Source: Escherichia coli
GTDB lineage: Bacteria; Pseudomonadota; Gammaproteobacteria; Enterobacterales; Enterobacteriaceae
DNA length: 64,000 nt
Reading direction: 5' to 3' (one strand)
NCBI RefSeq assembly: GCF_013315695.1
Contig: NZ_CP054353.1
Shown here: in pieces, positions 1 to 64,000 of the stretch
Layout: each line of letters begins with the position of its first letter
Numbering within the stretch: the first letter of the stretch is position 1
Made by a program: the position numbers and the translations under genes
The notes under the pieces: model-generated
What the model saw: only the letters and a program-made list of their open reading frames with translations
What the model was told of the DNA's origin: nothing
Database searches by the model: none

Positions 1-183
1 GGCAACGGTGCTTCTATTGGCGGTCTGAAAGTGATGACTGACAACGGCTGGTTCGCCGCGCGTCCGTCAGGCACGGAAGACGCATATAAGATCTACTGCG
101 AAAGCTTCCTCGGTGAAGAACATCGCAAGCAGATCGAGAAAGAAGCGGTTGAGATTGTTAGCGAAGTTCTGAAAAACGCGTAA
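1..183 (+). CDS. pgm: Phosphoglucomutase, 3' end (partial CDS entering the window)
   Basis: Frame 1 translates to ...[60 protein letters not shown], recognised as the Pgm C-terminus; stop at 181-183. Confidence 0.85.
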
Positions 184-200
184 ACACATTTAATAAGAAA

Positions 201-229
201 AAGGGCGGTCAGAAGATCGCCCTTTTTTA
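201..229. terminator. Probable bidirectional rho-independent terminator between convergent pgm and potE
   Basis: Inverted repeat GGGCGGTC...GATCGCCC followed by a T-run on the plus strand and an A-run on the other side. Confidence 0.5.
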
Positions 230-239
230 CTTTGCTTTA

Positions 240-1559
240 TTAACCGTGTTTATTTTTCAGTTCAAAGCGTGGTGATACCAGACCATACAGTGTCCAACCA
301 AGGAAGGTCACGATGGAACCGTACAGCATGGCTTCTTCCCCGGATGAGTACAGCGCATAGAAACTGTACATCGCACCAACAAAGGCAACAAAGTTTGCTA
401 CTTTCGCTTTTGACGGTGGCACATTGGCGACCTGCTGAATAATAACTAATGCTGCCATCGACAGAATATACGGGATGATATTGGTCACCACGGCCAGGTT
501 AACCAGCACGTTGAACTGGCTGTTCAGTGACGGGCTAATGGTCATCAGTGCCAATCCACTCTGAATAATCACAATGGTCAACATTCCCTGAACCGGTGCA
601 TCCACTTTGGTTACACGGGAGAAAATTTTAGGGAAGTAGCCTTCATCAGATGAAGATTTAAACACCTGGGCAATGGTGAACTGCCAGCCAAGCAGTGAAC
701 CGCAGCAGGACATCACCATCAGCGCCATAATGACTTTACCCACTTCTGGTGTGAACATCTGTGCGAAGACCAGGCCAAATGGTGCCGTTGAATTTACCAG
801 CTCCATATTGGGCACAATCCCGGCAATCACGTTGGTGGAGACGATATAAATCACTGCCGCACCTAACGTACCGCCAAGGACTGCTATTGGCACGTTACGT
901 TCCGGGTTTTCCACTACTTCGGCGTTGGCACAGGCTGACTCCAGACCAAGGAAAGCCCACAACGTCATAGCGATGGAAGAACCTACAGCGCTAAAGAACG
1001 GCACATGGTGCGGGTTCCATGAGTTAGCGTACAGCGTCGGGCTAAACCAGAACCAGCCGATAATGCACAGACCGACCACCGGAATGATTACCCCCCACAC
1101 AGTAATGCTACTGATTTGCCCGGTAATGCGCGCACCACCAAAGTTAGCCACGGTACAAATCCACAGCACCCCGATGGTCGCAAGACCAATCTGCACTGGT
1201 GACAAACTTGCGCCGAGCAATTCGGTGCCGTAACCAACCGCCGAAATAGCAATTGCGACGTTAGCAATCAGCAGCGAGACACCGTAGGTGTAGTTCGCCA
1301 TAAAGTTACCGGATTTACCGAAAGCATACTCGGCATAACCGCCCATACCACCTGATTTACGGCTGAACATGCCGCATTTTGCGAATGCCCATGCCAGCGC
1401 CATTGAGCCTACGGCAGTCACCAACCAGGAGATTATTGAGATTGTCCCAACTTCGGCAAGCTTTGTCGGCAGCATGATGATACCGGAGCCCATCATGTTG
1501 ACCATCGTCAGTATGGTTAACTGAACGACGCCCATTTTGTTCGATTTAGCCTGACTCAT
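240..1559 (-). CDS. potE: Putrescine-ornithine antiporter (APC family)
   Basis: 439 aa ORF with multi-pass membrane composition; recognised as PotE; sits immediately downstream of speF with a 4-nt overlap, as in the speF-potE operon. Confidence 0.93.
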   Translation of the reverse strand: MSQAKSNKMGVVQLTILTMVNMMGSGIIMLPTKLAEVGTISIISWLVTAVGSMALAWAFAKCGMFSRKSGGMGGYAEYAFGKSGNFMANYTYGVSLLIANVAIAISAVGYGTELLGASLSPVQIGLATIGVLWICTVANFGGARITGQISSITVWGVIIPVVGLCIIGWFWFSPTLYANSWNPHHVPFFSAVGSSIAMTLWAFLGLESACANAEVVENPERNVPIAVLGGTLGAAVIYIVSTNVIAGIVPNMELVNSTAPFGLVFAQMFTPEVGKVIMALMVMSCCGSLLGWQFTIAQVFKSSSDEGYFPKIFSRVTKVDAPVQGMLTIVIIQSGLALMTISPSLNSQFNVLVNLAVVTNIIPYILSMAALVIIQQVANVPPSKAKVANFVAFVGAMYSFYALYSSGEEAMLYGSIVTFLGWTLYGLVSPRFELKNKHG

Positions 1560-3754
1560 AATTTTTCCCCTTTCAACAGGATGCTTTGCGCATCACGAGG
1601 CTTGATGACATAGCACCAAACTTGCTTACGACCATCATGTTCTTCGATATAGACACCCTGAAGCTCCGGTGCAAAACCTGGCAGCAGGTTGATCCCTTCT
1701 TCCAGAGCGCTGAAGTAACGCAGAACAGCACCACCCCAGATTTCACCCGGAACAACACACAGCACACCCGGAGGATAAGGAAGCGCACCTTCTGCAGCGA
1801 TACGGCCTTCTGCATCCGGCAGACGAATCAGCTCCACTTCACCGCGTAAATAGGCGTGGTTGGCTTCTTGTGGATTCATGCTGACGCGTGGGAAGTGTTC
1901 CTTACGAAACATCTCTTTTTGCAGTTGTTTCACGTTGTGACGGGCATACAAATCATGCATTTCCTGACACAACTGACGCAGGGTATAACCGGTGTAGCGC
2001 TCTTCATGCTGTTTGTAGATGGAAGGCAGTACTTCTGATAATGGCGCGTCGGACTCAAGCAGTTTTTCGAAGCGTACCAGCAGAGCAGCAAGTTGCTGAA
2101 GTTTGGCCATATCTTCTGCCGGAGTCAGCAGAAAGAGGATGGAGTTAAGATCGCATTTTTCCGGCACTACGCCATTTTCGCGCAGGAAGTTAGCAAGAAT
2201 CGTCGCGGGTACACCGAACGCTTCATATTCACCGTTACGTGCATCAATACCTGGGGTTGTCAGCAACAGTTTGCACGGATCGACAAAGTATTGATTCTCT
2301 GCATAGCCTTCAAAAGAATGCCAGTGCTCACCTGGTACAAACTGGAAGAAGCGCAGATCAACCGCAATTTGCGCTGTTTCATACGACTGCCAGGGTTTAC
2401 CATCCACCAGTTCAGGTACGAATGGACGAATATGCTGACAGTTATCGAGGATCAGTTTGCGGGCATTAATGCCATTTACCACACAATCCATCCACATATT
2501 ACGACCGCTGACACCTTCATGCATTTTGGCGTTGATATCCAGTGCGGCAAACAGCGGATAGAACGGGCTGGTGGAGGCATGCATCATAAAGGCGTTGTTC
2601 ATGCGTTTGTGCGGTACATAACGCTGTTGCCCTTTGATATGGCAGTCTTTTTTATGGATTTGTGAAGTCTGGGAAAAACCAGCCTGCTGTTTATGCACAG
2701 ATTGCGTAACCAGAATACCCGGATCGTTCTCATTAAGATCCAGCAACAGTGGTGAACAGTCCGCCATCATCGGGATAAACTGCTCATAGCCGACCCATGC
2801 GGAGTCAAAGAGGATGTAGTCACACAGATGACCAATTTTATCCACCACCTGACGGGCGTTATAAATCGTACCGTCGTAAGTGCCTAGCTGAATAACGGCG
2901 AGGCGGAAAGGACGCGCCTCTTTTGCCCGCTGCGGTGCGACTTCTGTAATCAGTTCGCGCAGGTAATTTTCTTCGAAGCAGTGGGCATCAATACCACCGA
3001 TAAAGCCATACGGGTTGCGTGCGGTTTCCAGATAAACCGGTGTTGCACCAGCCTGTAGCAACGCTCCGTGGTGGTTAGACTTATGGTTATTACGGTCAAA
3101 CAGCACCAGATCACCCGGTGTCAGCAGGGCGTTTAAAACCACTTTGTTGGAAGATGAAGTGCCATTTAGAACGAAGTATGTTTTATCGGCATTAAACACT
3201 TTTGCCGCATGTTGCTGTGCAATGCATGGCGCGCCTTCGTGAATCAGCAGATCGCCCATTGCCACATCCGCGTTGCACAAGTCAGCACGGAACAGCGCCT
3301 CACCAAAGTATTCTACAAACTGATTCCCCGCCGGATGGCGACGGAAAAATTCGCCGCCCTGATGACCGGGGCAATCAAACGCGCTGTTACCCTGATTGAC
3401 ATAATCGACCAGTGCGCGGAAGAAGGGCGGGCGCAGTTGAGTTTCATAATGGCTGGCTGCGGTTTCTAACTGACGACCATAAAATTCTCGTCGCGATTCG
3501 CAATTCTCAAAGACACCCGAAATACGGGGCAAATACTCTGCGGGTACACGTTCTTGATTTTCAGTAGCAATAAATACCGGGATGCCATAACCCGTGGCAT
3601 CGATTTCATCGAGTTTTCCGCGTGTAACATCGTTGAGCGATAAAACTATTGCCGCCACATCGATATTACTGTTTTCATTAATATAGATACATTCTCGCTG
3701 CGTGGTAAAACAGTCCGGGCAAGAATCACTAACCGCAATTTTTAATTTTGACAT
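1556..3754 (-). CDS. speF: Inducible ornithine decarboxylase (PLP-dependent)
   Basis: ORF track gives 1556..3832; start moved to the internal ATG at 3754 (MSKLKIAVSDSCPDCF...), matching the SpeF N-terminus as recalled; fold-III decarboxylase family. Confidence 0.93.
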   Translation of the reverse strand: MSKLKIAVSDSCPDCFTTQRECIYINENSNIDVAAIVLSLNDVTRGKLDEIDATGYGIPVFIATENQERVPAEYLPRISGVFENCESRREFYGRQLETAASHYETQLRPPFFRALVDYVNQGNSAFDCPGHQGGEFFRRHPAGNQFVEYFGEALFRADLCNADVAMGDLLIHEGAPCIAQQHAAKVFNADKTYFVLNGTSSSNKVVLNALLTPGDLVLFDRNNHKSNHHGALLQAGATPVYLETARNPYGFIGGIDAHCFEENYLRELITEVAPQRAKEARPFRLAVIQLGTYDGTIYNARQVVDKIGHLCDYILFDSAWVGYEQFIPMMADCSPLLLDLNENDPGILVTQSVHKQQAGFSQTSQIHKKDCHIKGQQRYVPHKRMNNAFMMHASTSPFYPLFAALDINAKMHEGVSGRNMWMDCVVNGINARKLILDNCQHIRPFVPELVDGKPWQSYETAQIAVDLRFFQFVPGEHWHSFEGYAENQYFVDPCKLLLTTPGIDARNGEYEAFGVPATILANFLRENGVVPEKCDLNSILFLLTPAEDMAKLQQLAALLVRFEKLLESDAPLSEVLPSIYKQHEERYTGYTLRQLCQEMHDLYARHNVKQLQKEMFRKEHFPRVSMNPQEANHAYLRGEVELIRLPDAEGRIAAEGALPYPPGVLCVVPGEIWGGAVLRYFSALEEGINLLPGFAPELQGVYIEEHDGRKQVWCYVIKPRDAQSILLKGEKL

Positions 3755-4011
3755 TTTCCAACTCTTTATTTTTGGTAATAGCAGGTCCTCAATTTCTCGA
3801 ATGAGAAATCGATCGTGCCGGAAAAAAAGCAAAGTTACCCCGCTGATAAATTAATCAGAAGTTTGCTTTTTTCAGAATGCAGAAACCCTTATCAGTCCGG
3901 TGGCTGATAATACAAGGGTTAACAGAGAATGAGCACTGCGGAATACAGGCATATGCCTGTAATACAGAGAGTCAGGAAGACCTGTACGCTGAAGTGCCCT
4001 TAGTCGGTAGA

Positions 4012-4116
4012 CTAACGGGCATTGAAGAAGTGAAAGTCGAAGCTATTGCGATGAGCAAACTTCATAATATGAGTTGTCCGCCTTATATGGGGCATAGTGC
4101 GGCTGTTATTTTCCAT
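4012..4116 (-). CDS. speFL: speF leader arrest peptide (ornithine sensor)
   Basis: Minus-strand 34-codon ORF read by hand: MENNSRTMPHIRRTTHIMKFAHRNSFDFHFFNAR*, located in the speF 5' leader. It is below the ORF-track size cutoff. Confidence 0.85.
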   Translation of the reverse strand: MENNSRTMPHIRRTTHIMKFAHRNSFDFHFFNAR

Positions 4117-4349
4117 TTAATTTACCTTTCCTGATGTGAATGAAGGTGAAGGTATTCTATCCAGGAAATACGGTTGAACTGTGAAGGTGATCAATAAAAA
4201 ATGATCAATCTTAATTTATTTAATGATGAGCTTTTTACTCAGTAATATAAAATATTGAATTGTTATTTTTGTGTGTTGTTTAAGATAAAAAGCCGTATTT
4301 ATTATTACGGCTTTAATTAATAAAAGGCAGGATGTATTAAAATTAATAT

Positions 4350-5027
4350 TCAAAGCATAAACCGATACCCAATACCGGTTTCAGTAATGAAATGGCGGGG
4401 GCGGGCGGGATCTTGCTCCAGTTTTTGTCGCAGATGCCCCATATAAATACGCAAATAATGACTGTGTTCGACCGCGTTTGGTCCCCACACCTGATTGAGT
4501 AACTGGCGCTGGGTGAGCACTTTTCCGGCGTTGTTGAGCAGCACGGCCAGCAGGCGGAATTCAATCGGCGTGAGATGCACCTCTTCCTCACCCCGGTGAA
4601 TCACGCGGGCGGCTAAATCGACGGTCACATCGGAAAATTTCACCAGCGGATCGGGCGCGGTGGTGGCGGAGTGGCGGCGTAAAGCGACGCGCAGACGGGC
4701 CTGCAATTCGCCAATGCCAAACGGCTTACTCAGGTAATCATCCGCTCCGGCATCCAGCGCGGCGATTTTGTCGCTCTCTTCGCTGCGTGCGGAAAGCACA
4801 ATCACCGGCACCGCGCTCCACTGGCGCAGGTCGCGGATAAACTCAATCCCATCACCATCGGGCAGGCCGAGATCGAGAATAATCAAATCTGGCTTACGGG
4901 TTGCCGCTTCCAGCAAGCCGCGTTGCAGCGTTTCGGCCTCAAAGACGCGCATCCCGTCGCCCTCCAGCGCCGTGCGCAGAAAGCGACGAATAGCCTGTTC
5001 ATCTTCAACAATCAGAACGTTTGTCAC
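4350..5027 (-). CDS. kdpE: Response regulator of the Kdp two-component system (OmpR family)
   Basis: 225 aa; receiver domain (DLGLPDGDG) plus winged-helix C-terminus; 4-nt overlap with kdpD. Confidence 0.95.
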   Translation of the reverse strand: MTNVLIVEDEQAIRRFLRTALEGDGMRVFEAETLQRGLLEAATRKPDLIILDLGLPDGDGIEFIRDLRQWSAVPVIVLSARSEESDKIAALDAGADDYLSKPFGIGELQARLRVALRRHSATTAPDPLVKFSDVTVDLAARVIHRGEEEVHLTPIEFRLLAVLLNNAGKVLTQRQLLNQVWGPNAVEHSHYLRIYMGHLRQKLEQDPARPRHFITETGIGYRFML

Positions 5028-7708
5028 ATATCCTCATGAAATTCTTCAAGTTCAGGGGCAGTTTGCTGGGGAAGTGTAACACGAAAACAGGCACCACCTT
5101 CCGGTCGGTTGAATGCGGTAATGGTGCCGCCGTGTACATCCACAATCGCCCGACAAATTGCCAGCCCAAGCCCGACGCCCGGCACTGCCGACTCTTTATT
5201 CCCGCGGGCAAACTTATCGAATATCGTCTGCTCCTGGCCTGGCGGAAGACCGGGGCCGTTATCCCAGACATCCAGTTGTAGATTTTCGCCCTCAACGTGG
5301 GCATCGATACCAATTTCGGCCTGCGCACCCGCGTATTTCACCGCGTTCTCCAGCAGATTAATCAGCACCCGTTCAAAGAGTGGCCCATCAACGTGGATTA
5401 AGGTCAGCGGTTCTGGCAAAGACAGGTTGATGGGCGATGATAATCCCGGTTCCAGCATTTGCAGCGCGCTGCCGACCACTTCTTCCAGCGTTAACCACTC
5501 TTTCTTCAAATTAAAGCCGCCGGACTGAATTCGCGCCATATCCAGTAGATTATTCACCAGTCGGGTCGTGTTCAGCACATGCTGGCGAATCTCGCTGGCC
5601 TGGCGGGCGTGGGGCGATCCTTCGCTTGCCAGATCGAGCGTTAAGATTTCTGCCTGACCGAACAGCACCGTAAGCGGCGTGCGTAAATCATGCGAAAGTG
5701 CCGCCAGCAGGGCGTTGCGGATCTGTTCACGTTCGCTTGCCATCCGCGCCTGTTCTTCGCTGGCGGTCAGTGTCAGCCGCTCAAGCGCATTGGCGACTAA
5801 CAGCGTAAATGTCTCCAACAGGCGCTGTTGTTCCGGGATCATCAACTGACGCAGATTCCCCGGTTCTACCACCACCAGTCCGTAGGTTTTCTCGCCGCTT
5901 CTTAACGGCAGAATCTGGTACGGTACGCCGGGTAACGTGTCGGTGCCCGCGCCCGCAGGCTGACCTTTATCAAAACTCCACTGCGCGATGGCATCGTCCC
6001 ACGGCGTCATTCCTTGCGGATGTGTTAACGGCTGCAATTTACCGTTGTTATCGGGCAACAACACCTGACTGCGGGCATGAAACGTGGAGGCAATAAATTG
6101 TTCGCTGGTGGCGGCGATGTCCTGCGGACTGCGGCCCACAGCCAGAGCTTTGGACATTTCATATAAGTGCCGTGTGCGTTGTTCGCGGTAACGGGCTACC
6201 CGCGCCTGATAACGCACGCCAGCAGTAAGGTTCCCGATCACCAGCCCGACGGTTAACATCACCGCGAAGGTCAGCAGATATTGCACATCAGAGACGGCGA
6301 GCGTGCCGCGTGGGGTGATAAAAAAGAGATCGAAACTCACCACATTAATGACGGTGGCAACCACTGAAGGCCAGCGTCCATAAAATAGCGCCACCACCAC
6401 CACGCCAAGCAGATACAGCATCACCAGGTTGGCGGCATCAAACGCCATCAGCCACTGCATGGCAATTAAGGTGATAACGGCGCATAACGCGGCGGCAACC
6501 ACGCATCCCTGAATCTGTACCCGCCACTTGTCTTTAAAAGAGCGGCTATCCGGCGCGTTGTTAAGTGTGCGGGCGGGGGGGTCATCAAGTGCGACCAGCA
6601 CCTGATCGAGTTCGGGGGCGATACGCGCCAGTCGGTCAGCAAACGTTTCCCGACGCCACCAGCGGCGCGAGGCCGGGCGACCGAGAATAATCTTGCCGAG
6701 ATTATGTTCACGGGCATAACGCACTACTGCTTTTTCTTCCGCTGGATCAGAAAGTGTTGCCGTCTCCGCGCCCAGCTCCTGCGCCAGACGTAAGGCGCTG
6801 AGAATTGCCCGACGTTTTTTCTCCGGTAAGCGATGCAGGGCAGGGGTTTCAACATACACCGCGTGCCAGACACTGCCCAGGCGCGAGGCCAACCGCGCCG
6901 CCGCGCGGACCAGTTTCTCACTGCCGGTGTTATGCCCGATGCATAAAAGGATCGCGTCGCGTGTGTGCCAGACTTTCTCTTCGCCAGGATGCCCCCGCCA
7001 GGCGCGCATTTGCTCATCTACGCGATCGGCAGTACGGCGCAGTGCCAGTTCGCGCAGGGCGATCAGATTGCCTTTGCGAAAAAAATGTTCAATGGCGCGC
7101 TCCGCCTGCCCGGCAATATAGACTTTGCCTTCTTTCAGCCGCTGGCGCAGATCGTCCGGGGGCAAGTCCACCAGTACTACGTCGTCGGCGGCATCAAAAA
7201 AAGGATCGGGCACGGTCTCCCGTACCTGAATTCCGGTGACGCCGCTGACCACATCATTCAGACTTTCCAGATGCTGAACGTTAACGGTAGTGAAAACATC
7301 AATGCCAGCTTCCAGCAGCTCCTCAATGTCCTGCCAGCGTTTGGGATGACGAGAACCTGGCGCATTACTGTGCGCCAGTTCGTCCATTAAGATCAGTGCC
7401 GGACGGCGGGCGAGGGCGGCATCGAGATCAAACTCGCTGATATGCCGCCCACGGTACGCCTGGCGTTTGGGCGGCAGAACAGCCAGCCCTTCCAGCATTG
7501 CGGCGGTATCTTTCCGCCCGTGGGTTTCTACCACGCCAACCACAATATCCAGCCCTTGCGCCCGCAGTCGCTGGGCTTCCGCCAGCATCGCCCAGGTCTT
7601 CCCGACGCCTGCGCAGGCACCGAAGAAAACTTTCAGCTTCCCCCGATGCGGCGCGGCAGTTTGTTCCAGCAGACGATCGGGGTCGGGACGTAAGGGTTCG
7701 TTATTCAT
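5024..7708 (-). CDS. kdpD: Sensor histidine kinase KdpD
   Basis: Track ORF 5024..7741; start moved to [17 protein letters not shown] (ATG at 7708), giving 894 aa; Walker-like N-terminal KdpD domain, USP domain, TM segments and HisKA/HATPase C-terminus. Confidence 0.95.
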
Positions 7709-8273
7709 CAAGCTTATCCAGCGCCAGATTGAGTTCGACAATGTTGACGACCGGCTGGCCGATATAGTTCACCAGCGGTTGTTGGCTGTATTTTGCGATC
7801 AGTTGCGTGAGCTGTTCAACGCTGAGATTACGCGCTTTCGCCACGCGTGGGATCTGCCAGGCCGCCGCTTGCGGGGTGATGTTATTGTCCAGCCCGCTTG
7901 CCGACGCCGTCACCAGTTCAACCGGAACGCTCGTGCTGGCGTCCGGGTTAGCGGCCCGTAATGCGGCAACGCGTGCGGCTATCTGTTTATCCAGCTCCGG
8001 GTTACTGACTGCCAGATTGCTCCCGCCAGAAGCCTGTGGATTATAGGGCATTTCTGCCGTTGCCGATGGGCGACCATGAAAATAGCCGTTGCCGGTAAAA
8101 TTCTGCCCGATTAATGCTGAACCCCGCACCGTATCACCTTCACGAATCAACGAACCGTTGGCCTGCCAGGGAAACCACCATTGCCCCAGCACGGTGGTCA
8201 GCAGCGGGTAAACGCCGCCAGTGATCAATAACAGAAAGAGAAATGTTGATAATGCCGGACGTAATCCACTCAT
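7701..8273 (-). CDS. kdpC: K+-transporting ATPase subunit C
   Basis: Track ORF 7701..8297; start set at [16 protein letters not shown] (ATG 8273), 190 aa; overlaps the kdpD start. Confidence 0.92.
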
Positions 8274-8281
8274 GGTAAACC

Positions 8282-10330
8282 TCACACCAGACCGCAAACG
8301 GTCAGCAGTAAATCAATGACTTTGATACCAATAAACGGCACCAGCAGCCCACCCAGACCGTAAATCCATAAGTTACGGCGCAACATGGCAGAAGCGGTAA
8401 GCGGTTTATAACTCACGCCTTTTAACGCCAAGGGAATCAAAAAGACGATAATCAAGGCGTTGAAAATGACCGCACTGAGAATGGCGGAGTCGGGCGAATG
8501 CAGGCGCATGATGTTCAGCGCATTTAACTGCGGATACGTTGCCGCGAACGCCGCCGGAATAATGGCGAAGTATTTCGCCACATCGTTGGCAATGCTGAAG
8601 GTGGTCAGCGAGCCACGGGTCATCAGCATCTGTTTGCCAATATGTACCACCTCGATCAACTTGGTCGGATTAGAGTCGAGATCCACCATATTGCCCGCTT
8701 CTTTCGCCGCCTGAGTACCAGAGTTCATCGCCACCGCGACATCTGCCTGCGCCAGCGCCGGAGCATCGTTGGTGCCGTCGCCGGTCATCGCCACCAAACG
8801 GCCTTCCGCCTGATACTGACGAATCAATGCCAGCTTGGCCTCCGGTGTTGCTTCGGCGAGAAAATCATCGACACCCGCTTCCGCAGCTATCGCGGCGGCA
8901 GTCAGGCGGTTATCGCCGGTAATCATCACCGTTTTAATGCCCATTTTACGCAGCTGGGCGAAGCGCTCTTTAATACCGCCTTTGACGATATCTTTCAGCG
9001 CAATAACGCCCAGCACACGAGAACCTTCCACCACCACCAGCGGCGTGGCTCCCTGACGCGCAACCTGATCGACTTTTTGATCGACGTCGGCAGGGAAGTG
9101 ACCGCCGTTAGCCTCAACATGGCGGCGAATGGCATCGACAGAACCTTTACGGATCATGCGGTTGTCGATGTTGATCCCGCTCATCCGGCTTTGCGCAGTA
9201 AACGGTACAAAGGTGGCGTGAAGCGACTGCACATCGCGCTCACGCAGGTTAAAACGCTGCTTGGCGAGGATCACAATACTGCGGCCTTCCGGCGTTTCAT
9301 CAGCCAGCGAAGCCAGTTGTGCGGCGTCAGCCAGCGTTTTTTCATCCACGCCCTGCGCGGGGATAAACTCCGACGCCTGACGGTTACCGAGTGTGATGGT
9401 GCCGGTTTTATCCAGTAGCAGAACGTCAACGTCACCTGCCGCTTCAACTGCACGTCCGCTGGTGGCAATCACATTCGCGCCCAGCATCCGACTCATCCCG
9501 GCGACGCCGATCGCTGACAACAGGCCGCCAATAGTGGTTGGGATCAGACAGACCAGTAGCGCCACCAGTACCGTTACGCTGACCGCGTTGCCGCCCCACG
9601 CGGAAAACGGCCACAGCGTGGCGGTTGCCAGTAAAAAGACGATAGTCAGGGCAATCAGGAGAATGGTCAGGGCAATCTCGTTTGGCGTTTTGCGTCGCTG
9701 TGCGCCTTCCACCATCGCGATCATCCGATCCAGAAATGTCTCGCCGGGATTAACGCTGCACTCAATTACTAGCCAGTCAGAAAGAATACGCGTGCCGCCA
9801 GTGACGGAGGCAAAATCGCCGCCGGATTCACGGATCACCGGTGCCGATTCCCCGGTGATGGCGCTTTCATCGACCGATGCGCCCCCTTCAATGACTTCAC
9901 CATCGCAGGGGATAATATCGCCTGCTTCTACCAGCACGATATCGCCTTTACGCAGTTGATCGGCAGGAACTTTGTCCGCCGCAGCGCCATATTTCGGCTC
10001 ACGAAGCTTGCGGGCAAAGGCAGTTTTTTTCACCCCTTTCAGACTGTTGGCCTGCGCTTTACTGCGGCCTTCTGCCAGCGCCTCGGCGAAATTAGCGAAC
10101 AGTACGGTGACCCACAGCCAGCCGCTAATTGCCGCGCTAAACAGCGCATTGCCAGGCATCGCACCGCTTGCCATTGCGATGCAAATAAAGGTGGTTAACA
10201 GACTGCCGATCCAGACGATAAACATCACCGGATTGCGCCATTGCGCCTGCGGGTTTAATTTTTTCACCGCTTCTTTCAGCGCCTGAACGACAAGTGTTGG
10301 TTCGAATAGCGCCAGTTGTTTACGACTCAT
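8282..10330 (-). CDS. kdpB: K+-transporting P-type ATPase catalytic subunit B
   Basis: 682 aa; P-type ATPase motifs DKTGTLT and TGDN...[10 protein letters not shown] visible in the translation. Confidence 0.96.
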
Positions 10331-10352
10331 ATTCAGTGCTCACTCAATATCA

Positions 10353-12026
10353 TCAGGAGAGATATTCCGCCACCGGACCAAGCGCCAGGGCAGGGATAAA
10401 GGTCAGTGCGCCAACCAGCAACACGGTGCCGATTAACAGGCCAACAAACAGCGGGCCGTGCGTAGGCAGTGTACCGGAGCTGGCGGGTTGGCTCTTTTTA
10501 CTCACCAGCGAACCAGCAATTGCCATCACCGGAATAATCACCCCGAAGCGACCGACAAACATGCAGAACGCCAGCAAACAGTTCCAGAATGGAGAGTTGG
10601 CGCTTAATCCGGCAAAGGCGCTGCCGTTGTTGTTAGCGGCGGACGACACGGCGTACAGCACTTCGCTAAAACCATGCGGGCCAGGGTTGAGCATGGCGCT
10701 ACGTCCGGCGTCGGTCATCATTGCCAGCGCCGCGCCCATCAGCACCAGCGTTGGGGTGACCAGAATCGCCAGTGCAGTCAGTTTCATCTCACGTACGTCG
10801 ATTTTTTTACCCAGATATTCCGGTGTACGACCAATCATCAGCCCGGCAATAAACACCGCCAGCAGGACAAACAGCATCATGCCGTAAAGGCCGGAACCGA
10901 CGCCGCCGAATACCACTTCACCAATTTGCATCAACCACATCGGCACCATGCCACCAAGAGCGGTAAACGAATCATGCATCGCAATCACCGCGCCGCAGGA
11001 AGCCGCCGTAGTCACGACCGCAAACAGGCTACTGACCAGCACGCCGAAACGGCTCTCTTTACCTTCCATATTGATGCTGCTGTCCGCGCCCAGTGCCAGC
11101 AGATGCGGATTACCCTGAACTTCTGCCCACATCACCACGCCTGTGCAGATGATAAAAATCACTGACATCGCCCACAGCAACATGCGCCCCTGGCGACGAT
11201 CGCCCGCCACTTCACCAAAGGCAAAGCACAGCGCTGTTGGGATCAAGAAAATCGCCAGCATTTGCACGAAGTTGGTCAGTGCGGTTGGGTTTTCAAACGG
11301 ATGCGACGAGTTGGCATTAAAGAAGCCACCGCCGTTAGTACCGAGCATCTTGATCGCTTCCTGAGAAGCTACTGGCCCCATTGGTAACAGCTGTTGCGCT
11401 CCTTCAATTGTCGTCACAGCCTGATAAGGCTGAAAGTTTTGCAGTGCACCTTGTTGAATAAAAAACAGTGCGATCAACAATGCCACAGGGACTAGCACCC
11501 ATAACGTGATGCGTAGCAGATCGACCCAGGCATTCCCGAGTGTGCTCATGCTCTGGCGGGTAAATGCACGAATGAGGGCAAAAATCACCGCAATCCCGCT
11601 GGCGGCAGAAAGAAAGTTTTGTACCGTTAAGCCCGCCATCTGGCTGAAATAGCTCAACGTGGTTTCACCGCTATAAGATTGCCAGTTGGTATTCGTGACA
11701 AAGCTGACGGCGGTATTCAGCGCCAGATCCCATGACAGCCCTGGCAACTGCTGTGGATTAAGCGGCAGATAGTGCTGACCGAGCAACATAAAAAACAGCA
11801 CCGCCAGCCCCAGCATGTTCAGGCCGAGAATGGCACAGAGATACTGCTTCCAGTTCATCTCACTGTCAGAGACGCCAGGTAAACGAAAGAGTACGCGTTC
11901 AACACCCGCTGTACCGGGAAGAGGTATGTCATTAATCAGCCGCGCCAGCCCGCTGCCTAAAGGACGTGCCAGCACCATTAACACCAGTAAAAACGTGGCG
12001 ATCAGTAAGAACCCTTGCGCAGCCAT
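10353..12026 (-). CDS. kdpA: K+-transporting ATPase channel subunit A
   Basis: Track ORF extends to 12170; true start taken as the ATG at 12026 ([19 protein letters not shown]...), 557 aa, overlapping the kdpF stop. Confidence 0.95.
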
Positions 12027-12115
12027 CAGAACGCCTCCGCATTGATCAGGGCATAAACCAGATAACCCAGTAATAAAAACACCAGCAACACGCCGGCTAT
12101 CACGCCTGCACTCAC
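12026..12115 (-). CDS. kdpF: K+-transporting ATPase small subunit F
   Basis: 29-codon ORF, GTG start, [29 protein letters not shown], verified codon by codon on the minus strand; single TM helix. Confidence 0.8.
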
Positions 12116-12330
12116 AGTGCACCTCCAGTGGCCGAAAAGTGATATCGGAAGGGTAGAATTCTGGCTGCAAAGATTTCGCAAAAATCTGCGGGCGGGGTGT
12201 AAAAAAAGTATAAAAATGGCAAAAGCCATGATTTAACTGATGGTTAGTATTAATTTAACTTTTGTGTAACTTAATTACAGTGTGAATGTAAATAAACCAT
12301 CAATAAGCAAAAATAAGTGGTCGGATGAGT
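12116..12330 (-). promoter_or_regulatory. kdpFABC promoter / KdpE-binding region (location only)
   Basis: AT-rich non-coding interval immediately upstream of kdpF; individual sites not resolved by eye. Confidence 0.4.
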
Positions 12331-12427
12331 AGTAAAATTACACAAAAGGCGGTACTATTTTCATCAGATAAACAAATTCATTTTTCCGGTGCCATTCACC
12401 GGGTAGATACAACAGGGGGAGAAAAGT

Positions 12428-12634
12428 ATGGAACTTTACAGAGAATATCCTGCATGGCTTATCTTTTTACGCCGTACTTATGCGGTTGCAGCGGGCGTTC
12501 TGGCGCTGCCTTTCATGCTTTTCTGGAAAGACCGCGCCCGCTTTTACAGCTACCTGCACCGCGTCTGGTCGAAAACCAGCGAGAAACCGGTGTGGATGGA
12601 TCAGGCCGAAAAGGCAACTGGTGATTTTTACTGA
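12428..12634 (+). CDS. ybfA: Small inner-membrane protein YbfA (DUF2517)
   Basis: 68 aa [39 protein letters not shown]... matches YbfA as recalled. Confidence 0.8.
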
Positions 12635-12656
12635 TTGCTAAATATTACGTTCAAAG

Positions 12657-12694
12657 AAAACCGCCAGCGGAAACGCTGGCGGTTTTCTTTTTTC
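12657..12694 (+). terminator. Rho-independent terminator after ybfA
   Basis: AAAACCGCCAGCG-GAAA-CGCTGGCGGTTTTCTTTTTT hairpin plus T-run. Confidence 0.6.
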
Positions 12695-12734
12695 GGCGTC
12701 TACACTTACTCCTGTAAACCGTTCAGGAGCAGTA

Positions 12735-13244
12735 ATGAATCAACAACTTTTTGATGACAGCACCCTTATCCGCATTTTTGCTTTGCATGAGTTACACAAT
12801 CTCAAAGATCGAGGACTAACGCGCGGGGCGCTTCTCGATTATCACAGCCGCTATAAACTCGTCTTTCTGGCTCATTCCCAGCCGGAATACCGCAAACTTG
12901 GCCCGTTTGTGGCTGATATTCACCAGTGGCAAAATCTGGATGACTATTACAACCAGTACCGCCAACGCGTAATTGTTTTGCTTTCTCACCCTGCCAACCG
13001 GCGTGATCATACTAACGTTTTGATGCACGTTCAGGGTTATTTTCGCCCTCATATTGATTCCACAGAACGCCAGCAGCTGGCTGCGCTTATCGACAGTTAT
13101 CGCCGTGGCGAGCAACCACTTCTTGCGCCGCTGATGCGTATCAAACACTATATGGCGCTTTATCCTGACGCCTGGCTTTCAGGGCAGCGTTATTTCGAAC
13201 TTTGGCCGTGTGTGATTAACTTGCGCCATTCAGGAGTTTTATGA
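12735..13244 (+). CDS. ybgA: DUF1722-family protein YbgA
   Basis: 169 aa; overlaps the phr start by 4 nt as in the ybgA-phr operon. Confidence 0.85.
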   Translation: MNQQLFDDSTLIRIFALHELHNLKDRGLTRGALLDYHSRYKLVFLAHSQPEYRKLGPFVADIHQWQNLDDYYNQYRQRVIVLLSHPANRRDHTNVLMHVQGYFRPHIDSTERQQLAALIDSYRRGEQPLLAPLMRIKHYMALYPDAWLSGQRYFELWPCVINLRHSGVL

Positions 13245-14659
13245 CTACCCATCTGGTCTGGTTTCGCCAGGATTTACGTCAGCACGATAATCTCGCGCTG
13301 GCTGCCGCCTGCCGCAATTCGTCTGTGCGCGTGCTGGCGTTGTATATCGCTACCCCACGCCAGTGGGCGGCGCATAATATGTCGCCGCGTCAGGCTGAAT
13401 TTATCAATGCACAACTGAACGGGCTACAAATCGCGCTGGCGGAAAAAGGCATTCCTTTGCTGTTTCATGAAGTGGATGACTTTGCCGCCAGCGTCGAAAT
13501 AGTTAAACAGGTGTGCGCGGAAAATCGTGTTACCCATCTGTTTTATAACTATCAGTATGAGGTGAATGAGCGGGCGCGGGATGTGCAGGCTGAGAGGGCG
13601 CTGCGTAACGTGGTGTGTGAAGGATTTGACGACGGCGTGATCCTGCCGCCGGGGGCGGTGATGACTGGCAATCATGAGATGTACAAAGTCTTTACGCCAT
13701 TTAAAAACGCCTGGCTTAAACGGCTGCGAGAAGGGATGCCGGAGTGCGTCGCTGCGCCAAAAGTACGTAGTAGCGGATCGATAGATCCCGCGCCATCCAT
13801 TACGCTGAATTATCCTCGTCAGCCTTTCGATACTGCGCATTTCCCGGTGGAAGAGAAAGCGGCGATTGCGCAATTACGCCAGTTTTGCCAGAACGGTGCC
13901 GGAGAGTATGAGCAACAGCGAGATTTCCCTGCGGTAGAAGGCACCAGCCGTTTGTCCGCCAGCCTGGCAACGGGCGGGTTATCGCCTCGCCAGTGTTTGC
14001 ATCGCCTGTTGGCGGAACAGCCGCAGGCGCTGGACGGTGGGGCCGGTAGTATCTGGCTTAATGAGCTGATCTGGCGCGAGTTTTACCGTCATCTGATAAC
14101 GTATTACCCCTCGCTGTGTAAACATCGTCCGTTTATTGTCTGGACCGACCGCGTGCAGTGGCAGAGCAATTCCGCGCATTTAAAGGCCTGGCAGGAAGGC
14201 AAAACGGGATACCCGATTGTTGATGCTGCCATGCGTCAGCTTAACAGCACCGGCTGGATGCATAACCGGCTACGGATGATTACAGCCAGTTTTTTGGTGA
14301 AAGATTTATTGATCGACTGGCGCGAAGGTGAGCGATATTTCATGTCGCAGCTGATTGATGGTGATTTGGCAGCCAATAACGGTGGCTGGCAGTGGGCCGC
14401 TTCAACCGGAACCGATGCAGCGCCGTATTTTCGTATTTTTAACCCGACAACCCAGGGCGAGAAATTTGACCGTGAGGGCGAGTTTATCCGCCAGTGGCTA
14501 CCGGAACTGCGCGATGTGCCAGGGAAAGTGGTGCATGAGCCGTGGAAGTGGGCGCAGAAAGCAGGTGTGACGCTGGATTATCCGCAACCGATAGTTGATC
14601 ACAAAGAGGCAAGGCTGCGAACGCTGGCAGCGTACGAAGAAGCGAGGAAAGGAGCCTGA
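13241..14659 (+). CDS. phr: Deoxyribodipyrimidine photolyase
   Basis: 472 aa; photolyase/cryptochrome family with the FAD-binding C-terminal WxxxxxRxFNP-type region. Confidence 0.95.
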   Translation: MTTHLVWFRQDLRQHDNLALAAACRNSSVRVLALYIATPRQWAAHNMSPRQAEFINAQLNGLQIALAEKGIPLLFHEVDDFAASVEIVKQVCAENRVTHLFYNYQYEVNERARDVQAERALRNVVCEGFDDGVILPPGAVMTGNHEMYKVFTPFKNAWLKRLREGMPECVAAPKVRSSGSIDPAPSITLNYPRQPFDTAHFPVEEKAAIAQLRQFCQNGAGEYEQQRDFPAVEGTSRLSASLATGGLSPRQCLHRLLAEQPQALDGGAGSIWLNELIWREFYRHLITYYPSLCKHRPFIVWTDRVQWQSNSAHLKAWQEGKTGYPIVDAAMRQLNSTGWMHNRLRMITASFLVKDLLIDWREGERYFMSQLIDGDLAANNGGWQWAASTGTDAAPYFRIFNPTTQGEKFDREGEFIRQWLPELRDVPGKVVHEPWKWAQKAGVTLDYPQPIVDHKEARLRTLAAYEEARKGA

Positions 14660-14701
14660 TAAAACGCAGCGAGCGTCTTATCAGGCATCGGTGCTGGCCT
14701 G

Positions 14702-16366
<1,665 letters not shown>

Positions 16367-16453
16367 TTAATATGTCAAAAGATTGGCTATCGACGAACAG
16401 GCGAGGTAACGCTATGTTAACGGTGTAGCTATCAGAATACGGAAGGCGCGAAG

Positions 16454-17197
16454 ATGAAAAACACCGAACTGGAACAACTGATTAACGAAAAACTGAACAG
16501 CGCGGCGATTAGTGATTACGCGCCGAATGGTTTGCAGGTGGAAGGCAAAGAGACGGTGCAAAAAATTGTTACCGGTGTCACTGCCAGCCAGGCTTTGCTC
16601 GATGAGGCAGTGCGTCTGGGCGCGGATGCGGTCATTGTGCATCATGGCTACTTCTGGAAAGGTGAATCTCCGGTCATTCGCGGAATGAAGCGTAACCGTT
16701 TAAAAACGTTGCTGGCGAATGATATCAACCTGTATGGCTGGCATCTGCCCCTGGACGCGCATCCGGAGCTGGGTAATAACGCACAACTGGCGGCGTTACT
16801 GGGGATCACGGTCATGGGCGAAATTGAGCCGTTGGTGCCGTGGGGCGAACTGACCATGCCTGTGCCGGGACTGGAACTGGCCTCCTGGATTGAAGCGCGT
16901 CTGGGACGTAAGCCGTTATGGTGTGGCGATACCGGACCTGAGGTGGTCCAGCGCGTCGCCTGGTGCACGGGGGGCGGGCAAAGTTTTATCGATAGCGCCG
17001 CGCGTTTTGGCGTGGATGCTTTTATTACTGGCGAAGTTTCTGAACAGACCATTCATTCAGCCCGCGAGCAGGGATTGCATTTTTATGCTGCGGGTCACCA
17101 TGCCACTGAACGCGGTGGTATTCGCGCGTTGAGCGAGTGGCTGAATGAAAATACCGATCTTGATGTGACCTTTATTGATATTCCTAATCCTGCATAA
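16454..17197 (+). CDS. ybgI: NIF3-family metal-binding protein YbgI
   Basis: 247 aa; NIF3/YbgI family. Confidence 0.9.
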   Translation: MKNTELEQLINEKLNSAAISDYAPNGLQVEGKETVQKIVTGVTASQALLDEAVRLGADAVIVHHGYFWKGESPVIRGMKRNRLKTLLANDINLYGWHLPLDAHPELGNNAQLAALLGITVMGEIEPLVPWGELTMPVPGLELASWIEARLGRKPLWCGDTGPEVVQRVAWCTGGGQSFIDSAARFGVDAFITGEVSEQTIHSAREQGLHFYAAGHHATERGGIRALSEWLNENTDLDVTFIDIPNPA

Positions 17198-17219
17198 CGA
17201 ATAATCAGAGGGATCGAAA

Positions 17220-17876
17220 GTGCAACGAGCGCGTTGTTATCTGATAGGTGAAACGGCGGTAGTGCTGGAGCTGGAACCGCCGGTGACGCTGGCTAGCCAG
17301 AAACGGATCTGGCGACTGGCGCAGCGTCTGGTGGATATGCCAAATGTGGTTGAAGCGATACCGGGGATGAACAATATCACGGTGATTTTACGTAATCCTG
17401 AGTCGCTGGCGCTGGATGCCATAGAGCGTTTGCAACGCTGGTGGGAGGAGAGTGAGGCGCTGGAGCCGGAGTCTCGCTTTATTGAAATTCCGGTGGTTTA
17501 CGGTGGTGCAGGCGGACCGGATTTGGCGGTGGTCGCGGCGCATTGCGGGTTGAGCGAAAAACAGGTTGTTGAATTGCACTCCTCCGTGGAATACGTGGTC
17601 TGGTTTTTAGGTTTTCAACCGGGCTTCCCGTATCTCGGGAGTTTGCCGGAACAACTACACACGCCACGGCGCGCTGAACCGCGCTTGCTCGTTCCGGCAG
17701 GTTCTGTCGGGATCGGCGGGCCGCAGACCGGTGTTTATCCGCTGGCAACGCCGGGTGGCTGGCAGTTGATTGGTCATACCTCACTCAGCCTGTTTGATCC
17801 GGCGCGTGACGAACCCATCTTATTACGTCCGGGAGACAGCGTGCGCTTTGTACCGCAAAAGGAGGGAGTATGCTGA
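17220..17876 (+). CDS. pxpB: 5-oxoprolinase subunit B
   Basis: 218 aa; allophanate-hydrolase-subunit-1-like; former ybgJ. Confidence 0.88.
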
Positions 17877-18802
17877 AGATTATTCGTGCGGGCATGTATA
17901 CCACTGTGCAGGATGGCGGTCGTCACGGTTTTCGCCAGTCGGGTATCAGCCACTGCGGCGCACTGGATATGCCTGCGCTGCGCATTGCTAACCTGCTGGT
18001 GGGTAATGACGCCAATGCCCCCGCGCTGGAGATCACGCTCGGTCAGTTAACGGTTGAGTTCGAAACTGATGGGTGGTTTGCTCTGACGGGTGCCGGTTGC
18101 GAAGCGCGGCTGGATGATAACGCCGTCTGGACCGGCTGGCGATTGCCGATGAAAGCAGGCCAGCGTTTAACGCTTAAACGCCCGCAGCACGGGATGCGCA
18201 GTTATCTGGCGGTCGCGGGTGGTATTGATGTTCCGCCGGTAATGGGATCATGCAGCACCGATCTCAAAGTGGGGATTGGCGGGCTGGAAGGCCGTTTACT
18301 GAGGGATGGTGACCGACTCCCGATTGGCAAAGCGAAGCGTGATTTTATGGAAGCGCAGGGAGTTAAACAGCTGCTGTGGGGCAACCGCATTCGCGCCTTG
18401 CCGGGGCCGGAATATCATGAGTTCGATCGCGCCTCGCAGGATGCATTCTGGCGTTCTCCCTGGCAACTTAGCCCGCAAAGTAACCGCATGGGTTATCGCT
18501 TACAGGGGCAAATTTTAAAACGCACCACCGATCGCGAACTGTTATCTCATGGTTTGTTGCCGGGCGTGGTGCAGGTGCCGCATAACGGCCAGCCGATTGT
18601 ATTGATGAACGACGCACAGACCACCGGTGGTTATCCGCGTATTGCCTGTATCATTGAGGCTGATATGTACCATCTGGCGCAAATTCCGCTCGGTCAGCCG
18701 ATTCATTTTGTCCAGTGTTCACTGGAAGAGGCACTGAAAGCACGGCAAGATCAGCAACGTTATTTCGAACAATTAGCGTGGCGGCTGCACAATGAAAATT
18801 GA
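17870..18802 (+). CDS. pxpC: 5-oxoprolinase subunit C
   Basis: 310 aa; allophanate-hydrolase-subunit-2-like; former ybgK; overlaps pxpB and pxpA. Confidence 0.88.
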
Positions 18803-19526
18803 CCTGAACGCCGATCTGGGCGAAGGCTGTGTCATCGACGCAGAGCTATTAACGCTGGTTTCCTCTGCCAATATTGCCTGTGGATTTCATGCTGGCGATG
18901 CGCAAATCATGCACGCTTGCGTGCGTGAAGCAATAAAAAATGGTGTCGCGATTGGCGCTCATCCGAGTTTTCCTGACAGGGAAAATTTTGGTCGCAGCGC
19001 TATGCAGCTGCCGGCAGAAACCGTTTACGCCCAGACGCTGTATCAAATTGGCGCGCTGGCAGCGATTGCCCGTGCGCAAGGCGGCGTAATGCGTCATGTC
19101 AAACCGCACGGCATGTTATACAACCAGGCGGCGAAAGAGGCACAACTGGCAGACGCCATCGCCAGAGCGGTATACGCTTGCGATCCGGCATTGATTCTCG
19201 TCGGGCTGGCAGGAAGCGAGCTGATTCGTGTAGGCGAACGATATGGCCTGGTAACGCGCGAGGAAGTGTTTGCCGATCGCAGTTATCAGGCAGACGGTTC
19301 GCTGGTGCCGCGAAGCCAGCCAGGCGCGCTGATTGAAGACGAAGAACAGGCGCTGGCGCAAACGTTGGAGATGGTGCAACACGGCAGAGTCAAAAGTATC
19401 ACCGGCGAATGGGCAACGGTCACGGCGCAAACGGTCTGCCTGCATGGCGACGGCGAGCACGCACTGGCATTCGCCCGCCGACTACGCTCTACATTTGCCG
19501 AAAAGGGGATTGTTGTTGCAGCATAA
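18792..19526 (+). CDS. pxpA: 5-oxoprolinase subunit A (LamB/YcsF family)
   Basis: 244 aa; former ybgL. Confidence 0.88.
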
Positions 19527-19561
19527 CCCCGCTTAATAAAGAATGAAAAAAGGATATCACC

Positions 19562-20353
19562 ATGCCTGAAGGCCCGGAGATCCGCCGTGCAGCGGATAAC
19601 CTGGAGGCGGCGATCAAAGGCAAACCACTAACTGATGTCTGGTTTGCCTTCCCGCAGTTAAAATCTTATCAATCACAACTTATCGGTCAACACGTTACCC
19701 ATGTGGAAACGCGTGGCAAGGCGTTGTTAACTCATTTTTCCAACGAATTAACGCTCTACAGCCATAATCAGCTTTACGGCGTCTGGCGCGTGGTTGATAC
19801 CGGCGAAGAGCCGCAGACCACGCGAGTATTGCGGGTAAAACTGCAAACGGTTGACAAAACCATTCTGCTTTATAGCGCCTCGGATATTGAGATGTTGACC
19901 CCGGAACAACTGACCACGCATCCGTTTTTACAACGCGTTGGCCCCGATGTGCTGGATCCGAAACTGACGCCGGAGGTGGCGAAAGAACGGTTATTGTCGC
20001 CGCGCTTTCGTAACCGTCAGTTTGCTGGATTACTACTCGATCAGGCGTTTCTGGCTGGGCTTGGCAATTATTTGCGGGTGGAGATCCTCTGGCAGGTTGG
20101 GTTGACTGGAAATCATAAAGCGAAAGATCTCAATGCGGCGCAACTGGATGCACTCGCACACGCGTTACTGGAGATTCCTCGATTTTCCTACGCTACGCGG
20201 GGGCGGGTGGATGAGAATAAGCATCATGGGGCGCTGTTTCGCTTTAAGGTTTTTCATCGTGATGGCGAACTGTGCGAACGCTGTGGCGGCATCATTGAGA
20301 AAACCACGCTGTCATCTCGCCCGTTTTACTGGTGCCCTGGCTGTCAGCACTAG
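19562..20353 (+). CDS. nei: Endonuclease VIII (Fpg/Nei DNA glycosylase)
   Basis: 263 aa; N-terminal MPEGPEI and C-terminal zinc finger CxxC...CxxC. Confidence 0.94.
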
Positions 20354-21396
20354 GCCGTACGTTTCGGCGCATAGGTTGAAATAAACCGCGCAATGGCAGG
20401 TCCCGTCAGCAAAATACTGAACAGGCGCAGGGTTTGCATCGCCATAATGAGCGCCATATCGGCATTGCTCCCTGCGGCGATAACCGCCACGGTATCAAGC
20501 CCGCCGGGGCTGGTGGCGAGGTAGGCAGTCATAAAATCAATGTGCATAAACCGGGTCAGTCCCCACGCCATACCCGCACAAATAGCCAGCAGAGCAAAAA
20601 TCGACAGCAGGATTTGTGGCAGTGGGCGCAATGCCCGCAGTAATATTTGTTTATCGAAACCAAGACCAATCCGCCAGCCAATTGCCATATATGCTATCGC
20701 CAGCAGCCATTCCGGGAGTTCAATCGTGATGAGCTGACCAGACTGGAGCACTGCGCCCGCCAGCATCGGGATGAGCATCGTGCCGGAAGGAAGACGTAGC
20801 AAGCATCCCGCCGTACCGGCAACGACCGCGAGCATAATCGTAAGCAGTAGATTAATGCTCACTGGCGGGAACCAGACGATCTGCTGGTTAACCGCTTCAG
20901 CGTTATCACCCAGCATCATGCGGGTGACCAGAACAGCGGCCCCCGCGACGAACAGCACTCGCAGATATTGCATAAACGCCACCAGGCGAATATCTGCGCC
21001 GTAATCTTGCGCCATAGCGACCATTGCCGCCGCGCCGCCAGGAGAAGAACCCCAGGCACCGGTATTTCCAGGCAGTGAGCTATAGCGCACCAATAACCAA
21101 CCCACGATGGCGCTGGAAAGCAGCGTCACCAGTAAAATGGCTAACACTATCGGCCAGTTCACCGCTAGCGTGGTCAGGATCGAACCGGTCAGGTTTTGCG
21201 CAATCATGCAGCCAAGAATGGCCTGCGCGGCGAGAAAAGCGGAGCGGGGGAGTTGCAGGGTAACCCCGCGCATACTGAAGATGATCCCGGCGAGCATCGG
21301 CCCAAGTAATAGCGCCGCCGGGAGATGTAATCCGAGGAAGCCAATAGAAAGTAGAAGTGAGAGCACACATAACATTCCCCACTGCAAAACTGGCAT
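20350..21396 (-). CDS. abrB: AbrB-family membrane protein (putative regulator/transporter)
   Basis: Track ORF 20350..21441; start chosen at [14 protein letters not shown] (ATG 21396, AGGA-type RBS upstream), 348 aa. Start codon choice is uncertain. Confidence 0.75.
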
Positions 21397-21547
21397 CCTT
21401 CGCTTCCTCATTATTTTCTCTTTGGTGTATCGATACAGCATAAAGAAAGCTGGGTCTGGAAAAAATAACGGTAATCAAGGAAAAGGGGAAAATCAGCAAT
21501 AATCTGAATACGTTGCCCTTTCCGGCTGAAAAGGGCGTCGTGTTAAA

Positions 21548-21922
21548 TCAGTTATAGTTAATCTTAAAAAGTACCACTGTATCGAAGGGACCCGCCGCGA
21601 TGAGAGTGCCAGGTGTGGACGATAATTCAGCCGTATAGGTTTTTTCGTAGATCAGCATATCACTGGTGAAATCGGCGTATTCAGCATATTTATTGAATGT
21701 ATAAGGCGAGGCGTTTTCATCCAGCAAACGTAGCTTCAGACTATTACCAATCAACAATGCTTTATCTTCTTCAACCAACGTTTCTTCGGTATAAAAGGAG
21801 GAACTGACTTTAAATCCGTCGGTGCATTGGTCATTTTGTGATTTTGTCGTGTTAATACTGAATGTTTTCGACATTGTGTGGCGGCGAATATCCAGCAGAT
21901 TAAATTTACCAAAATCAATCAC
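21548..21922 (-). CDS. Hypothetical protein (orphan ORF where K-12 carries the ybgOPQD fimbrial operon)
   Basis: 124 aa ORF, no signal peptide or recognisable domain; may be real or a remnant of the deleted fimbrial locus. Confidence 0.3.
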   Translation of the reverse strand: MIDFGKFNLLDIRRHTMSKTFSINTTKSQNDQCTDGFKVSSSFYTEETLVEEDKALLIGNSLKLRLLDENASPYTFNKYAEYADFTSDMLIYEKTYTAELSSTPGTLIAAGPFDTVVLFKINYN

Positions 21923-22068
21923 CTGTGTTTCCGGTGAAATATTTTTTCACCTTATTAATGGGTATTTGCATCTGGTTTAATTTTTACAATTTTTTATGTT
22001 CAGCCATATAAAAAGAACCCGCTCTATTAAAGGCGGGTCCGGAAAGTGAACGGCTTAGCAATCAACCA

Positions 22069-23352
22069 TTAACGCTTGATATCGCTTTTAAAGTCGCGTT
22101 TTTCATATCCTGTATACAGCTGACGCGGACGGGCAATCTTCATACCGTCACTGTGCATTTCGCTCCAGTGGGCGATCCAGCCAACGGTACGCGCCATCGC
22201 GAAGATCACGGTGAACATAGAAGACGGAATACCCATCGCTTTCAGGATGATACCAGAGTAGAAATCGACGTTCGGGTAGAGTTTCTTCTCGATAAAGTAC
22301 GGGTCGTTCAGCGCGATGTTTTCCAGCTCCATAGCCACTTCCAGCAGGTCATCTTTGGTCCCCAGCTCTTTCAGCACTTCATGGCAGGTTTCACGCATTA
22401 CGGTGGCGCGCGGGTCGTAATTTTTGTACACGCGGTGCCCGAAGCCCATCAGGCGGAAAGAGTCATTTTTGTCTTTCGCACGACGAACAAATTCCGGAAT
22501 GTGTTTAACGGAGCTGATTTCTTCCAGCATTTTCAGCGCCGCTTCGTTAGCACCACCGTGCGCAGGTCCCCACAGTGAAGCAATACCTGCTGCGATACAG
22601 GCAAACGGGTTCGCCCCCGAAGAGCCAGCGGTACGCACGGTGGAGGTAGAGGCGTTCTGTTCATGGTCAGCGTGCAGGATCAGAATACGGTCCATAGCAC
22701 GTTCCAGAATCGGATTAACTTCATACGGTTCGCACGGCGTGGAGAACATCATATTCAGGAAGTTACCGGCATAGGAGAGATCGTTGCGCGGGTAAACGAA
22801 TGGCTGACCAATGGAATACTTGTAACACATCGCGGCCATGGTCGGCATTTTCGACAGCAGGCGGAACGCGGCAATTTCACGATGACGAGGATTGTTAACA
22901 TCCAGCGAGTCGTGGTAGAACGCCGCCAGCGCGCCGGTAATACCACACATGACTGCCATTGGATGCGAGTCGCGACGGAAAGCATGGAACAGACGGGTAA
23001 TCTGCTCGTGGATCATGGTATGACGGGTCACCGTAGTTTTAAATTCGTCATACTGTTCCTGAGTTGGTTTTTCACCATTCAGCAGGATGTAACAAACTTC
23101 CAGGTAGTTAGAATCGGTCGCCAGCTGATCGATCGGGAAACCGCGGTGCAGCAAAATACCTTCATCACCATCAATAAAAGTAATTTTAGATTCGCAGGAT
23201 GCGGTTGAAGTGAAGCCTGGGTCAAAGGTGAACACACCTTTTGAACCGAGAGTACGGATATCAATAACATCTTGACCCAGCGTGCCTTTCAGCACATCCA
23301 GTTCAACAGCTGTGTCCCCGTTGAGGGTGAGTTTTGCTTTTGTATCAGCCAT
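22069..23352 (-). CDS. gltA: Citrate synthase
   Basis: 427 aa [36 protein letters not shown]...; unmistakable type II citrate synthase. Confidence 0.97.
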
Positions 23353-24060
23353 TTAAGGTCTCCTTAGCGCCTTATTGCGTAAGACTGCCGGAACTTAAAT
23401 TTGCCTTCGCACATCAACCTGGCTTTACCCGTTTGTTATTTGGCTCGCCGCTCTGTGAAAGAGGGGAAAACCTGGGTACAGAGCTCTGGGCGCTTGCAGG
23501 TAAAGGATCCATTGATGACGAATAAATGGCGAATCAAGTACTTAGCAATCCGAATTATTAAACTTGTCTACCACTAATAACTGTCCCGAATGAATTGGTC
23601 AATACTTCCACACTGTTACATAAGTTAATCTTAGGTGAAATACCGACTTCATAACTTTTACGCATTATATGCTTTTCCTGGTAATGTTTGTAACAACTTT
23701 GTTGAACGATTGTCAAATTAGATGATTAAAAATTAAATAAATGTTGTTATCGTGACCTGGATCACTGTTCAGGATAAAACCCGACAAACTATATGTAGGT
23801 TAATTGTAATGATTTTGTGAACGGCCTATACTGCCGCCAGGTCTCCGGAACACCCTGCAATCCCGAGCCACCCAGCGTTGTAACGTGTCGTTTTCGCATC
23901 TGGAAGCAGTGTTTTGCATGACGCGCAGTTATAGAAAGGACGCTGTCTGACCCGCAAGCAGACCGGAGGAAGGAAATCCCGACGTCTCCTGGTAACAGAA
24001 AGTTAACCTCTGTGCCCGTAGTCCCCAGGGAATAATAAGAACAGCATGTGGGCGTTATTC
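23353..24060. promoter_or_regulatory. Divergent gltA / sdhCDAB-sucABCD promoter-regulatory region
   Basis: 708-bp AT-rich non-coding interval between divergent gltA and sdhC; individual operator sites not resolved. Confidence 0.6.
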
Positions 24061-24450
24061 ATGATAAGAAATGTGAAAAAACAAAGACCTGTTAATCTGG
24101 ACCTACAGACCATCCGGTTCCCCGTCACGGCGATAGCGTCCATTCTCCATCGCGTTTCCGGTGTGATCACCTTTGTTGCAGTGGGCATCCTGCTGTGGCT
24201 TCTGGGTACCAGCCTCTCTTCCCCTGAAGGTTTCGAGCAAGCTTCCGCGATTATGGGCAGCTTCTTCGTCAAATTTATCATGTGGGGCATCCTTACCGCT
24301 CTGGCGTATCACGTCGTCGTAGGTATTCGCCACATGATGATGGATTTTGGCTATCTGGAAGAAACATTCGAAGCGGGTAAACGCTCCGCCAAAATCTCCT
24401 TTGTTATTACTGTCGTGCTTTCACTTCTCGCAGGAGTCCTCGTATGGTAA
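24061..24450 (+). CDS. sdhC: Succinate dehydrogenase cytochrome b556 subunit
   Basis: Start placed at [15 protein letters not shown] (ATG 24061), 129 aa. Confidence 0.95.
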
Positions 24451-24791
24451 GCAACGCCTCCGCATTAGGACGCAATGGCGTACATGATTTCATCCTCGTT
24501 CGCGCTACCGCTATCGTCCTGACGCTCTACATCATTTATATGGTCGGTTTTTTCGCTACCAGTGGCGAGCTGACATATGAAGTCTGGATCGGTTTCTTCG
24601 CCTCTGCGTTCACCAAAGTGTTCACCCTGCTGGCGCTGTTTTCTATCTTGATCCATGCCTGGATCGGCATGTGGCAGGTGTTGACCGACTACGTTAAACC
24701 GCTGGCCTTGCGCCTGATGCTGCAACTGGTGATTGTCGTTGCTCTGGTGGTTTACGTGATTTATGGATTCGTTGTGGTGTGGGGTGTGTGA
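24444..24791 (+). CDS. sdhD: Succinate dehydrogenase membrane anchor subunit
   Basis: 115 aa; overlaps sdhC. Confidence 0.95.
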
Positions 24792-26557
24792 TGAAATTGC
24801 CAGTCAGAGAATTTGATGCAGTTGTGATTGGTGCCGGTGGCGCAGGTATGCGCGCGGCGCTGCAAATTTCCCAGAGCGGTCAGACCTGTGCGCTGCTCTC
24901 TAAAGTCTTCCCGACCCGTTCCCATACCGTTTCTGCACAAGGCGGCATTACCGTTGCGCTGGGTAATACCCATGAAGATAACTGGGAATGGCATATGTAC
25001 GACACCGTAAAAGGTTCGGACTATATCGGTGACCAGGACGCGATTGAATATATGTGTAAAACCGGGCCGGAAGCGATTCTGGAACTGGAACATATGGGCC
25101 TGCCGTTCTCGCGTCTTGATGATGGTCGTATCTATCAACGTCCGTTTGGCGGTCAGTCGAAAAACTTCGGCGGCGAGCAGGCGGCACGTACTGCGGCGGC
25201 AGCTGACCGTACCGGTCACGCACTGTTGCACACGCTTTATCAGCAGAACCTGAAAAACCACACCACCATTTTCTCCGAGTGGTATGCGCTGGATCTGGTG
25301 AAAAACCAGGATGGCGCAGTGGTCGGTTGTACTGCACTGTGCATCGAAACTGGTGAAGTGGTTTATTTCAAAGCCCGCGCTACCGTGCTGGCGACTGGCG
25401 GGGCAGGGCGTATTTATCAGTCCACCACTAACGCCCACATTAACACTGGCGACGGCGTCGGCATGGCTATCCGCGCAGGCGTACCGGTGCAGGATATGGA
25501 AATGTGGCAGTTCCACCCGACCGGTATTGCCGGTGCGGGCGTACTGGTCACCGAAGGTTGCCGTGGTGAAGGCGGTTATCTGCTGAACAAACATGGCGAA
25601 CGCTTTATGGAACGTTATGCGCCGAACGCCAAAGACCTGGCGGGCCGTGATGTGGTGGCGCGTTCCATCATGATCGAAATCCGTGAAGGTCGCGGCTGTG
25701 ATGGTCCGTGGGGGCCACACGCGAAACTGAAACTTGACCACCTGGGTAAAGAAGTTCTCGAATCCCGTCTGCCGGGTATCCTGGAACTCTCCCGTACCTT
25801 CGCTCACGTTGATCCGGTGAAAGAGCCGATTCCGGTTATCCCAACCTGTCACTACATGATGGGCGGTATTCCGACCAAAGTGACCGGTCAGGCGCTGACT
25901 GTGAACGAGAAAGGCGAAGATGTGGTTGTTCCGGGGCTGTTTGCCGTTGGTGAAATCGCTTGTGTATCGGTACACGGCGCTAACCGTCTGGGCGGCAACT
26001 CGCTGCTGGACCTGGTGGTCTTTGGTCGCGCAGCGGGTCTGCATCTGCAAGAGTCTATCGCCGAGCAGGGCGCACTGCGCGATGCCAGCGAGTCTGATGT
26101 TGAAGCGTCTCTGGATCGCCTGAACCGCTGGAACAATAACCGTAACGGTGAAGATCCGGTGGCGATCCGTAAAGCACTGCAAGAATGTATGCAGCATAAC
26201 TTCTCGGTCTTCCGTGAAGGTGATGCGATGGCGAAAGGGCTTGAGCAGTTGAAAGTTATCCGCGAGCGTCTGAAAAATGCCCGTCTGGATGACACTTCCA
26301 GCGAGTTCAACACCCAGCGCGTTGAGTGCCTGGAACTGGATAACCTGATGGAAACGGCGTATGCAACGGCTGTTTCTGCCAACTTCCGTACCGAAAGCCG
26401 TGGCGCGCATAGCCGCTTCGACTTCCCGGATCGCGATGATGAAAACTGGCTGTGCCACTCCCTGTATCTGCCAGAGTCGGAATCCATGACGCGCCGAAGC
26501 GTCAACATGGAACCGAAACTGCGCCCGGCATTCCCGCCGAAGATTCGTACTTACTAA
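24791..26557 (+). CDS. sdhA: Succinate dehydrogenase flavoprotein subunit
   Basis: Start at ATG 24791 ([21 protein letters not shown]), 588 aa; FAD-binding GxGxxG. Confidence 0.97.
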
Positions 26558-26572
26558 TGCGGAGACAGGAAA

Positions 26573-27289
26573 ATGAGACTCGAGTTTTCAATTTATCGCT
26601 ATAACCCGGATGTTGATGATGCTCCGCGTATGCAGGATTACACCCTGGAAGCGGAAGAAGGTCGCGACATGATGCTGCTGGATGCGCTTATCCAGCTGAA
26701 AGAGAAAGATCCCAGCCTGTCGTTCCGCCGCTCCTGCCGCGAAGGTGTGTGCGGTTCCGACGGTCTGAACATGAACGGCAAGAATGGTCTGGCCTGTATT
26801 ACCCCGATTTCGGCACTCAACCAGCCGGGCAAGAAGATTGTGATTCGCCCGCTGCCAGGTTTACCGGTGATCCGCGATTTGGTGGTAGACATGGGACAAT
26901 TCTATGCGCAATATGAGAAAATTAAGCCTTACCTGTTGAATAATGGACAAAATCCGCCAGCTCGCGAGCATTTACAGATGCCAGAGCAGCGCGAAAAACT
27001 CGACGGGTTGTATGAATGTATTCTCTGCGCATGTTGTTCAACCTCTTGTCCGTCTTTCTGGTGGAATCCCGATAAGTTTATCGGCCCGGCAGGCTTGTTA
27101 GCGGCATATCGTTTCCTGATCGATAGCCGTGATACCGAGACTGACAGCCGCCTCGACGGTTTGAGCGATGCATTCAGTGTATTCCGCTGTCACAGCATCA
27201 TGAACTGCGTCAGTGTATGTCCGAAGGGGCTGAACCCGACGCGCGCCATCGGCCATATCAAGTCGATGTTGTTGCAACGTAATGCGTAA
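26573..27289 (+). CDS. sdhB: Succinate dehydrogenase iron-sulfur subunit
   Basis: 238 aa; Cys clusters for 2Fe-2S/4Fe-4S/3Fe-4S. Confidence 0.97.
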   Translation: MRLEFSIYRYNPDVDDAPRMQDYTLEAEEGRDMMLLDALIQLKEKDPSLSFRRSCREGVCGSDGLNMNGKNGLACITPISALNQPGKKIVIRPLPGLPVIRDLVVDMGQFYAQYEKIKPYLLNNGQNPPAREHLQMPEQREKLDGLYECILCACCSTSCPSFWWNPDKFIGPAGLLAAYRFLIDSRDTETDSRLDGLSDAFSVFRCHSIMNCVSVCPKGLNPTRAIGHIKSMLLQRNA

Positions 27290-27489
27290 TTAAATGTTGA
27301 TGCCGGGGAAATCCCCCGGCTATTCAGGAAATCTTTAAAAACTGCCCCTGACACTAAGACAGTTTTTAAAGGTTCCTTCGCGAGCCACTACGTAGACAAG
27401 AGCTCGCAAGTGAACCCCGGCACGCACATCACTGTGCGTGGTAGTATCCACGGCGAAGTAAGCATAAAAAAGATGCTTAAGGGATCACG

Positions 27490-30291
27490 ATGCAGAACAG
27501 CGCTTTGAAAGCCTGGTTGGACTCTTCTTACCTCTCTGGCGCAAACCAGAGCTGGATAGAACAGCTCTATGAAGACTTCTTAACCGATCCTGACTCGGTT
27601 GACGCTAACTGGCGTTCGACGTTCCAGCAGTTACCTGGTACGGGAGTCAAACCGGATCAATTCCACTCTCAAACGCGTGAATATTTCCGCCGCCTGGCGA
27701 AAGACGCTTCACGTTACTCTTCAACGATCTCCGACCCTGACACCAATGTGAAGCAGGTTAAAGTCCTGCAGCTCATTAACGCATACCGCTTCCGTGGTCA
27801 CCAGCATGCGAATCTCGATCCGCTGGGACTGTGGCAGCAAGATAAAGTGGCCGATCTGGATCCGTCTTTCCACGATCTGACCGAAGCAGACTTCCAGGAG
27901 ACCTTCAACGTCGGTTCATTTGCCAGCGGCAAAGAAACCATGAAACTCGGCGAGCTGCTGGAAGCCCTCAAGCAAACCTACTGCGGCCCGATTGGTGCCG
28001 AGTATATGCACATCACCAGCACCGAAGAAAAACGCTGGATCCAACAGCGTATCGAGTCTGGTCGCGCGACTTTCAATAGCGAAGAGAAAAAACGCTTCTT
28101 AAGCGAACTGACCGCCGCTGAAGGCCTTGAACGTTACCTCGGCGCAAAATTCCCTGGCGCAAAACGCTTCTCGCTGGAAGGCGGTGACGCGTTAATCCCG
28201 ATGCTTAAAGAGATGATCCGCCACGCTGGCAACAGCGGCACCCGCGAAGTGGTTCTCGGGATGGCGCACCGTGGTCGTCTGAACGTGCTGGTGAACGTGC
28301 TGGGTAAAAAACCGCAAGACTTGTTCGACGAGTTTGCCGGTAAACATAAAGAACACCTCGGCACGGGCGACGTGAAATACCACATGGGCTTCTCGTCTGA
28401 CTTCCAGACCGATGGCGGCCTGGTGCACCTGGCGCTGGCGTTTAACCCGTCTCACCTTGAGATTGTCAGCCCGGTCGTTATCGGTTCTGTTCGTGCCCGT
28501 CTGGACAGACTCGATGAGCCGAGCAGCAACAAAGTGCTGCCAATCACCATCCACGGTGACGCCGCAGTGACCGGGCAGGGCGTGGTTCAGGAAACCCTGA
28601 ACATGTCGAAAGCGCGTGGTTATGAAGTTGGCGGTACGGTACGTATCGTTATCAACAACCAGGTTGGCTTCACCACCTCTAATCCGCTGGATGCTCGTTC
28701 TACACCGTACTGTACTGATATCGGTAAGATGGTTCAGGCACCGATTTTCCACGTAAACGCGGATGATCCGGAAGCCGTTGCTTTTGTGACCCGTCTGGCG
28801 CTCGATTTCCGTAACACCTTTAAACGTGATGTCTTCATCGACCTGGTGTGCTACCGCCGTCACGGCCACAACGAAGCCGACGAGCCGAGCGCAACCCAGC
28901 CGCTGATGTATCAGAAAATCAAAAAACATCCGACGCCGCGCAAAATCTACGCTGACAAGCTGGAGCAGGAAAAAGTCGCGACGCTGGAAGATGCCACCGA
29001 GATGGTTAACCTGTACCGCGATGCGCTGGATGCTGGCGATTGCGTTGTAGCAGAGTGGCGTCCGATGAACATGCACTCTTTCACCTGGTCGCCGTACCTC
29101 AACCACGAATGGGACGAAGAGTACCCGAACAAAGTTGAGATGAAGCGCCTGCAGGAACTGGCTAAACGCATCAGCACGGTGCCGGAAGCGGTTGAAATGC
29201 AGTCTCGCGTTGCCAAGATTTATGGCGATCGCCAGGCGATGGCAGCCGGTGAGAAACTGTTCGACTGGGGCGGCGCGGAAAACCTCGCTTACGCCACGCT
29301 GGTTGACGAAGGCATTCCGGTTCGCCTGTCGGGTGAAGACTCCGGTCGCGGTACCTTCTTCCACCGCCACGCGGTGATCCACAACCAGTCTAACGGTTCC
29401 ACTTACACGCCGCTGCAACACATCCATAACGGCCAGGGCGCGTTCCGTGTCTGGGACTCCGTACTGTCTGAAGAAGCCGTGCTGGCGTTTGAATACGGTT
29501 ATGCCACCGCAGAACCACGCACTCTGACTATCTGGGAAGCGCAGTTCGGTGACTTCGCTAACGGTGCTCAGGTGGTTATCGACCAGTTCATCTCCTCTGG
29601 CGAACAGAAATGGGGCCGGATGTGTGGCCTGGTGATGTTGCTGCCGCACGGTTACGAAGGGCAGGGGCCGGAGCACTCCTCCGCGCGTCTGGAACGTTAT
29701 CTGCAACTTTGCGCTGAGCAAAACATGCAGGTGTGCGTACCGTCTACCCCGGCACAGGTTTACCACATGCTGCGTCGTCAGGCGCTGCGCGGGATGCGTC
29801 GTCCGCTGGTCGTGATGTCGCCGAAATCCCTGCTGCGTCATCCGCTGGCGGTTTCCAGCCTCGAAGAACTGGCGAACGGCACCTTCCTGCCAGCCATCGG
29901 TGAAATCGACGAGCTTGATCCGAAGGGCGTGAAGCGCGTAGTGATGTGTTCTGGTAAGGTTTATTACGACCTGCTGGAACAGCGTCGTAAGAACAATCAA
30001 CACGATGTCGCCATTGTGCGTATCGAGCAACTCTACCCGTTCCCGCATAAAGCGATGCAGGAGGTGTTGCAGCAGTTTGCTCACGTCAAGGATTTTGTCT
30101 GGTGCCAGGAAGAGCCGCTCAATCAGGGCGCATGGTACTGCAGCCAGCATCATTTCCGTGAAGTGATTCCGTTTGGGGCTTCTCTGCGTTATGCAGGCCG
30201 CCCGGCCTCCGCCTCTCCGGCGGTAGGGTATATGTCCGTTCACCAGAAACAGCAACAAGATCTGGTTAATGACGCGCTGAACGTCGAATAA
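27490..30291 (+). CDS. sucA: 2-oxoglutarate dehydrogenase E1 component
   Basis: 933 aa [38 protein letters not shown]... Confidence 0.97.
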
Positions 30292-30305
30292 ATAAAGGAT
30301 ACACA

Positions 30306-31523
30306 ATGAGTAGCGTAGATATTCTGGTCCCTGACCTGCCTGAATCCGTAGCCGATGCCACCGTCGCAACCTGGCATAAAAAACCCGGCGACGCAGTCGT
30401 ACGTGATGAAGTGCTGGTAGAAATCGAAACTGACAAAGTGGTACTGGAAGTACCGGCATCAGCAGACGGCATTCTGGATGCGGTTCTGGAAGATGAAGGT
30501 ACAACGGTAACGTCTCGTCAGATCCTTGGTCGCCTGCGTGAAGGCAACAGCGCGGGTAAAGAAACCAGCGCCAAATCTGAAGAGAAAGCGTCCACTCCGG
30601 CGCAACGCCAGCAGGCGTCTCTGGAAGAGCAAAACAACGATGCGTTAAGCCCGGCGATCCGTCGCCTGCTGGCTGAACATAACCTCGACGCCAGCGCCAT
30701 TAAAGGCACCGGTGTGGGTGGTCGTCTGACCCGTGAAGATGTGGAAAAACATCTGGCGAAAGCCCCGGCGAAAGAGTCTGCTCCGGCAGCGGCTGCTCCG
30801 GCGGCGCAACCGGCTCTGGCTGCACGTAGCGAAAAACGTGTCCCGATGACTCGCCTGCGTAAGCGTGTGGCAGAGCGTCTGCTGGAAGCGAAAAACTCCA
30901 CCGCCATGCTGACCACGTTCAACGAAGTCAACATGAAGCCGATTATGGATCTGCGTAAGCAGTACGGTGAAGCGTTTGAAAAACGCCACGGCATCCGTCT
31001 GGGCTTTATGTCCTTCTACGTGAAAGCGGTGGTTGAAGCTCTGAAACGTTACCCGGAAGTGAACGCGTCTATCGACGGCGATGACGTGGTTTACCACAAC
31101 TATTTCGACGTCAGCATGGCGGTTTCTACGCCGCGCGGCCTGGTGACGCCGGTACTGCGTGATGTCGATACCCTCGGTATGGCAGACATTGAGAAGAAAA
31201 TTAAAGAGCTGGCTGTTAAAGGTCGTGACGGCAAGCTGACGGTTGAAGATCTGACCGGTGGCAACTTCACCATCACCAACGGTGGTGTGTTCGGTTCCCT
31301 GATGTCTACGCCTATCATCAACCCGCCGCAGAGCGCAATTTTGGGTATGCACGCTATCAAAGATCGTCCGATGGCGGTGAATGGTCAGGTTGAGATCCTG
31401 CCGATGATGTACCTGGCGCTGTCCTACGATCACCGTCTGATCGATGGTCGCGAATCCGTGGGCTTCCTGGTAACGATCAAAGAGTTGCTGGAAGATCCGA
31501 CGCGTCTGCTGCTGGACGTGTAG
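30306..31523 (+). CDS. sucB: Dihydrolipoyllysine-residue succinyltransferase (E2)
   Basis: 405 aa; lipoyl domain ([11 protein letters not shown]), Ala/Pro linker, catalytic DHRLIDG. Confidence 0.97.
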
Positions 31524-31616
31524 TAGTTTAAGTTTCACCTGCACTGTAGACCGACGTGGATAGGGTGTCGGTCTACGGTTTAAAAGATAACGATTACTGA
31601 AGGATGGACAGAACAC

Positions 31617-32783
31617 ATGAACTTACATGAATATCAGGCAAAACAACTTTTTGCCCGCTATGGCTTACCAGCACCGGTGGGTTATGCCTGTACTACTCCG
31701 CGCGAAGCAGAAGAAGCCGCTTCAAAAATCGGTGCCGGTCCGTGGGTAGTGAAATGTCAGGTTCACGCTGGTGGCCGCGGTAAAGCGGGCGGTGTGAAAG
31801 TGGTAAACAGCAAAGAAGACATCCGTGCTTTTGCAGAAAACTGGCTGGGCAAGCGTCTGGTAACGTATCAAACAGATGCCAATGGCCAACCGGTTAACCA
31901 GATTCTGGTTGAAGCAGCGACCGATATCGCTAAAGAGCTGTATCTCGGTGCCGTTGTAGACCGTAGTTCACGTCGCGTGGTCTTTATGGCCTCCACCGAA
32001 GGCGGCGTGGAAATCGAAAAAGTGGCGGAAGAAACTCCGCACCTGATCCACAAAATTGCGCTTGATCCGCTGACTGGCCCGATGCCGTATCAGGGACGCG
32101 AGCTGGCGTTCAAACTGGGTCTGGAAGGTAAACTGGTTCAGCAGTTCACCAAAATCTTCATGGGCCTGGCGACCATTTTCCTGGAGCGCGACCTGGCGCT
32201 GATCGAAATCAACCCGCTGGTCATCACCAAACAGGGCGATCTGATTTGCCTCGACGGCAAACTGGGCGCTGATGGCAACGCACTGTTCCGCCAGCCTGAT
32301 CTGCGCGAAATGCGTGACCAGTCGCAGGAAGATCCGCGTGAAGCACAGGCTGCACAGTGGGAACTGAACTACGTTGCGCTGGACGGTAACATCGGTTGTA
32401 TGGTTAACGGCGCAGGCCTGGCGATGGGCACCATGGACATCGTTAAACTGCACGGCGGCGAACCAGCTAACTTCCTGGACGTTGGCGGCGGCGCAACCAA
32501 AGAGCGCGTAACCGAAGCGTTCAAAATCATCCTCTCTGACGACAAAGTGAAAGCCGTTCTGGTTAACATCTTCGGCGGTATCGTTCGTTGCGACCTGATC
32601 GCTGACGGTATCATCGGCGCGGTAGCGGAAGTGGGTGTTAACGTACCGGTCGTGGTACGTCTGGAAGGTAACAACGCCGAACTCGGCGCGAAGAAACTGG
32701 CTGACAGCGGCCTGAATATTATTGCAGCAAAAGGTCTGACGGATGCAGCTCAGCAGGTTGTTGCCGCAGTGGAGGGGAAATAA
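31617..32783 (+). CDS. sucC: Succinyl-CoA synthetase beta subunit
   Basis: 388 aa [18 protein letters not shown]... Confidence 0.97.
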
Positions 32784-33652
32784 TGTCCATTTTAATTGAT
32801 AAAAACACCAAGGTTATCTGCCAGGGCTTTACCGGTAGCCAGGGGACTTTCCACTCAGAACAGGCTATTGCATACGGCACTAAAATGGTTGGCGGCGTAA
32901 CCCCAGGTAAAGGCGGCACCACCCACCTCGGCCTGCCGGTGTTCAACACCGTGCGTGAAGCTGTTGCTGCTACTGGCGCTACCGCTTCTGTTATCTACGT
33001 ACCAGCACCGTTCTGCAAAGACTCCATTCTGGAAGCTATTGATGCAGGCATCAAACTGATTATCACCATCACTGAAGGCATCCCGACGCTGGATATGCTG
33101 ACCGTGAAGGTGAAACTGGATGAAGCGGGCGTTCGCATGATCGGCCCGAACTGCCCGGGCGTTATCACTCCGGGTGAATGCAAAATCGGTATCCAGCCTG
33201 GTCACATTCACAAACCGGGTAAAGTGGGTATCGTTTCCCGTTCCGGTACACTGACCTATGAAGCGGTTAAACAGACCACGGATTACGGTTTCGGTCAGTC
33301 GACCTGTGTTGGTATCGGCGGCGACCCGATCCCTGGCTCTAACTTTATCGACATCCTCGAAATGTTCGAAAAAGATCCGCAGACCGAAGCGATCGTGATG
33401 ATCGGTGAGATCGGCGGTAGCGCTGAAGAAGAAGCGGCTGCGTACATCAAAGAGCACGTTACCAAGCCTGTTGTGGGTTACATCGCTGGTGTGACTGCGC
33501 CGAAAGGCAAACGTATGGGCCACGCGGGTGCCATCATTGCCGGTGGGAAAGGGACTGCGGATGAGAAATTTGCTGCTCTGGAAGCCGCAGGCGTGAAAAC
33601 CGTTCGCAGCCTGGCTGATATCGGTGAAGCACTGAAAACTGTTCTGAAATAA
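32783..33652 (+). CDS. sucD: Succinyl-CoA synthetase alpha subunit
   Basis: 289 aa [33 protein letters not shown]... Confidence 0.97.
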
Positions 33653-33751
33653 ATATCTGTAATAAGAAATAGCCCTCGCCGCTTCCCTCTACAGGAATGG
33701 CGAAGGGCTGTCGGTTTCGACATGGTTGGCCATCATATGATGGCCTTTTTT
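33653..33751 (+). ncRNA. sdhX: Probable 3'UTR-derived sRNA of the sdh-suc operon (SdhX/RybD-like), ending at the sucD terminator
   Basis: About 100 nt between the sucD stop and a strong terminator (GGCCATCATATGATGGCC + T6, 33728-33751); assignment from memory of the K-12 arrangement, not a sequence alignment. Confidence 0.45.
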
Positions 33752-33857
33752 ATTCGGGCACTAATCTGAAAAGTTTGCCCACTGCTTTTTTTCCCCATCC
33801 TCTGCGCAATAATGCCCGGCGAAATATCTCCTCTCCGTTCTGTAAAAGGATTTATAC

Positions 33858-35051
33858 ATGAAGAAAATTGTTCTGCCGGTTGCTCTGGCCCTGATGGGTA
33901 TAAATGCGGACGTTTATGCGGCCGATGTAAAGATCGATATTTTAAGTGCAACAGTGAAAGATAAACGCATTGAGGGGGCATCGGTGACGCTGCAACGCAA
34001 TGGCGCACAATCTGTTTCTGGCACCACAAATGCCTCGGGCAGCATTAATCTGGGCTCTTCCTTTGCCGATGATCAAGATGCTTTGTTAATCGTCAAAAAA
34101 GAGGGCTATTCTAATCTGGTGGTCAAATGCCCGTGTGCGGGCATGACTTATGCGATTAGTCCGGTAATGACTAGTCTGGATGGCATGCGTGTCGTATTGA
34201 GCTGGGGCGAAAAGCCTTTTGATCTTGATTCGCATTTGATCTTCCCTGGCGGACATATTTATTTTGATAGTAAAGAGGGGACTGATGCCAATCTGGATGT
34301 TGATGATACGGATAGCTATGGACCAGAAACTGTCACTATCAGCAAAAAGCATTTTGGCGAAAGTTACATCTATGCCGTGCAGGACTATAGCAATAAAGGG
34401 TTGCCCAACAGTAATTATCTCTCTGCCAGTAAGGCAAAAGTGTTTGTTTATGTAGGGGGCTCCCTGGTGCGTAGTTATAGTGTCCCTGCTGGAAAACGAG
34501 GGAACATCTGGACCGTGTTTAAACTCAATCCAAACGGCGAGTTTGAAGATATCAACTCTGTTACCACCGCCAATTTTAACGACACCACATTAGGCGTCAG
34601 GGATTTAGCCACTGTGATAATGCCTGCGACGGGTTCTTCAACTCCGGCTTCACCTGCGATGCAAAACAGTGGATATACTCAACTGGCAAGAAAATATAAT
34701 CGTGAAGGCGAAGCTGTTTACAAAACCGGTCAACTTGAGCAAGCCATTCAACTCTTCCAACAGGCAACAGAATTAGACGGCAATTACGGTCAGGCATTTA
34801 GTAACCTGGGTCTGGCTTATCAGAAAAATGGCAACATCGCGGAAGCGATTTGGGCAAATCGTAAAGCGATCTCGTTAGCCAGTGGAGCAAATGCGGCGAC
34901 AACGCGCGCTAACTCCTATTATAACATTGCCAAAATTTATGAAACTGCAGGACAGAACGCTGATGCATTGCAGCATTATCAACTCGCTTATGCGGAAAAA
35001 AATAAGCCCTCTTATGAAGAGGCCATCGCACGGGTAAAAGCGAAAATGTAG
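33858..35051 (+). CDS. Secreted protein with YfaP-like (DUF2135-type) central domain and C-terminal TPR repeats
   Basis: 397 aa; Sec signal peptide MKKIVLPVALALMGINADVYAA; motif LSWGEKPFDLDSHL...DANLDVDDTDSYGPETVTI as in YfaP-family proteins; C-terminal TPR-like repeats (AIQLFQQATELDGNYGQAFSNLGLAYQKNGNIAEAI...). First gene of the island. Confidence 0.7.
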   Translation: MKKIVLPVALALMGINADVYAADVKIDILSATVKDKRIEGASVTLQRNGAQSVSGTTNASGSINLGSSFADDQDALLIVKKEGYSNLVVKCPCAGMTYAISPVMTSLDGMRVVLSWGEKPFDLDSHLIFPGGHIYFDSKEGTDANLDVDDTDSYGPETVTISKKHFGESYIYAVQDYSNKGLPNSNYLSASKAKVFVYVGGSLVRSYSVPAGKRGNIWTVFKLNPNGEFEDINSVTTANFNDTTLGVRDLATVIMPATGSSTPASPAMQNSGYTQLARKYNREGEAVYKTGQLEQAIQLFQQATELDGNYGQAFSNLGLAYQKNGNIAEAIWANRKAISLASGANAATTRANSYYNIAKIYETAGQNADALQHYQLAYAEKNKPSYEEAIARVKAKM

Positions 35052-35428
35052 CGGTTAGCAAACAGGAGGCTATGTGGTGTTAGCCTCCTTACCCCCAGGC
35101 CAGTGGGAATATAGTAATCATCGTTTTTAACATTCAACGTCCAGATTCTGCTTGAGCGTAAAAACAAGTCTTTAGATATTTTATAAATGATGAAGGGCTG
35201 GAAAGTGGTTGATGTCACCGACTCACGATCGTTATCGCCAGCAAAGCTTTTTTGCCATTGCACCAGACGCACCTTCAACCATTTTGGCGACGAATCAACT
35301 GCTACCGCCACCAGGCTTGTTTGCCATTTTCCCGTACCTAATTCGTCGCTTGCCGCACTGTTGGCTGTAATCAATGGCCCAATGCCCAACCAGATACTTC
35401 TATATCCGATTGGGTTTTGTTAATTGCG

Positions 35429-36025
35429 TTACCCCTTAAACGTTAACCTCGGTCGAAATCTGACCGCTGGCTGAATTAATCCGGCTTCTTGTTGGGCTTC
35501 GATAACCGGACCAATATCTTTATAAGCAGCTGGCGCTTCTTCAATACGCCGTTCTTCGCGCAATGTGACGCATTGCCACGGCAACGTTGACTCTGCAGTC
35601 GCGCGTGAGCGCATGGCCTGCCGACGCTGGCTGCGTCCTGCTCCGTGACTGCAAGACCACAGCCACTCCGGGTTGCCGCAACCAACCGCAAGCCAGGAAT
35701 AATCACCCATGGAACCGGGGATTAACGCCAGATCGCCCGCGCGTGCCGGTGTTGTGGCCACCACAGCGCCAACGGGGACGCCATTGCCGGGATGAAAATC
35801 TGGCGTCGCGCACGTCTGGCGCACATAACCTGGGTGGTCTGGTAGCTTCACTTCTGCAAAATCAAGCAGTTGTGTTACTGCTTTTTCTTCCAGCGGCAGT
35901 TCGTCCGGCAGCAGTACGCGGGCACTGGCACCTGATGGACGAGATAATGAAACAATATTGTTGGCGCGGGAAAGTTGGATCCCTTTGCGCAGAAAGGCTT
36001 TATCAAGCCTTGAAAGATGATGCAT
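35429..36025 (-). CDS. Shortened RtcB-like protein (RNA-ligase family motifs, central region absent)
   Basis: 198 aa; N-terminal PDFHPGNGVPVGAV resembles the RtcB PDxHxG metal-binding motif, and the C-terminus (IPGSMG...CSHGAGR...AYKDI...FKG) resembles the RtcB C-terminus, but the motifs are about 50 aa apart instead of about 300. Confidence 0.55.
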   Translation of the reverse strand: MHHLSRLDKAFLRKGIQLSRANNIVSLSRPSGASARVLLPDELPLEEKAVTQLLDFAEVKLPDHPGYVRQTCATPDFHPGNGVPVGAVVATTPARAGDLALIPGSMGDYSWLAVGCGNPEWLWSCSHGAGRSQRRQAMRSRATAESTLPWQCVTLREERRIEEAPAAYKDIGPVIEAQQEAGLIQPAVRFRPRLTFKG

Positions 36026-36614
36026 AACGCTGTCCTGAAATATAGACGTTAAACAACCCCCTGTATTGCGAGGGTAATTTTGTCTTTCCGGTCAGCAGCC
36101 AGCAAAAGGGAAAGAAAACGCGCGTAGTGTATGTGGCGATAGCAAGTTTTACAAGTGGTAAATCTGGCTTATTGTTAAAGAGGAATTATCTTTTGTGAAG
36201 TCTTTTAAGGCCATGACTCATTCAATTTAACCGGACATAGATAATATATAACATAGGGTATATAAATTTATCATTGTATACTTGTCATAATTCAAGTTGC
36301 ATGTGCTGCATCGATGTTCGCTCACCCAGGTCACTTACTTATGTAAGTTTCTGGAAATTCATTATTTGTTCCCTTCCTGCAACTTGACTTATTTAGAGTA
36401 TATTCATGTATATGAATAATATTCTTGCAATAATAGCTTTAAAGTATTGCATGCGGATAACTGAGGTGAAATTCCTGTTTTAGGATTATTGTCACTTTAT
36501 TTTCCTGGTTAGACATATAGCTGACTGGTTTGTTTATTTGAATTATGATATTCATTAGTGCTACTGTTTTTTATAAAATAATTTTTGAATTGTTATTTTT
36601 TCACGGACGGCATT

Positions 36615-37520
36615 ATGCGAGGAAAAATACCTAAAACGGAACTGCTGGTGACTTTTGAGGTCGTCGCACGTCATGAAAGTTATACCAGAGCGGCAGAGGA
36701 GTTAGCGTTAACCCAAAGTGCAGTATTCAGACAAGTAAGTGCGCTGGAGGAATTTTTACATACTCCGTTATTTTCACACTCTAAAAAACGCATTTTTCTT
36801 AATGATGCAGGGAAGTATTACCTGGGGATAGTAAAAGAAACATTAAATAAGCTGGAACGCGATACCAATACCATTATGACCTGGCAGCCTACGGTTCAGG
36901 TTATTGAACTTGCCGTTAATCCTACTTTTAGTACCCACTGGTTAATCCCAAATTTACATGAATTCACAAAGTTACATCCCGATATTATTGTTAATATTCA
37001 TTCTTTAGCTAATAACGGCGACTTTCTTAATCGGGAGTACGATGCTGTCATTATGCGCGAAAATTTTTGCGCGCCCTGGGCGGAAGTAGAGTATCTCTTT
37101 GAAGAGGAGATTTTGCCGGTATGCAGCGGCAGTTTGCTTGCAATGTCCGATCAAAAACTGTCAGTGGCAGAACTGCTTACTGAGTTACCACTTCTGCATC
37201 AAAGCACCCGTATTACTGGCTGGGAAGAGTGGTTTGCTTTATCTGGCGTTAGCAGTCCGCTGGTCAATAACGGACCACGTTTCGATTTGCTTTCAATGCT
37301 GATTGCCGCCGTGCGCTCTAATCTCGGCGTGGCGCTGTTACCACGGTTCGCTATTCAACATGATTTGGATAGTGGCGATATGGTGATTCCCTGTGATGTG
37401 CCTATTCGTACCGGTAATCGTTTTATTATGACGTGGCAGGAAGAGAAGTCTGACTCACCGCACTTGCAGCAATTTCGTGAATGGTTGCTGGCGAAATCGG
37501 TCGTACCGCAGGAGATGTAA
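36615..37520 (+). CDS. LysR-family transcriptional regulator
   Basis: Start chosen at MRGKIPKTELLVTFEVVARHESYTRAAEELALTQSAVFRQVSALEE (N-terminal HTH) followed by a substrate-binding domain; divergent from the RtcB-like ORF and convergent with the cobA-like gene. Confidence 0.8.
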   Translation: MRGKIPKTELLVTFEVVARHESYTRAAEELALTQSAVFRQVSALEEFLHTPLFSHSKKRIFLNDAGKYYLGIVKETLNKLERDTNTIMTWQPTVQVIELAVNPTFSTHWLIPNLHEFTKLHPDIIVNIHSLANNGDFLNREYDAVIMRENFCAPWAEVEYLFEEEILPVCSGSLLAMSDQKLSVAELLTELPLLHQSTRITGWEEWFALSGVSSPLVNNGPRFDLLSMLIAAVRSNLGVALLPRFAIQHDLDSGDMVIPCDVPIRTGNRFIMTWQEEKSDSPHLQQFREWLLAKSVVPQEM

Positions 37521-37553
37521 AACCTGCGCCTGGCGGGATGCCAGGCGCAGTTA

Positions 37554-38156
37554 TTACCAGTCGATACCCGGCTGGGCCTGAATGCCGTTATCAAAAGCAT
37601 GTTTGACGGGGCGGATTTCGCTTACCGTATCCGCCATTTTTAATATCTGACTGTGGCAACCGCGTCCGGTGACAATGACACTTTGTTGTGCCGGGCGGTT
37701 TTGCAGAGAAGCGATCACTTCTTCGGTGTCCAGATAATGGTAAGCCAGCATATAGGTCAGCTCATCAAGCACCACTAAGTCGTAACGCTTGTCAGCCAGC
37801 ATCCGTTTGCTTTCCGACCAGACCTCTTTCGCCGCGTCGATATCCGCTTGCCGGTTCTGTGTCTCCCAGGTAAAACCGGTTCCCATAATATGAAACTCAA
37901 CCCCCAGCGGCTGGAGAAGGTTGTATTCGCCGTTGTCCCATTGCCCCTTGATGTACTGCGCAACCCCCACCGTTTTGCCATGACCCACCGCGCGCGTCAC
38001 AGTACCAAACGCGGCAGTGGATTTCCCTTTGCCGTTGCCGGTGAAAACAATCAAGATCCCTTTTTTCTCTATCGCCGCCGCGACGCGCGTATCGACCTGT
38101 TCCTTCAATTTCTGCTGGCGCTGCACATGCCGTTCAGTTGAAATTCGCGCTTCCAT
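37554..38156 (-). CDS. Cob(I)alamin adenosyltransferase (BtuR/CobA family paralog)
   Basis: 200 aa; P-loop GNGKGKSTAA and overall strong similarity to BtuR as recalled (...VFTGNGKGK.TAAFG...RAVGHGK.VGV.Q.IKG.W.NGE...); probably supplies adenosylcobalamin for glutamate mutase. Confidence 0.85.
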   Translation of the reverse strand: MEARISTERHVQRQQKLKEQVDTRVAAAIEKKGILIVFTGNGKGKSTAAFGTVTRAVGHGKTVGVAQYIKGQWDNGEYNLLQPLGVEFHIMGTGFTWETQNRQADIDAAKEVWSESKRMLADKRYDLVVLDELTYMLAYHYLDTEEVIASLQNRPAQQSVIVTGRGCHSQILKMADTVSEIRPVKHAFDNGIQAQPGIDW

Positions 38157-38165
38157 TCATTTTCC

Positions 38166-39818
38166 TTAATGTCCCGCAGGGCAACTGGCGCAGCGGTGTT
38201 TCTGCTCAAACTGACTAAAGAAATTATTGCCTTTATCATCTACCAGGATGAATGCGGGTAAATTTTCCACTTCCATCATCCACACCGCTTCCATACCCAG
38301 CTCCGGGTATTCCAGGCAACGCAGACTTTTGACATATTCTTGCGCCAGTAACGCAGCTGCACCGCCAATACTTCCCAGATTGAAGCCGCCATGTTTGTGA
38401 CAGGCATCGGTGACCTGCTGGCTGCGGTTACCTTTCGATAACATCACCAGACTGCCGCCAGCCGCCTGGAAGGTATCGACATAACCGTCCATTCGACCGC
38501 CCGTGGTTGGACCCAGTGAACCGCAGGCCATGTTCTCCGGTGTTTTCGCCGGGCCAGCGTAATAGACAATATGATGCTTCAGGTAATCCGGCATCGGTTC
38601 GCCGCTATCCAGCCGCGCTTTTATTTTGGCGTGGGCGATATCGCGCGCCACTACGATGGGACCACTTAACGACACGCGGGTGCCTACCGGTAATCTGGCG
38701 AGATCCTGCATCACGTCACGCAACGGACGATTTAGATCCAGCTGTACATGTTGCGCGTGATTTTCTTCCCGCAGTGAGGCTGGAATATATTGCCCCGGAT
38801 TGTGTTCGAGTTTTTCCAGCCAGATACCGTGCTTGTTAATTTTTGCTTTGATATTGCGATCCGCAGAACAGGAGAGCGTCATAGCTATCGGGCAAGAGCC
38901 ACCGTGACGCGGCAGACGAATGACGCGAATATCATGAGCGAAATATTTACCCCCAAATTGCGCACCAATACCAAATTGCTGACTGGCCTCGAGCAATACT
39001 TTTTCCAGCTCAATATCACGGAATGCTTGTCCTTGCTCGTTTCCGCTGGTGGGCAAATTGTCGTAATATTTCGTTGAGGCCAGCTTGGCAACTTTTAAGG
39101 TTTGATCGGCTGAAAGCCCTCCGACGACAAAGGCGATGTGGTAAGGCGGGCAGGCAGCGGTGCCCAGCGATTTCATTTTTTCGATTAAAAATGCGGTCAG
39201 TTTTTCTGGTTGCAATAGGGATTGGGTTTCCTGATAAAGCGCGGCTTTATTGGCAGAGCCGCCCCCTTTATTAATACAGAGAAAATGGTACTCATCACCA
39301 GCGACGGCGCTGATATCAATCTGCGCCGGGAGATTGGTTTGCGTATTGACTTCGGTAAACATATCCAGTGGCGCATTTTGTGAAAAGCGCAGATTATTTT
39401 CCTGAAAAGTGGTGTAAATGCCTTTGCTTAAGGCTTCAGCGTCGTTACCTCCGGTCCATATCTGTTGCCCTTTACTGGCAACAATAGTTGCGGTGCCGGT
39501 ATCCTGACAGTTGGGTAATACCCCTTTTGCTGAGACTTCAGCATTACGTAATAACTGCAACGCAACGTATTTATCATTACTACTGGCGTGCGGATCGTTA
39601 AGAATGCTGGCGACCTGTTGCAAATGAGCGGAACGTAAGAAAAAAGAGGCTTCATAAAATGCCTGCCGGGCAAGCAGCGTTAATGCTTCAGGAGCGATTT
39701 TTATCACTTCTTCGCCGTCTAATTCCGTTACTGTAATATGTTGATCGCTAATTAATGTATATTCTGTACCGTCTTTATTTTGTAGAAACGGTTCTTGCCA
39801 GATAAATGGTTTGGACAT
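38166..39818 (-). CDS. fumD: Class I (Fe-S) fumarate hydratase paralog; mesaconase/fumarase
   Basis: 550 aa, collinear with FumA/FumB ([11 protein letters not shown]...[12 protein letters not shown]...[14 protein letters not shown]...[13 protein letters not shown]...). I recall a mesaconase named FumD from an E. coli O157:H7 glutamate-mutase cluster; symbol given on that basis. Confidence 0.88.
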
Positions 39819-39925
39819 ATTTCACTTTTCACCTTAAACGTTAGTTTTACTTAATTGCCGTCTAACTTCATGATCCGGCTTATAAAAATGCGTAGTCATT
39901 GGCTTCTGATTGCTTAAGATCCCCC

Positions 39926-41206
39926 TCAGGGCAGAGCAACGTTCGATTCATTGGGTTTTAATGCTTTACCCCGACAGCCCTCGCCGAAATGTTCGCCTTC
40001 CCACCGACTCACCATCGCAGCGCCCATTGCGTTGCTCATGACGTTTGTCGCGGAACGCCCCATATCAAGGAACGGATCAACGCCCATCAGCAAGATCAGC
40101 CCCGCTTCCGGAATATTGAACTGGTTGAGCGTGGCGGCGATAACCACCATTGAGGCGCGTGGTACGCCAGCCATTCCTTTCGAGGTCAACATCAGGATCA
40201 ACAGCATGGTGATTTGCTCACCGATGGATAAATGGATATTGCAGGCCTGGGCGATGAAAACTGTGGCGAAGGAGCAGTAGGCCATTGATCCAACGAGATT
40301 AAATGAGTAGCCAATGGGTAAGACAAAGCTGGCAATTTTGGGGGAAACGCCAAATTGCTCCAGTTTTTCAAGCGTTCCCGGAAAAGCCGCTTCAGAACTG
40401 GATGTGGTAAATGCCAGCAGGGCGGGTTCCGAAAGGGCACGGGTCAGGCGTCTGATGCAGGGGCCGACATAAACGATGGCCAGACCGATAAGCAGCACCC
40501 AAAGTAACAACATGGTGAAATAAAATTCACCCATAAAGATCCCGGCGCTCACCATAACTGCCAGTCCTCGTTCAGCAATCAATGCTGAAATAGCGGCGAA
40601 TACGGTCAGGGGAGCGAAGAGCATGACGTAGCCAGTGAGCTTTAACATGGCATGTGCCAGCGAATCTAAGGCGTGAACGATGGCGCTGCCTTTCTCACCA
40701 ATCGCCGTCAGGCTACAGCCGAGGAAAATTGAGAACACCACGATTTGCAAAATTTCATTGTGCGCCATGGCATCGACAATGCTGGTGGGGAAAGCATGCG
40801 AAATAAATACTTTTAGTGTAAAGGGTTCTGACGCGACCACTCCGGTGGTTTCGGCACCGTGTGCAACAAAATTAATTCCTGTGCCTGGCATGAAGAAATT
40901 TACCGTTATCAAGCCTAAGGCAATTGACAGCAATGAGGCGCAAATAAATAAAAAGAGTGTTTTAGAAAAAATACGACCAAGGGCTTTGGCATCTCCCATT
41001 TTAGCTATACCTACCACCAGGGTAGAGACCACTAACGGAGCGATAATCATTTTTATCAGTCGTAAGAAAATCGTCGTGAATATCGATATTTCTTGCGCAT
41101 AGAGTTTTGCGGTTTCCGGTGAAGCAGTGTTATTGAGCACTACGCCGATAATCATTCCAAGTACCAGCGCCAAAAGAATCATCGTGGTTAAACTTATTTT
41201 CTTCAT
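39926..41206 (-). CDS. Dicarboxylate/amino acid:cation symporter (DAACS; GltP/DctA-like)
   Basis: Start at MKKISLTTMILLALVLG (ATG 41206, GGAGG RBS); polytopic membrane protein with DAACS-type conserved segments; substrate (glutamate, mesaconate or citramalate) is not decidable from sequence. Confidence 0.85.
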   Translation of the reverse strand: MKKISLTTMILLALVLGMIIGVVLNNTASPETAKLYAQEISIFTTIFLRLIKMIIAPLVVSTLVVGIAKMGDAKALGRIFSKTLFLFICASLLSIALGLITVNFFMPGTGINFVAHGAETTGVVASEPFTLKVFISHAFPTSIVDAMAHNEILQIVVFSIFLGCSLTAIGEKGSAIVHALDSLAHAMLKLTGYVMLFAPLTVFAAISALIAERGLAVMVSAGIFMGEFYFTMLLLWVLLIGLAIVYVGPCIRRLTRALSEPALLAFTTSSSEAAFPGTLEKLEQFGVSPKIASFVLPIGYSFNLVGSMAYCSFATVFIAQACNIHLSIGEQITMLLILMLTSKGMAGVPRASMVVIAATLNQFNIPEAGLILLMGVDPFLDMGRSATNVMSNAMGAAMVSRWEGEHFGEGCRGKALKPNESNVALP

Positions 41207-41366
41207 TTTTTCCTCCATCAGGTGCACGGCGATAAATCAGAATCAGGAGAAGTAGATGCCTGAATAGAGATTCAGGCATCTACCTGCTATTACAACCTTA
41301 CAAATAGCTGAAGTGTTGAACTGCAATAAGTGACGGGATGTCAGTTGGCTAAAAGTATTCGGATTT

Positions 41367-41684
41367 TTACAAATCGAAACTCATATTTAATAAAGGTGCA
41401 TGTTGCTGTGCACCATAGACATCATTGTCACCTACATTCCCGGAGATAATATCTCGTGGCATGACGATTTTTACTGCGTTAGAAGGATCAAACCAGACAA
41501 TACGGTGAATAAAGTCAGGTTCAACATGATATAAGCGCGCAATCAGTTCTGGGGTTAATTGCCCTGATGATTTAACTCGCTCATAGTTTTCTTTCGTTTT
41601 AAATAAAATATCTAAAACCAGTTCGTAAGGTCCGGCATTTTTCGAACGAATGACTTGCGCCAGTGAGACAATTGACTGTTTCAT
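41367..41684 (-). CDS. Small conserved protein, DUF4387-like partner of the AtuA-like protein
   Basis: 105 aa; start overlaps the stop of the upstream DUF1446 ORF by 4 nt (translational coupling); family assignment from memory. Confidence 0.55.
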   Translation of the reverse strand: MKQSIVSLAQVIRSKNAGPYELVLDILFKTKENYERVKSSGQLTPELIARLYHVEPDFIHRIVWFDPSNAVKIVMPRDIISGNVGDNDVYGAQQHAPLLNMSFDL

Positions 41685-43051
41685 GCCTGAACTCCTTCTG
41701 GCGTCACCTGTTCAATATGGAAATCAAAACGCAGAGCGTCGTTGGCTTCAATCAGGTGATATATGGAAAATTCGTATACCGGCCCGCCCTGGATATCAGA
41801 AGGGGAGAACGGGAACGCCAGATTGCCTGCGGTAGCGATGCGGTTTTCATAGCCGTAGTGCAGCATGGTAGAGCGCACCAGCGAGCAAACGCTATTGGCA
41901 ATTTCCTGGGTCGGTGCAACTACATCAAGGACAATCCCCAGCTCATGCCCGGCAGTTTGCATCGGTTCATGGTCGCCCATCACCCCGTTTTTGCCGTACA
42001 GGTGGAAATTGATGCGAATGCTGTCATCGTCGAGCGACAGGTTACGCCAAACGCTGGTTTTGACTTCATCGATGATTTTATCGATCCCGGCGATCATGAT
42101 CGGGTCGCGCGTTCCTGCGATGGTCAGACAGCGGAAGCCCACCCGTCGCGCACCTTCCAGTTTCAGGGCATACGGCGTTTCTTCATGCTTAGAACCGCTG
42201 ACGTACACTTCGCCGTCATTGACCGCTTTAAATGTGCAGCCTTTCAGGTTCAACACGCCGCCAGGTCCAGGCAGGAAGTAGGGATCGGATTTCTCATACA
42301 GTGTGTGTGCAGCCGCTGACGTTTCGGTAAATTTACGCTTCGGATTAAATGTCTTCAGCGTAAAGCCGTTGTCATCAATGATGCCCATCGCACAGTCAGA
42401 GCCTGAGCCGGGCGTTGCGGCGATTGCCGCGCATTCAAGGATTTTCCCACAATGCAGCGCCAGACCTTCATCAAAGCCTTGCATGATCGGGAGCGCAGCA
42501 AAGCAGGCCGGGTCGTAAGCGCGCCCGCCCAGCACCACTTGCGCGCCTTCTTTCAGCGCCCGCTGGAAGGGTTCGATGCCCATTTGCGCGACGATATACG
42601 TACTTTCGTCAATCGCGTCGTGGGTTAACGGCGGGACAAAATCCAGCGCCGTGATTTTGCCGTTATCCAGCGCCTGGTGGACGATGGCTTTGTCAACGTC
42701 TGCCGGGATCAACGCCATCGAGAACGAGAGGTGCTCTTCCTGGGCAATCTCATGAATTATTTCTCGGCACCACTCCAGGTGTGGTGCGGCACCAGAACCG
42801 CCAGCTGTTCCGATCACCACCGGTATATTATTTTGCACGCCTGCGGTGATCATATAGCGCAGATCGCGCTTGACCCCTGCGCGATCGGTAAACGGTTTGC
42901 CTGCCCCGAGGTAGTGGGGGCCTGGATCGGAAGAGCCTGCATCAACGGCGATCAGATCGGGCGATTCTGCCATCGCTTTGCGGAAGCTCTCTTCCGGGAA
43001 TCCATACCCGAGGATTGCCGTTGGCGATAAGACTTTAAAAGAACGAGCCAT
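41681..43051 (-). CDS. AtuA-like protein (DUF1446 family), function unknown
   Basis: 456 aa; N-terminal G-Y-G-F...D-A-G-S region resembling the DUF1446 signature; starts 3 nt after the methylaspartase stop. Confidence 0.65.
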   Translation of the reverse strand: MARSFKVLSPTAILGYGFPEESFRKAMAESPDLIAVDAGSSDPGPHYLGAGKPFTDRAGVKRDLRYMITAGVQNNIPVVIGTAGGSGAAPHLEWCREIIHEIAQEEHLSFSMALIPADVDKAIVHQALDNGKITALDFVPPLTHDAIDESTYIVAQMGIEPFQRALKEGAQVVLGGRAYDPACFAALPIMQGFDEGLALHCGKILECAAIAATPGSGSDCAMGIIDDNGFTLKTFNPKRKFTETSAAAHTLYEKSDPYFLPGPGGVLNLKGCTFKAVNDGEVYVSGSKHEETPYALKLEGARRVGFRCLTIAGTRDPIMIAGIDKIIDEVKTSVWRNLSLDDDSIRINFHLYGKNGVMGDHEPMQTAGHELGIVLDVVAPTQEIANSVCSLVRSTMLHYGYENRIATAGNLAFPFSPSDIQGGPVYEFSIYHLIEANDALRFDFHIEQVTPEGVQA

Positions 43052-43054
43052 TTG

Positions 43055-44296
43055 TTAATCCTTAGCCTGCAACAGCGCGATAGTACGATTCATTTCGTTG
43101 AAGACGATATCGAGGCCTTCGTCAAAGCCCATCCCTGGCTTTACCAGCATACGCATAGGGCGAGCGGCAAGGGCGACGTGGACACAGGTGCGGGCACTGA
43201 CATCAGTTTCATTGCAGGTGCCGCCCTGGTACGCTTCCATGCTGTGGCTGTTGCAGTAAAGAACCGCATCGACGATGTTGTGAATACTGCCCAGATCCGG
43301 GGTTTTGATTTGCACCATGTGACAACTGGCGGCATCAGTGAAATCAACAATATCCTGGTAGGTGTTACACCATTCATCGGCCACAATTTTCACGCCGGAA
43401 CCGAGGCGCGTCAGCTCTTTGGTAATCGCGGTCAGCAGGCGAATTTGATCGGGCTTGTTACCGGCATCGACCGGCCCTTCAATGTAGAGCGGCAGGCCTT
43501 GCGCTTCTTTTTCCAGGCTGGCGATGTATTGCGCACAGCGAAGCGGATCCATATCGAAGATCAGGCCGATAGTGCCGTATACATCGATGTGCAGGGTTGG
43601 GTGGTAGCGTGCGCTGGTGCGCTTGCTCAGAATACGATCCGACAGCCAGCGGACATATTCGCGCAGTTTTTCACCTTTAAAGCCCAGTTTCTCTTCGACG
43701 TTATTAATCAGTGCATGGGGCAGCACGTCGATGCCCTTAAGGATCATCTTATCGACGGCGATATATCGATCGTCCCCGCTCTGACCAAATAATGGAATGG
43801 ATTCCGCCACGCGTGGCAACTGCCATTCATCACAGACCACTTCAGTTTTCAGACGGCCGGTTGCCAGCGCGGTAGCATCAAGCAGCGCCTGTGATAATCC
43901 GTAGCGCACGGCGGTATGCAGCAAGTTGCCGTCAATACGCAATTTGTCGAAGAAACGGGCATTCGGCAGGAAAGCATCCACATCGCGGCCTATCAGTAAT
44001 GGCTTGATATGGTCGTTGAGGAACGGAATAAAGTGCTCAGCGAGGAACAGTGGATCGCGACCACCTGCCCCGGAATACTGTACGGCAGCACAGTCACCTA
44101 CGGCGACCGCGCCGTTTTCCAGAATCAACTGTACCGATACGCACTCCCCGGCCTGACGAACGGCGTTAAACCCCTGTGTTACCGGCTCCCCGGTATAAAA
44201 AAAGCCGTCATGACCCGCTCCGTTTTTTATCGCCTGCTGGTCATCGAAATAGAATGAGGAGTAGCCAGCAGTGAACAGAGCCTGTTTTATTTTCAT
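43055..44296 (-). CDS. 3-methylaspartate ammonia-lyase (beta-methylaspartase)
   Basis: 413 aa; very close to clostridial MAL as recalled: ...YFDDQ.AIK.GAGHDGF.YTG...AVQYSGAGGRDPLFLA...QSGDDRY..VDKMI.K..DVLPHALINNVEEKLG.KGEKL...HMVQIKTPDLG...GGTCNET. Confidence 0.92.
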   Translation of the reverse strand: MKIKQALFTAGYSSFYFDDQQAIKNGAGHDGFFYTGEPVTQGFNAVRQAGECVSVQLILENGAVAVGDCAAVQYSGAGGRDPLFLAEHFIPFLNDHIKPLLIGRDVDAFLPNARFFDKLRIDGNLLHTAVRYGLSQALLDATALATGRLKTEVVCDEWQLPRVAESIPLFGQSGDDRYIAVDKMILKGIDVLPHALINNVEEKLGFKGEKLREYVRWLSDRILSKRTSARYHPTLHIDVYGTIGLIFDMDPLRCAQYIASLEKEAQGLPLYIEGPVDAGNKPDQIRLLTAITKELTRLGSGVKIVADEWCNTYQDIVDFTDAASCHMVQIKTPDLGSIHNIVDAVLYCNSHSMEAYQGGTCNETDVSARTCVHVALAARPMRMLVKPGMGFDEGLDIVFNEMNRTIALLQAKD

Positions 44297-45741
44297 TATG
44301 GTCTTCCTATTAATTTACTGTGGGATACAGCATTGATGTCATCTACAACCATCTGGAATGTCGGTTGGCGTCCTTCAAAGCGTGCGCGTTCCGCAACGTA
44401 ATCGTGGTGGAGGTCGAGAATATCTTTTGGCAATGGAACGGCTCCGGCTTCCAGTACGCGTATCGCGCCGGTGTTGTCACGGACCGGAAGAATTTTGCCC
44501 GCGTTGCAGGCGGCTGGCGCAAACGGCACATCCAGTACGCCCGCTTCAAATGCCAGCACCGTACCGCGCGCAATATCACCATTACCCAGTTCGAACACTT
44601 TATTCAGTACCGCGTGAACCTCGCTCTTAATCAGTTCAATTTCCAGTTCAACCGCAGGGCACGGCGGGAATTTCTGCTCGTTGACCATGTTGAGCATCTG
44701 GCGGGAGGCTTTCAGCCCCTGAATGTTGGCAGCGGCAGTCGGGATGCCCCAGGCTTCGTGCGGACTTTTGGTGATGACTTTGGTGGCACCAGACATCCCC
44801 GCGACGGCTGCGCCCCAGGAGATAATAGCGAACGCTTTCGATTCGTCTTCCGGAAAGCCGCCCATCCACTGGTGAAACACGGTACTTAATTCATAGTCGG
44901 TATAGCCATAGCTCTGAAAATATTCGTGTGCAAGTTCACGCAGAGACTGGATCGCCGCAACATCCTGCGTCAGGCTGCCGACCTGTCCATAACCAACGGT
45001 GATAGATTTCACACCCTGTTCCAGCGCCAGTAATCCTTCGATTATCGCGATAGAGTGCGAGATAAACGGCGGGATCAGGGTACCCGTTAGTGGGCCAAAC
45101 GGTTCGCGGTTGATGCGGATCCCGTGTTCTTCATACATCCCCATTAAACGGTCGCAGTACTGCCAGTCGCGGATCGATTTTTCCAGCGTTACGCGCTTGG
45201 CATACGGAATGTTGTAGGAAATGCCGCCGCCTTCATAACTGGTAAAGCCGCTGGCCATCGAGATTTCAGCCAGCAGACGCGCATCTGGCGTGCCGTGGCG
45301 GATCTGTAGCGGTTTTTGCAAAGTTTCGGTGAGGCGACGGCAAGCTGCGACGCCGTGGTTAACGACCGGTAAACCGTTCAGTTTAGAGGTTCCGGCTTCG
45401 ATGGATTTTTTAATCCCTACAGCCGCTTCTTCGTACCGATTCAGACGGGTATATGCGTCGATGGTGCTCGGCAGCAGATCGCATTCTTCTTGTAGTGTTT
45501 TCAGTAGTTCGATGTGTTCGTCCATCAGCGCCACGCCTGCGCGCGGTTGGCTAAGAGTTTTACCTTCCTTGTCTGCTTTCAGCAGGGCAAGAGAGAAGCG
45601 TTTATGCTCAGGAATGGTTTGTTGGTATTTAACGCCATCTTCAAAGTTTTCAACATCCTTGCCGGTTTCCCAGGTTTTCAGTACCTGTTGCCGCTCGGTC
45701 ATGAATTCGTCATGGGTTAATTTCTTATTTCGAAGTTCCAT
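44296..45741 (-). CDS. Glutamate mutase epsilon (E, catalytic) subunit
   Basis: 481 aa; collinear with clostridial GlmE/MutE (MELRNKK...QPRAGVAL.DEHIELL...LPSTIDAYTR.NRYE...GTPD.RLLAEI...EGGGISYN.PYAK...FQMV.DDI.AV). Confidence 0.92.
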   Translation of the reverse strand: MELRNKKLTHDEFMTERQQVLKTWETGKDVENFEDGVKYQQTIPEHKRFSLALLKADKEGKTLSQPRAGVALMDEHIELLKTLQEECDLLPSTIDAYTRLNRYEEAAVGIKKSIEAGTSKLNGLPVVNHGVAACRRLTETLQKPLQIRHGTPDARLLAEISMASGFTSYEGGGISYNIPYAKRVTLEKSIRDWQYCDRLMGMYEEHGIRINREPFGPLTGTLIPPFISHSIAIIEGLLALEQGVKSITVGYGQVGSLTQDVAAIQSLRELAHEYFQSYGYTDYELSTVFHQWMGGFPEDESKAFAIISWGAAVAGMSGATKVITKSPHEAWGIPTAAANIQGLKASRQMLNMVNEQKFPPCPAVELEIELIKSEVHAVLNKVFELGNGDIARGTVLAFEAGVLDVPFAPAACNAGKILPVRDNTGAIRVLEAGAVPLPKDILDLHHDYVAERARFEGRQPTFQMVVDDINAVSHSKLIGRP

Positions 45742-45759
45742 TGATTGCAGCCTTAATTG

Positions 45760-47148
45760 TTATAGGGTTAAGCATTGAATACTGGTGCGCGCGGCGGCCA
45801 GCGGATCGACTCTGGCGACGTTTGCCAGCAGTGGTAATAGCCCCCGGGAATCGCGGTAATATTCAAATTCGGTCGGTAAGAGAATGCGTTTACCGTCGTC
45901 GTTTAACTCGCGGTATTTCAACCAGTGATGCATATCGAACTGACTGGCACGCGAGAGCCATCCGCCGGATCCGACGACTTTACGCACGGTTGTCAGGTCA
46001 CGTCCCATCTGTAAATCGACATTGCCGACGCAGGTGCAGACCTCTTTTTTGGTGCCCGCATGTCTTTCGGTGGCATAACCCACACACAGTCCGGCCAGGA
46101 CTGTATCGAAATATTTTTCTTCTGCATTCGCGGGTAAGTAGTCGGGATGAGCGACTAGATGACGGAGGTAATGATAAAAAGCGTCCAGCTGTGCGGGTTG
46201 CTGAGCAAAATTCACATTGACTAACTCTTTCGCACTTTCACCAACCACCATTGCCGAGACGCGCATTCCCAGATCGCCTTCCACCGTCCGTTTCACGAAG
46301 GGTTCCGGTACGCCGTGTAAAACGGTGTCGGGCGAGAGCGTGTTGGCACAGGCGGAATAGACATCGGTGGTTGCGCCACCCATGTCGATCAGTATGAACT
46401 CTTTCCAGCTGTGATCGACATTACTGATTGCCTTAACCAGTTCAAAGACTGTCCACGGTGTCGGCATTGGTTCTTCGCCTGTTTTATCAACAACGACATC
46501 CAGCCCTTTCCCTTTAACGATGCGTTTAAGGAATATGTCGCAGATAGCCTGGCGTGCAGCTAAAGGGTTCGGATGGTCAAGATCGGGCAGAACGTTGTCG
46601 ACGATGGTCAGGTCTTTATGCCCTAGGATCTCCTGCACCTCGTCCTGAATATCCCGGTTTCCGGCATAAATAATGGCGCAGTCGAGTTTGGATTCTGCCA
46701 GCACACGGGCGTTATTCAGGCCGTAGCTTTCTTCTCCGCCGTCGGTGCCGCCGGTGAACAAGAGAATATCGGGCTGCGTTTCTTCCAGTGCCTGGATATC
46801 ACGGCGGTTCAGCTTGTAGGAGTAATATTGCGCAATTTTAGCCCCCGCAGAGTGAGCGGTTACTTTCGCGGTTTCCAGGGTGATAGAAGGCACCAATCCC
46901 ATTGCGGCAACCGCCAGCCCACCTTTGGCAGAGGAGGAATACTTCAATGCAACCTCACCGTTGTTAAACAGGGGGAGGGTATTATCTACGTTTAACACCA
47001 GGTTCAGGCTGGAGAAAAACCCCTTCGCCAGATGATGGGTGGTGGTTGGGGTCAGTACGTGGTTAACCAACGTTAACGCGTCCCCCTCCCGGGCGAAGAG
47101 GGCTGCTTTGGTCCACGTCGATCCAATATCGACAGAGACGATTTGCAT
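45760..47148 (-). CDS. Glutamate mutase-associated protein L (GlmL/MutL-type putative chaperone or reactivase)
   Basis: 462 aa; N-terminal [18 protein letters not shown] (ASKHA/actin-like ATPase start); sits between the S and E subunit genes as in clostridial mutS-mutL-mutE. Confidence 0.8.
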   Translation of the reverse strand: MQIVSVDIGSTWTKAALFAREGDALTLVNHVLTPTTTHHLAKGFFSSLNLVLNVDNTLPLFNNGEVALKYSSSAKGGLAVAAMGLVPSITLETAKVTAHSAGAKIAQYYSYKLNRRDIQALEETQPDILLFTGGTDGGEESYGLNNARVLAESKLDCAIIYAGNRDIQDEVQEILGHKDLTIVDNVLPDLDHPNPLAARQAICDIFLKRIVKGKGLDVVVDKTGEEPMPTPWTVFELVKAISNVDHSWKEFILIDMGGATTDVYSACANTLSPDTVLHGVPEPFVKRTVEGDLGMRVSAMVVGESAKELVNVNFAQQPAQLDAFYHYLRHLVAHPDYLPANAEEKYFDTVLAGLCVGYATERHAGTKKEVCTCVGNVDLQMGRDLTTVRKVVGSGGWLSRASQFDMHHWLKYRELNDDGKRILLPTEFEYYRDSRGLLPLLANVARVDPLAAARTSIQCLTL

Positions 47149-47597
47149 CAGATTGCCTCTTCAAGAATACGAGTATCAACGTCATGACGTTGGTTGATAT
47201 CGTGTGCCATCAGCTGACAAACATCTTCTAAGTCATGACTTGGGGCAAAGACGCGATCAAATCCCATCTCTTTGAATTTGGTTTCCACGTCAGCGAAGTC
47301 ATGTTTTCCGACCACCAGGTTACCGCCCACATAGAGCAGGATGTCCCCCAGTCCACGCTCGATGCAGCGTTCGCGCATGCCCAGACAGTCGATATCGCCA
47401 TGCCCATAGATAGAGGAGACGACAATCGCGTCAGCGCCAGTTTCAATGGCCGCATCAATATATTCGTCCTGGCTGACCATTACGCCCAGATTAATGACTC
47501 TGAAGCCATGGTTGCTAAAAACGCGGTCCAGAACTTTATTGCCTACTGCATGGCAGTCCGCGCCAATAACGCCAATCACAAGTGTTGCTTTCTTCAT
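47148..47597 (-). CDS. Glutamate mutase sigma (S, B12-binding) subunit
   Basis: Start at ATG 47597 ([27 protein letters not shown]...), 149 aa; B12-binding DxHxxG motif; AAGGA RBS. Track ORF with the longer N-terminus is rejected. Confidence 0.9.
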
Positions 47598-48143
47598 GGG
47601 TAATCCTTTGTAAGACAGAGAGTAAAATAAGTTACACACGTCGTATTTATGGCCGTTCATAACGGCACAGGTTTAATATCACAGGAGTGTCTTTATCTGA
47701 CCGTAATGTTGCAATTGATCTATTTTCAAAATGTCTTTCGGGAAATGATTGTTTAAAGTATGTTGTTAAATTCTCATGTTAATTCAGTGTGTTATGTCAA
47801 CTAATGTCATGAATGTTAAATTTTTAAAATTAACTTGATTTGGTGTATTGAGGTATTTGTGATCTACTTCTAATTTGCATTTTAGTGATATGGGTTTAGC
47901 CATGAGTAAATGCATTTCATAAAATTTAAGTCGAATTTCACTGCAATTCATCTCTGCTTAATGTAAAAATAATGTTGAAAATAACAAATGGTTAATGATT
48001 CATGCGAATTATGACCTTAGTTAGCTCTTTTGATTTTTCGTAAAAAAGAGAGGTACATGAAGGTGCTACCAGTATGAGTAACGTTAATCAAAGGTTTTAT
48101 TACGTCTGGCAATAACGCAGGCCATTTTCGCGACTGGGTGGAT

Positions 48144-48566
48144 TTAATCAGTATAATCCTCATACAATAGTTCACGATTAACTGAACCGTTAACGGGGAT
48201 TTGGTGTTGAAATTTAGAAATGGCGGAGTCAATTAATGAAGACAATATCGAAAAAATGACAGTGTCAGAATTAATTTCAATTAATCCTTCTCGTTGTTGA
48301 CCAAAAAAGATATTTATCTTGATTTCATTTGTACTACGGCAATCAATATGTAGTAATTTTTGATCGCTGAGATTTTCTGTTTCATAAATGTTTTTGGCGA
48401 TAGTCGGATGTATTGATGCCAGACATCTGCTCAGATAAGCCAGATCCTTTAGGGAACACCCCGCTGAGTAGAGGATGTCAGAGAATTTTTGTGTGTTAAC
48501 TGTTGTCTCTGAAGCGTATGTTGCATTGACAGGAAGGGTGTTGAAAGAGATTTGAGATGGGAGCAT
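48144..48566 (-). CDS. Hypothetical protein (low-GC, no recognisable domain)
   Basis: 140 aa ORF 80 bp downstream of the 314-aa ORF on the same strand; no signal peptide or TM helix apparent. Confidence 0.4.
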   Translation of the reverse strand: MLPSQISFNTLPVNATYASETTVNTQKFSDILYSAGCSLKDLAYLSRCLASIHPTIAKNIYETENLSDQKLLHIDCRSTNEIKINIFFGQQREGLIEINSDTVIFSILSSLIDSAISKFQHQIPVNGSVNRELLYEDYTD

Positions 48567-48646
48567 TATTTAAATCTTTCCGTGAGTAATAAAAATTAAT
48601 CCCCGGGCATTGTTTAGCAATATTTGCCACAGGTAATATATAAAAA

Positions 48647-49591
48647 TTAAAGTATTTGATTGGCATCGGTTAACTGATCAATAACCAGTGCCAGATTGGT
48701 AAACATTTTGAAAAAGCGATACTGGCTCGGAATATCTCTTTCAAAGACGAAACATTCAATGTCATTGTTTGAAAAATAAAGGACTAGTGTTGCTGATTCG
48801 TCAGGAAAAATATGGAAATATATCTGGTTACCAGAAGGAGGATAGTCCAGAAGAAGGGTATCTTTGCCCGTCACATACCTGTTGTGGTCGTGGATGCTGC
48901 GCTCACACTTCATCAGAGGTGTCATGATACTCATGTATTCATCTGATGTTAATATATTAAAATCACCATCCATTTTAAAGAAACGATAAAGTAACAGTAC
49001 ATCCTCTTGCGTAACCGGTTCGTTTGTTTTTAGAGGGAAATAAGTGGGAACCAGAAGATGAGGTTCTAATCTATTTTGTTGAGCGCTATAACTAAATTTG
49101 AACATAAATTCCGGATCGCTCATCAATTGAGCGACATAATTATGCCTGGCTTCAAAAATTTTAACTTTTATCAGGTTAAATAAGTCTGTTTCGTCATCCT
49201 GTATTAAAAGACATTGGCCATAGCAGCCAGGCTTTTTTTCATTATAAGCAGAAACGGTTATTCTGTCAGGAGTGTCAACGTTATATCCAAAAGCCAGATA
49301 GTGACCGTCCTCATCGAGATTTGTTTCCAGGTTATTTAAATTTATCACATGAAGTGTTTGCAATGCTGATTCAATGAGCTGTTGACTCTCTGAGGTAAAT
49401 GTTTCGCGCTGCGTTGTATAAAGTGTATCGATTCCAACGACTATCCGATATGGGTCAAGGATGGCGGCAATCATCTTTATTACCTGCACAGCCACGGGTG
49501 ATGTCATTGATTCGTTATCTGTTTTTAGAGGATCATTAGATGGCCAACCTGAGAAGCGATTGACAGCCGAACCGATATTATCAGGACTCAT
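48647..49591 (-). CDS. Hypothetical protein (low-GC, no recognisable domain)
   Basis: 314 aa ORF in a strongly AT-rich stretch (roughly 38-40 percent GC by eye); acidic, apparently soluble; no family recognised. Confidence 0.5.
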   Translation of the reverse strand: MSPDNIGSAVNRFSGWPSNDPLKTDNESMTSPVAVQVIKMIAAILDPYRIVVGIDTLYTTQRETFTSESQQLIESALQTLHVINLNNLETNLDEDGHYLAFGYNVDTPDRITVSAYNEKKPGCYGQCLLIQDDETDLFNLIKVKIFEARHNYVAQLMSDPEFMFKFSYSAQQNRLEPHLLVPTYFPLKTNEPVTQEDVLLLYRFFKMDGDFNILTSDEYMSIMTPLMKCERSIHDHNRYVTGKDTLLLDYPPSGNQIYFHIFPDESATLVLYFSNNDIECFVFERDIPSQYRFFKMFTNLALVIDQLTDANQIL

Positions 49592-50045
49592 AGCAGCAAC
49601 CTCATTGTAATCAAGCGAGGCGCTGAGCGTACTCGGCTATAGAAAAACTAACTTGCAAAAATCGCTCATTTTTCATTTATCAGGCGAAAGTGGTCTCTGT
49701 TCACTCAGAAACAATCACTCCCGCTAAGTCATACCTGTTTCATCGATACACTTAAGTGATTATTACTAATGAAACAATAACATAACGGGCTTACGGCCGG
49801 TGCTCATAAAGGCAACAATCAATTAACTTTGATAAAAATATGTTATGTAAAATAGCAACAAATTGGCTAATCTAATCAATTGGTATTATAAAAAGTGGAT
49901 AAGGCGGTTCTGTTAAATAAAACACTGGTTTTTTATCTATACCTTTTCATTGTAATAATTGTGTTGCATAAATATTTCACAATAAATTAACAATAAAATC
50001 ACCAATGATCTATGGTTTATACATAATTAACATATTTGGTTGGTT

Positions 50046-50059
50046 TTGATATAAATCAA
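50046..50059. promoter_or_regulatory. FNR-type box (TTGAT-N4-ATCAA) in the cydAB upstream region
   Basis: Perfect palindrome TTGATATAAATCAA about 340 bp upstream of cydA; a second half-matched site TTGATCACTGTCGAA lies near 50150. Confidence 0.5.
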
Positions 50060-50396
50060 TTTTTAATTCTTGAAAAAAATCTGCAAAACACGATAAATTG
50101 TCGTAGATCAAATTGGTGAGATCGTGACAATTTCGCTATAAATTGATCACTGTCGAAAAATGCAAATTTGCTCAATAAAAACCTGTTTATTGTAAGGATT
50201 TTGCGGCGTAATATAATTACGGGATCAATTTGGTTTATTCATTAACATATTTGTAACTTTTTTATCATTGTCTTTTCCTCTTTTGATGAAATGGCAACGA
50301 TAGAGGCGAGCAAATAATTTTGTATTGGGGCATGCGTGTGACCCTTTCTAACGGGGTTCACTCTCGGAGTCTTCATGCGATGAGCAAGGAGTCATG

Positions 50397-51965
50397 ATGT
50401 TAGATATAGTCGAACTGTCGCGCTTACAGTTTGCCTTGACCGCGATGTACCACTTCCTTTTTGTGCCACTGACGCTCGGTATGGCGTTCCTGCTGGCCAT
50501 TATGGAAACGGTCTACGTCCTTTCCGGCAAACAGATTTATAAAGATATGACCAAGTTCTGGGGCAAGTTGTTTGGTATCAACTTCGCTCTGGGTGTGGCT
50601 ACCGGTCTGACCATGGAGTTCCAGTTCGGGACTAACTGGTCTTACTATTCCCACTATGTAGGGGATATCTTCGGTGCGCCGCTGGCAATCGAAGGTCTAA
50701 TGGCCTTCTTCCTCGAATCCACCTTTGTAGGTCTGTTCTTCTTCGGTTGGGATCGTCTGGGTAAAGTTCAGCATATGTGTGTCACCTGGCTGGTGGCGCT
50801 CGGTTCAAACCTGTCCGCACTGTGGATTCTGGTTGCGAACGGCTGGATGCAAAACCCAATCGCGTCCGATTTCAACTTTGAAACTATGCGTATGGAGATG
50901 GTGAGCTTCTCCGAGCTGGTGCTTAACCCGGTTGCTCAGGTGAAATTCGTTCACACTGTAGCGTCTGGTTATGTGACTGGCGCGATGTTCATCCTCGGTA
51001 TCAGCGCATGGTATATGCTGAAAGGTCGTGACTTCGCCTTCGCTAAACGCTCCTTTGCTATCGCTGCCAGCTTCGGTATGGCTGCCGTTCTGTCTGTTAT
51101 TGTTCTGGGTGATGAATCTGGTTACGAAATGGGCGACGTGCAGAAAACCAAACTGGCTGCTATTGAAGCCGAGTGGGAAACGCAACCTGCGCCTGCTGCC
51201 TTTACTCTGTTCGGCATTCCTGATCAGGAAGAGGAGACGAACAAATTTGCGATCCAGATCCCTTACGCGCTGGGCATCATTGCAACGCGTTCCGTGGATA
51301 CTCCAGTTATCGGCCTGAAAGAACTGATGGTGCAGCATGAAGAACGCATTCGTAACGGGATGAAGGCGTACTCTCTGCTCGAGCAACTGCGTTCTGGTTC
51401 TACCGACCAGGCGGTTCGTGACCAGTTCAATAGCATGAAGAAAGACCTCGGTTACGGTCTGCTGCTGAAACGCTATACGCCAAACGTGGCTGATGCGACT
51501 GAAGCGCAGATTCAACAGGCAACCAAAGACTCCATTCCGCGTGTAGCGCCGCTGTACTTCGCGTTCCGTATTATGGTGGCGTGTGGCTTCCTGCTGCTGG
51601 CAATCATCGCGCTCTCTTTCTGGAGTGTCATCCGCAACCGCATTGGCGAGAAAAAATGGCTGCTGCGCGCCGCGCTGTACGGTATTCCGCTGCCGTGGAT
51701 TGCTGTAGAAGCGGGCTGGTTCGTGGCTGAATATGGCCGCCAACCGTGGGCTATCGGTGAAGTGCTGCCGACAGCTGTGGCGAACTCGTCACTGACCGCA
51801 GGCGATCTCATCTTCTCAATGGTGCTGATTTGCGGCCTGTATACCCTGTTCCTGGTGGCAGAATTGTTCTTAATGTTCAAGTTTGCACGCCTCGGCCCAA
51901 GCAGCCTGAAAACCGGTCGCTATCACTTTGAGCAGTCTTCCACGACTACTCAGCCGGCACGCTAA
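50397..51965 (+). CDS. cydA: Cytochrome bd-I ubiquinol oxidase subunit I
   Basis: Start at second ATG ([28 protein letters not shown]), 522 aa. Confidence 0.97.
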
Positions 51966-51980
51966 GACAGGAGTCGTCAA

Positions 51981-53120
51981 ATGATCGATTATGAAGTATT
52001 GCGTTTTATCTGGTGGCTGCTGGTTGGCGTTCTGCTGATTGGTTTTGCAGTCACTGACGGTTTCGACATGGGGGTGGGCATGCTCACCCGTTTCCTCGGT
52101 CGTAACGACACCGAGCGTCGAATTATGATTAACTCCATTGCACCACACTGGGACGGTAACCAGGTTTGGCTGATCACCGCGGGCGGCGCACTCTTTGCTG
52201 CCTGGCCGATGGTCTATGCCGCTGCGTTCTCCGGCTTCTATGTGGCGATGATCCTCGTGCTGGCGTCTTTGTTCTTCCGTCCGGTCGGTTTTGACTACCG
52301 CTCCAAGATTGAAGAAACCCGCTGGCGTAACATGTGGGACTGGGGCATCTTCATTGGTAGCTTCGTTCCGCCGCTGGTGATTGGTGTGGCGTTCGGTAAC
52401 CTGTTGCAGGGCGTACCGTTCAACGTTGATGAATATCTGCGTCTGTACTACACCGGTAACTTCTTCCAGCTGCTTAACCCGTTCGGCCTGCTGGCAGGCG
52501 TGGTGAGCGTTGGGATGATCATTACTCAGGGCGCGACTTACCTGCAAATGCGTACCGTGGGCGAACTGCACCTGCGTACCCGTGCAACGGCTCAGCTGGC
52601 GGCACTGGTGACACTGGTCTGCTTCGCACTGGCTGGCGTATGGGTGATGTACGGTATCGATGGTTATGTCGTGAAATCGACAATGGACCATTACGCAGCC
52701 TCTAACCCGCTGAATAAAGAAGTGGTTCGTGAAGCTGGCGCATGGCTGGTTAACTTCAACAACACGCCGATTCTGTGGGCTATTCCTGCACTGGGTGTGG
52801 TTCTGCCGCTGCTGACCATCCTGACTGCACGTATGGATAAAGCCGCGTGGGCGTTTGTGTTCTCCTCCCTGACGCTGGCCTGCATCATCCTGACTGCCGG
52901 TATTGCAATGTTCCCGTTTGTGATGCCGTCCAGCACCATGATGAACGCAAGTCTGACAATGTGGGATGCAACTTCCAGCCAGCTGACGCTTAACGTCATG
53001 ACCTGGGTTGCGGTGGTTCTGGTACCGATCATTCTGCTCTACACCGCCTGGTGTTACTGGAAAATGTTCGGTCGTATCACCAAAGAAGATATTGAACGTA
53101 ACACCCACTCTCTGTACTAA
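51981..53120 (+). CDS. cydB: Cytochrome bd-I ubiquinol oxidase subunit II
   Basis: 379 aa MIDYEVLRFIWWLLVGVLLIGFAVTDGFDMG... Confidence 0.97.
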   Translation: MIDYEVLRFIWWLLVGVLLIGFAVTDGFDMGVGMLTRFLGRNDTERRIMINSIAPHWDGNQVWLITAGGALFAAWPMVYAAAFSGFYVAMILVLASLFFRPVGFDYRSKIEETRWRNMWDWGIFIGSFVPPLVIGVAFGNLLQGVPFNVDEYLRLYYTGNFFQLLNPFGLLAGVVSVGMIITQGATYLQMRTVGELHLRTRATAQLAALVTLVCFALAGVWVMYGIDGYVVKSTMDHYAASNPLNKEVVREAGAWLVNFNNTPILWAIPALGVVLPLLTILTARMDKAAWAFVFSSLTLACIILTAGIAMFPFVMPSSTMMNASLTMWDATSSQLTLNVMTWVAVVLVPIILLYTAWCYWKMFGRITKEDIERNTHSLY

Positions 53121-53134
53121 GTAAGGAGCTAAAA

Positions 53135-53248
53135 ATGTGGTATTTCGCATGGATTCTGGGAACGCTTCTTGCCTGTTCGTTTGGGGTAATCACCGCGCTG
53201 GCGCTTGAGCACGTCGAATCAGGCAAAGCCGGTCAAGAAGACATCTGA
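53135..53248 (+). CDS. cydX: Cytochrome bd-I oxidase small subunit CydX
   Basis: 37-codon ORF MWYFAWILGTLLACSFGVITALALEHVESGKAGQEDI* read by hand (below track cutoff); stop overlaps the ybgE start. Confidence 0.85.
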   Translation: MWYFAWILGTLLACSFGVITALALEHVESGKAGQEDI

Positions 53249-53541
53249 TGAGTAAGATTATCGCAACCTTGTATGCGGTAATGGACAAGCGCCCCCTGCG
53301 GGCGCTTTCCTTCGTGATGGCGCTTCTGTTAGCAGGATGTATGTTTTGGGACCCATCACGTTTCGCCGCGAAGACCAGTGAACTGGAAATCTGGCATGGT
53401 TTATTGCTGATGTGGGCCGTCTGTGCTGGTGTGATTCACGGCGTGGGCTTTCGTCCGCAGAAGGTTCTTTGGCAAGGGATTTTTTGCCCATTGCTTGCCG
53501 ATATTGTTCTCATTGTCGGGCTGATTTTCTTCTTCTTTTAA
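53248..53541 (+). CDS. ybgE: Small membrane protein YbgE (cyd operon)
   Basis: 97 aa, hydrophobic; immediately downstream of cydX. Confidence 0.85.
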   Translation: MSKIIATLYAVMDKRPLRALSFVMALLLAGCMFWDPSRFAAKTSELEIWHGLLLMWAVCAGVIHGVGFRPQKVLWQGIFCPLLADIVLIVGLIFFFF

Positions 53542-53690
53542 ATCAGAATTCTCTTTAAAAAATTATGGGCCGCTCCAGGCCCATAAATTTTTACGCTCCC
53601 TTAACTTGCCCTCATTCCCAAACCTCAATCGCGCGCGTATAGTAGCAGCGTTTAAAAGCTCTAACTTTTGTTGCATTACCGGGATGTAAA

Positions 53691-54784
<1,094 letters not shown>

Positions 54785-54787
54785 GCC

Positions 54788-55216
54788 ATGGCCAGAGCGC
54801 GTGGACGAGGTCGTCGCGATCTCAAGTCCGAAATCAACATTGTACCGTTGCTGGACGTACTGCTGGTGCTGTTGCTGATCTTTATGGCGACAGCGCCCAT
54901 CATCACCCAGAGCGTGGAGGTCGATCTGCCAGACGCTACTGAATCACAGGCGGTGAGCAGTAACGATAATCCGCCAGTGATTGTTGAAGTGTCTGGTATT
55001 GGTCAGTACACCGTGGTGGTTGAGAAAGATCGCCTGGAGCGTTTACCACCAGAGCAGGTGGTGGCGGAAGTGTCCAGCCGTTTCAAGGCCAACCCGAAAA
55101 CGGTCTTTCTGATCGGTGGCGCAAAAGATGTGCCTTACGATGAAATAATTAAAGCACTGAACTTGTTACATAGTGCGGGTGTGAAATCGGTTGGTTTAAT
55201 GACGCAGCCTATCTAA
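54788..55216 (+). CDS. tolR: Tol-Pal system protein TolR
   Basis: 142 aa; ExbD/TolR family. Confidence 0.95.
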   Translation: MARARGRGRRDLKSEINIVPLLDVLLVLLLIFMATAPIITQSVEVDLPDATESQAVSSNDNPPVIVEVSGIGQYTVVVEKDRLERLPPEQVVAEVSSRFKANPKTVFLIGGAKDVPYDEIIKALNLLHSAGVKSVGLMTQPI

Positions 55217-55280
55217 ACATCTGCGTTTCCCTTGCTTGAAAGAGAGCGGGTAACAGGCGAACAGTTTTTGGAAACCGAGA

Positions 55281-56531
55281 GTGTCAAAGGCAACCGAACA
55301 AAACGACAAGCTCAAGCGGGCGATAATTATTTCAGCAGTGCTGCATGTCATCTTATTTGCGGCGCTGATCTGGAGTTCGTTCGATGAGAATATAGAAGCT
55401 TCAGCCGGAGGCGGCGGTGGTTCGTCCATCGACGCTGTCATGGTTGATTCAGGTGCGGTAGTTGAGCAGTACAAACGCATGCAAAGCCAGGAATCAAGCG
55501 CGAAGCGTTCTGATGAGCAGCGCAAGATGAAGGAACAGCAGGCTGCTGAAGAGCTGCGTGAGAAACAAGCGGCTGAACAGGAACGCCTGAAGCAACTTGA
55601 GAAAGAGCGGTTAGCGGCTCAGGAGCAGAAAAAGCAGGCTGAAGAAGCCGCAAAACAGGCCGAGTTAAAGCAGAAGCAAGCGGAAGAGGCGGCAGCGAAA
55701 GCGGCGGCAGATGCTAAAGCGAAGGCTGAAGCGGATGCAAAAGCTGCGGAAGAAGCAGCGAAGAAAGCGGCTGCAGACGCGAAGAAAAAAGCAGAAGCAG
55801 AAGCCGCCAAAGCCGCAGCCGAAGCGCAGAAAAAAGCCGAGGCAGCCGCGGCGGCACTGAAGAAGAAAGCGGAAGCGGCAGAAGCAGCTGCAGCTGAAGC
55901 AAGAAAGAAAGCGGCAACTGAAGCTGCTGAAAAAGCCAAAGCAGAAGCTGAGAAGAAAGCGGCTGCTGAAAAGGCTGCAGCTGATAAGAAAGCGGCAGCC
56001 GACAAAAAAGCAGCAGAAAAAGCGGCTGCTGAAAAGGCAGCAGCTGATAAGAAAGCAGCGGCAGAAAAAGCCGCCGCAGACAAAAAAGCGGCAGCGGCAA
56101 AAGCAGCAGCTGAAAAAGCCGCTGCAGCAAAAGCTGCCGCAGAGGCAGATGATATTTTCGGTGAGCTAAGCTCTGGTAAGAATGCACCGAAAACGGGGGG
56201 AGGGGCGAAAGGGAACAATGCTTCGCCAGCCGGGAGTGGTAATACTAAAAACAATGGCGCATCAGGGGCCGATATCAATAACTATGCCGGGCAGATTAAA
56301 TCTGCTATCGAAAGTAAGTTCTATGACGCATCGTCCTATGCAGGCAAAACCTGTACGCTGCGCATAAAACTGGCACCCGATGGTATGTTACTGGATATCA
56401 AACCTGAAGGTGGCGATCCCGCACTTTGTCAGGCTGCGTTGGCAGCAGCTAAACTTGCGAAGATCCCGAAACCACCAAGCCAGGCAGTATATGAAGTGTT
56501 CAAAAACGCGCCATTGGACTTCAAACCGTAA
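55281..56531 (+). CDS. tolA: Tol-Pal system protein TolA
   Basis: 416 aa, GTG start; N-terminal TM anchor, long Ala/Lys/Glu-rich helical domain II, C-terminal domain III. Confidence 0.95.
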   Translation: MSKATEQNDKLKRAIIISAVLHVILFAALIWSSFDENIEASAGGGGGSSIDAVMVDSGAVVEQYKRMQSQESSAKRSDEQRKMKEQQAAEELREKQAAEQERLKQLEKERLAAQEQKKQAEEAAKQAELKQKQAEEAAAKAAADAKAKAEADAKAAEEAAKKAAADAKKKAEAEAAKAAAEAQKKAEAAAAALKKKAEAAEAAAAEARKKAATEAAEKAKAEAEKKAAAEKAAADKKAAADKKAAEKAAAEKAAADKKAAAEKAAADKKAAAAKAAAEKAAAAKAAAEADDIFGELSSGKNAPKTGGGAKGNNASPAGSGNTKNNGASGADINNYAGQIKSAIESKFYDASSYAGKTCTLRIKLAPDGMLLDIKPEGGDPALCQAALAAAKLAKIPKPPSQAVYEVFKNAPLDFKP

Positions 56532-56663
56532 TCGCGATGTTGACTGTTCCGACGGTCAACATCAGGCACCGGTTGCCACGGGGTTCTGGTAGTTTTGTGT
56601 ATTTTAGTTTGTTAACATTCTGCTAAATTATCGTGGGCCATCGGTCCAGATAAGGGAGATATG

Positions 56664-57956
56664 ATGAAGCAGGCATTACGAGTAGCATTTGGTTTTCTCA
56701 TACTGTGGGCATCAGTTCTGCATGCTGAAGTCCGCATTGTGATCGACAGCGGTGTAGATTCCGGTCGTCCTATTGGAGTTGTTCCTTTCCAGTGGGCGGG
56801 CCCTGGTGCGGCACCTGAAGATATTGGCGGCATCGTTGCTGCCGACTTGCGTAACAGCGGTAAATTTAATCCGTTAGATCGCGCTCGTCTGCCACAGCAG
56901 CCGGGTAGTGCGCAGGAAGTACAACCAGCTGCATGGTCCGCGCTGGGTATTGACGCTGTAGTTGTCGGTCAGGTCACTCCGAATCCGGATGGTTCTTACA
57001 ATGTTGCTTATCAACTTGTTGACACTGGCGGCGCACCGGGTACTGTACTTGCTCAGAACTCGTACAAAGTGAACAAGCAGTGGCTGCGTTATGCTGGTCA
57101 TACCGCCAGTGATGAAGTGTTTGAAAAACTGACCGGCATTAAAGGTGCGTTCCGTACCCGTATTGCCTACGTTGTTCAGACCAACGGCGGTCAGTTCCCG
57201 TATGAACTGCGCGTATCTGACTATGACGGTTACAACCAGTTTGTCGTTCACCGTTCACCGCAGCCGCTGATGTCTCCGGCGTGGTCACCAGACGGTTCTA
57301 AACTGGCTTATGTGACCTTCGAAAGCGGTCGTTCCGCGCTGGTCATCCAAACGCTGGCAAATGGCGCTGTACGTCAGGTGGCTTCATTCCCGCGTCACAA
57401 CGGTGCACCTGCATTCTCGCCAGACGGCAGCAAACTGGCATTCGCCTTGTCGAAAACCGGTAGTCTGAACCTGTACGTAATGGATTTGGCTTCTGGTCAG
57501 ATCCGCCAGGTGACTGATGGTCGCAGTAACAATACCGAACCGACCTGGTTCCCGGATAGCCAGAACCTGGCATTTACTTCTGACCAGGCCGGTCGTCCAC
57601 AGGTTTATAAAGTGAATATCAACGGCGGTGCGCCACAACGTATTACCTGGGAAGGTTCGCAGAACCAGGATGCGGATGTCAGCAGCGACGGTAAATTTAT
57701 GGTAATGGTCAGCTCCAATGGTGGGCAGCAGCACATTGCCAAACAAGATCTGGCAACGGGAGGCGTACAAGTTCTGTCGTCCACGTTCCTGGATGAAACG
57801 CCAAGTCTGGCACCTAACGGCACTATGGTAATCTACAGCTCTTCTCAGGGGATGGGATCCGTGCTGAATTTGGTTTCTACAGATGGGCGTTTCAAAGCGC
57901 GTCTTCCGGCAACTGATGGACAGGTCAAATTCCCTGCCTGGTCGCCGTATCTGTGA
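56664..57956 (+). CDS. tolB: Tol-Pal system periplasmic protein TolB
   Basis: Start at second ATG ([21 protein letters not shown] signal peptide), 430 aa; beta-propeller. Confidence 0.95.
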
Positions 57957-57966
57957 TAATAATTAA

Positions 57967-58512
<546 letters not shown>

Positions 58513-58521
58513 GAGAATTGC

Positions 58522-59313
58522 ATGAGCAGTAACTTCAGACATCAACTATTGAGTCTGTCGTTACTGGTTGGTATAGCGGCCCCCTGGGCCGCTTTTGCTC
58601 AGGCACCAATCAGTAGTGTCGGCTCAGGCTCGGTCGAAGACCGCGTCACTCAACTTGAGCGTATTTCTAATGCTCACAGCCAGCTTTTAACCCAACTCCA
58701 GCAACAACTCTCTGATAATCAATCCGATATTGATTCCCTGCGTGGTCAGATTCAGGAAAATCAGTATCAACTGAATCAGGTCGTGGAGCGGCAAAAGCAG
58801 ATCCTGTTGCAGATCGACAGCCTCAGCAGCGGTGGTGCAGCGGCGCAATCAACCAGCGGTGATCAAAGCGGTGCGGCGGCATCAACGACGCCGACAGCTG
58901 ATGCTGGTACTGCGAATGCTGGCGCGCCGGTGAAAAGCGGTGATGCAAACACGGATTACAATGCAGCTATTGCGCTGGTGCAGGATAAATCCCGCCAGGA
59001 TGACGCAATGGTGGCATTTCAGAATTTCATCAAAAATTACCCTGATTCAACTTTCCTGCCAAACGCCAATTATTGGCTGGGTCAGTTAAACTACAACAAG
59101 GGTAAAAAAGATGATGCGGCGTACTATTTTGCTTCGGTAGTGAAAAACTATCCGAAGTCACCAAAGGCTGCAGATGCGATGTTTAAAGTCGGCGTCATCA
59201 TGCAGGACAAAGGTGACACCGCAAAAGCGAAAGCCGTATACCAGCAGGTTATCAGTAAATACCCTGGTACTGATGGTGCTAAACAGGCGCAAAAACGTCT
59301 GAACGCGATGTAA
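58522..59313 (+). CDS. cpoB: Cell division coordinator CpoB (YbgF), TPR protein
   Basis: 263 aa; signal peptide, coiled-coil, TPR repeats. Confidence 0.93.
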   Translation: MSSNFRHQLLSLSLLVGIAAPWAAFAQAPISSVGSGSVEDRVTQLERISNAHSQLLTQLQQQLSDNQSDIDSLRGQIQENQYQLNQVVERQKQILLQIDSLSSGGAAAQSTSGDQSGAAASTTPTADAGTANAGAPVKSGDANTDYNAAIALVQDKSRQDDAMVAFQNFIKNYPDSTFLPNANYWLGQLNYNKGKKDDAAYYFASVVKNYPKSPKAADAMFKVGVIMQDKGDTAKAKAVYQQVISKYPGTDGAKQAQKRLNAM

Positions 59314-59477
59314 TGCATAACACACGACCAGAAGTCGCATTATTTCTGGTCGTGTCGTGCGAATCATAAGCAGTTGAGTGATCTACATCGAAATTTTTGT
59401 TGCGCTCAAGTCTGAAATCAGTAATATATGCCGCCGTTGCCACGGGATATCAAACAAACCGAAAGCAACGAAAAAGT

Positions 59478-59553
59478 GGGTCGTTAGCTCAGTTGGTAGA
59501 GCAGTTGACTTTTAATCAATTGGTCGCAGGTTCGAATCCTGCACGACCCACCA
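59478..59553 (+). tRNA. lysT: tRNA-Lys (anticodon UUU)
   Basis: 76-nt GGGTCGTTAGCTCAGTTGGTAGAGCAGTTGACTTTTAATCAATTGGTCGCAGGTTCGAATCCTGCACGACCCACCA with encoded CCA; anticodon loop cTTTTaa. Confidence 0.95.
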
Positions 59554-59599
59554 ATCGCTAAGGTGGAAGCGGTAGTAAAACGTGAAGGATAACGTTGCG

Positions 59600-59653
59600 T
59601 CAGCAACGGCCCGAAGGGCGAGACGAAGTCGAGTCATCCTGCACGACCCACCA
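59600..59653 (+). repeat. tRNA-Lys 3'-fragment relic in the lysT-valT spacer
   Basis: ...GGCCCGAAGGGCGAGACGAAGTCGAGTCATCCTGCACGACCCACCA repeats the tRNA-Lys acceptor/T-arm 3' end and is near-identical to the segment at 60380-60437. Confidence 0.55.
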
Positions 59654-59688
59654 CTAACATAGTTAGTTGTAGTATCCAGCGTAGTATT

Positions 59689-59764
59689 GGGTGATTAGCT
59701 CAGCTGGGAGAGCACCTCCCTTACAAGGAGGGGGTCGGCGGTTCGATCCCGTCATCACCCACCA
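59689..59764 (+). tRNA. valT: tRNA-Val (anticodon UAC)
   Basis: 76-nt GGGTGATTAGCTCAGCTGGGAGAGCACCTCCCTTACAAGGAGGGGGTCGGCGGTTCGATCCCGTCATCACCCACCA. Confidence 0.95.
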
Positions 59765-59766
59765 CC

Positions 59767-59842
59767 GGGTCGTTAGCTCAGTTGGTAGAGCAGTTGACTT
59801 TTAATCAATTGGTCGCAGGTTCGAATCCTGCACGACCCACCA
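59767..59842 (+). tRNA. lysW: tRNA-Lys (anticodon UUU)
   Basis: Identical 76-nt tRNA-Lys sequence. Confidence 0.95.
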
Positions 59843-59893
59843 CTAATGACGGTGGGTTCGGTGGAAGTAGTTTGTAGTATCCAGCGCAGTATC

Positions 59894-59969
59894 GGGTGAT
59901 TAGCTCAGCTGGGAGAGCACCTCCCTTACAAGGAGGGGGTCGGCGGTTCGATCCCGTCATCACCCACCA
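59894..59969 (+). tRNA. valZ: tRNA-Val (anticodon UAC)
   Basis: Identical 76-nt tRNA-Val sequence. Confidence 0.95.
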
Positions 59970-59972
59970 CTC

Positions 59973-60048
59973 GGGTCGTTAGCTCAGTTGGTAGAGCAGT
60001 TGACTTTTAATCAATTGGTCGCAGGTTCGAATCCTGCACGACCCACCA
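59973..60048 (+). tRNA. lysY: tRNA-Lys (anticodon UUU)
   Basis: Identical 76-nt tRNA-Lys sequence. Confidence 0.95.
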
Positions 60049-60096
60049 ATTTTAAAGATTGGTTCCGAGTAGAAATCTTTCAGGTAACACCCGTAT

Positions 60097-60172
60097 GGGT
60101 CGTTAGCTCAGTTGGTAGAGCAGTTGACTTTTAATCAATTGGTCGCAGGTTCGAATCCTGCACGACCCACCA
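60097..60172 (+). tRNA. lysZ: tRNA-Lys (anticodon UUU)
   Basis: Identical 76-nt tRNA-Lys sequence. Confidence 0.95.
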
Positions 60173-60205
60173 TCCTGAATGATTAAAGCAGCATAATCCC
60201 GCAAG

Positions 60206-60281
60206 GGGTCGTTAGCTCAGTTGGTAGAGCAGTTGACTTTTAATCAATTGGTCGCAGGTTCGAATCCTGCACGACCCACCA
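60206..60281 (+). tRNA. lysQ: tRNA-Lys (anticodon UUU)
   Basis: Identical 76-nt tRNA-Lys sequence; last tRNA of the array. Confidence 0.95.
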
Positions 60282-60285
60282 ATGT

Positions 60286-60312
60286 AAAAAAGCGCCCTAA
60301 AGGCGCTTTTTT
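60286..60312 (+). terminator. Rho-independent terminator of the tRNA operon
   Basis: AAAAAAGCGCC-CTAA-AGGCGCTTTTTT hairpin with T-run directly after lysQ. Confidence 0.75.
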
Positions 60313-60473
60313 GCTATCTGCGATACTCAAAGATTCGAACCTGCTGCAGGTTCGAGTTGAGCGCAGCGAAACAACGGAGCCGCTCGCGGCGACGGCCCGT
60401 AGGGCGAGCGAAGCGTGTCATCCTGCACGACCCACCAATGTAAAAAAGCGCCCTAAAGGCGCTTTTTTGCTAT
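60313..60473 (+). repeat. Duplicated tRNA-derived fragment plus second copy of the terminator
   Basis: Contains a T-arm-like ATTCGAACCTGCTGCAGGTTCGAG, then GGCCCGTAGGGCGAGCGAAGCGTGTCATCCTGCACGACCCACCA followed by an exact second copy of ATGTAAAAAAGCGCCCTAAAGGCGCTTTTTTGCTAT. Confidence 0.6.
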
Positions 60474-60595
60474 TCAGGTATCCTCAATTTCACTTTGTAA
60501 ACCTGATGACATCGTCAGAGCTTACTGTGCAAGCAACTCTACGTCGGTGGAATTAGGCGTAATTCGAGTGACTTTTCCCCACCATTCGACTATCT

Positions 60596-60614
60596 TGTTT
60601 AGCATATAAAACAA
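60596..60614. promoter_or_regulatory. NadR-type NAD box upstream of nadA
   Basis: Palindromic TGTTTAGCATATAAAACAA (TGTTTA...TAAACA-like) about 70 bp upstream of the nadA start. Confidence 0.45.
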
Positions 60615-60685
60615 ATTTCACCGATAACAGCGAATATTACGCTCATGTCGGTTTTAACGTTAAGCCTGTAAAACGAGATGGTAAG

Positions 60686-61729
60686 ATGAGCGTGATGTTT
60701 GATCCAGACACGGCGATTTATCCTTTCCCCCCGAAGCCGACGCCGTTAAGCATTGATGAAAAAGCGTATTACCGCGAGAAGATAAAACGTCTGCTAAAAG
60801 AACGTAATGCGGTGATGGTTGCCCACTACTATACCGATCCCGAAATTCAACAACTGGCAGAAGAAACCGGTGGCTGTATTTCTGATTCTCTGGAAATGGC
60901 GCGCTTCGGTGCAAAGCATCCCGCTTCTACGTTATTAGTCGCTGGGGTGAGATTTATGGGAGAAACCGCCAAAATTCTCAGTCCGGAAAAAACAATTCTG
61001 ATGCCGACACTTCAGGCTGAATGTTCACTGGATCTCGGCTGCCCTGTTGAAGAATTTAACGCATTTTGCGATGCCCATCCCGATCGTACTGTCGTCGTCT
61101 ACGCCAACACTTCTGCTGCGGTAAAAGCGCGCGCAGATTGGGTGGTAACTTCAAGCATTGCCGTCGAACTTATTGATCATCTGGATAGTTTGGGTGAAAA
61201 AATCATCTGGGCACCCGACAAACATCTGGGGCGTTACGTGCAAAAACAGACGGGCGCAGACATTTTATGCTGGCAGGGTGCCTGCATTGTGCATGATGAA
61301 TTTAAGACTCAGGCGTTAACCCGCTTGCAAGAAGAATACCCGGATGCTGCCATACTGGTGCATCCAGAATCACCACAAGCTATTGTCGATATGGCGGATG
61401 CGGTCGGTTCCACCAGTCAACTGATCGCTGCTGCGAAAACATTGCCACATCAGCGGCTTATCGTGGCAACCGATCGGGGCATTTTCTACAAAATGCAGCA
61501 GGCGGTGCCATATAAAGAGTTACTGGAAGCACCAACCGCGGGTGAGGGCGCAACCTGCCGCAGCTGCGCGCATTGTCCGTGGATGGCCATGAATGGCCTT
61601 CAGGCTATCGCAGAGGCATTAGAACAGGAAGGAAGCAATCACGAGGTTCATGTTGATGAAAGGCTGCGAGAGAGGGCGCTGGTGCCGCTCAATCGTATGC
61701 TGGAATTTGCGGCTACACTACGTGGATAA
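60686..61729 (+). CDS. nadA: Quinolinate synthase A
   Basis: 347 aa [33 protein letters not shown]... Confidence 0.96.
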
Positions 61730-61766
61730 CGAATAATAAGGCGTAACGTTACGCTTTGGGGGAAAG

Positions 61767-62486
61767 ATGGATTTTTTTAGTGTGCAGAATATCCTGGTAC
61801 ATATACCAATAGGGGCAGGCGGTTATGATCTCTCATGGATCGAAGCGGTAGGCACAATCGCCGGGTTGCTGTGTATTGGCCTTGCCAGTCTGGAGAAGAT
61901 CAGCAACTACTTTTTTGGCCTGATCAACGTCACCTTGTTTGGCATTATTTTCTTTCAGATTCAGCTGTATGCCAGCCTGCTATTACAGATGTTTTTCTTT
62001 GCCGCGAATATTTACGGCTGGTATGCGTGGTCGCGACAAACCAGTCAGAACGAGGCGGAGTTGAAAATTCGCTGGTTGCCATTGCCGAAGGCGCTAAGCT
62101 GGTTGGCGGTTTGCGTTGTTTCGATTGGTCTGATGACGGTATTTATCAATCCGGTGTTTGCATTTTTGACCCGCGTGGCAGTCATCATCATGCAAGCATT
62201 AGGATTACAGGTTGCGATGCCTGAACTGCAACCGGACGCTTTCCCGTTCTGGGATTCCTGCATGATGGTGTTATCTATCGTGGCAATGATTCTGATGACG
62301 CGTAAATATGTGGAAAACTGGCTGTTGTGGGTGATTATTAACGTGATTAGCGTCGTTATTTTTGCACTTCAGGGCGTTTACGCCATGTCTCTGGAGTACA
62401 TCATCCTGACCTTTATTGCGCTCAACGGCAGCCGGATGTGGATCAACAGCGCACGCGAAAGAGGCTCACGCGCGCTGTCCCATTAA
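61767..62486 (+). CDS. pnuC: Nicotinamide riboside transporter PnuC
   Basis: 239 aa polytopic membrane protein [30 protein letters not shown]... Confidence 0.93.
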
Positions 62487-63424
62487 TGGTAATGATGTGA
62501 ATGGCCAGACACCCCTTCATTCAGGTGGCAGTCTGGCCCATGACAAGGTTGATATTCCATCTGAATGGTGGCGTGCTCAATCTGATAGTGATCCATCAGG
62601 TAGTGTTGGATCTGATCCAACAAGGCATCGTGATCGTGTGGCGGGATCACCTGCACATGCAGCGTCATCACCGGCTTCTCACCTACCATCCATACATGTA
62701 CATGGTGCACATTGCGGACTTCCGGGATTTCCCGGCACATACGACGCTTCAGTTCAGCGATATCCAGCGATACCGGTGCACCTTCAAGTAATTCATTCAC
62801 ACTATCTTTCAACAGTCGCCACGCGCTACGCAGAACCAGAAGCGACACCAGTATTGAGAGAATGGGGTCAGCAGGTGTCCAGCCGGTCCAGATAATAATC
62901 AACGCGGCAATAATAGCCCCAACCGAACCCAGCAGGTCCCCGAGCACATGCAGTGCCGCTGCTCGCACGTTGAGGTTTTTCTCTTCGCTGCCGTGATGAA
63001 GTAACCAGAAAGAAAGTATATTTGCCAGCAATCCAGCCACGGCAATTGCCATCATCATGCCGCCCTCGACCGGACGCGGCGTGCGGAAGCGTTCTATCGC
63101 CTCCCAGACAATCAAAATAGTAATCACCACCAGGGCGATGGCATTCACAAACGCCGCGAGCGTGGTCAATCTTAGCCAACCGAAAGTGTGGCGAATGGTG
63201 GGAGGTCGACGTGAAAATTGCACTGCGAGTAGGGCGAAAAGCAGGGCGGCAGTATCGGTCAACATATGACCCGCATCGGCCAGCAATGCCAGAGAACCGG
63301 AAAGAAAACCACCAATGACTTCTACGAGCATAAACCCGGCAGTCACGCCGAAAGCATACAACAAGCGACGAGCATTATTATCTTCTGGCAGGTGTGAGGA
63401 AGTGTGTGAGTGTGAGTGCGCCAT
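62483..63424 (-). CDS. zitB: Zinc efflux transporter (cation diffusion facilitator)
   Basis: 313 aa; His-rich N-terminus [11 protein letters not shown] and C-terminus HSHHYH; CDF family TM core. Confidence 0.93.
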
Positions 63425-63537
63425 GACGAGTCATCCCTTAATTATTCTCACTTAACTTTATGACATCATACTGCTTTTAGAAGGGAAAAATTAAAAGGGA
63501 GAGACTCCGCTCTCCCATTATTGGCTATTTCGCAGGG

Positions 63538-63918
63538 TTACTGCGTGGTACCGTCGGTTTTGGTATCGACATCATTGTTGATGCCATCACCGGTTTGGAC
63601 TTTTTTATTGATATCCGGGCAGCGACCATCTTTGCACATGGTGTTCTTGTGCTCTTCATCTTTGGTCATGCCGTCATTGTTCATTGAAGAACCATCCGGA
63701 TGCAGCATTGTGCCGCCAGAACCGGTATTTACCCCGTTATTGTCGACGTTATTTGGCGCGACATTTTCACGGGCATCAGGGGCTACCTGGCCCGCATCAG
63801 CTGCGGCGTTTGCCTGGCCGTTATTGCTTTGCGCTCCGCTATCGGCAGCCAGTGCGGCACCGCTGGCAAGGCTTAGAGTGGCAGTCAAAAATAGTGTGGC
63901 CAGTTTTGTCATTTTCAT
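63538..63918 (-). CDS. ybgS: Secreted low-complexity protein YbgS
   Basis: 126 aa; signal peptide [24 protein letters not shown] followed by Asn/Gly/Asp-rich sequence. Confidence 0.85.
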
Positions 63919-64000
63919 AGGATGCTCCTGTTATGGTCGTTATGTCGGATAACCTCTTCCAACAGTGCATTTGCAGGTGAATATAAGGCAATGGTTTAAG

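Follow-up and report, generated by a model that had tools for sequence, protein, structure and literature searches.

A short RtcB-like open reading frame lies between sucD and cydA

The stretch of DNA analyzed here (hereafter, the window) comprises 64,000 nucleotides of an Escherichia coli chromosome, to which the genomes MSB1_4I and AF3 are 100% identical over 16 kb. Between sucD and cydA, on the minus strand at 35429-36025, it carries a 198-aa open reading frame (ORF), here termed rtcB', with an ATG start codon and an AGGA Shine-Dalgarno-like sequence 7 nt 5' of the ATG. Just downstream of rtcB' lies a 125-codon ORF with a TTG start on the minus strand (35012-35389), annotated as a "hypothetical protein" and with zero matches to Pfam, together with a gene for a TPR-repeat protein on the plus strand (33858-35051) that is present without rtcB in other strains. 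On its 5' side, an AT-rich intergenic region of 589 bp (36026-36614), with a G+C content of 33.8% compared to 55.6% in the ORF, separates rtcB' from an annotated LysR-family regulator on the plus strand (36615-37520), the first gene of a methylaspartate/fumarase island. The preliminary description of this DNA, which reported a divergent LysR gene across an AT-rich gap of about 590 bp, was accurate in this respect.

The functional link to LysR that this arrangement appeared to imply did not hold up, as LysR also lies beside the full-length form of the gene described below, with the same 589-bp spacing in strain GMF065, and elsewhere hutU or glmE takes its place. Across strains, the upstream neighbor of the rtcB paralogue is LysR, hutU, or a glmE pseudogene, the downstream neighbor is mngB or sucD, and all combinations of the two occur. 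The sole upstream stretch common to all contexts is the 107 bp 5' of the rtcB' ATG, including the AGGA ribosome-binding site (36026-36132, minus strand). Homology with the hutU-context locus of Escherichia sp. E4694 stops at window position 36132, while on the downstream side homology among contexts stops at the stop codon of the rtcB paralogue. Since homology ends 107 bp upstream, LysR and the 589-bp spacer are best regarded as chance neighbors brought in by insertion of the island, LysR being a coincidental neighbor of rtcB' and not its partner. A scan of the intergenic region (36026-36614) against Rfam returned zero significant families, and a promoter and terminator scan of the same region returned only weak promoter-like matches, none above chance.

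The sucD-cydA interval as a whole (window ~33653-48600) is a modular recombination hotspot in the 19 loci at which this was observed. Its variable modules, which occur in different combinations among strains, are mngRAB, the TPR gene, the rtcB paralogue, the hut operon, and an island running from LysR to glutamate mutase (LysR, cobO, class I fumarase, a symporter, DUF4387, AtuA, methylaspartate ammonia-lyase, and the glutamate mutase genes glmE, glmL, and glmS), which the window carries. Elsewhere in the window, the annotation places a partial pseudogene of a fimbrial protein between abrB and gltA (~21548-21943; position taken from the annotation of another locus, L034).

The Pfam model of the RtcB domain (PF01139, 426 positions) matched rtcB' in two separate pieces. 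Model positions 7-36 match aa 63-92 (E = 1.5e-4) and model positions 316-426 match aa 95-198 (E = 2.1e-26), so that about 280 model positions are passed over between them and no unbroken match spans the whole domain. The solved RtcB structures 2epg and 1uc2 gave the same two-piece match. The resemblance at both ends is far beyond chance, in agreement with the preliminary description of RtcB-like ends without a center, as is the observation that the frame remains open from its ATG despite the loss. Older records name the product "RNA-splicing ligase RtcB", while the current RefSeq annotation of AF3 contains only a 111-aa coding sequence (window 35429-35764) that begins with a GTG at the deletion junction described below; neither the 198-aa nor the 111-aa annotation is marked as a pseudogene.

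rtcB' is a full-length gene from which 801 bp have been deleted

In other E. coli, the same sucD-cydA locus carries a full-length 1398-bp gene encoding a 465-aa "RtcB family protein". The rtcB paralogue is found in 296 of 5426 complete E. coli genomes, making it an accessory gene of ~5% of E. coli genomes. Only 5 of these genomes, which are near-identical to one another, gave the single 597-bp match at ≥99% identity that corresponds to rtcB'; the other ~290 carry the 465-aa form between sucD and cydA, and their matches, as sampled, all span 1393-1398 bp.

Alignment of rtcB' to the full-length allele of GMF065 revealed one 801-bp gap, corresponding to codons 91-357, and zero other indels, establishing descent from the rtcB family and mapping the missing segment within an allele from the same locus. 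The missing center that had been proposed is therefore real, but its size is exactly 267 codons rather than the earlier estimate of about 250. What remains is a 5' segment (35756-36025, minus strand; parent codons 1-90) that encodes the N-terminal strands and the motif PDFHPGNG (D76/H78), and a 3' segment (35429-35755, minus strand; parent codons 358-465) that encodes IPGSMG, CSHGAGR, and AYKDI...TFKG. GMF065 and 2012C-4502 carry full-length alleles that match the 5' segment at 269 of 270 nt, and the 3' segment, which shares 94.5-97.2% identity with full-length alleles in complete genomes, is part of a ~3-kb recombination tract extending into sucD.

The breakpoints fall in two in-frame, imperfect 9-bp direct repeats, CAACGCCGG and CAACACCGG, both of the form CAAC(G/A)CCGG. 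The left copy appears in full-length alleles as GCC TCA ACG CCG GAT, and the right copy, located 801 bp further downstream without a change of frame, as GGT GCA ACA CCG GCA. The junction in the window reads GCC ACA ACA CCG GCA, with CAACACCGG as the surviving repeat copy (35746-35754, minus strand). As read from the junction itself, this pattern is what a deletion between short direct repeats leaves behind, and the frame stayed open after the loss of 801 bp because the repeats are in phase. The loss probably arose by replication slippage or by microhomology-mediated recombination.

These results favor the suggestion of the preliminary description that rtcB' is an in-frame deletion relic. It had also been proposed that a full-length gene at this locus in close relatives, with the short copy clearly a recent deletion pseudogene, would refute the observation, and this is largely what was found; however, the full-length carriers found belong to other E. 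coli lineages and not to the immediate relatives of the window strain, and the deletion is not clearly recent. The next-closest lineage to the window is 98.7% identical over 16 kb.

The deletion removes the metal-binding core of the ligase

The 465-aa parent protein aligns end to end with Pyrococcus horikoshii RtcB and contains the active-site motifs GTDISCG, GSGNHF, IHSGSRD, VPHN, and CSHGAGR. In P. horikoshii RtcB, Mn1 is coordinated by Cys98, His234, and His329 and Mn2 by Asp95, Cys98, and His203, the 5'-OH strand is engaged by Arg190, Gln194, and Arg238, and His404 is the nucleophile that accepts GMP (PMC8051266). In the alignment, the counterparts of the five manganese ligands and of the 5'-OH strand contacts all lie inside the deleted residues 91-357, so that none of the five residues of the two-manganese site (Asp95, Cys98, His203, His234, and His329) is kept in rtcB'. 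Among the listed active-site residues only the counterpart of the His404 nucleophile survives, as H127 in the CSHGAGR of rtcB' (aa 125-131), which is aligned with CHGAGR in the P. horikoshii enzyme. The retained PDFHPGNG corresponds, by the offset read from the alignment, to P. horikoshii residues 64-71, including Asp65 and His67; the preliminary description had called it a metal-binding motif, yet although it is a conserved RtcB motif, it falls outside the published manganese ligands (PMC8051266).

The structure of the 198-aa protein was predicted with AlphaFold2 from a 9-row alignment of pseudo-deleted orthologues. The resulting model had a mean pLDDT of 59 and a pTM of 0.57, with pLDDT below 50 over residues 75-90, which include the retained PDFH motif, and over residues 141-168. 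The structure prediction that had been recommended thus yielded no confident fold, and these values were too low to justify a fold search. The rtcB' product probably does not adopt an RtcB-like fold.

Collectively, the residues lost suggest that ligase activity of the rtcB' product is almost certainly gone. The 198-aa product may still be made, given that the start codon, the ribosome-binding site, and the 107 bp upstream are unchanged, but a product devoid of the manganese ligands and the 5'-OH strand contacts would not be expected to carry out GTP/Mn-dependent RNA ligation, as the metal site is missing.

The short allele is carried in several diverged backgrounds

The exact 198-aa sequence was found in at least 1000 contigs, along with several single-residue variants, and the ORF is intact in every copy seen; rtcB' is not confined to a single lineage. 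The short allele is carried in at least three backgrounds that have diverged from one another. The first is that of the window; the second, represented by four E. coli loci (L007-L010), differs from the window by a ~3-kb divergent tract from sucD to ORF nt ~300; and the third is that of Escherichia sp. E4694, in which hutU takes the place of LysR upstream. Every short allele, those of L005-L010 included, is followed by the 125-codon ORF and the TPR gene. Among the 5426 complete genomes, the 125-codon ORF occurs only in the 5 that carry the short allele, and the block that it forms with the TPR gene adjoins none of the full-length alleles, whether in ~291 complete genomes or in the 17 alleles examined in detail. 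Between E4694 and the window, the block aligns collinearly with zero gaps. Metagenomes were also scanned for the transition from the rtcB stop codon into the 125-codon ORF, with zero matches.

The presence of the same downstream block beside all short alleles argues for a single origin and spread by homologous recombination, in which the short allele would travel as a block with the 125-codon ORF and the TPR gene. Alternatively, E. coli and the E4694 lineage could each have undergone the 801-bp deletion independently at the same pair of repeats, which would make at least two events. Several features of the junctions favor this alternative. The E. coli junction reads GCC ACA ACA CCG GCA CGC and keeps the right repeat copy, whereas that of E4694 reads GCC TCA ACG CCG GCA CAC and keeps the left copy, and within 40 nt of the junction the two short alleles differ at 5 positions. 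Moreover, their right flanks match different full-length haplotypes, and the nearest neighbors of the short alleles are full-length alleles and not each other. Read from these comparisons, the short alleles are recombination mosaics, and most of the differences near the junction could stem from gene conversion by full-length alleles. Also speaking against independent deletions are the collinear downstream block, which adjoins all short alleles and none of the full-length alleles considered above, and ORF nt 261, where each of the short lineages carries a base found in none of the 17 full-length alleles.

This synonymous site (window 35765), 10 nt upstream of the junction, is G in all 17 full-length alleles, T in the E. 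coli short alleles, and A in the E4694 short allele, and is thus a three-state site tied to the deletion. The short allele is either an old, recombining allele or the product of recurrent deletion. We consider recurrence possible but distinctly the less probable of the two; a repeat pair that acts as a deletion hotspot and has given the same in-frame allele more than once may be entertained as a weaker variant of the selected-protein reading taken up below.

The parent gene decays by several routes

Deletion between repeats is not the only way in which the 465-aa gene is lost. The allele of EC42405 has a +1 frameshift near nt 596, and in that of 88-3493 the start codon is changed from ATG to ATA; frameshifted products of the rtcB paralogue are also represented in the protein collection by two entries (P0004 and P0005). 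In ~394 further complete E. coli genomes, only the last 39 nt of the gene are left, between LysR and sucD. This 3' remnant, seen for example at L033:3501-3539, represents a third and much commoner route of loss. An early stop at codon 85 was observed in a Snodgrassella allele from a single-cell assembly, where it may be a sequencing error.

A comparable deletion is present in a 325-aa protein of Janthinobacterium sp. JC611 (P0012), which is likewise an orthologue of the 465-aa family with an in-frame internal deletion. The lost segment is a different one, comprising approximately residues 255-397 in E. coli numbering (~143 aa) and including the nucleophilic histidine, and this deletion is an event independent of that in rtcB'. 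The parent gene is dispensable and often lost, and because it decays in several ways across E. coli, the preliminary characterization of rtcB' as unusual was overstated.

No signature of selection on the short protein was detected

Between the short alleles of the window and E4694, the most distant available, pN/pS is 0.10. We considered whether this value reflects purifying selection on the short protein and rejected this interpretation, because the full-length alleles are equally diverse among themselves (pS 0.12, pN/pS 0.17), most variants of the short alleles are common to full-length alleles, and the short alleles are mosaic. Relative to the 17 full-length alleles, an E. coli-centered sample, the nonsynonymous changes specific to the short form are P65S, E144A, and W193R, the last at a site that is W in 17 of 17 full-length alleles. 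Within E. coli, short-specific changes number 3 nonsynonymous to 2 synonymous, which is compatible with neutrality. Including E4694, the numbers are 3 to 6, nominally below the neutral expectation, with 4 of the 6 synonymous changes lying in E4694, whose own clade is unsampled. Neither pN/pS nor the short-specific changes relative to the 17 full-length alleles provided positive evidence for selection keeping the 198-aa protein, and at the observed divergence an intact frame is unremarkable.

For the 125-codon ORF, pN/pS between the window and E4694 is 0.66 at 8.5% divergence, and this ORF is probably a non-functional remnant. The difference between this value and the 0.10 of rtcB' could be taken to indicate that the 198-aa product is a selected, non-catalytic mini-protein that binds RNA ends, regulates the other RtcB enzymes of the cell, or serves as their dominant-negative partner, with the N-terminal strands and the C-terminal His-loop region as its working parts. 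The open frame, the intact start codon and ribosome-binding site, and the wide distribution of the allele over three diverged backgrounds would also fit such a role. However, full-length alleles as a pool have an equally low pN/pS and shared or recombined polymorphism accounts for the value, the majority of the short-specific changes in E. coli are nonsynonymous, with W193R falling at a conserved site, and no confident fold was predicted. Furthermore, neither the matches listed in the protein search nor a scan of species-representative genomes contained an equivalent short form in other genera, and the parent gene, too, is often lost and can be dispensed with. An old deletion allele that acquired a non-ligase role and is kept open by selection while moving with its downstream block therefore strikes us as quite improbable.

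Relatives in other genera are full length

The 465-aa paralogue is also conserved beyond E. coli, among both beta- and gammaproteobacteria. In six other genera its orthologues measure 462-467 aa, and those of Massilia, Acidovorax, Gilliamella, Saezia, and Undibacterium share 57-63% identity. When species-representative genomes were scanned with the full-length protein, 8 loci were recovered, all of them full length and none with the 125-codon/TPR block, and no conserved neighbors of the orthologue were found in three distant species.

A search of 5.8 billion clustered proteins with the 198-aa protein was assessed from its best 120 matches, which is not an exhaustive list, as known 465-aa E. 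coli relatives recovered by DNA searches are absent from it. Among the matches listed, full coverage at 198 aa is reached only by copies of this same E. coli/Escherichia allele, at ≥97% identity; the remaining short matches extend over only about half the query and represent frameshift products, fragments at contig ends, or a different deletion. That rtcB' is a member of a family of RtcB-like proteins that are short by nature (190-200 aa), as the preliminary description had offered as an alternative, has next to no probability, since homologues elsewhere are ~465 aa long, no such family appeared among the matches listed, and nothing more than the ORF itself speaks for it.

rtcB' as a deletion allele of an accessory RtcB paralogue

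Based on the data presented above, rtcB' is very probably an allele of an accessory RtcB paralogue that has lost 801 bp in frame, and it is most likely a relic with no function. In the sequence of events that we envision, an accessory 465-aa gene in the variable sucD-cydA interval lost codons 91-357 between in-phase 9-bp repeats, leaving a frame of 198 codons whose product, having lost the manganese ligands and strand contacts, would be incapable of ligation, which makes a relic the most likely interpretation. A point that speaks against a relic is persistence, as the occurrence of the allele in at least 1000 contigs and at least three backgrounds implies that it may have persisted for some time without acquiring a stop codon or frameshift.

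With regard to annotation, a 198-aa "RNA-splicing ligase RtcB" that is devoid of the metal-binding core deserves to be flagged as a deletion remnant or pseudogene. More broadly, the sucD-cydA locus offers a clear case of accessory-gene decay by several independent routes at a recombination hotspot. Apart from its misnaming in databases and its value as a tidy example of modular decay, rtcB' is ordinary. The 465-aa parent, for which no experimental study as a stand-alone paralogue was found in the literature checked, would be a more rewarding target than the remnant.

Comparison with known RtcB systems

The closest counterpart of rtcB' is the 465-aa parent itself (WP_001577995.1 of GMF065), which occupies the same locus with the same start, stop, and upstream 107 bp. 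The two agree at 269 of 270 nt in the 5' part and at 94-97% in the 3' part, and differ in that rtcB' is without codons 91-357 and hence GTDISCG, GSGNHF, IHSGSRD, and VPHN.

Canonical RtcB, exemplified by the product of the E. coli rtcBA operon and by the P. horikoshii enzyme (1uc2, 4dwq, and 7lfq), is homologous to rtcB' in the PDxHxGxG and SHGAGR nucleophile regions. In contrast with canonical RtcB, rtcB' has neither the metal ligands nor the central fold, and no rtcA or rtcR gene is its neighbor. Even the full-length parent scores below the cut-off of the NCBIfam equivalog model for the RNA ligase RtcB family protein (NF007153), with 203.3 bits for the parent and 85.5 bits for rtcB' compared to a cut-off of 407.

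RtcB2 of the RtcB2-PrfH pair (TIGR03073, "release_rtcB"; PMC9304027, PMC9223846) is likewise an accessory RtcB paralogue in some E. coli. However, no prfH lies beside rtcB', whose neighbors are the TPR gene, the 125-codon remnant, and LysR, and both the parent (167.4 bits) and rtcB' (67.5 bits) fall below the TIGR03073 cut-off of 271.8. Judged by these scores and neighborhoods, the parent is a stand-alone paralogue that differs from canonical RtcB as well as from RtcB2-PrfH. In Gilliamella bombi (L036:815-3935), a canonical rtcB of 406 aa, accompanied by a divergent rtcR, is located ~1 kb away from the 465-aa paralogue, indicating that two types of RtcB coexist in one genome.

Follow-up and report, generated by a model that had tools for sequence, protein, structure and literature searches.

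Which genes does a LysR-type regulator control when it is transcribed away from one neighbor and towards the genes of a metabolic pathway? The question arises at an island in the variable region between sucD and cydA of the Escherichia coli chromosome, which encodes a B12-dependent route from glutamate to citramalate and is present in O157:H7 and in many opportunistic enterobacteria. In the window (the whole 64-kb stretch of DNA that was analyzed), the initial annotation placed a LysR-type regulator gene divergent from an RtcB-like ORF and convergent with cobO-fumD, and this geometry is borne out by Pfam and RefSeq. Assignment of the regulator to the island, together with one sharply conserved candidate operator, would offer a handle on when and why the pathway switches on.

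Gene coordinates were taken from the RefSeq annotation of isolate AF3 (NZ_OZ547117), to which the window is 100% identical over 35000-38200. The order runs from sucABCD through a TPR protein gene and a hypothetical ORF to the RtcB-family remnant (minus strand) and lysR (plus strand), continues with cobO, fumD, gltP, DUF4387, atuA-like, mal, glmE, glmL, and glmS (all minus strand), and passes, beyond glmS, through two hypothetical genes to cydAB. The features concerned are the following:

35429..36025, minus strand: RtcB-family remnant, 198 aa (Pfam RtcB; BLAST against the intact gene)
36615..37520, plus strand: lysR-type regulator gene, 301 aa, GcvA-subfamily LTTR, intact (Pfam, RefSeq WP_001214260.1)
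37524..37550, no strand assigned: GC-rich hairpin between the lysR and cobO stop codons, 11-bp stem with 9 GC pairs
37554-38156, minus strand: cobO (ATP:corrinoid adenosyltransferase; Pfam, RefSeq)
38166-39818, minus strand: fumD (class I fumarase/mesaconase; Pfam, RefSeq)
39926..41206, minus strand: gltP-like dicarboxylate/amino acid:cation symporter gene (Pfam SDF, RefSeq)
41367..47597, minus strand: glmS-glmL-glmE-mal-atuA-like-DUF4387, methylaspartate pathway genes (RefSeq; Pfam in orthologous loci)

The island holds a glutamate mutase cluster in which glmS, glmE, and glmL stand together with the methylaspartate ammonia-lyase and mesaconase genes (RefSeq, identical genome), and Pfam B12-binding, MutL, Met_asp_mut_E, MAAL, and Fumerase matches are found in the orthologous loci. 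lysR and every cluster ORF are intact within the window, and FumD has been characterized biochemically (PMC4682846). The hairpin at 37524-37550 has a T-run on the minus strand and is terminator-like for the cobO transcript.

The regulator and its relatives

The 301-residue product carries the two domains of a LysR-type transcriptional regulator (LTTR), namely an HTH_1 domain (PF00126, residues 9-67, E = 7e-18) and a LysR_substrate domain (PF03466, residues 96-293, E = 4e-28). In this architecture, in length, and in its best NCBIfam and solved-structure matches (the nearest structure being GcvA 8y6u, E = 7e-43), it resembles GcvA and the GcvA/DsdC/AmpR branch, whose regulators control amino-acid-related catabolism; it differs from GcvA in scoring 221.5 bits against the GcvA family model NF008352, below the cut-off of 288, in sitting within a methylaspartate island, and in having a candidate glmS site (see below) without the GcvA-type CTAAT motif. 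Judged by these profile scores, the protein is a relative of GcvA rather than GcvA itself and an uncharacterized member of the GcvA/DsdC/AmpR branch. Its recognition helix reads TQSAVFRQ, compared with TQAAVSHQ in GcvA.

The true start of lysR is taken to be ATG 36615, because MRGKIPKT is the N-terminus of every orthologue and similarity to other genera sets in at about 36605; a longer, TTG-started ORF from 36585 was rejected on the same evidence. The gene is intact and under strong purifying selection, with dN/dS values of 0.11 against O157:H7 and 0.04 against E. whittamii, dN of 0.08-0.12 against other genera (where synonymous sites are saturated), and 99-100% conservation within its E. coli lineage.

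The regulator has been noted before, as the 'LTTR' of Fig. 5 in Kronen and Berg (2015; PMC4682846), a putative LysR-family regulator in the enterobacterial glutamate-fermentation cluster. It is the same gene, beside cobA/cobO and fumD in E. coli O157:H7 and relatives, although the lineage of the window differs in having, upstream of the gene, what is left of RtcB and a replacement spacer with an ERIC repeat. That study analyzes neither the regulator nor its sites or neighbors, and it found no conditions that express the cluster genes (PMC4682846). Methylaspartate ammonia-lyase in E. coli O157:H7 ATCC 700728 has been below 0.1 mU/mg, too low to detect. A literature search for experimental work on this regulator found none beyond that study. 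The clostridial glutamate-fermentation clusters likewise have a cluster-linked regulator beside the same pathway genes, albeit one of another family, the GntR type (PMC4682846, Fig. 4), and they include genes for citramalate lyase, missing from the enterobacterial island. Otherwise, then, the case is a routine one of a pathway-specific LysR regulator of putative function, and the conserved box upstream of glmS is the only part for which no earlier description was found.

Linkage to the methylaspartate pathway across genera

Synteny was surveyed in one genome per species by mapping the window proteins onto the 38 loci returned. Of the 36 informative genomes in which the orthologue is 80% or more identical, 34 have lysR convergent with an immediately adjacent cobO-fumD pair and the glm genes beyond it; these 34 include Citrobacter spp., Salmonella enterica arizonae/diarizonae, Klebsiella oxytoca, K. 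grimontii, K. michiganensis, Enterobacter, Lelliottia, Pluralibacter, Buttiauxella, E. whittamii, and Escherichia sp. Different lineages carry different genes upstream of lysR (sumT, a PocR-like AraC gene, sucD, and others): Citrobacter has a divergent uroporphyrinogen-III methyltransferase gene and a PocR-like AraC regulator gene, Salmonella and Klebsiella have the PocR-like gene alone, and unrelated genes occupy the position in other lineages. RtcB was seen in only two Escherichia-type contigs among the 38 loci, and no case of RtcB adjoining lysR occurred in the other genera examined.

More distant orthologues were collected by protein search and context look-ups, with Yersinia, Morganella, Yokenella, and Paludibacterium making up a set of 45-63% identity. 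Their arrangements, and that of one metagenome contig, are as follows:

Metagenome contig, LysR identity 72%: O157-like arrangement
Yersinia enterocolitica, 63%: lysR-fumD-cobO co-directional, beside the glm operon
Morganella, about 62%: lysR is the last gene of the cob operon and converges on cobO-fumD; the distance to the glm genes exceeds 10 kb
Yokenella, 57%: lysR transcribed away from an operon that holds B12-uptake genes and then glmS-glmL-glmE-mal
Paludibacterium (a betaproteobacterium), 45%: LTTR and glmS adjacent and divergent, with a 246-bp spacer between them

Two paralogues of 68-69% identity occur in unrelated contexts (Trabulsiella, C. portucalensis), so the orthologue group is defined by context and not by identity alone. 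Within that group, no regulator type other than the LTTR accompanies the cluster in every lineage compared. The regulator thus very probably belongs functionally to the methylaspartate island and not to RtcB, and the expectation that the metabolic operon is its target is backed by an LTTR-pathway linkage spanning some 34 species. The odd orientation in the window, divergent from RtcB and convergent with the operon, appears to be explained by rearrangement of the island once these relatives are compared.

A candidate operator upstream of glmS

The regions upstream of glmS were fetched by exact GlmE look-up and aligned for 8 taxa from 5 genera, and two conserved elements stand out:

47711..47731, minus strand: near-invariant 21-mer TTTTGAAAATAGATCAATTGC, candidate LTTR site of the glmS promoter (8-taxon alignment)
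47854..47864, minus strand: second conserved block GATCACAAAYA, about 143 bp upstream of the box (invariant alignment columns)

In the first element, hereafter the box, 20 of 21 positions are invariant across the 8 taxa, as against a mean column identity of 65% for the alignment and flanks; a TTGA-N7-TCAA dyad of the T-N11-A type lies within it at 47715-47729, and 113 nt separate it from the glmS ATG (47597). The 21-mer is unique in the 64-kb window, with 0.01 matches expected even when 3 mismatches are allowed, and among approximately 50 loci it is found only upstream of glmS, in every locus that covers that region. The exact sequence recurs in the metagenome contig whose LTTR is 72% identical, and variants occur in Yersinia (TTATTACAATAAATCAATTGT), Yokenella (TCTTCAAATTTTATCAATTGC), and Morganella (TATATCAATTGTT), all three of which keep the core ATCAATTG. 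When 241 million metagenome records were scanned with TTYTGAAAATAGATCAATTGC, 52 matches were returned, 38 of them with a glmS start 87-116 bp downstream; 6 further contigs end too near the match to be judged, and the other 8 matches represent two independent chance occurrences in the coding sequence of organisms of 27-32% GC. Every judgeable enterobacterial match has glmS at this distance of 87-116 bp. The second block, GATCACAAAYA, recurs in Yokenella and Morganella, and no box similar to the first was found in the LTTR-glmS spacer of Paludibacterium.

No consensus sigma-70 promoter was found on the glmS strand, which fits activator dependence. Visual inspection places TTGCAA-17-GACACT immediately after the box and a conserved TATTAA slightly further downstream; depending on the glmS start, the box could be centered near -43 or near -56. 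It might be either an activation or a recognition site, or another protein might bind there.

As the LTTR alone among the regulators is retained with the pathway in all lineages, we infer that it is the binder of the box and the controller of the glmS operon. The reading that we prefer, and hold to be rather probable from comparative evidence, is of a dedicated GcvA-subfamily LTTR of the B12-dependent methylaspartate island that acts in trans at the candidate glmS box; the narrower claim that it works through this particular box stands at about even chances. Under the preferred reading, the island placed under the regulator would comprise glmS-glmL-glmE-mal-atuA-DUF4387, gltP, and fumD-cobO. 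The protein would bind the TTGA-N7-TCAA dyad at 47715-47729 and would probably activate (rather than repress) a weak sigma-70 promoter of glmS in an effector-dependent manner, the effector being, at a guess, a small molecule related to the pathway (glutamate, methylaspartate, mesaconate, or citramalate, for example). The arrangement may be compared with the divergent LTTR-operon pairs CbbR-cbb, BenM-ben, and NodD-nod, which it recalls in the divergence of the Paludibacterium and Yokenella orthologues from the glm operon and, in the window, in a candidate T-N11-A dyad upstream of a poor-consensus promoter. In contrast to those pairs, the regulator gene of E. coli and most Enterobacteriaceae occupies the distal 3' end of the island in convergent orientation, so that the regulator would have to act in trans on a glmS promoter approximately 10 kb from its own gene, and no autoregulatory site for lysR is evident in the E. 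coli arrangement.

Some observations bear on how closely regulator and box can be tied. The recognition helix is also conserved in the 68-69% identical paralogues outside the cluster; helix conservation therefore does not single out the glmS box. Escherichia, Enterobacter, Buttiauxella, Yersinia, and Yokenella lack the PocR-like gene, and each of the five keeps the box or its core. Upstream of lysR, gltP, and fumD in the approximately 50 loci, no copy of the box was found at up to 5 mismatches, bar a weak match at fumD in Yersinia, and the control of those units in E. coli, as well as autoregulation, is thus not accounted for by the model. In non-Escherichia genera, a block TCATGGnnTGGATCAATGAC upstream of lysR, absent from the window, shares GATCAAT with the glmS box; the similarity extends to a half-site only, and the block could be an autoregulatory site.

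The strongest competitor, which we regard as unlikely while granting it more weight than the other alternatives, is that the island regulator acts mainly on fumD-cobO and/or gltP and that the protein at the glmS box is a different one, for instance an FNR/CRP-family or other global regulator. Its appeal lies in cobO-fumD being the steadiest neighbor of lysR (convergent in E. coli, Citrobacter, and Morganella, co-directional in Yersinia), in Morganella, where the glm genes lie more than 10 kb from lysR yet keep the ATCAATTG core, and in a box-like AGAGAACAATTGC upstream of the Yersinia fumD. The pathway is, moreover, anaerobic, and the right half of the box, ATCAA, is an FNR half-site, so a global anaerobic FNR-like regulator could act there. 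FNR sites have the spacing TTGAT-N4-ATCAA, however, and the TTGA-N7-TCAA spacing of the box is wrong for FNR and its left half matches poorly, on which grounds a by-eye assignment as an FNR site was rejected. Against a main action on fumD-cobO or gltP also stand the regulators of Yokenella and Paludibacterium, whose genes diverge from the glm operon and have no fumD close by, and the lack of a conserved box upstream of fumD or gltP in E. coli. Two further assignments in the glmS upstream region were tried and rejected: the box as a sigma-54 promoter, there being no GG at -24 by eye, and the upstream GATCACAAA block as a CRP site, which has a perfect TCACA half and a weak left half and lies about 190 bp from plausible starts.

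The spacer upstream of lysR and the RtcB-like neighbor

The AT-rich intergenic region of about 590 bp described in the initial annotation measures 589 bp (36026-36614) and has 33.8% GC, compared with approximately 50% in its flanks. It is composite, and its parts are as follows:

36026..36133, no strand assigned: RtcB-proximal part, 108 bp, 94-99% identical to RtcB-adjoining DNA at three other loci (L003, L038, L049)
36134..36596, no strand assigned: lineage-specific AT-rich segment, 463 bp, in 144-150 of 5,426 E. coli genomes
36277..36402, no strand assigned: ERIC/IRU-type intergenic repeat, an imperfect palindrome with 25-nt inverted arms at 36277-36301 and 36378-36402
36521..36549, plus strand: best sigma-70-like pair of hexamers ahead of lysR, CTGACT-17-TATGAT (by consensus match alone)

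The first part is common to RtcB-bearing E. coli, and the last 18 bp (36597-36614) are common to all Escherichia lysR genes. The segment between them, 36134-36596, is without similarity to the approximately 260-bp lysR upstream region shared by O157:H7, IMT16316, and MOD1-type Escherichia, from which we infer that the native lysR promoter region was replaced in this lineage; the segment is present only in the same 144-150 E. coli genomes, and a search for its source identified none. The sigma-70-like pair lies within this segment, 66 bp before the lysR ATG. Loss of the native promoter means that the regulator may be poorly expressed in the lineage.

The expectation of LysR-type T-N11-A sites in this spacer found no support. 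It contains 72 instances of T-N11-A, compared with 61.7 +/- 5.7 in dinucleotide shuffles, and 11 with dyad symmetry, compared with 11.5 +/- 3.2; the sole perfect palindrome, TTTACAAGTGGTAAA at 36148-36162, compares with 1.2 expected by chance, and no copy of the glmS-type box occurs in 36026-36614 at up to 5 of 21 mismatches. The T-N11-A search thus had a divided outcome, with chance-level counts in the lineage-specific spacer and a strong, conserved candidate site upstream of glmS, though there, too, the T-N11-A counts equal the shuffled expectation. Scanning for the motif alone was therefore uninformative and was rejected as a site finder in both regions.

The RtcB-like ORF was compared with an intact RtcB paralogue in strain 7/2 (1,398 bp, 465 aa, spanning Pfam RtcB profile positions 7-426). 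BLAST aligns the two in a pair of blocks with a 9-bp overlap, which indicates an in-frame 801-bp internal deletion with its junction at about 35746-35754, and the protein alignment shows that residues 92-358 of 465 are missing, leaving the RtcB domain incomplete. The stretches DISCG, GSGNHF, and HSGSR, which we take to be the metal- and GTP-binding motifs of RtcB, fall inside this gap. The junction is found in 5 of 5,426 complete E. coli genomes, and, on its sequence, the ORF is a dead remnant.

Nor is RtcB a constant companion of the regulator in E. coli at large. lysR, and with it the island, is present in 1,134 of the 5,426 complete genomes (about one fifth), of which 144 (13%) match the RtcB-spacer-lysR stretch, the others matching only from window position 36597 on. 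At the lysR locus of O157:H7, sucD lies upstream of lysR in the same direction and RtcB was not found; in IMT16316, a six-gene hut (histidine utilization) cluster separates RtcB from lysR. The adjacency is best regarded as accidental, the apparent product of island rearrangement in one E. coli lineage and probably without regulatory meaning. Such a rearrangement would have swapped the native lysR promoter for AT-rich, ERIC-bearing DNA and, in five genomes, left RtcB internally deleted.

These changes could also be read as signs that the regulator and island are decaying or silenced in the lineage, with a replaced lysR promoter and an arrangement that has no current regulatory function, a view that we consider improbable. 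It draws on the break in similarity to the lysR upstream DNA of other Escherichia, 18 bp ahead of the ATG, on the internally deleted RtcB next door, on the failure to induce the cluster in O157:H7, and on damage to cluster genes in relatives (cobO is truncated and gltP is missing in E. whittamii and E. sp. E1V33, and glmE of S. arizonae contains a stop codon). It is countered by the integrity of lysR and of all cluster ORFs in the window, by the near-identity of lysR across the lineage and the purifying selection on it, by the sigma-70-like pair ahead of lysR, and by an intact glmS box.

The dedicated-regulator reading can be taken a step further, although we advance the extension only tentatively: the LTTR and the glmS box may be the missing on-switch of the cryptic methylaspartate pathway in pathogenic enterobacteria, which the ERIC-bearing promoter swap may have rewired or uncoupled in the 144-genome lineage. 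If so, an overexpressed or effector-independent regulator would awaken a cluster that could not be induced in O157:H7, and the inducer of the pathway and the fate of citramalate would be revealed.

Least probable by far is control of the divergent RtcB-like gene, the partner first proposed for the regulator, from sites in the shared 589-bp spacer, since the textbook arrangement of LTTRs as divergent gene pairs, the 144 E. coli genomes in which both genes share this spacer, and the perfect palindrome TTTACAAGTGGTAAA are outweighed by an adjacency seen in only 13% of lysR-positive E. coli and in none of the other genera examined, by the hut operon between the genes in IMT16316-type strains and a lysR without RtcB in O157:H7, by an RtcB copy lacking residues 92-358, and by a spacer of lineage-specific DNA with an ERIC element in which a single perfect dyad is no more than chance would supply.

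The ERIC element is itself a common feature of the species. The repeat at 36277-36402 fits the ERIC/IRU family, an imperfect palindrome of about 127 bp with many intergenic copies, and copies were found in 5,425 of 5,426 E. coli genomes (median 6 per genome); the ERIC2 primer sequence matches at 36319-36340 with 2 mismatches. An Rfam scan of 35000-38500 and of the region near glmS found no riboswitch or known RNA, its sole match being V_AS5 at a sub-threshold 19.9 bits (threshold 96), which falls on the ERIC hairpin, a structure of -37 kcal/mol with z = -5.0.

Conserved elements and a possible transcript end around the glm genes

Beyond the glmS box, the conserved 21-mer upstream of glmS that carries the dyad TTGA-N7-TCAA and is a candidate site for the LysR-type regulator, the glmS upstream region contains a second conserved block, and further elements were located at either side of the glm genes and elsewhere in the window:

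47854-47864, minus strand: GATCACAAAYA block, approximately 143 bp farther upstream than the glmS box
48144-49591, minus strand: two ORFs (140 and 314 aa) in the glmS-cydA interval
41262-41293, minus strand: hairpin GTAGATGCCTGAAT...ATTCAGGCATCTAC with a perfect 14-bp stem, between DUF4387 and gltP
58413-60278: CpoB/ybgF thermometer, seven tRNA genes, and an RtT element

The GATCACAAAYA block is invariant across eight taxa and is found in Yokenella and Morganella too; it resembles a CRP right half-site, yet no plausible transcription start is near it. tRNA anticodon arms account for the five extra TTGA-N7-TCAA matches in the window. Neither the 140-aa nor the 314-aa ORF has a Pfam match. In Citrobacter and Klebsiella both are missing from the equivalent position, and glmS and cydA are immediate divergent neighbours. 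At the other side, the hairpin, which was only partly picked up by the terminator scan, may mark the end of the glmS transcription unit.

Decay of the island in relatives

The methylaspartate-pathway island is partly decayed in E. whittamii and Escherichia sp. E1V33, in which cobO is present only as a fragment (L004 6004-6138 and L005 3997-4257, respectively) and gltP is missing, with lysR, fumD, and the glm genes kept. In the type strain Salmonella enterica subsp. arizonae CCUG 6322T, glmE (L036 17733-19175) is interrupted by an internal stop codon and is possibly a pseudogene. Two lysR contigs (L003, L008) come from the metagenome-assembled genome 'Citrobacter sp. HRGM_Genome_0066', one of E. 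coli type at 100% identity and one of Citrobacter type at 87%; the bin is probably mixed.

A possible additional regulator, and B12 and catabolic genes, near lysR

A PocR-like AraC regulator gene is located just upstream of lysR in Citrobacter braakii (L015 7920-9640) and at the corresponding place in Salmonella arizonae/diarizonae and in the Klebsiella oxytoca group, accompanied in Citrobacter by a uroporphyrinogen-III methyltransferase gene. Its product, which scores 275 bits against the NCBIfam PocR model (under the cut-off of 500), is a possible second regulator of the island; the gene is absent from E. coli. Other gene sets adjoin lysR or glmS in individual genomes:

L052 5190-9772 (Yokenella regensburgei), same strand as glmS, upstream of it and divergent from the LysR-type regulator gene: B12-uptake-type genes (FecCD permease, ABC ATPase, TonB-dependent receptor, periplasmic binding protein)
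L049 3007-10748 (E. coli IMT16316): hut cluster (hutU, permease gene, hutD, hutI, hutG, hutH-like)

The complete hut cluster separates the RtcB paralogue from lysR in some E. coli (IMT16316 and L003). Glutamate is a product of histidine degradation and the substrate of the adjoining methylaspartate pathway. Between sucD and the RtcB gene, strain 7/2 carries mngR-mngA-mngB, in place of which the window has a gene for a TPR-repeat protein and an ORF of 125 aa without a Pfam match (33858-35389). The annotation of one strain, E. coli elppa5, places an IS200C transposase gene inside the region homologous to window 35428-38200.

Follow-up and report, generated by a model that had tools for sequence, protein, structure and literature searches.

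Two adjacent genes of Escherichia coli, situated directly downstream of a methylaspartase gene in the stretch of DNA analysed here (64,000 nucleotides of GCF_013315695.1 NZ_CP054353.1, called the window below), encode proteins that, judged from their sequences, are orthologues of CmlA and CmlB, the subunits of a new kind of citramalate lyase, recently solved and already of known function. With a probability of roughly 90%, we consider the E. coli pair to be a citramalate lyase that works without CoA and without an acyl carrier protein. Before this analysis, both the PDB and a preprint already gave the function of CmlAB; public annotation lags behind that knowledge, offering RefSeq family names and no matching NCBIfam model. 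The two genes are:

41681-43051, minus strand: cmlA, predicted citramalate lyase large subunit, AtuA/DUF1446 family, 456 aa (open reading frame, Pfam and PDB match)
41367-41684, minus strand: cmlB, predicted citramalate lyase small subunit, DUF4387, 105 aa (open reading frame, Pfam and PDB match)

The initial annotation had described open reading frames of 456 and 105 aa just after the methylaspartase gene (mal), with a 3-nt gap and then a 4-nt overlap, and both the list of open reading frames and the window sequence agree with it. The mal stop codon TAA is followed by CAA and then by the cmlA ATG, and the cmlB start lies within the cmlA stop in the motif ATGA; Shine-Dalgarno-like AAGGA and AAGGAG lie ahead of the cmlA and cmlB starts. 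The spacing of only 3 nt and the overlapping ATGA suggest that cmlAB is co-translated with mal. The family assignment to DUF1446 and DUF4387 was likewise upheld by HMM searches, in which the cmlA product matched Pfam AtuA (PF07287; E 9.6e-19, 68 bits, model positions 61-397 of 437) and the cmlB product matched DUF4387 (PF14330; E 2.9e-39, model positions 2-97 of 98). These were the sole Pfam families detected in the pair, with no Cit-type domain among the Pfam matches, and no NCBIfam model matched CmlA or CmlB.

The assignment to citramalate lyase comes from two solved structures. E. coli CmlA is identical to chain A of PDB entries 9ERQ and 9EVF at 422 of 456 positions (92.5%, full length, E 9e-293), and CmlB is identical to chain B at 88 of 104 (84.6%, full length, E 5e-57). 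The depositors named these molecules 'Citramalate lyase, subunit A (cmlA)' and 'Citramalate lyase, subunit B (cmlB)', and the entries, both of October 2025, carry the titles 'Citramalate lyase - AMPPNP - citramalate complex' and 'Citramalate lyase - ADP - pyruvate complex' (the latter being 9EVF, released 2025-10-08). Both contain the Raoultella planticola enzyme, which came from the Berg laboratory according to a preprint of January 2026 (10.64898/2026.01.16.699985). It has the same two subunits of the same lengths (456 + 105 aa), and its genes occupy the same place in the enterobacterial glm-mal-fumD cluster; the E. coli pair differs from it in host and by 34 + 16 substitutions, at variable positions. 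All columns that the alignment shows as invariant across the CmlA clade are untouched by the 34 CmlA differences from 9ERQ chain A; the invariant residues are presumed to be ligand-binding or catalytic. Residues conserved specifically in this clade include D37, S40, Y47, R62, D63, H200, K203, C207, H249, R393 and H398. The AlphaFold model of E. coli CmlA (pLDDT 88) superposes on 9evf_A with a TM-score of 0.94. Every property of CmlAB that could be tested was found in the E. coli pair, namely orthology, an adjacent CmlB, the invariant residues and the genomic context, and E. coli CmlAB would accordingly be expected to have the same activity as the characterised R. planticola orthologue. Citramalate processing, one of the roles initially suggested for the pair, is thus supported by its orthology to an enzyme deposited as citramalate lyase with citramalate and pyruvate; the accompanying view of a pair without established function, serving an uncharacterised step, has been overtaken by the October 2025 structures and the use of the genes in the January 2026 preprint.

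In that preprint, R. planticola cmlAB was expressed in an E. coli acetyl-CoA auxotroph. The auxotroph carrying cmlAB and FumA grew in a mesaconate-dependent manner and lost growth upon plasmid curing, and isotope labelling confirmed the route from mesaconate via citramalate to pyruvate and acetate in vivo (10.64898/2026.01.16.699985). According to the authors, CmlAB splits citramalate directly into pyruvate and acetate; they place it in a route that they term 'CoA-independent', and treat the reaction as a simple reversible cleavage that is disfavoured by high acetate; the enzyme worked in vivo without any CitDEF-type partner (10.64898/2026.01.16.699985). ATP is absent from the preprint, whereas the crystals hold AMPPNP or ADP. 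Since our literature search found no primary paper with CmlAB kinetics, the activity of CmlAB rests on the PDB names and on one preprint that used gifted genes, and both the PDB entries and the preprint concern CmlAB proteins from outside E. coli.

The pair forms part of an operon with the order glmS-glmL-glmE-mal-[cmlA-cmlB]-transporter-fumD-cobO. The remaining elements of the cluster are:

47148-47597, minus strand: glmS, B12-binding mutase subunit S (NF002612 and TIGR01501 equivalogs; RefSeq)
45760-47148, minus strand: glmL, mutase accessory/reactivating protein (NF040745 equivalog, 509 bits against a cut-off of 475)
44296-45741, minus strand: glmE, glutamate (methylaspartate) mutase subunit E (TIGR01503 equivalog, 864 bits)
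43055-44296, minus strand: mal, methylaspartate ammonia-lyase (NCBIfam TIGR01502 equivalog, 544 bits against a cut-off of 286)
41251-41284, minus strand: 15-bp hairpin in the 160-nt spacer (41207-41366) between cmlB and the transporter gene (RNA fold)
39926-41206, minus strand: dicarboxylate/amino acid:cation symporter (GltP/DctA-like), 426 aa from the annotated start (NCBIfam subfamily-level matches; RefSeq)
38166-39818, minus strand: fumD, class I fumarase/mesaconase, mesaconate to (S)-citramalate (NF011921 equivalog, 1279 bits)
37554-38156, minus strand: cobO/cobA, cob(I)alamin adenosyltransferase, for the coenzyme B12 form used by the mutase (TIGR00708 equivalog)
37524-37550, minus strand: terminator-like hairpin at the operon end, 11 pairs, of which 9 are G-C (terminator scan)
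36615-37520, plus strand: LysR-type regulator, convergent with the operon (RefSeq annotation)

Every operon gene that NCBIfam resolves to an equivalog is intact and scores above its curated cut-off. The symporter, which Kronen & Berg (2015) named GltP (PMC4682846), is the exception among the operon neighbours, scoring under the DctA and GltP cut-offs of NCBIfam. The annotated start of glmS is at 47597, and its open frame reaches 47660. FumD has a counterpart in E. coli O157:H7 that was characterised biochemically as a mesaconase (PMC4682846).

These genes suggest a complete route. GlmS/GlmE would convert L-glutamate to (2S,3S)-3-methylaspartate, with GlmL and CobO providing for B12 upkeep; Mal would form mesaconate and ammonia from 3-methylaspartate; and FumD would hydrate mesaconate to (S)-citramalate. 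CmlAB would then cleave (S)-citramalate to pyruvate and acetate as the last step of glutamate breakdown via methylaspartate, standing in for the CitDEF-type citramalate lyase complex of clostridia. With CmlAB, the conversion of glutamate to pyruvate, acetate and ammonia would be complete without a CoA- or ACP-dependent lyase complex. This would answer a question of 2015, namely how (S)-citramalate is disposed of in enterobacteria with the glutamate mutase-methylaspartase-FumD island. Kronen & Berg (2015) left the fate of (S)-citramalate open, having noted a DUF1446 gene 3' of mal, one frequently given the wrong label of methylaspartase (PMC4682846). In the same study, extracts rich in citrate lyase, isocitrate lyase or methylcitrate-pathway activity did not cleave citramalate, and no citramalate lyase activity was found for the E. 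coli citrate lyase, isocitrate lyase or methylisocitrate lyase (PMC4682846).

The initial annotation also held that the island lacks a CitDEF-type citramalate lyase, and a tblastn search of the 64-kb window with the E. coli Cit proteins as queries bore this out. No homologues of CitC, CitD, CitE, CitF or CitG were found in the window, and the best Cit match there, to CitX, covered 29 aa at the chance level (E 0.16). The genome's own citCDEFXG operon lies ~91 kb away. CitDEF, assisted by CitC, CitX and CitG (EC 4.1.3.22 / 4.1.3.6), has the same net reaction and the same pathway position as CmlAB; however, the two have no sequence or fold relationship. CmlAB is without the acyl-carrier subunit of CitDEF, its phosphoribosyl-dephospho-CoA prosthetic group and its CitE- and CitF-like subunits, and binds an adenine nucleotide instead. 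In isocitrate lyase and methylisocitrate lyase, a hydroxy-di- or tricarboxylate is cleaved directly and thioester-free, and a carboxylic acid is released. Like these two enzymes, CmlAB would achieve direct cleavage without a thioester.

We surveyed the gene neighbourhood of CmlA relatives (55-99% identity) at 80 loci, taking one genome per species and probing each locus by tblastn with the window's proteins. The taxa covered were Enterobacterales, Betaproteobacteria, Riflebacteria, Aminicenantes, Spirochaetes, Lentisphaerae, Firmicutes and others. CmlB lay directly downstream of CmlA at every locus (80/80) and Mal directly upstream at 71/80, while GlmE, GlmS and GlmL were detected within the locus at 65/80, 60/80 and 59/80, respectively. 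A class I fumarase homologue occurred within 10 kb at 47/80 loci at relaxed coverage. Homologues of CitC, CitD, CitE, CitF, CitG or CitX were present at 0/80 loci (tblastn, E. coli queries, E 1e-5 or better), and homology to CitD, CitE or CitF accompanied by CitC, CitX and CitG was found neither in the pair itself nor at its loci, in the window as in the 80. For mal loci lacking cmlAB, the expectation of citDEF instead comes from Kronen & Berg (2015; PMC4682846). The constant presence of CmlB, the frequent adjacency of Mal and the complete lack of Cit homologues at the 80 loci argue that the methylaspartate pathway's missing citramalate lyase is this pair. In genomic terms, cmlAB is tied to mal and to the glm genes. 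Therefore, the pathway link that had been proposed from position in a single island is strengthened by co-occurrence with mal and glm across many phyla, and with Mal adjacent at so many loci the pair is not one that recurs mainly in unrelated contexts. The same operon gene set is kept across the Enterobacterales surveyed, and on a contig of Candidatus Rifleibacterium the order is GntR-GlmS-MutL-GlmE-Mal-AtuA-DUF4387-(unknown)-fumarase.

Three of the nine loci without Mal end at contig boundaries, leaving cmlAB without mal at 6 of about 77 evaluable loci. The carriers are Accumulibacter, three Shewanella, Desulfospira and one deltaproteobacterial MAG. The neighbours in Shewanella are hrpA, a protease gene and fadE, and those in Desulfospira are corrinoid methyltransferase genes, a sensor kinase and an RND pump; a source of citramalate is not evident in either. 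Such genomes bear on the idea that the pair has no catalytic step of its own and acts as a chaperone, reactivase or epimerase for glutamate mutase or methylaspartase. The tight translational coupling of the pair to mal and the repeated annotation as '3-methylaspartate ammonia-lyase' speak for a supporting role of this kind. However, the reactivase role is already held by GlmL, several genomes have the pair but neither mal nor glm genes, distant family members stand in unrelated contexts, and the solved complexes contain citramalate and pyruvate, not methylaspartate. We regard such a role as barely conceivable, and the initial suggestions of mesaconate processing or of mutase/lyase support found no evidence in their favour.

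For the wider family, an exhaustive search (E below 0.001) gave 2,383 clusters at 50% identity. Among AtuA representatives of at least 560 aa, a C-terminal CmlB-homologous domain was present in 17/17 (E 1e-14 to 1e-23), and these AtuA-DUF4387 fusions indicate that the two subunits form one functional unit, often fused. The pairing of A and B is obligatory. In relatives at 37-44% identity the pair or fusion persists, but in other genomic contexts: one has a TctC-type carboxylate-binding protein and a LysR regulator as neighbours, another is solitary, and a third is a fungal fusion. Among 103 representatives with 31-60% identity to CmlA, the conserved polar residues are D42, R177, D180, E206, E253, E299, E370 and H432.

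AtuA itself belongs to the same Pfam family as CmlA (PF07287), the match being a distant one (68 bits). The Thauera AtuA has 615 aa (PMC4847356); in AtuA-type proteins of ~600 aa the DUF4387 part is fused C-terminally, whereas CmlAB consists of separate subunits. In the reaction proposed for AtuA, a 3-hydroxy-3-substituted acid gives off acetate at a tertiary carbinol to yield a ketone, the substrate being the CoA thioester of a terpenoid acid, an assignment described as tentative (PMC4847356). This proposed chemistry follows the same bond logic as the cleavage of citramalate by CmlAB; however, AtuA is encoded in the atu operon and would use a CoA thioester, whereas CmlAB is encoded in the glm-mal operon and would use free citramalate. 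The substrate assigned to this founding member (PMC4847356) raises the question of whether CmlAB, whose large subunit is in the AtuA family, might also act on a CoA thioester, as a lyase or hydratase of citramalyl-CoA or mesaconyl-CoA. We think this extremely unlikely, since no CoA transferase or ligase is found among the assignable genes of the E. coli operon, the citramalate in the solved complex is free, the preprint calls the route CoA-independent (10.64898/2026.01.16.699985), and most enterobacteria lack citramalyl-CoA lyase genes (PMC4682846). CmlAB as a lyase of free citramalate provides the first structurally defined function for the large AtuA/DUF4387 family, most members of which probably act on other 3-hydroxy-3-substituted acids.

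According to the entry titles, solved CmlAB binds citramalate together with an ATP analogue and pyruvate together with ADP. Another reading, in which the pair is an ATP-using kinase or ligase that activates mesaconate or citramalate as an acyl phosphate or adenylate and leaves the cleavage of the C-C bond to another enzyme, we judge very unlikely. If CmlAB itself is the lyase, ATP could conceivably phosphorylate the C4 carboxylate of citramalate transiently, a proposal that we make with low confidence. Cleavage of the C-C bond with loss of acetate would become feasible through this acyl phosphate, which would take the role of the CitDEF thioester; the phosphate would then go back to ADP or leave as acetyl phosphate. 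It is a doubtful but conceivable extension that the nucleotide is catalytic by way of a C4 acyl-phosphate enolate and that the same acetate-releasing chemistry applies across the AtuA/DUF4387 family. Foldseek searches of the PDB with the whole CmlA model or the model of its N-domain gave no significant solved relatives beyond 9ERQ/9EVF. For the N-domain, we considered a TIM-barrel lyase (DRE-TIM, HpcH or ICL-like) and a clear amino-acid kinase; neither was retained, the search giving no significant match beyond 9evf. The fold comparison of these models may serve as at most a weak mechanistic hint.

Within E. coli, cmlAB is carried by 1125 of 5426 complete genomes at 95-100% identity; i.e., about one-fifth of complete E. 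coli genomes have this island. The window and E. coli isolate AF3 (NZ_OZ547117.1) share 99.988% identity over 25.7 kb; in the AF3 record, sucABCD and cydAB flank the cluster. The RefSeq names of the two genes stay at the family level, as 'acyclic terpene utilization AtuA family protein' and 'DUF4387 domain-containing protein', and in some other records the large subunit is mislabelled '3-methylaspartate ammonia-lyase'.

The initial annotation placed the pair immediately upstream of the transporter and mesaconase genes. The pair does not, however, directly precede the transporter gene, the 160-nt spacer lying between them. The minus-strand RNA of 41228-41366 folds at -38.5 kcal/mol (z = -4.66), and 0 of 200 shuffles folded as well; the terminator scan detects only part of the hairpin at 41251-41284. 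The hairpin is possibly a partial terminator or an mRNA-stability element.

A strong hairpin between cmlB and the transporter-fumD-cobO part of the operon is one of three observations which could mean that the pair is a competent citramalate lyase in an island that is cryptic in E. coli or is used beyond glutamate fermentation, for example for scavenging of mesaconate or citramalate in the gut or for detoxification. The others are that the island is accessory, being confined to the 1125 carriers, and that neither methylaspartase activity nor glutamate-dependent anaerobic growth was detected in E. coli O157:H7 (PMC4682846). However, the operon genes that NCBIfam resolves are intact and above cut-off, the pair is highly conserved across carriers (95-100% identity) and the gene set is kept across Enterobacterales. 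We therefore regard a cryptic or alternative use as possible but the less probable condition of the island.

At the far end of the operon, the hairpin at 37524-37550 ranks first among the terminator-like sites in 36000-48800. The convergent LysR-type gene beyond it (36615-37520) has counterparts adjoining the cluster in 19/80 surveyed loci, all of them enterobacterial or betaproteobacterial, and its product is a candidate regulator of the pathway.

In the window, the methylaspartate island fills the interval between sucD and cydA (about 33650-50400), an interval that holds mngR-mngAB in E. coli K-12. Besides the pathway genes, further ORFs were found inside this island or at its edge:

48144-49591, minus strand: a pair of ORFs, 140 and 314 aa long, each a 'hypothetical protein' in RefSeq, between glmS and cydA
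35429-36025, minus strand: ORF of 198 aa, overlapping a short RefSeq gene (336 nt) for an 'RtcB family protein'

The stretch that holds the first two ORFs is low in GC (36.7% vs. about 50%) and may be a piece that was acquired separately, at the edge of the island. The 198-aa ORF lies within the island, flanked by the genes for a TPR protein and the LysR regulator, and is apparently what is left of an RNA ligase gene.

Within the operon itself, the spacer that separates cmlB from the dicarboxylate/amino acid:cation symporter gene contains a structured element:

41251-41284, minus strand: perfect hairpin of 15 bp with a 4-nt loop, inside the 160-nt spacer (41207-41366)

This spacer has a much more stable fold than shuffled sequences (z = -4.66), and the hairpin is followed by a tract that is U-rich but interrupted. 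The hairpin could make two expression units of the operon; alternatively, it could stabilize the upstream mRNA.

Relatives of CmlA were also seen in other genomes. At locus L002 of Candidatus Rifleibacterium amylolyticum, a 317-aa ORF (11712-12665) has DUF4387 on one side and a class I fumarase on the other, in a cluster that is otherwise E. coli-like (glm-mal-cmlAB-fumarase). Pfam gives no match for this ORF, which might code for a transporter or for some other part of the pathway. A fungal assembly (GCA_004117975.1, locus L086) carries an AtuA-DUF4387 fusion of 608 aa (gene at 8001-10630), whose neighbors are an MFS transporter gene and the gene for a transcription factor of fungal type. An acetate kinase gene lies about 7 kb off, which is too far for neighborhood to be evidence, and it would be relevant only if the AtuA/DUF4387 family makes acetyl phosphate. 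A 7.3-kb contig from a MAG labelled Collinsella sp. (JAIJJM010000101.1, locus L004) encodes Mal, CmlA, CmlB, the transporter, FumD, and CobO; these proteins are 98-100% identical to those of the E. coli window, and the contig is most likely E. coli DNA mis-binned into an actinobacterial MAG.

The mis-annotation of CmlA orthologues as '3-methylaspartate ammonia-lyase' was flagged in 2015 (Kronen and Berg, 2015; PMC4682846). This name is still carried by several public records (P0002, P0059, and P0073), and the mislabelled CmlA records come from Salmonella enterica, Riflebacteria, and Lentisphaerae.

Follow-up and report, generated by a model that had tools for sequence, protein, structure and literature searches.

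We conclude, with a probability of about 85%, that positions 49756-50396 of the DNA analyzed here, a 64-kb stretch from Escherichia coli (the window), constitute a native, vertically inherited control region of cydAB-cydX-ybgE carrying putative orthologues of the FNR operators Fnr-1 and Fnr-2 of K-12. Both the FNR operator and the cydAB control region are textbook elements. The initial annotation, in calling attention to an FNR palindrome at this locus, had thus spotted a known element correctly and misinterpreted part of its setting, in particular by reading the neighboring AT-rich DNA as a horizontally acquired island that abuts the promoter.

Organization of the Region

The spacer under study measures 805 bp and extends from the start of a minus-strand hypothetical gene (49591) to the ATG of cydA at 50397. 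The window is here 100% identical to E. coli MS 21-1, whose RefSeq annotation places cydA-cydB-cydX-ybgE-ybgC-tolQRA downstream; on the upstream side it lists a pair of hypothetical genes and beyond them glmS, glmL, methylaspartate mutase E, and methylaspartate ammonia-lyase. The protein accession of cydA in that annotation is the same as that of K-12, and the cydA DNA of the window is 99.0% identical to K-12. What was initially called an AT-rich cydAB control region is indeed that region, and its GC content is 28% (49756-50322).

Spacers of other genera were obtained by tracing MngB homologs to the mngB-cydA interval in Salmonella enterica, Citrobacter sedlakii, C. koseri, Kluyvera, Enterobacter hormaechei, and Klebsiella aerogenes. 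Within E. coli itself the spacer occurs as two alleles, of which the window carries one (W) and K-12 the other (K). The features discussed below are collected in Table 1.

TABLE 1. Features upstream of cydA, in positions of the 64-kb window
Feature	Positions	Strand	Remarks
Orphan AT-rich cassette, lineage-specific	48004-49751	-	1.75 kb; hypothetical ORFs 48144-48566 and 48647-49591
Cassette-side part of the spacer	49592-49755	.	5' flank of a 314-aa hypothetical gene; GC 42%
Right structural junction	49752-49756	.	Where the inherited cydA control region begins
Distal control region	49756-50020	+	27.5% GC; presumed ArcA-P and H-NS binding area, by analogy with K-12 (PMC3798270, PMC3946193)
ArcA-box-like sequence GTTAATTGATTGTTG	49813-49827	-	12/15 to GTTAATTAAATGTTA; about -286 from the predicted P1 start
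ArcA half-site-like sequence TGTTAAATAAAACAC	49911-49925	+	Block conserved across genera
Second ArcA-box-like sequence GTTAATTTATTGTGA	49977-49991	-	12/15; conserved in all W alleles
Proximal promoter module	50021-50322	+	Two discrete alleles in E. coli; window has W
Second conserved ArcA half-site-like block	50023-50035		
FNR site Fnr-1, TTGATATAAATCAA	50046-50059	.	Putative orthologue of K-12 Fnr-1
P1-type sigma-70 promoter	50070-50099	+	TTGAAA, 18-bp spacer, TAAATT; from promoter scan
Putative Fnr-2 orthologue, TTGTCGTAGATCAA	50098-50111	.	K-12 counterpart TTGTTCTCGATCAA
Near-invariant 104-bp block	50129-50232	+	Kept across genera
TATAAAT element	50137-50143	+	Inside the 104-bp block
Promoter-like TTGTAA-16-TATAAT	50190-50217	+	Inside the 104-bp block
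Leader, 74 nt	50323-50396	+	Shine-Dalgarno AAGGAG at 50386-50391
cydA, cytochrome bd-I subunit I	50397-51965	+	ATG at 50397

The Fnr-1 Operator

The consensus FNR site first noticed in the window is present and is the only exact match to TTGAT-N4-ATCAA on either strand of the 64 kb, with agreement to the FNR consensus at 10/10 half-site positions. Its description as a perfect palindrome holds for the half-sites, since the two 5-bp halves form a perfect inverted repeat, but not for the full 14 bp; because the central ATAA is non-palindromic, the site is a perfect consensus match without being a perfect 14-bp palindrome. At the same position Salmonella, Citrobacter, Enterobacter, and Klebsiella have TTGATTTAAATCAA, which is palindromic throughout its 14 bp. 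The alignment reveals that Fnr-1 is kept in Salmonella, Citrobacter, Kluyvera, Enterobacter, and Klebsiella, and that its half-sites are invariant in 13/13 compared sequences from five genera, with variable flanks.

In the alignment with K-12 the site pairs column for column with TTGATATTTATCAA, and the distance from its center to the ATG of cydA is 344.5 bp in the window and 341.5 bp in K-12. The center of the K-12 sequence (770339.5) lies 53.5 bp upstream of position 770393, and Myers et al. (2013, PMC3688515) place the cydAB FNR site of K-12 at -53.5, give 770404 as its ChIP-seq summit, and list the operon as directly repressed by FNR. From this coincidence of spacing we infer that the window sequence is the orthologue of the K-12 Fnr-1 operator of cydAp1. 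Occupancy by FNR and FNR-dependent anaerobic repression would then be expected for the window allele by analogy with K-12.

The odds that AT-rich DNA yielded the motif by chance, or that it is the site of another CRP-family regulator, seem to us next to negligible. AT-richness does lift the background for AT-rich motifs, and dinucleotide shuffles of the whole window give a mean of 0.12 matches, with at least one in 12/100 of them; for the 805-bp spacer our own arithmetic from local base composition gives an expectation of ~0.004. Against chance stand the invariance of the half-sites in all 13 sequences and the status of the orthologous K-12 site as an FNR ChIP-seq target (PMC3688515), and against another regulator of the family the half-site itself, which is TTGAT and not the CRP-type TGTGA.

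Fnr-2, Promoters, and Leader

Downstream of Fnr-1, at a center-to-center distance of 52 bp in both the window and the K-12 allele, lies a second site with two mismatches to the FNR consensus, which combines a perfect ATCAA half with a weak left half (TTGTC versus TTGAT). All genera retain its TTGT and GATCAA parts, and the spacer between these varies. The K-12 Fnr-2 is reportedly centered at -1.5 from P1 (Cotter 1997; Govantes 2000), and the alignments identify 50098-50111 as its likely orthologue, lying over the P1 start and -10. The half-matched site initially placed some 100 bp downstream of the palindrome does exist, as TTGATCACTGTCGA at 50143-50156 (two mismatches to the FNR consensus, 97 bp downstream of Fnr-1), but the second FNR site that is documented is a different one, Fnr-2, whose putative orthologue lies at +52 bp. 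As TTGATCACTGTCGA falls within the near-invariant cross-genus block, it is probably functional in some way.

The P1-like promoter sits between Fnr-1 and Fnr-2, and its -35 and -10 hexamer regions are conserved across genera. Its placement is compatible with an Fnr-1 center at -53.5, and counting 53.5 bp from that center would put the P1 transcription start at ~50106. The promoter-like elements of the 104-bp block are probably downstream cydA promoters; five such promoters, P1-P5, have been reported in K-12 (PMC3037301, PMC3946193).

All 74 nt of the leader are shared, at 100% identity, by the two E. coli alleles and by four further Escherichia lineages, Salmonella, C. sedlakii, C. koseri, and Kluyvera. 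An Rfam search with the leader gave no family match, and its predicted fold is not better than those of shuffled sequences.

Left Boundary and Inheritance of the Control Region

Homology to the window begins at 49756 in B2-type E. coli, where the order is sucD, one TPR gene, spacer, and cydA, in the Escherichia-like genomes L013 and L019, where it is mngAB-TPR-cydA, and in Escherichia sp. E1V33; in E. whittamii it begins at 49752. In other genera this point comes after the terminator hairpin of mngB (GCCACGC..GCGTGGCTTTATTGTTAACGGAATAATAAC, compared with ..AAGTGATTATTACTAATGAAACAATAAC in the window). The left edge of the control region is therefore a relic of the mngB terminator, namely of its descending arm. 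Every W allele, and likewise every mngB-adjacent spacer from another genus, thus becomes alignable at 49752-49756, and the boundary does lie upstream of the FNR sites, as had been supposed, at a distance of ~290 bp.

Alignment with K-12, the check initially put forward for placing this junction, is misleading here. Megablast and blastn homology to K-12 resumes only at ~50021 (81% identity), 25 bp upstream of Fnr-1, because the K-12 spacer is a divergent allele. A junction at ~50021 was rejected, as homology from 49752-49756 onward is seen in B2-type E. coli as well as in other Escherichia and in further genera.

To the right of the junction, the DNA from 49756 through cydA can be aligned in five other genera. 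In an alignment of seven lineages from these genera the conservation is footprint-like, with blocks separated by variable DNA: 50042-50077 comprises Fnr-1 and the P1 -35; 50091-50116 comprises the P1 -10 and the outer bases of Fnr-2 around a variable spacer; and further blocks follow at 50129-50232, 50235-50257, and 50311-50399, the last of which contains the leader. The control region is shared by B2 E. coli and by four further Escherichia lineages, at 93-99% identity in its proximal part and 80-95% in its distal part, the latter range also holding among W alleles. The cydA genes of E. whittamii, MOD1-EC7003, E1V33, L013, and L019 are 96.7-97.5% identical to that of the window, and the divergence of the W spacer, being in step with that of cydA, fits vertical descent. 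Acquired DNA would be expected to be patchy in distribution and incongruent with flanking core genes; 49756-50396 is not patchy, and the W spacer groups as Escherichia, the incongruent allele being that of K-12. These data indicate that the 641 bp from the junction to cydA are most probably a vertically inherited enterobacterial cydA control region and not an acquisition, so that the supposed abutment of acquired AT-rich DNA on the promoter is not borne out.

The part of the spacer to the left of the junction behaves differently. The interval 49592-49755 is restricted to genomes that have the same hypothetical gene (1138 E. coli, and Escherichia sp. MOD1-EC7003 at 83%), and it does not belong to the conserved cydA control region.

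The Orphan Cassette and the Methylaspartate Cluster

Beyond the junction lies a cassette of 29-39% GC that is common to the window and MOD1-EC7003. E. whittamii and E1V33 align with the window up to 48003 and 47894, respectively, and resume at 49752 and 49756, the interval being occupied in them by 320-440 bp of unrelated DNA. The cassette has the marks of acquired DNA, being absent from relatives that share both flanks, atypical in GC, and made up of orphan genes; its ORFs have no Pfam or PADLOC match, and neither a mobility gene nor a direct repeat was found at 48004-49751. To judge from these comparisons, it is the only locally acquired-looking DNA that adjoins the control region.

Further upstream, glmS, glmL, mutE, methylaspartate ammonia-lyase, and a FumD-type fumarase make up a glutamate fermentation cluster. 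The methylaspartate/mesaconate cluster of this kind is known from E. coli O157:H7 (Kronen and Berg 2015, PMC4682846); the same genes stand upstream in the window, though outside the coordinates of the FNR finding. The cluster aligns at 88-89% with E. whittamii over 43471-48003 and with E1V33 over 42697-47894. Being syntenic beside cydA in other Escherichia at species-level divergence, it would be ancestral at this locus and not a recent island, and the island initially postulated here is thus largely ancestral DNA. The cluster behaves as one lost from the K-12 and B2 lineages; the B2-type spacer keeps a 72-bp relic of the glmS region, which suggests that this spacer arose by deletion. In Salmonella and C. 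sedlakii both glmL-glmS and mngRAB are found upstream of cydA, and in some E. coli the cluster comes after mngRAB. The locus upstream of cydA appears from these arrangements to be a rearrangement hot spot.

We consider it quite unlikely that the AT-rich tract preceding the FNR sites is acquired island DNA, perhaps co-silenced with the promoter, for example under one H-NS filament. The lineage-specific cassette does come within ~300 bp of the distal control region, and H-NS binds the mngB-cydA spacer of K-12 (PMC3946193). However, other Escherichia conserve the DNA from 49756 onward, which can be aligned in further genera as well, and the synteny of the methylaspartate cluster in E. whittamii and E1V33 means that most of the supposed island is no recent acquisition. 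Base composition argues in the same direction. The AT-rich tract (<40% GC) contiguous with cydA measures 775 bp in the window and the same in K-12, and a stretch of 42-44% GC at 49450-49750 isolates it from the AT-rich cassette. A single unbroken AT-rich tract from cassette to promoter was rejected on account of this interruption. A common H-NS domain over the cassette and the control region is possible.

The Distal Control Region

Within the distal control region, short blocks at 49773-49781, 49912-49922, and 49930-49938 persist across genera. Two ArcA-like boxes are observed in 49756-50322 versus 0.22 expected from local shuffles (P = 0.019). The box at 49813-49827 aligns with the K-12 box GTTAACTAAATGTTA (L001 5786-5800, ~-293 from P1) in the opposite orientation. 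In the alignment, Salmonella and C. sedlakii have CGTTAATTAAAACAC and K. aerogenes has GTTAATTAAAAT in place of the half-site-like TGTTAAATAAAACAC; the block is degraded in K-12.

In K-12, three ArcA ChIP regions lie upstream of cydA, and ArcA acts at cydAB by anti-repression of H-NS (Park et al. 2013, PMC3798270); H-NS binds the mngB-cydA spacer, in which multiple promoters lie (PMC3946193). The inverted box of the window would be compatible with the orientation-independent anti-repression model (PMC3798270).

By analogy with K-12, we propose that [4Fe-4S]-FNR would bind both 50046-50059 and 50098-50111 under full anaerobiosis and repress cydAB, blocking P1 and probably neighboring promoters too. 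H-NS would silence the operon via the AT-rich DNA of 49756-50040, and ArcA-P would counter-silence H-NS at low oxygen, leading to maximal cydAB expression. The sequence, its orthology, the site spacing, the conservation, and the boundary are established by the present comparisons; for the window allele, the occupancy by FNR, ArcA, and H-NS, as well as the start of P1, are expectations carried over from K-12.

Two Alleles of the Spacer in E. coli

Searches with the proximal 305 bp of the window divide 5418 E. coli genomes into 2244 that are at least 95% identical to the query (W) and 3173 that are ~81.7% identical (K, the K-12 type), with 1 intermediate, so that the split among complete E. coli genomes is 59% K and 41% W. 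The distal spacer of K was found in 3170-3182 E. coli genomes. K is nearly uniform, its spacer being at least 99% identical in 3043/3182 genomes, and W falls within E. coli into identity bands of at least 99% and of 95-99%. Strain HH97 is the only recombinant with distal W and proximal K, and the alleles therefore behave as blocks that comprise the whole spacer; movement of the proximal module by itself was rejected for the same reason.

The difference between the alleles stops sharply at 50322/50323. To the right of this point K and W strains have leaders that are 100% identical and cydA genes that are 99.0% identical; to the left, multiple alignment gives 74-75% identity between K and W in the proximal part and ~40% in the distal part, which is essentially unalignable.

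E. whittamii, MOD1-EC7003, E1V33, L013, and L019 carry W as well, with 93-99% proximal identity. In the multiple alignment W is nearer to Salmonella (84%) and C. koseri (83%) than K is (78% and 76%), and K was not grouped with W in 277/300 neighbor-joining bootstrap replicates. The banded identities of W and the near-uniformity of K are as expected if W were the older resident. From these relationships we conclude that W is probably the resident Escherichia allele and K a later replacement. The recombination that would have brought in K could have been anchored on its right side in the invariant 74-nt leader. The anomaly of K-12 appears to be confined to the spacer, since its mngRAB genes are Escherichia-like, with 96% and 90% identity to other Escherichia copies and 76% to Salmonella.

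The reverse polarity, in which the K-12 spacer is native and W was imported along with the island, strikes us as very unlikely. The K-12 order sucD-mngRAB-cydA is indeed common in enterobacteria (Enterobacter, Klebsiella, C. koseri, Kluyvera), and the Escherichia-like mngRAB of K-12 also speaks for this polarity. Yet W is found, at species-level divergence, in every other Escherichia lineage sampled, and its proximity to Salmonella and C. koseri, the bootstrap position of K outside W, and the banding of W all point to W as the older allele.

A replacement of the spacer in K-12 would call for a donor, and none was found among the spacers of Salmonella, three Citrobacter, Kluyvera, Enterobacter, and Klebsiella, the nearest being 78% identical to K. 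Because of this negative search, the dimorphism may instead reflect rapid divergence of K in place, under relaxed or positive selection, with no foreign replacement. We hold this to be unlikely. It would agree with the synteny and the conserved blocks that K retains and with the K-12 mngB gene, which is alignable up to its stop codon at within-genus identity. It is difficult to reconcile, however, with the near-identity of the flanking leader and cydA, with the occurrence of one intermediate in 5418 genomes and one recombinant, and with a divergence of ~25% versus 1-4% in the neighboring genes, which would demand an extreme local rate.

To later replacement by K as the preferred account we attach a broader and tentative proposal, to which we give rather less than even odds. 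It holds that the K-12 cydAB control region is a xenologous or otherwise anomalous spacer replacement, that W is ancestral, and that the B2, D, E, and F phylogroups are possibly tuned differently from A and B1. The last element arises from the distal ArcA/H-NS part, which is unalignable between the alleles and might therefore give the two sets of phylogroups different responses of cytochrome bd-I expression to oxygen. It came as a mild surprise that the promoter version of laboratory K-12 is the divergent one.

Comparison with Known Systems and Significance

The FNR operator in the window adds little that is new, beyond confirming that an essential respiratory promoter was annotated correctly. 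Of wider use is the observation that K-12, because its spacer is a divergent allele, is a poor reference at this locus, both for junctions and for the transfer of binding-site coordinates; B2-type E. coli, other Escherichia species, and Salmonella are better comparators. In some 41% of sequenced E. coli, O157:H7, Nissle 1917, and ExPEC B2 strains among them, cytochrome bd-I is driven from a W control region. To our knowledge, all work on FNR, ArcA, and H-NS at cydAB has been done on the K-12 allele, and we know of no study of the distal half of the W control region. Cytochrome bd-I is important for low-oxygen growth in the gut, and allele-specific oxygen tuning, if true, could matter for colonization of the gut and of the inflamed gut.

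The closest described system is the cydAB region of K-12, for which Cotter and colleagues in 1997 and Govantes and colleagues in 2000 reportedly described cydAp1 with Fnr-1 at -53.5 and Fnr-2 at -1.5. The window resembles it in the operon, the FNR half-sites, the 52-bp spacing of the two sites, the AT-rich spacer, the P1 -10 GATAAAT, the 104-bp block, and the 74-nt leader. It differs in the center of the FNR site (ATAA in the window versus ATTT in K-12), in the P1 -35 (TTGAAA versus TTGGAA), in the reversed orientation of the distal ArcA-type box, and in having no mngB upstream. The window carries W, and the K-12 experiments were all carried out on the other allele, which over the proximal 300 bp is 74-75% identical.

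The dimorphism of the whole spacer fits a known class, the switched intergenic regions. Horizontal regulatory switching in E. coli was reportedly described by Oren and colleagues in PNAS in 2014. In a literature search of incomplete coverage, no paper was found to describe cydA in these terms. Switched intergenic regions of E. coli are also the subject of Piggy (Thorpe et al. 2018, PMC5890482), and the cydA spacer is like them in that a conserved gene stands behind two discrete, divergent alleles with sharp boundaries, one of them phylogenetically incongruent. The divergence is also of the kind that marks switched regions, ~25% in the spacer versus 1% in cydA and 0% in the leader, with genomes distributed 2244/3173/1 over W, K, and the intermediate. 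What sets the case at cydA apart is that the unusual allele is that of K-12 and not that of the window.

Gene orders and junctions upstream of cydA

At least five gene orders are found in the Escherichia sucD-cydA interval, which includes window 33858-35051 (Table), and in Salmonella and C. sedlakii the same interval carries glmL-glmS followed by mngRAB. The interval is a rearrangement hot spot. The spacer of the B2-type sucD-TPR-cydA locus (L003) retains a 72-bp remnant (L003 5695-5763 versus window 47293-47364) with 76% identity to the glmS region of the window, which suggests that the B2 arrangement arose by deletion from an ancestor that carried the cluster.

At window 49752-49756 the cydA control region has a single joining point for three unrelated left flanks, on a relic of the mngB terminator, and the position is a recurrent breakpoint. 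The K-12 locus (L001) has an extra segment of ~190 bp running from the mngB stop to a terminator-like hairpin (L001 ~5560-5750), which includes a REP-like GCCGGATACGGCATGAACGC sequence and has no counterpart in other genera.

Features of the sucD-cydA interval and its flanks
Feature	Position	Description
Gene order 1		mngRAB
Gene order 2		TPR only
Gene order 3		TPR + methylaspartate cluster
Gene order 4		mngRAB + rtcB + methylaspartate cluster
Gene order 5		mngAB + TPR
Left flank 1	joins at window 49752-49756	orphan cassette (window)
Left flank 2	joins at window 49752-49756	320-440 bp segment, E. whittamii and E1V33
Left flank 3	joins at window 49752-49756	TPR-side DNA, B2 E. coli and the Escherichia-like genomes L013 and L019
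AT-rich cassette	window 48004-49751	two orphan ORFs on the minus strand, at 48144-48566 and 48647-49591
~127-bp element	window 36277-36402	in the window's island
~127-bp element, two copies	L009 1266-1392 and 2007-2134	MOD1-EC7003 locus, oriented with cydA on plus strand
cydA leader (74 nt)	window 50323-50396	conserved stretch extends ~30 nt into cydA

The orphan cassette and a small repeat element

The cassette was found in 1138 E. coli genomes and is missing from E. whittamii and E1V33. Pfam and PADLOC searches of both its ORFs gave zero matches. In Escherichia sp. MOD1-EC7003 it is present in disrupted form, with two inverted copies of the ~127-bp element (73-82% identity) lying either side of part of it; this element looks like a miniature mobile element.

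A contig scan using a 20-mer common to essentially every E. coli genome returned matches only in contigs shorter than 80 kb. None of these came from E. coli, E. albertii or E. fergusonii, which is not evidence of absence from those species. One record, L007 (DXKH01000067.1, a 'Citrobacter sp.' MAG), has the same sequence as the window throughout the cydA spacer and the hypothetical gene; this contig probably belongs to E. coli and was mis-binned.

An invariant cydA leader

Across both E. coli spacer alleles, four other Escherichia lineages, Salmonella, C. sedlakii, C. koseri and Kluyvera, the leader shows 100% identity, with 16-30% divergence in the adjacent promoter DNA in the same comparison. 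An Rfam search of the 74 nt gave no family match, and the predicted stability of its fold was not above that of shuffled sequences (z = +0.69). This leader marks the right-hand edge of the difference between the window's allele and the divergent K-12-type allele, and for that reason it could be a recombination anchor.

Follow-up and report, generated by a model that had tools for sequence, protein, structure and literature searches.

The question raised by this locus is whether a low-complexity Ala/Lys/Glu-rich stretch of the tolA gene of Escherichia coli (55500-56160 of the 64,000-nt DNA analysed, hereafter referred to as the window) is a true tandem repeat, how its length comes to vary, and whether the long open reading frame (ORF) running antisense to it represents a gene. 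We regard the interval, with a probability of about 94%, as the published tandem-repeat tract of tolA domain II in a natural 12-unit allele, accompanied by antisense ORFs that arise from base composition. Nothing suggests a new kind of element, and the tract, its variability among strains, the phenotypic consequences of this variability and the genetics of the rearrangements are already known and published; the sole small addition made here is that the same single-unit deletion occurs in complete genomes on at least three SNP backgrounds. The present analysis itself shows which gene this is, its periodicity, the polymorphism among strains, the homology at the junction and the null expectation from composition, while the phenotypes and the RecA dependence are taken from the literature. 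The coordinates of the features are collected in Table 1.

Table 1. Features of the tolA locus, in window coordinates.
Feature	Position	Strand	Description	Basis
tolA CDS	55281..56531	+	GTG start, 416 aa; cell envelope integrity protein TolA	ORF list, Pfam
TolA domain II	55461..56132	+	aa 61-284; long Ala/Lys/Glu/Gln-rich alpha-helical region	AlphaFold2 helix, composition
Weak degenerate upstream repeats in domain II	55668..55839	+	periods 10-24 nt, scores 31-70	Tandem Repeats Finder (TRF)
Core tandem-repeat tract	55956..56144	+	aa 226-288; 12 imperfect 15/18-bp units KAAAE/KAAAD(K)/KAAAA	TRF, Fourier analysis, unit parsing
15-nt deletion junction relative to the common 1266-bp allele	55986..55999	+	exact position ambiguous within the common AGAAAGCGGCAGC homology	codon and DNA alignments
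219-aa antisense ORF	55619..56278	-	TTG start; Ala/Ser/Phe/Leu only	ORF list
157-aa antisense ORF, second frame	55714..56187	-	compositional by-product	ORF list

The identity of the gene follows from its domains, its sequence and its neighbours. The C-terminal domain (domain III) matches PF06519 along the entire profile (aa 320-414, profile positions 1-96 of 96, E=1.9e-38, 131 bits vs. a cut-off of 25), the N-terminal anchor (domain I) is represented by the hydrophobic stretch AIIISAVLHVILFAALIW at aa 14-31 inside the predicted helix H4-34, and at the DNA level the gene shows no difference from tolA as annotated in E. coli MS 21-1 (WP_016234563.1; 100% identity). ORFs and Pfam matches in the window give the cluster order ybgC-tolQ-tolR-tolA-tolB-pal-cpoB, with MotA_ExbB (tolQ) and ExbD (tolR) upstream of tolA and TolB_N and PD40 (tolB) downstream, and RefSeq annotation likewise shows tolR-tolA-tolB. 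Across nine RefSeq records the TolR and TolB proteins carry the same accessions and the TolA accessions vary. A search of the E. coli genome collection matched tolA in 5,425 of 5,426 complete genomes; the single genome without a match, as well as two of the 5,431 tolA matches that fall on records classed as plasmids, are possibly artefacts of assembly or classification.

The first-pass annotation had described domain II as encoded by degenerate AAEKAAADKK-type repeats. The interval spans aa 74-294, approximately domain II, and its product consists of 44% Ala, 21% Lys and 16% Glu. At 55938-56134, TRF found arrays with periods of 15, 33 and 63 nt (scores 104, 177 and 199), and residue autocorrelation over aa 216-294 peaked at lags of 5, 11, 16, 21 and 32 with a maximum z of 5.5, a value reached by none of 2000 composition-preserving shuffles. 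Fourier analysis of the tract returned one dominant period of 5.29 residues, again beyond all shuffles (0/500). The clear head-to-tail array occupies about 190 nt of the 660-nt interval, its distal third. The proximal two thirds (55500-55940) consist of low-complexity sequence coding for helix, in which repeats are weak and degenerate, mostly a matter of compositional bias: TRF gave only weak, short arrays there and autocorrelation over aa 74-215 was modest, with a maximum z of 4.6 (lag 14) that one of 2000 shuffles attained. Upstream of the unit named TR1, Zhou et al. also noted that the repeat units are less conserved (PMC3477136). This proximal part favours the reading that the region is of low complexity only, with length differences among strains unrelated to any repeat; the reading is refuted for 55956-56144, where periodicity is strong in both DNA and protein, beyond composition-preserving shuffles, and where all indels seen are duplications or deletions of whole blocks within the repeats, and for the region as a whole we consider it very improbable. 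The earlier description thus holds for the distal third, in which TRF and autocorrelation detect periodicity exceeding that of shuffled sequences and units can be parsed, and gives way to compositional bias over most of the remainder.

The boundaries of the tract were set by mapping the primers of Zhou et al. (PMC3477136), which match the window exactly or with one mismatch, together with unit parsing. The units read, in order, KAAAE, KAAAD, KKAAAD, KKAAE, KAAAE, KAAAD, KKAAAE, KAAAD, KKAAAA, KAAAE, KAAAA and KAAAE. The tract in the window is the tolA tandem-repeat region as defined by Levengood et al. (1991), Schendel et al. (1997) and Zhou et al. (2012, PMC3477136), and its 12 units fall within the natural range of 8-16. 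In MG1655 the tract comprises 13 units, likewise imperfect and 15/18 bp long (Zhou et al. 2012, PMC3477136), and the K-12-like allele aligned here has 13 units in 204 nt; the tract in the window differs from that of MG1655 in allele alone, being a natural 12-unit form without unit 3 of the 13 units of K-12. The missing unit is AAAGCGGCAGCAGAG (KAAAE), and besides its loss 12 synonymous SNPs separate the window allele from the K-12-like one. In alleles that retain unit 3, this unit and the following one share a direct homology of 13 nt (NC101 type) or 7 nt (K-12 type).

A shorter allele in a repetitive region might also be an error of sequencing or assembly, to which short-read assemblies are prone at repeats. 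The identical allele is present in five complete genomes, all 100% identical, and the 1251-bp length recurs in at least 25 records from independent projects; natural variation between 8 and 16 units has moreover been confirmed by PCR (Zhou et al., PMC3477136). The identical 15-nt deletion of unit 3 was found on three synonymous-SNP backgrounds, namely that of the window allele, the K-12-like background of strain A12 and the NC101-like background of strain NU14, with both of the latter strains confirming the deletion on other backgrounds. Error is thereby effectively refuted and, in our estimation, has next to no chance of being the explanation. The occurrence of one deletion on three backgrounds implies either recurrent loss at a single site or intragenic recombination and transfer of the tract.

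The proneness of the tract to length variation, another part of the first-pass annotation, was borne out when tolA lengths were compared across strains, and had been published by Zhou et al. in 2012. A rank-spread sample of 40 among the 5,425 matching E. coli genomes contained 39 full-length genes, the remaining match being broken off at a contig end, and these fell into seven length classes between 1185 and 1311 bp: 1266 bp in 27 of the 39 genes, 1311 bp in four, 1299 bp in three, 1185 bp in two, and 1251, 1260 and 1215 bp in one each. The share of the 1266-bp class (69% in the sample) agrees with the 66% published for the 13-unit allele among 234 isolates, which together ranged from 8 to 16 units (PMC3477136). 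When one allele per class was aligned, the copy-number polymorphism proved confined to the tract, in that all indels were in frame, in multiples of 3 nt, and lay within aa ~201-250, the repeat block; elsewhere the seven alleles differ at three residues. At the codon level the indels correspond to whole repeat blocks of 6, 15, 33, 45, 51 and 81 nt. The smallest removes one GCAGCT from a doublet and the 15-nt deletion removes one unit, the insertions of 33 and 45 nt duplicate a double and a triple unit, respectively, and the larger deletions of 51 and 81 nt in O157:H7-type alleles extend past unit 1 into the less well conserved repeats that precede it, as was likewise seen by Zhou et al. in laboratory and natural alleles (PMC3477136). 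Across nine alleles, 36 of the 39 polymorphic sites are synonymous third positions. The length of tolA can serve as a ready-made polymorphic marker. Because the units are in frame and structurally interchangeable, misalignment would add or remove whole units without destroying the protein, which would account for a length that varies without loss of TolA.

Replication slippage had been named as the source of this variation, a proposal which is at best part of the answer. The published genetics suggest that contraction proceeds mainly by recombination between units, at least for the selected multi-unit contractions, since the spontaneous frequency falls from 6.9e-5 in the wild type to 1.0e-5 in recA (down to 15%), while a uvrD mutation raises it 3.3-fold and a mutS mutation leaves it unchanged (PMC3477136). 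The dominant contraction in the same study was a five-unit deletion, which also argues against length change by slippage alone, without homologous recombination, as do the higher-order homology blocks of 33, 63 and 78 nt that could support recombination. In favour of such an exclusive role of slippage, direct homology of 7-13 nt flanks the unit-3 deletion at a spacing of just 15 nt, a classic substrate of slipped-strand misalignment, and about 15% of contraction events persist in the recA mutant (PMC3477136). On balance we consider it unlikely that slippage accounts for the variation by itself. For the single-unit event slippage is plausible, bearing in mind that slippage and recombination leave the same junction here and are indistinguishable by sequence.

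The consequences of unit number are likewise known from isogenic alleles carrying 2 to 39 units, all of which retain function (PMC3477136). The responses to deoxycholate, to osmotic/acid stress and to phage fd all depend on unit number: tolerance of deoxycholate is higher with more units, tolerance of high salt combined with low pH is best, at the wild-type level, with 6, 8 or 13 units, and plating of phage fd peaks at 13 units (PMC3477136).

In the cell envelope the domain II stalk bridges the distance from domain I, which anchors TolA in the inner membrane together with the TolQ-TolR stator, to domain III and its contact with TolB-Pal at the outer membrane. Each repeat unit codes for roughly one and a half turns of a Lys-Ala3-Glu/Asp helix. 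Textbook helix geometry gives about 7.5 A of helix for a 5-residue unit, the amount by which a gain or loss of such a unit would be expected to lengthen or shorten it. AlphaFold2, run on a shallow alignment of only seven near-identical tolA alleles, predicted one continuous helix over aa 61-284 (H61-284), with pLDDT values of 80-91 at aa 81-200 and 57-63 over the repeat tract (mean 69; pTM 0.26). This model contains no hairpin turn and, at such low confidence, speaks neither for nor against the helical hairpin of about 220 A obtained for domain II from a deep alignment, which has been proposed to extend under the proton-motive force and so reach TolB-Pal (Webby et al. 2022, PMC8928145). The effect of a single unit on the reach of TolA would depend on which of these geometries applies.

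The charge pattern suggests what kind of helix the units encode. Opposite charges at i/i+4 number 42 in domain II vs. 21.1 expected (z=5.6) and 10 in the repeat tract vs. 4.8 expected (z=2.9, p=0.008), and strong enrichment is limited to this spacing. The tract lacks an amphipathic face: its Fourier power at 95-105 degrees per residue is 0.12, a value that 96% of shuffles attain. In proximal domain II the signal for such a face was marginal (97-98 degrees, p about 0.04-0.06). From i/i+4 charge pairs in a helix lacking an amphipathic face, the tract resembles a salt-bridged helical spacer of the (EAAAK)n type, and a spacer role is what we would infer by analogy. An alanine stripe (hendecad or "Alacoil") built on the 11-residue super-unit KAAAEKAAADK was also considered, as alanines lined up on one helical face would explain packing of the hairpin; it was ruled out by the lack of power at 95-105 degrees, the only Fourier peak being located at 68 degrees (5.29 residues).

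The likeness to known spacers has its limits. With designed (EAAAK)n linkers and natural ER/K single alpha-helices (SAH) the tract shares an Ala-rich helix bearing Lys and Glu/Asp, i/i+4 opposite charges and the want of Fourier power near 100 degrees per residue, which makes a semi-rigid spacer plausible; to ER/K helices the analogy is loose, as the TolA tract is ~60% alanine and its charge density is below that of classical ER/K. SAH domains are, in addition, isolated single helices, whereas domain II of TolA is a helical hairpin in the published models (PMC8928145). The periplasmic spacer of TonB, with its Pro-Glu/Pro-Lys sequence, is repetitive, of low complexity and tolerant of length change like that of TolA, and similarly runs from an inner-membrane anchor, which a stator of the MotA/ExbB type energises, to a C-terminal domain whose site of action is the outer membrane, a functional analogy drawn in PMC8928145; it is, however, proline-rich and extended rather than alpha-helical, and the sequences are unrelated. 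Bacterial contingency loci and VNTRs have in common with the tolA tract a hypermutable repeat, copy numbers that change within clonal populations, and effects on phenotype (PMC3477136). The instability of the tract was measured in MG1655 (about 7e-5), and the unit-3 deletion on three SNP backgrounds lends it indirect support. In contrast to them, the changes in tolA are in frame and modulate protein length instead of switching a gene on and off by frameshift, the units are long (15-18 bp) and imperfect, and the instability is RecA-dependent and independent of mismatch repair.

There remains the question of the antisense frames. The first-pass annotation had dismissed the 219-aa ORF as spurious, and we concur. 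Domain II is encoded almost exclusively by GCN, AAR and GAR codons with little T on the sense strand (7.6% of the interval vs. 24% of the whole window) and hardly any stop-codon complements (TTA, CTA and TCA total four in the interval, all before 55715), and for this reason each of the three antisense frames stays open over 148-180 of 221 codons. The openness does not exceed what composition predicts, as the longest open run observed was reached by 28% of codon shuffles and by 98% of synonymous resamplings drawn from the codon usage of neighbouring genes. A real overlapping gene for an Ala/Ser/Phe-rich hydrophobic protein might nevertheless be suspected from the fact that the 219-aa frame is open in all nine alleles, over 198-240 codons, and that only 4 of 30 natural polymorphisms alter its amino acids, compared with 3 non-synonymous changes in the sense frame. 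The low count is forced, however, since the third codon positions of the ORF coincide with those of tolA. In the second antisense frame, that of the 157-aa ORF, 24 of 26 natural polymorphisms are non-synonymous and one creates a stop, so that this frame is clearly not constrained. The 219-aa ORF, moreover, begins at TTG with no internal Met, no Shine-Dalgarno-like sequence in the 30 nt upstream and no promoter-like site on the minus strand upstream of 56278, matches no Pfam family, is unannotated in the nine RefSeq records, and a literature search gave no report of an antisense or overlapping gene at tolA. Cumulatively, we hold a real gene in this frame to be extremely improbable. The length of the 219-aa frame changes together with the tolA repeat, and one may imagine a broader proposal in which the frame is translated at a low level as an overlapping gene co-varying in length with TolA or, in a milder form, in which the unit-3 deletion on three SNP backgrounds reflects a recurrent hotspot or else selection that favours 12 units in particular extra-intestinal (B2-type) lineages; taken jointly, these options strike us as highly unlikely.

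Terminator-like motifs, i.e. hairpins with a T-run, number 10 on both strands at 55743-56148 of the window vs. 3.0 +/- 1.8 expected, and nine of the ten are on the minus strand, inside the 219-aa ORF and the repeat region, a position which also speaks against a gene there. The excess is probably compositional, resulting from GCTGC...GCAGC palindromes and AAA codons read in reverse, and the hairpins could favour misalignment in single-stranded DNA. More generally, coding regions rich in GCN, AAR and GAR yield long false antisense ORFs and false terminator-like hairpins on the opposite strand. Elsewhere in the window, a 426-aa antisense ORF (51870-53150, -) lies opposite a cydB-like gene (51981-53120, +, 379 aa), which it exceeds in length, and is probably a non-coding antisense frame.

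Several further features were observed around the gene. A sigma-70-like promoter match (TTGTCA, 18-nt spacer, TAAACT) is located at 56426-56455 (+), in the 3' end of tolA and ~200 nt ahead of tolB; reports exist of an internal promoter serving tolB-pal in this area. The mechanically called ORF of pal (57967-58512, +) begins at TTG, and the true start is likely an internal ATG followed by a lipobox-like AACSS. Across the pal-cpoB junction, at 58413-58551 (+), the sequence matches the Rfam model of the CpoB/ybgF intercistronic RNA thermometer over its full length (RF02782, 142 bits vs. a gathering score of 51). Directly downstream of cpoB, four tRNA matches are clustered at 59478-59966 (+), and a match to RtT RNA (RF00391, 60.6 bits, 59485-59653) overlaps the first tRNA of the cluster and runs into the next spacer.

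Follow-up and report, generated by a model that had tools for sequence, protein, structure and literature searches.

What are the pieces of tRNA sequence and the second terminator that lie among the tRNA genes between cpoB and nadA in Escherichia coli? We addressed this in a stretch of 64,000 nucleotides from contig NZ_CP054353.1 (hereafter the window; all features described are on the plus strand), for which an initial annotation had read tRNA-Lys 3'-end fragments and a repeated terminator as traces of unequal recombination or tRNA-templated duplication. The locus, which matches an E. coli chromosome over 1401 nt at 99.9% identity, is very probably the lysT tRNA operon of E. coli, in which two tRNA-linked repeats (TLRs, Rfam RtT) are present. 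The "fragments" and the doubled terminator are two copies of this TLR/RtT family; the family is already known, the finding is ordinary, and the operon of the window holds no new kind of element.

The first description of TLRs dates from 1978, and K-12 is known to have 22 of them at 10 loci, with one to five per locus (PMC8144298). As defined by Egan & Landy 1978 and Rudd 1999 (summarised in PMC8144298), they carry 3' 18-19 bp that are those of the upstream tRNA or rRNA, and no function is known for them (PMC8144298).

The seven tRNA genes of the lysT operon

ARAGORN detected exactly seven tRNA genes in the order Lys-Val-Lys-Val-Lys-Lys-Lys: lysT (59478-59553; Rfam tRNA score of 79.2 bits, position as for K-12 lysT), valT (59689-59764), lysW (59767-59842), valZ (59894-59969), lysY (59973-60048), lysZ (60097-60172), and lysQ (60206-60281), the final gene of the operon. 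Together with exact string matching, this bore out the order and the sequence identity given in the initial annotation, with 5/5 tRNA-Lys(UUU) copies identical to one another and likewise 2/2 tRNA-Val(UAC) copies. A block made of a leader, a Val gene, and a Lys gene occurs twice (59664-59842 and 59868-60048, 177/181 identical). No promoter was found at the lysT operon by a promoter/terminator consensus scanner.

The K-12 MG1655 lysT operon agrees with this one in its seven genes and in their order. It also has orthologs of the repeat after lysT and of the terminal terminator-TLR-terminator module, but differs by three extra TLRs, located after lysW, lysY, and lysZ. In the window, the spacers following these genes (51, 48, and 33 nt, respectively) are empty TLR sites. 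The large spacers reported for the K-12 operon (135, 150, 147, and 133 nt; PMC4176162) are the TLR-containing ones.

The tRNA 3'-end copies close two longer repeat elements

The string ATCCTGCACGACCCACCA occurs seven times in the window, namely at the 3' ends of the five tRNA-Lys genes and again in 59636-59653 and in 60420-60437; 100 shuffles yielded no match (0/100). The recurrence of a tRNA-Lys 3' fragment was thus upheld as two exact copies, except that the identity to the tRNA covers only 18 nt and the preceding 'TC' is part of the repeat element. The similarity between the two fragment regions, which would have been in doubt had it been shorter than first described, is in fact longer (59603-59653 vs 60389-60437, 46/51 identical). 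The fragments are real duplications, yet they are not isolated pieces: each forms the 3' terminus of an element 100-120 nt long. No tRNA or tRNA pseudogene was called in 59554-59688 or 60282-60480 by ARAGORN or by the Rfam tRNA model. Weak Rfam matches to YrlA, AgrB, sraL, and plastid families were set aside, as tRNA halves or the terminator hairpin account for them.

The first element, TLR-1 (59554-59653), is a short-form TLR/RtT in the lysT-valT spacer. Its first base directly follows lysT, its unit period is 100 nt (59536 to 59636), and it is the ortholog of the K-12 element after lysT. It passes the Rfam RtT model RF00391 with 60.6 bits (E = 6e-11; gathering score 45), in an alignment that uses the T arm of lysT itself as the 5' part of the model. 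The 18-nt copy that closes it (59636-59653, an exact match) spans the AT of the T-loop, the 3' strand of the T-stem, the 3' strand of the acceptor stem, and ACCA. In the predicted minimum free energy fold (-35.5 kcal/mol, z = -2.5), a 5' arm, CGTGAAGGAT (59581-59590), would form an outer stem with the tRNA-derived 3' arm (59636-59645). Three predicted hairpins are enclosed: hairpin 1 (CGTTGC-GTCA-GCAACG, 59593-59608) and hairpin 2 (CCC-GAA-GGG, 59610-59618), both also seen in the sample comparison described below, and an extended hairpin 3 (59619-59633) identified by covariation and composed of a C-G pair, a tandem GA/GA, and gacGAAgtc.

The second element, TLR-2 (60318-60437), is a long-form TLR/RtT that lies after lysQ and its terminator. 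It contains a T-arm palindrome (60332-60357) that was detected as inverted repeats and as a hairpin in the minimum free energy fold: 60332-60344 reads as the T-arm segment GCAGGTTCGAATC of tRNA-Lys in exact reverse complement, and 60346-60355 is a forward T-arm copy, GCAGGTTCGA. The element is closed by the other exact 18-nt tRNA-Lys 3'-end copy (60420-60437). It scores 44.7 bits with the RtT model (E = 6e-8), 0.3 bits below the gathering threshold of 45; its K-12 ortholog, from which it differs by three substitutions, scores 46.7 bits and bears the PGAP label 'RtT sRNA' in other genomes. The pairs of its outer stem are flagged as non-canonical in the RtT alignment, indicating a degenerate stem, and the GA motif carries an A-to-T change. 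Because of the sub-threshold score, the degenerate outer stem, and the altered GA motif, this copy may be decaying.

Both elements are assigned to the TLRs by their position directly 3' of a tRNA gene (TLR-1 after lysT, TLR-2 after lysQ and a terminator), by a terminal 18 nt that in both copies is identical to the upstream tRNA at its 3' end, and by homology to the K-12 lysT-operon and tyrT elements. The latter are the rtT RNA (rttR) and the 178-bp repeats of tyrT-tyrV (Egan & Landy 1978; Bosl & Kersten 1991; RF00391), with a homologous core directly 3' of the tRNA. The tyrT elements and those of the window alike end in 18 nt of the tRNA 3' end, have a complementary upstream arm, and come as tandem units, and an arginine-rich mini-ORF in the window is in the same frame as tpr of the tyrT rtT. 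Unlike in the tyrT rtT, the 3' end and complementary arm are specific to tRNA-Lys rather than to Tyr, and TLR-1 is a short form without the T-arm palindrome.

A duplicated terminator encloses TLR-2

The initial annotation had also noted that the operon terminator is present twice, and this proved correct. The terminators T1 (60282-60317, the same sequence as the K-12 lysQ terminator) and T2 (60438-60473) are identical, A6-GCGCC-CTAAA-GGCGC-T6, and each is preceded by the 18-nt tRNA 3' end, giving an exact direct repeat of 54 nt (60264-60317 and 60420-60473) that cannot be extended by one base on either side. TLR-2 is consequently enclosed by two identical terminators, and the module can formally be described as a 156-nt unit repeated 1.35 times. 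Both T1 and T2 have the form of intrinsic terminators, with a GCGCC/GGCGC stem followed by T6 (each -19.1 kcal/mol, z = -5.75). Neither was called by the consensus scanner, probably because the flanking A6 and T6 runs pair as well and lengthen the stem.

This layout, with the 18-nt repeat ahead of each terminator, matches the dual-terminator TLR arrangement. The same order as in 60264-60473 (18 nt, terminator 1, TLR, terminator 2) is found for RrA, RrB, and RrF of rrnA, rrnB, and rrnD (Stenum et al. 2021, PMC8144298), which differ in that the upstream gene is the 5S rRNA, that they have GGA motifs, and that they bind Hfq and CsrA in vitro (PMC8144298). Unlike in the rrn modules, T1 and T2 of the window are identical copies, and TLRs of tRNA operons are predicted not to bind CsrA. 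In K-12, an identical T1-TLR-T2 module also follows lysV.

TLR sites are polymorphic among E. coli strains

The number of RtT matches in this operon is five in K-12, four in strain 210205630, and two in the strain of the window. The K-12 TLRs after lysW, lysY, and lysZ (98, 98, and 99 nt) have no counterpart in the window. Each of the corresponding K-12 spacers consists of a TLR ending in ATCCTGCACGACCCACCA plus the spacer of the window, so that the absence is exact at the boundary of the 18-nt repeat. After lysW, the K-12 spacer is the 98-nt TLR followed by the identical 51 nt; the lysY and lysZ spacers show few substitutions.

Among 5,426 complete E. coli genomes, every TLR site of the operon was present in some and absent in others, which confirms that the copy number differs among strains, as had been anticipated. 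Empty sites were counted in 1,791 genomes for lysT, 1,887 for lysW, 1,233 for lysY, and 3,198 for lysZ, and the terminal TLR-terminator junction was found in 3,169/5,426; all of these counts are lower bounds, as they come from 40-nt junction queries (8 + 18 + 14 nt) at E <= 1e-8 that tolerate at most one mismatch. A 78-nt junction query for the empty lysW site was dropped, since two partial matches merge into one in genomes where the site is filled. Absence this common argues against an essential role of these sites in the maturation of the adjacent tRNA.

How might such exact absences have arisen? Each module is bracketed by direct repeats, of 18 nt inside the operon and 54 nt at its end, and recombination or replication slippage between them would remove a module precisely. 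Such losses would account for the two TLRs found here vs the five of K-12.

The repeat core and its fold are conserved across genera

A search in other genera recovered 166 cores in 120 loci, after Lys, Tyr, Arg, Pro, or Glu tRNAs, in Enterobacterales and in some Gammaproteobacteria outside that order. By far most of these cores terminate with the exact 3' sequence of the tRNA that precedes them; of those that do not, most are 1-2 bases off. From genus to genus, the occupancy of spacers by TLRs forms a mosaic.

The fold includes the 3' segment derived from the tRNA, which is paired to an upstream arm that depends on the tRNA type and closes a compact junction of three hairpins. Across loci, the 5' arm pairs with the 3' arm of its own tRNA type at 8.9/10 positions and with that of another type at 6.9/10. 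For the Pro- and Glu-type TLRs (2-5 sequences), own-type pairing was no better than pairing with other types, and the co-variation of the arms hence rests on Lys, Tyr, and Arg.

The alignment of 132 sequences, when analyzed with RNAalifold, returned only the two hairpins that had been fixed by the search pattern; the stem of hairpin 1 is invariant across the sample, although the pattern had fixed its 3' strand. Hairpin 3 varies in length and is out of register in this alignment, and its pairing was therefore scored on unaligned sequences with shuffle controls. It occurs as 61 distinct sequences, its stem averages 3.54 bp vs 0.61 bp in shuffles, and its Y..R pair is C-G in 103 of the 132 sequences, T-A in 26, and T-G in 3. 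A conserved tandem GA motif, of which the GA is present in 126/132 sequences, flanks this variable hairpin. These compensatory base changes, read from sequence comparison, support a conserved four-helix fold.

The comparison bears on how the elements arose. It could be argued that they are a local accident: unequal recombination inside this operon would have left behind shortened tRNA-Lys pseudogenes and a second terminator, none of them an element in its own right. The 177/181 block does show that the operon was shaped by segmental duplication, and the terminal 156-nt unit repeated 1.35 times has the same look; to this extent, the initial proposal stands. Its extension to the fragments does not, as these are not local debris or truncated pseudogenes but members of a conserved, structured TLR/RtT family: identity to the tRNA is limited to 18 nt, ARAGORN and the Rfam tRNA model see nothing tRNA-like in the remaining ~80-100 nt, homologs lie at tyrT and, in many genera, at tRNA operons for Arg, Pro, and Glu, and the covariation means that the fold has been maintained. 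The tRNA-templated duplication that was also proposed is a conjecture on the origin of the family. We regard a purely local origin as very improbable.

tRNA genes serve as integration sites for tyrosine-recombinase elements, which insert at the T-loop and leave the tRNA 3' end duplicated. The TLRs could accordingly be attL/attR remnants of decayed islands or prophages, as the repeat runs from inside the T-loop (TTCGA|ATCC) to CCA, a classic tRNA att geometry, and the long form of the TLR looks like a T arm split by an insert. However, the 82-102 nt between the repeats hold no integrase, cargo, or credible ORF, and a similarity search of 50,697 phage records gave no match to the TLRs. Matches in a plasmid collection were limited to 19 records, which are non-mobilizable and several of which are chromosome-sized. 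The core is also found at five or more tRNA types and, according to the literature, at 5S rRNA, with up to five tandem sites per operon and a conserved RNA-type fold. Integration scars are, in our opinion, the least probable of the explanations considered.

Another explanation is that TLRs are selfish repeats that spread to new tRNA genes through T-loop/3'-end homology and persist in a balance of gain and loss; DNA recombination and an RNA/cDNA intermediate are two conceivable routes for such a spread. A conserved structure combined with frequent loss of single copies is typical of mobile repeats, and the core, at several tRNA types, nearly always ends in the 3' end of its own tRNA, with a mosaic occupancy within and between genera. 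Against this, the repeats have no linked transposase or reverse transcriptase, they are absent from the phage collection, and their few plasmid matches are to non-mobilizable and often chromosome-sized records. In addition, each site has a TLR 5' part of its own, orthologous from strain to strain, which fits old residents that are being lost and not recent insertions. Selfish spread seems improbable to us.

Transcription, processing, and termination

The K-12 lysT operon is expressed as one transcript, whose full length is given only as >1100 nt (PMC4176162). From these K-12 experiments, TLR-1 would be co-transcribed within the single polycistronic precursor and would be part of a 135-nt trailer left on the pre-tRNA-Lys once RNase P cuts at valT. 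TLR-2 lies past T1 and would need read-through for its transcription. In the rrn operons, the TLR between terminators T1 and T2 is made by T1 read-through (PMC8144298); by analogy, TLR-2 may be transcribed solely in this way, with transcription stopping at the identical T2.

The initial annotation had suggested that the two terminators give alternative 3' ends of the operon, which is plausible from this arrangement. In the published K-12 Term-seq tables (supplements of Adams et al. 2021), all listed 3' ends lie at a tRNA end or directly after it, namely at lysT +3/+5, valT +2, valZ +3, and the CCA of lysQ; T1, T2, and the TLR ends have no entry. The absence at T1, T2, and the TLRs may come from the discarding of multi-mapping reads, as the 54-nt repeat is exact and an identical copy follows lysV. 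The K-12 lysQ and lysV terminators are identical to each other (PMC4176162), and the terminator probe that detects the full-length species on Northern blots (PMC4176162) matches the T1, T2, and lysV copies.

It is also conceivable that TLRs released from the precursor are functional small RNAs that act in trans or mimic a tRNA 3' end for processing enzymes. Models for action in trans exist in RrA/B/F, which bind Hfq and CsrA, and in 3'ETS-leuZ, which sponges sRNAs. The latter is, like the TLRs, a by-product of a tRNA precursor with a possible function of its own (PMC8144298), but it has no sequence kinship to them, and its sponge function has been demonstrated, whereas none is known for TLRs. 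In favor of functional RNAs are the compensatory changes across genera, the rtT RNA from tyrT, annotated in K-12 as a discrete 171-nt species, the RtT-family RNAs seen on Northern blots in Actinobacillus (PMC4986893), and the rrn TLRs, for which expression as well as in vitro binding to Hfq and CsrA is reported (PMC8144298). On the other hand, each site is absent in 23-59% of E. coli genomes, the stringent-response phenotype formerly ascribed to rtT was retracted, the 19 tRNA-operon TLRs have predicted CsrA binding scores of <0.01 (PMC8144298), and there is no known target. We consider such a role unlikely.

Discussion

The two repeats of the window are thus TLR/RtT copies in the lysT operon. 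The fold of the TLRs is maintained even though single copies are dispensable. One way to reconcile the two is that TLRs are selected tRNA-mimicking RNAs, with a four-helix junction whose outer stem combines an authentic tRNA 3' end with a co-evolving arm, and that they are kept across Gammaproteobacteria either as a pool that engages the enzymes of the tRNA 3' end (RNase P, RNase E, exonucleases, and the CCA-adding enzyme) or through selfish spread by tRNA 3'-end homology. Although we see this proposal as rather unlikely, either route, if true, would explain a conserved fold alongside the frequent loss of single copies.

The main value of these observations lies in annotation, as TLRs stand as unannotated spacer here and in most RefSeq records. 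They are easily misread as tRNA pseudogene fragments or as a sign of recent rearrangement, and the exact 18-nt and 54-nt repeats, together with the identical lysV copy, confound read mapping, 3'-end mapping, and operon assembly. The polymorphism of the sites, the arm matched to the tRNA type, and the compensatory changes in the hairpin sharpen the question of TLR function.

The repeated fragments are tRNA-linked repeats

ARAGORN and the Rfam tRNA model placed seven tRNA genes at 59478-60281 (lysT, valT, and lysW, followed by valZ, lysY, lysZ, and lysQ), in the order Lys(UUU)-Val(UAC)-Lys-Val-Lys-Lys-Lys. Sequence comparison agreed with the initial annotation that the copies are identical, both for tRNA-Lys (5/5) and for tRNA-Val (2/2). 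The 20-nt tRNA-Lys 3' fragment reported to recur does so over 18 nt, its first two bases (TC) being part of a repeat element and not of the tRNA. Seven copies of this 18-mer, ATCCTGCACGACCCACCA, were counted, one at the 3' end of each tRNA-Lys gene and two more at 59636-59653 and 60420-60437; none was found in 100 shuffled sequences. The operon terminator is indeed present twice, as T1 (60282-60317) and T2 (60438-60473), within an exact 54-nt direct repeat (60264-60317 = 60420-60473; period of 156 nt), the identity breaking off at the very next base in both directions. Both terminators form a strong hairpin (-19.1 kcal/mol, z = -5.75 each) ahead of T6. Rather than being shorter than stated, the similarity between the two fragment regions proved greater, with 46/51 identical positions over the last 51 nt. 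The initial observation is therefore correct and well beyond chance; the duplication is real, and the fragments, first read as traces of unequal recombination or tRNA-templated duplication, are members of a known, widespread, and structured repeat family, the tRNA-linked repeats (TLRs) or RtT elements.

The first match to the RtT model (RF00391) spans 59485-59653 (60.6 bits, gathering score 45); since the 5' part of the model aligns onto the T arm of lysT itself, the element proper, TLR-1, was set at 59554-59653. The second match (60312-60437; 44.7 bits, gathering score 45) corresponds to TLR-2 (60318-60437), the orthologue of which is labelled "RtT sRNA" by NCBI's pipeline in other E. coli genomes. 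A common core is visible when both elements are aligned with those of the K-12 lysT operon and tyrT. [quoted passage not shown] 2021, PMC8144298). The same paper assigns them "no known function" and notes that an early report of rtT RNA modulating the stringent response was retracted.

Both TLRs contain arginine-rich mini-ORFs on the plus strand (59582-59662 and 60357-60443; 26 and 28 codons, with GTG and TTG starts), and the frame over the conserved core is the one used by K-12 tpr, the 'protamine-like protein' inside the tyrT TLR. Most likely they arise incidentally from the GC richness of the core and are not coding sequences.

TLR sites are filled or empty depending on the strain

Copy number varies among strains, as had been anticipated: the lysT operon holds five RtT matches in K-12 MG1655 (after lysT, lysW, lysY, and lysZ, and past the lysQ terminator), four in strain 210205630, and two in the window strain. 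Each of the K-12 spacers consists of the window spacer preceded by a module of 98-99 nt that closes with ATCCTGCACGACCCACCA, with an exact match to the K-12 remainder for lysW and a few substitutions for lysY and lysZ. Across 5,426 complete E. coli genomes, sites were counted with junction queries of 40 nt that the true junction alone satisfies; with no more than one mismatch allowed, these counts are lower bounds. The site was empty, with tRNA-Lys joined straight to the distal spacer, in 1,791 genomes (33%) for lysT, 1,887 (35%) for lysW, 1,233 (23%) for lysY, and 3,198 (59%) for lysZ, while the terminal TLR-terminator junction was present in 3,169 (58%). Thus no TLR site in the operon is filled in all genomes, and none is empty in all. 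The combination found in the window is a minority haplotype: only 119 genomes gave a colinear match over at least 80% of the query, and only 91 carry its exact lysW junction. Precise TLR deletion would have an obvious route through the direct repeats on either side of each module (18 nt, or 54 nt for the terminal one).

Two subtypes were distinguished by the 5' part and hairpin 3 (K-12 spacers; window 59554-59582), with ...GGTGG...GAGACGAAGTCGAGTC in the lysT and lysZ TLRs and GTTTTAACATC...GAGCGAAGCGAGTC in the lysW and lysY TLRs, which suggests that TLRs were duplicated along with the tRNA genes. The Lys-Val-Lys-Val order itself is due to tandem duplication of a block made of a ~22-nt leader, tRNA-Val, 2-3 nt, and tRNA-Lys (59664-59842 versus 59868-60048; 177/181 identical).

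The terminal module

At the lysQ end, the tRNA 3' end and T1 are followed by a TLR and then by the same 18 nt and T2, an arrangement found by junction query at a median of two places per genome. In K-12, lysV closes the valU operon and is followed by a complete T1-TLR-T2 module (2521253-2521540) matching the lysQ end nearly base for base; as the two loci lie ~1.7 Mb apart, duplication or gene conversion is implied. In rrnA, rrnB, and rrnD, a TLR likewise lies between T1 and T2, and is made there through T1 read-through (PMC8144298). The window TLR-2 may be decaying, since its outer stem is degenerate in the Rfam RtT alignment, its RtT score is below that of the K-12 orthologue (46.7 bits), and it alone among 132 sequences has GT in place of the conserved GA.

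Comparative support for a maintained RNA fold

TLR-1 is predicted to fold (-35.5 kcal/mol, z = -2.5) with an outer stem, CGUG.AGGAU / AUCCU.CACG, enclosing three hairpins. Three comparative features speak for a fold that has been maintained. The sequence of the upstream arm changes with tRNA type: arms of the Lys type pair at 8.9/10 positions with the Lys 3' arm versus 6.9/10 with Arg arms, Arg-type arms do the converse, and Tyr elements have GGGGAAGGAT opposite ATCCTTCCCC. The Y of GGGYGA and the R of GARTMATCC are C-G in 103/132 sequences, T-A in 26/132, and T-G in 3/132, with no incompatible pair (0/132); the intervening pair of GA dinucleotides hardly varies (126/132). Lastly, the hairpin enclosed within the Y..R motif occurs in 61 distinct sequences and has a mean stem of 3.54 bp versus 0.61 when shuffled (maximum of 1.07 in 1,000 shuffles). 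The TLR can be modelled as a compact four-helix junction (-28.0 kcal/mol, giving no credit to G·A pairs), the topology of which would resemble a cloverleaf. Neither ARAGORN nor the Rfam tRNA model calls it a tRNA.

Transcription, processing, and surroundings

The K-12 lysT operon yields a single precursor of >1100 nt from one promoter; RNase P removes the terminator and then frees the pre-tRNAs in the 3' -> 5' direction, and the long trailers of the Lys pre-tRNAs are trimmed by RNase II/PNPase and RNase T (PMC4176162). RNase E is able to cut the large spacers of 135, 150, 147, and 133 nt (PMC4176162), which are the TLR-bearing ones, and TLRs go unmentioned in that paper. TLR-1 would be part of the lysT trailer and may come off as a discrete RNA, by analogy with rtT from tyrT; K-12 rttR has its end exactly at the CCA that closes its tRNA-Tyr fragment. 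Transcription of TLR-2 would depend on T1 read-through, with T2 as a presumed backstop ahead of nadA. K-12 Term-seq tables place operon 3' ends only at or just past tRNA ends. Reads at T1, T2, and the lysV copies may be dropped as multi-mapping because these are exact repeats, so Term-seq at T1/T2 calls for long or anchored reads.

The operon is flanked by cpoB (58522-59313) and nadA (60686 onward), and its 1401-nt region is 99.9% identical to the chromosome of a blood isolate of E. coli. Just past the cpoB stop codon, upstream of the lysT promoter, two arms of 12 bp (ACACGACCAGAA / TTCTGGTCGTGT; 59322-59355) form a perfect inverted repeat. As the corresponding K-12 site (780434) has a strong 3' end in Term-seq, this repeat probably terminates cpoB. 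Between T2 and nadA (window ~60563; ~1700-1730 in L001, the K-12 stretch used for comparison), K-12 has 28 extra nt (AAATGACGCATCCTGCACATTAGGCGTA-like) that the window strain lacks; this insert has the repeat TTAGGCGTAA on its flanks and includes ATCCTGCAC, the 9 nt with which the tRNA-Lys 3' fragment starts. A 13-nt near-repeat (TCGGTGGAAGTAG / TCGGTGGAATTAG) between the lysW distal spacer (59858-59870) and the region after T2 (60544-60556) is probably due to chance. A sub-threshold YrlA (Y-RNA-like) match at 60117-60257 (44 bits, gathering score 69), reaching from the 3' part of lysZ across the spacer into the 5' part of lysQ, recurs in another E. coli strain and was judged an artefact of two adjacent tRNA halves.

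Distribution outside E. coli

A core-pattern scan with one genome per species returned at least 120 DNA stretches. The genera among the matches listed include Citrobacter, Enterobacter, Klebsiella, Erwinia, Pantoea, Hafnia, Budvicia, Gilliamella, Marinobacterium, and Amphritea. [quoted passage not shown] No TLR match was found among 50,697 phage records, and the plasmid collection gave only 19 matching records, all non-mobilizable and several chromosome-sized. Of about 50,000 places matching the operon query, 15 were plasmid-borne. One small E. coli replicon, NZ_CP098226.1 (50,485 bp, recorded as a plasmid), carries operon-like tRNA-Val and tRNA-Lys genes. The TLR family combines a conserved fold with apparently frequent loss of individual copies.
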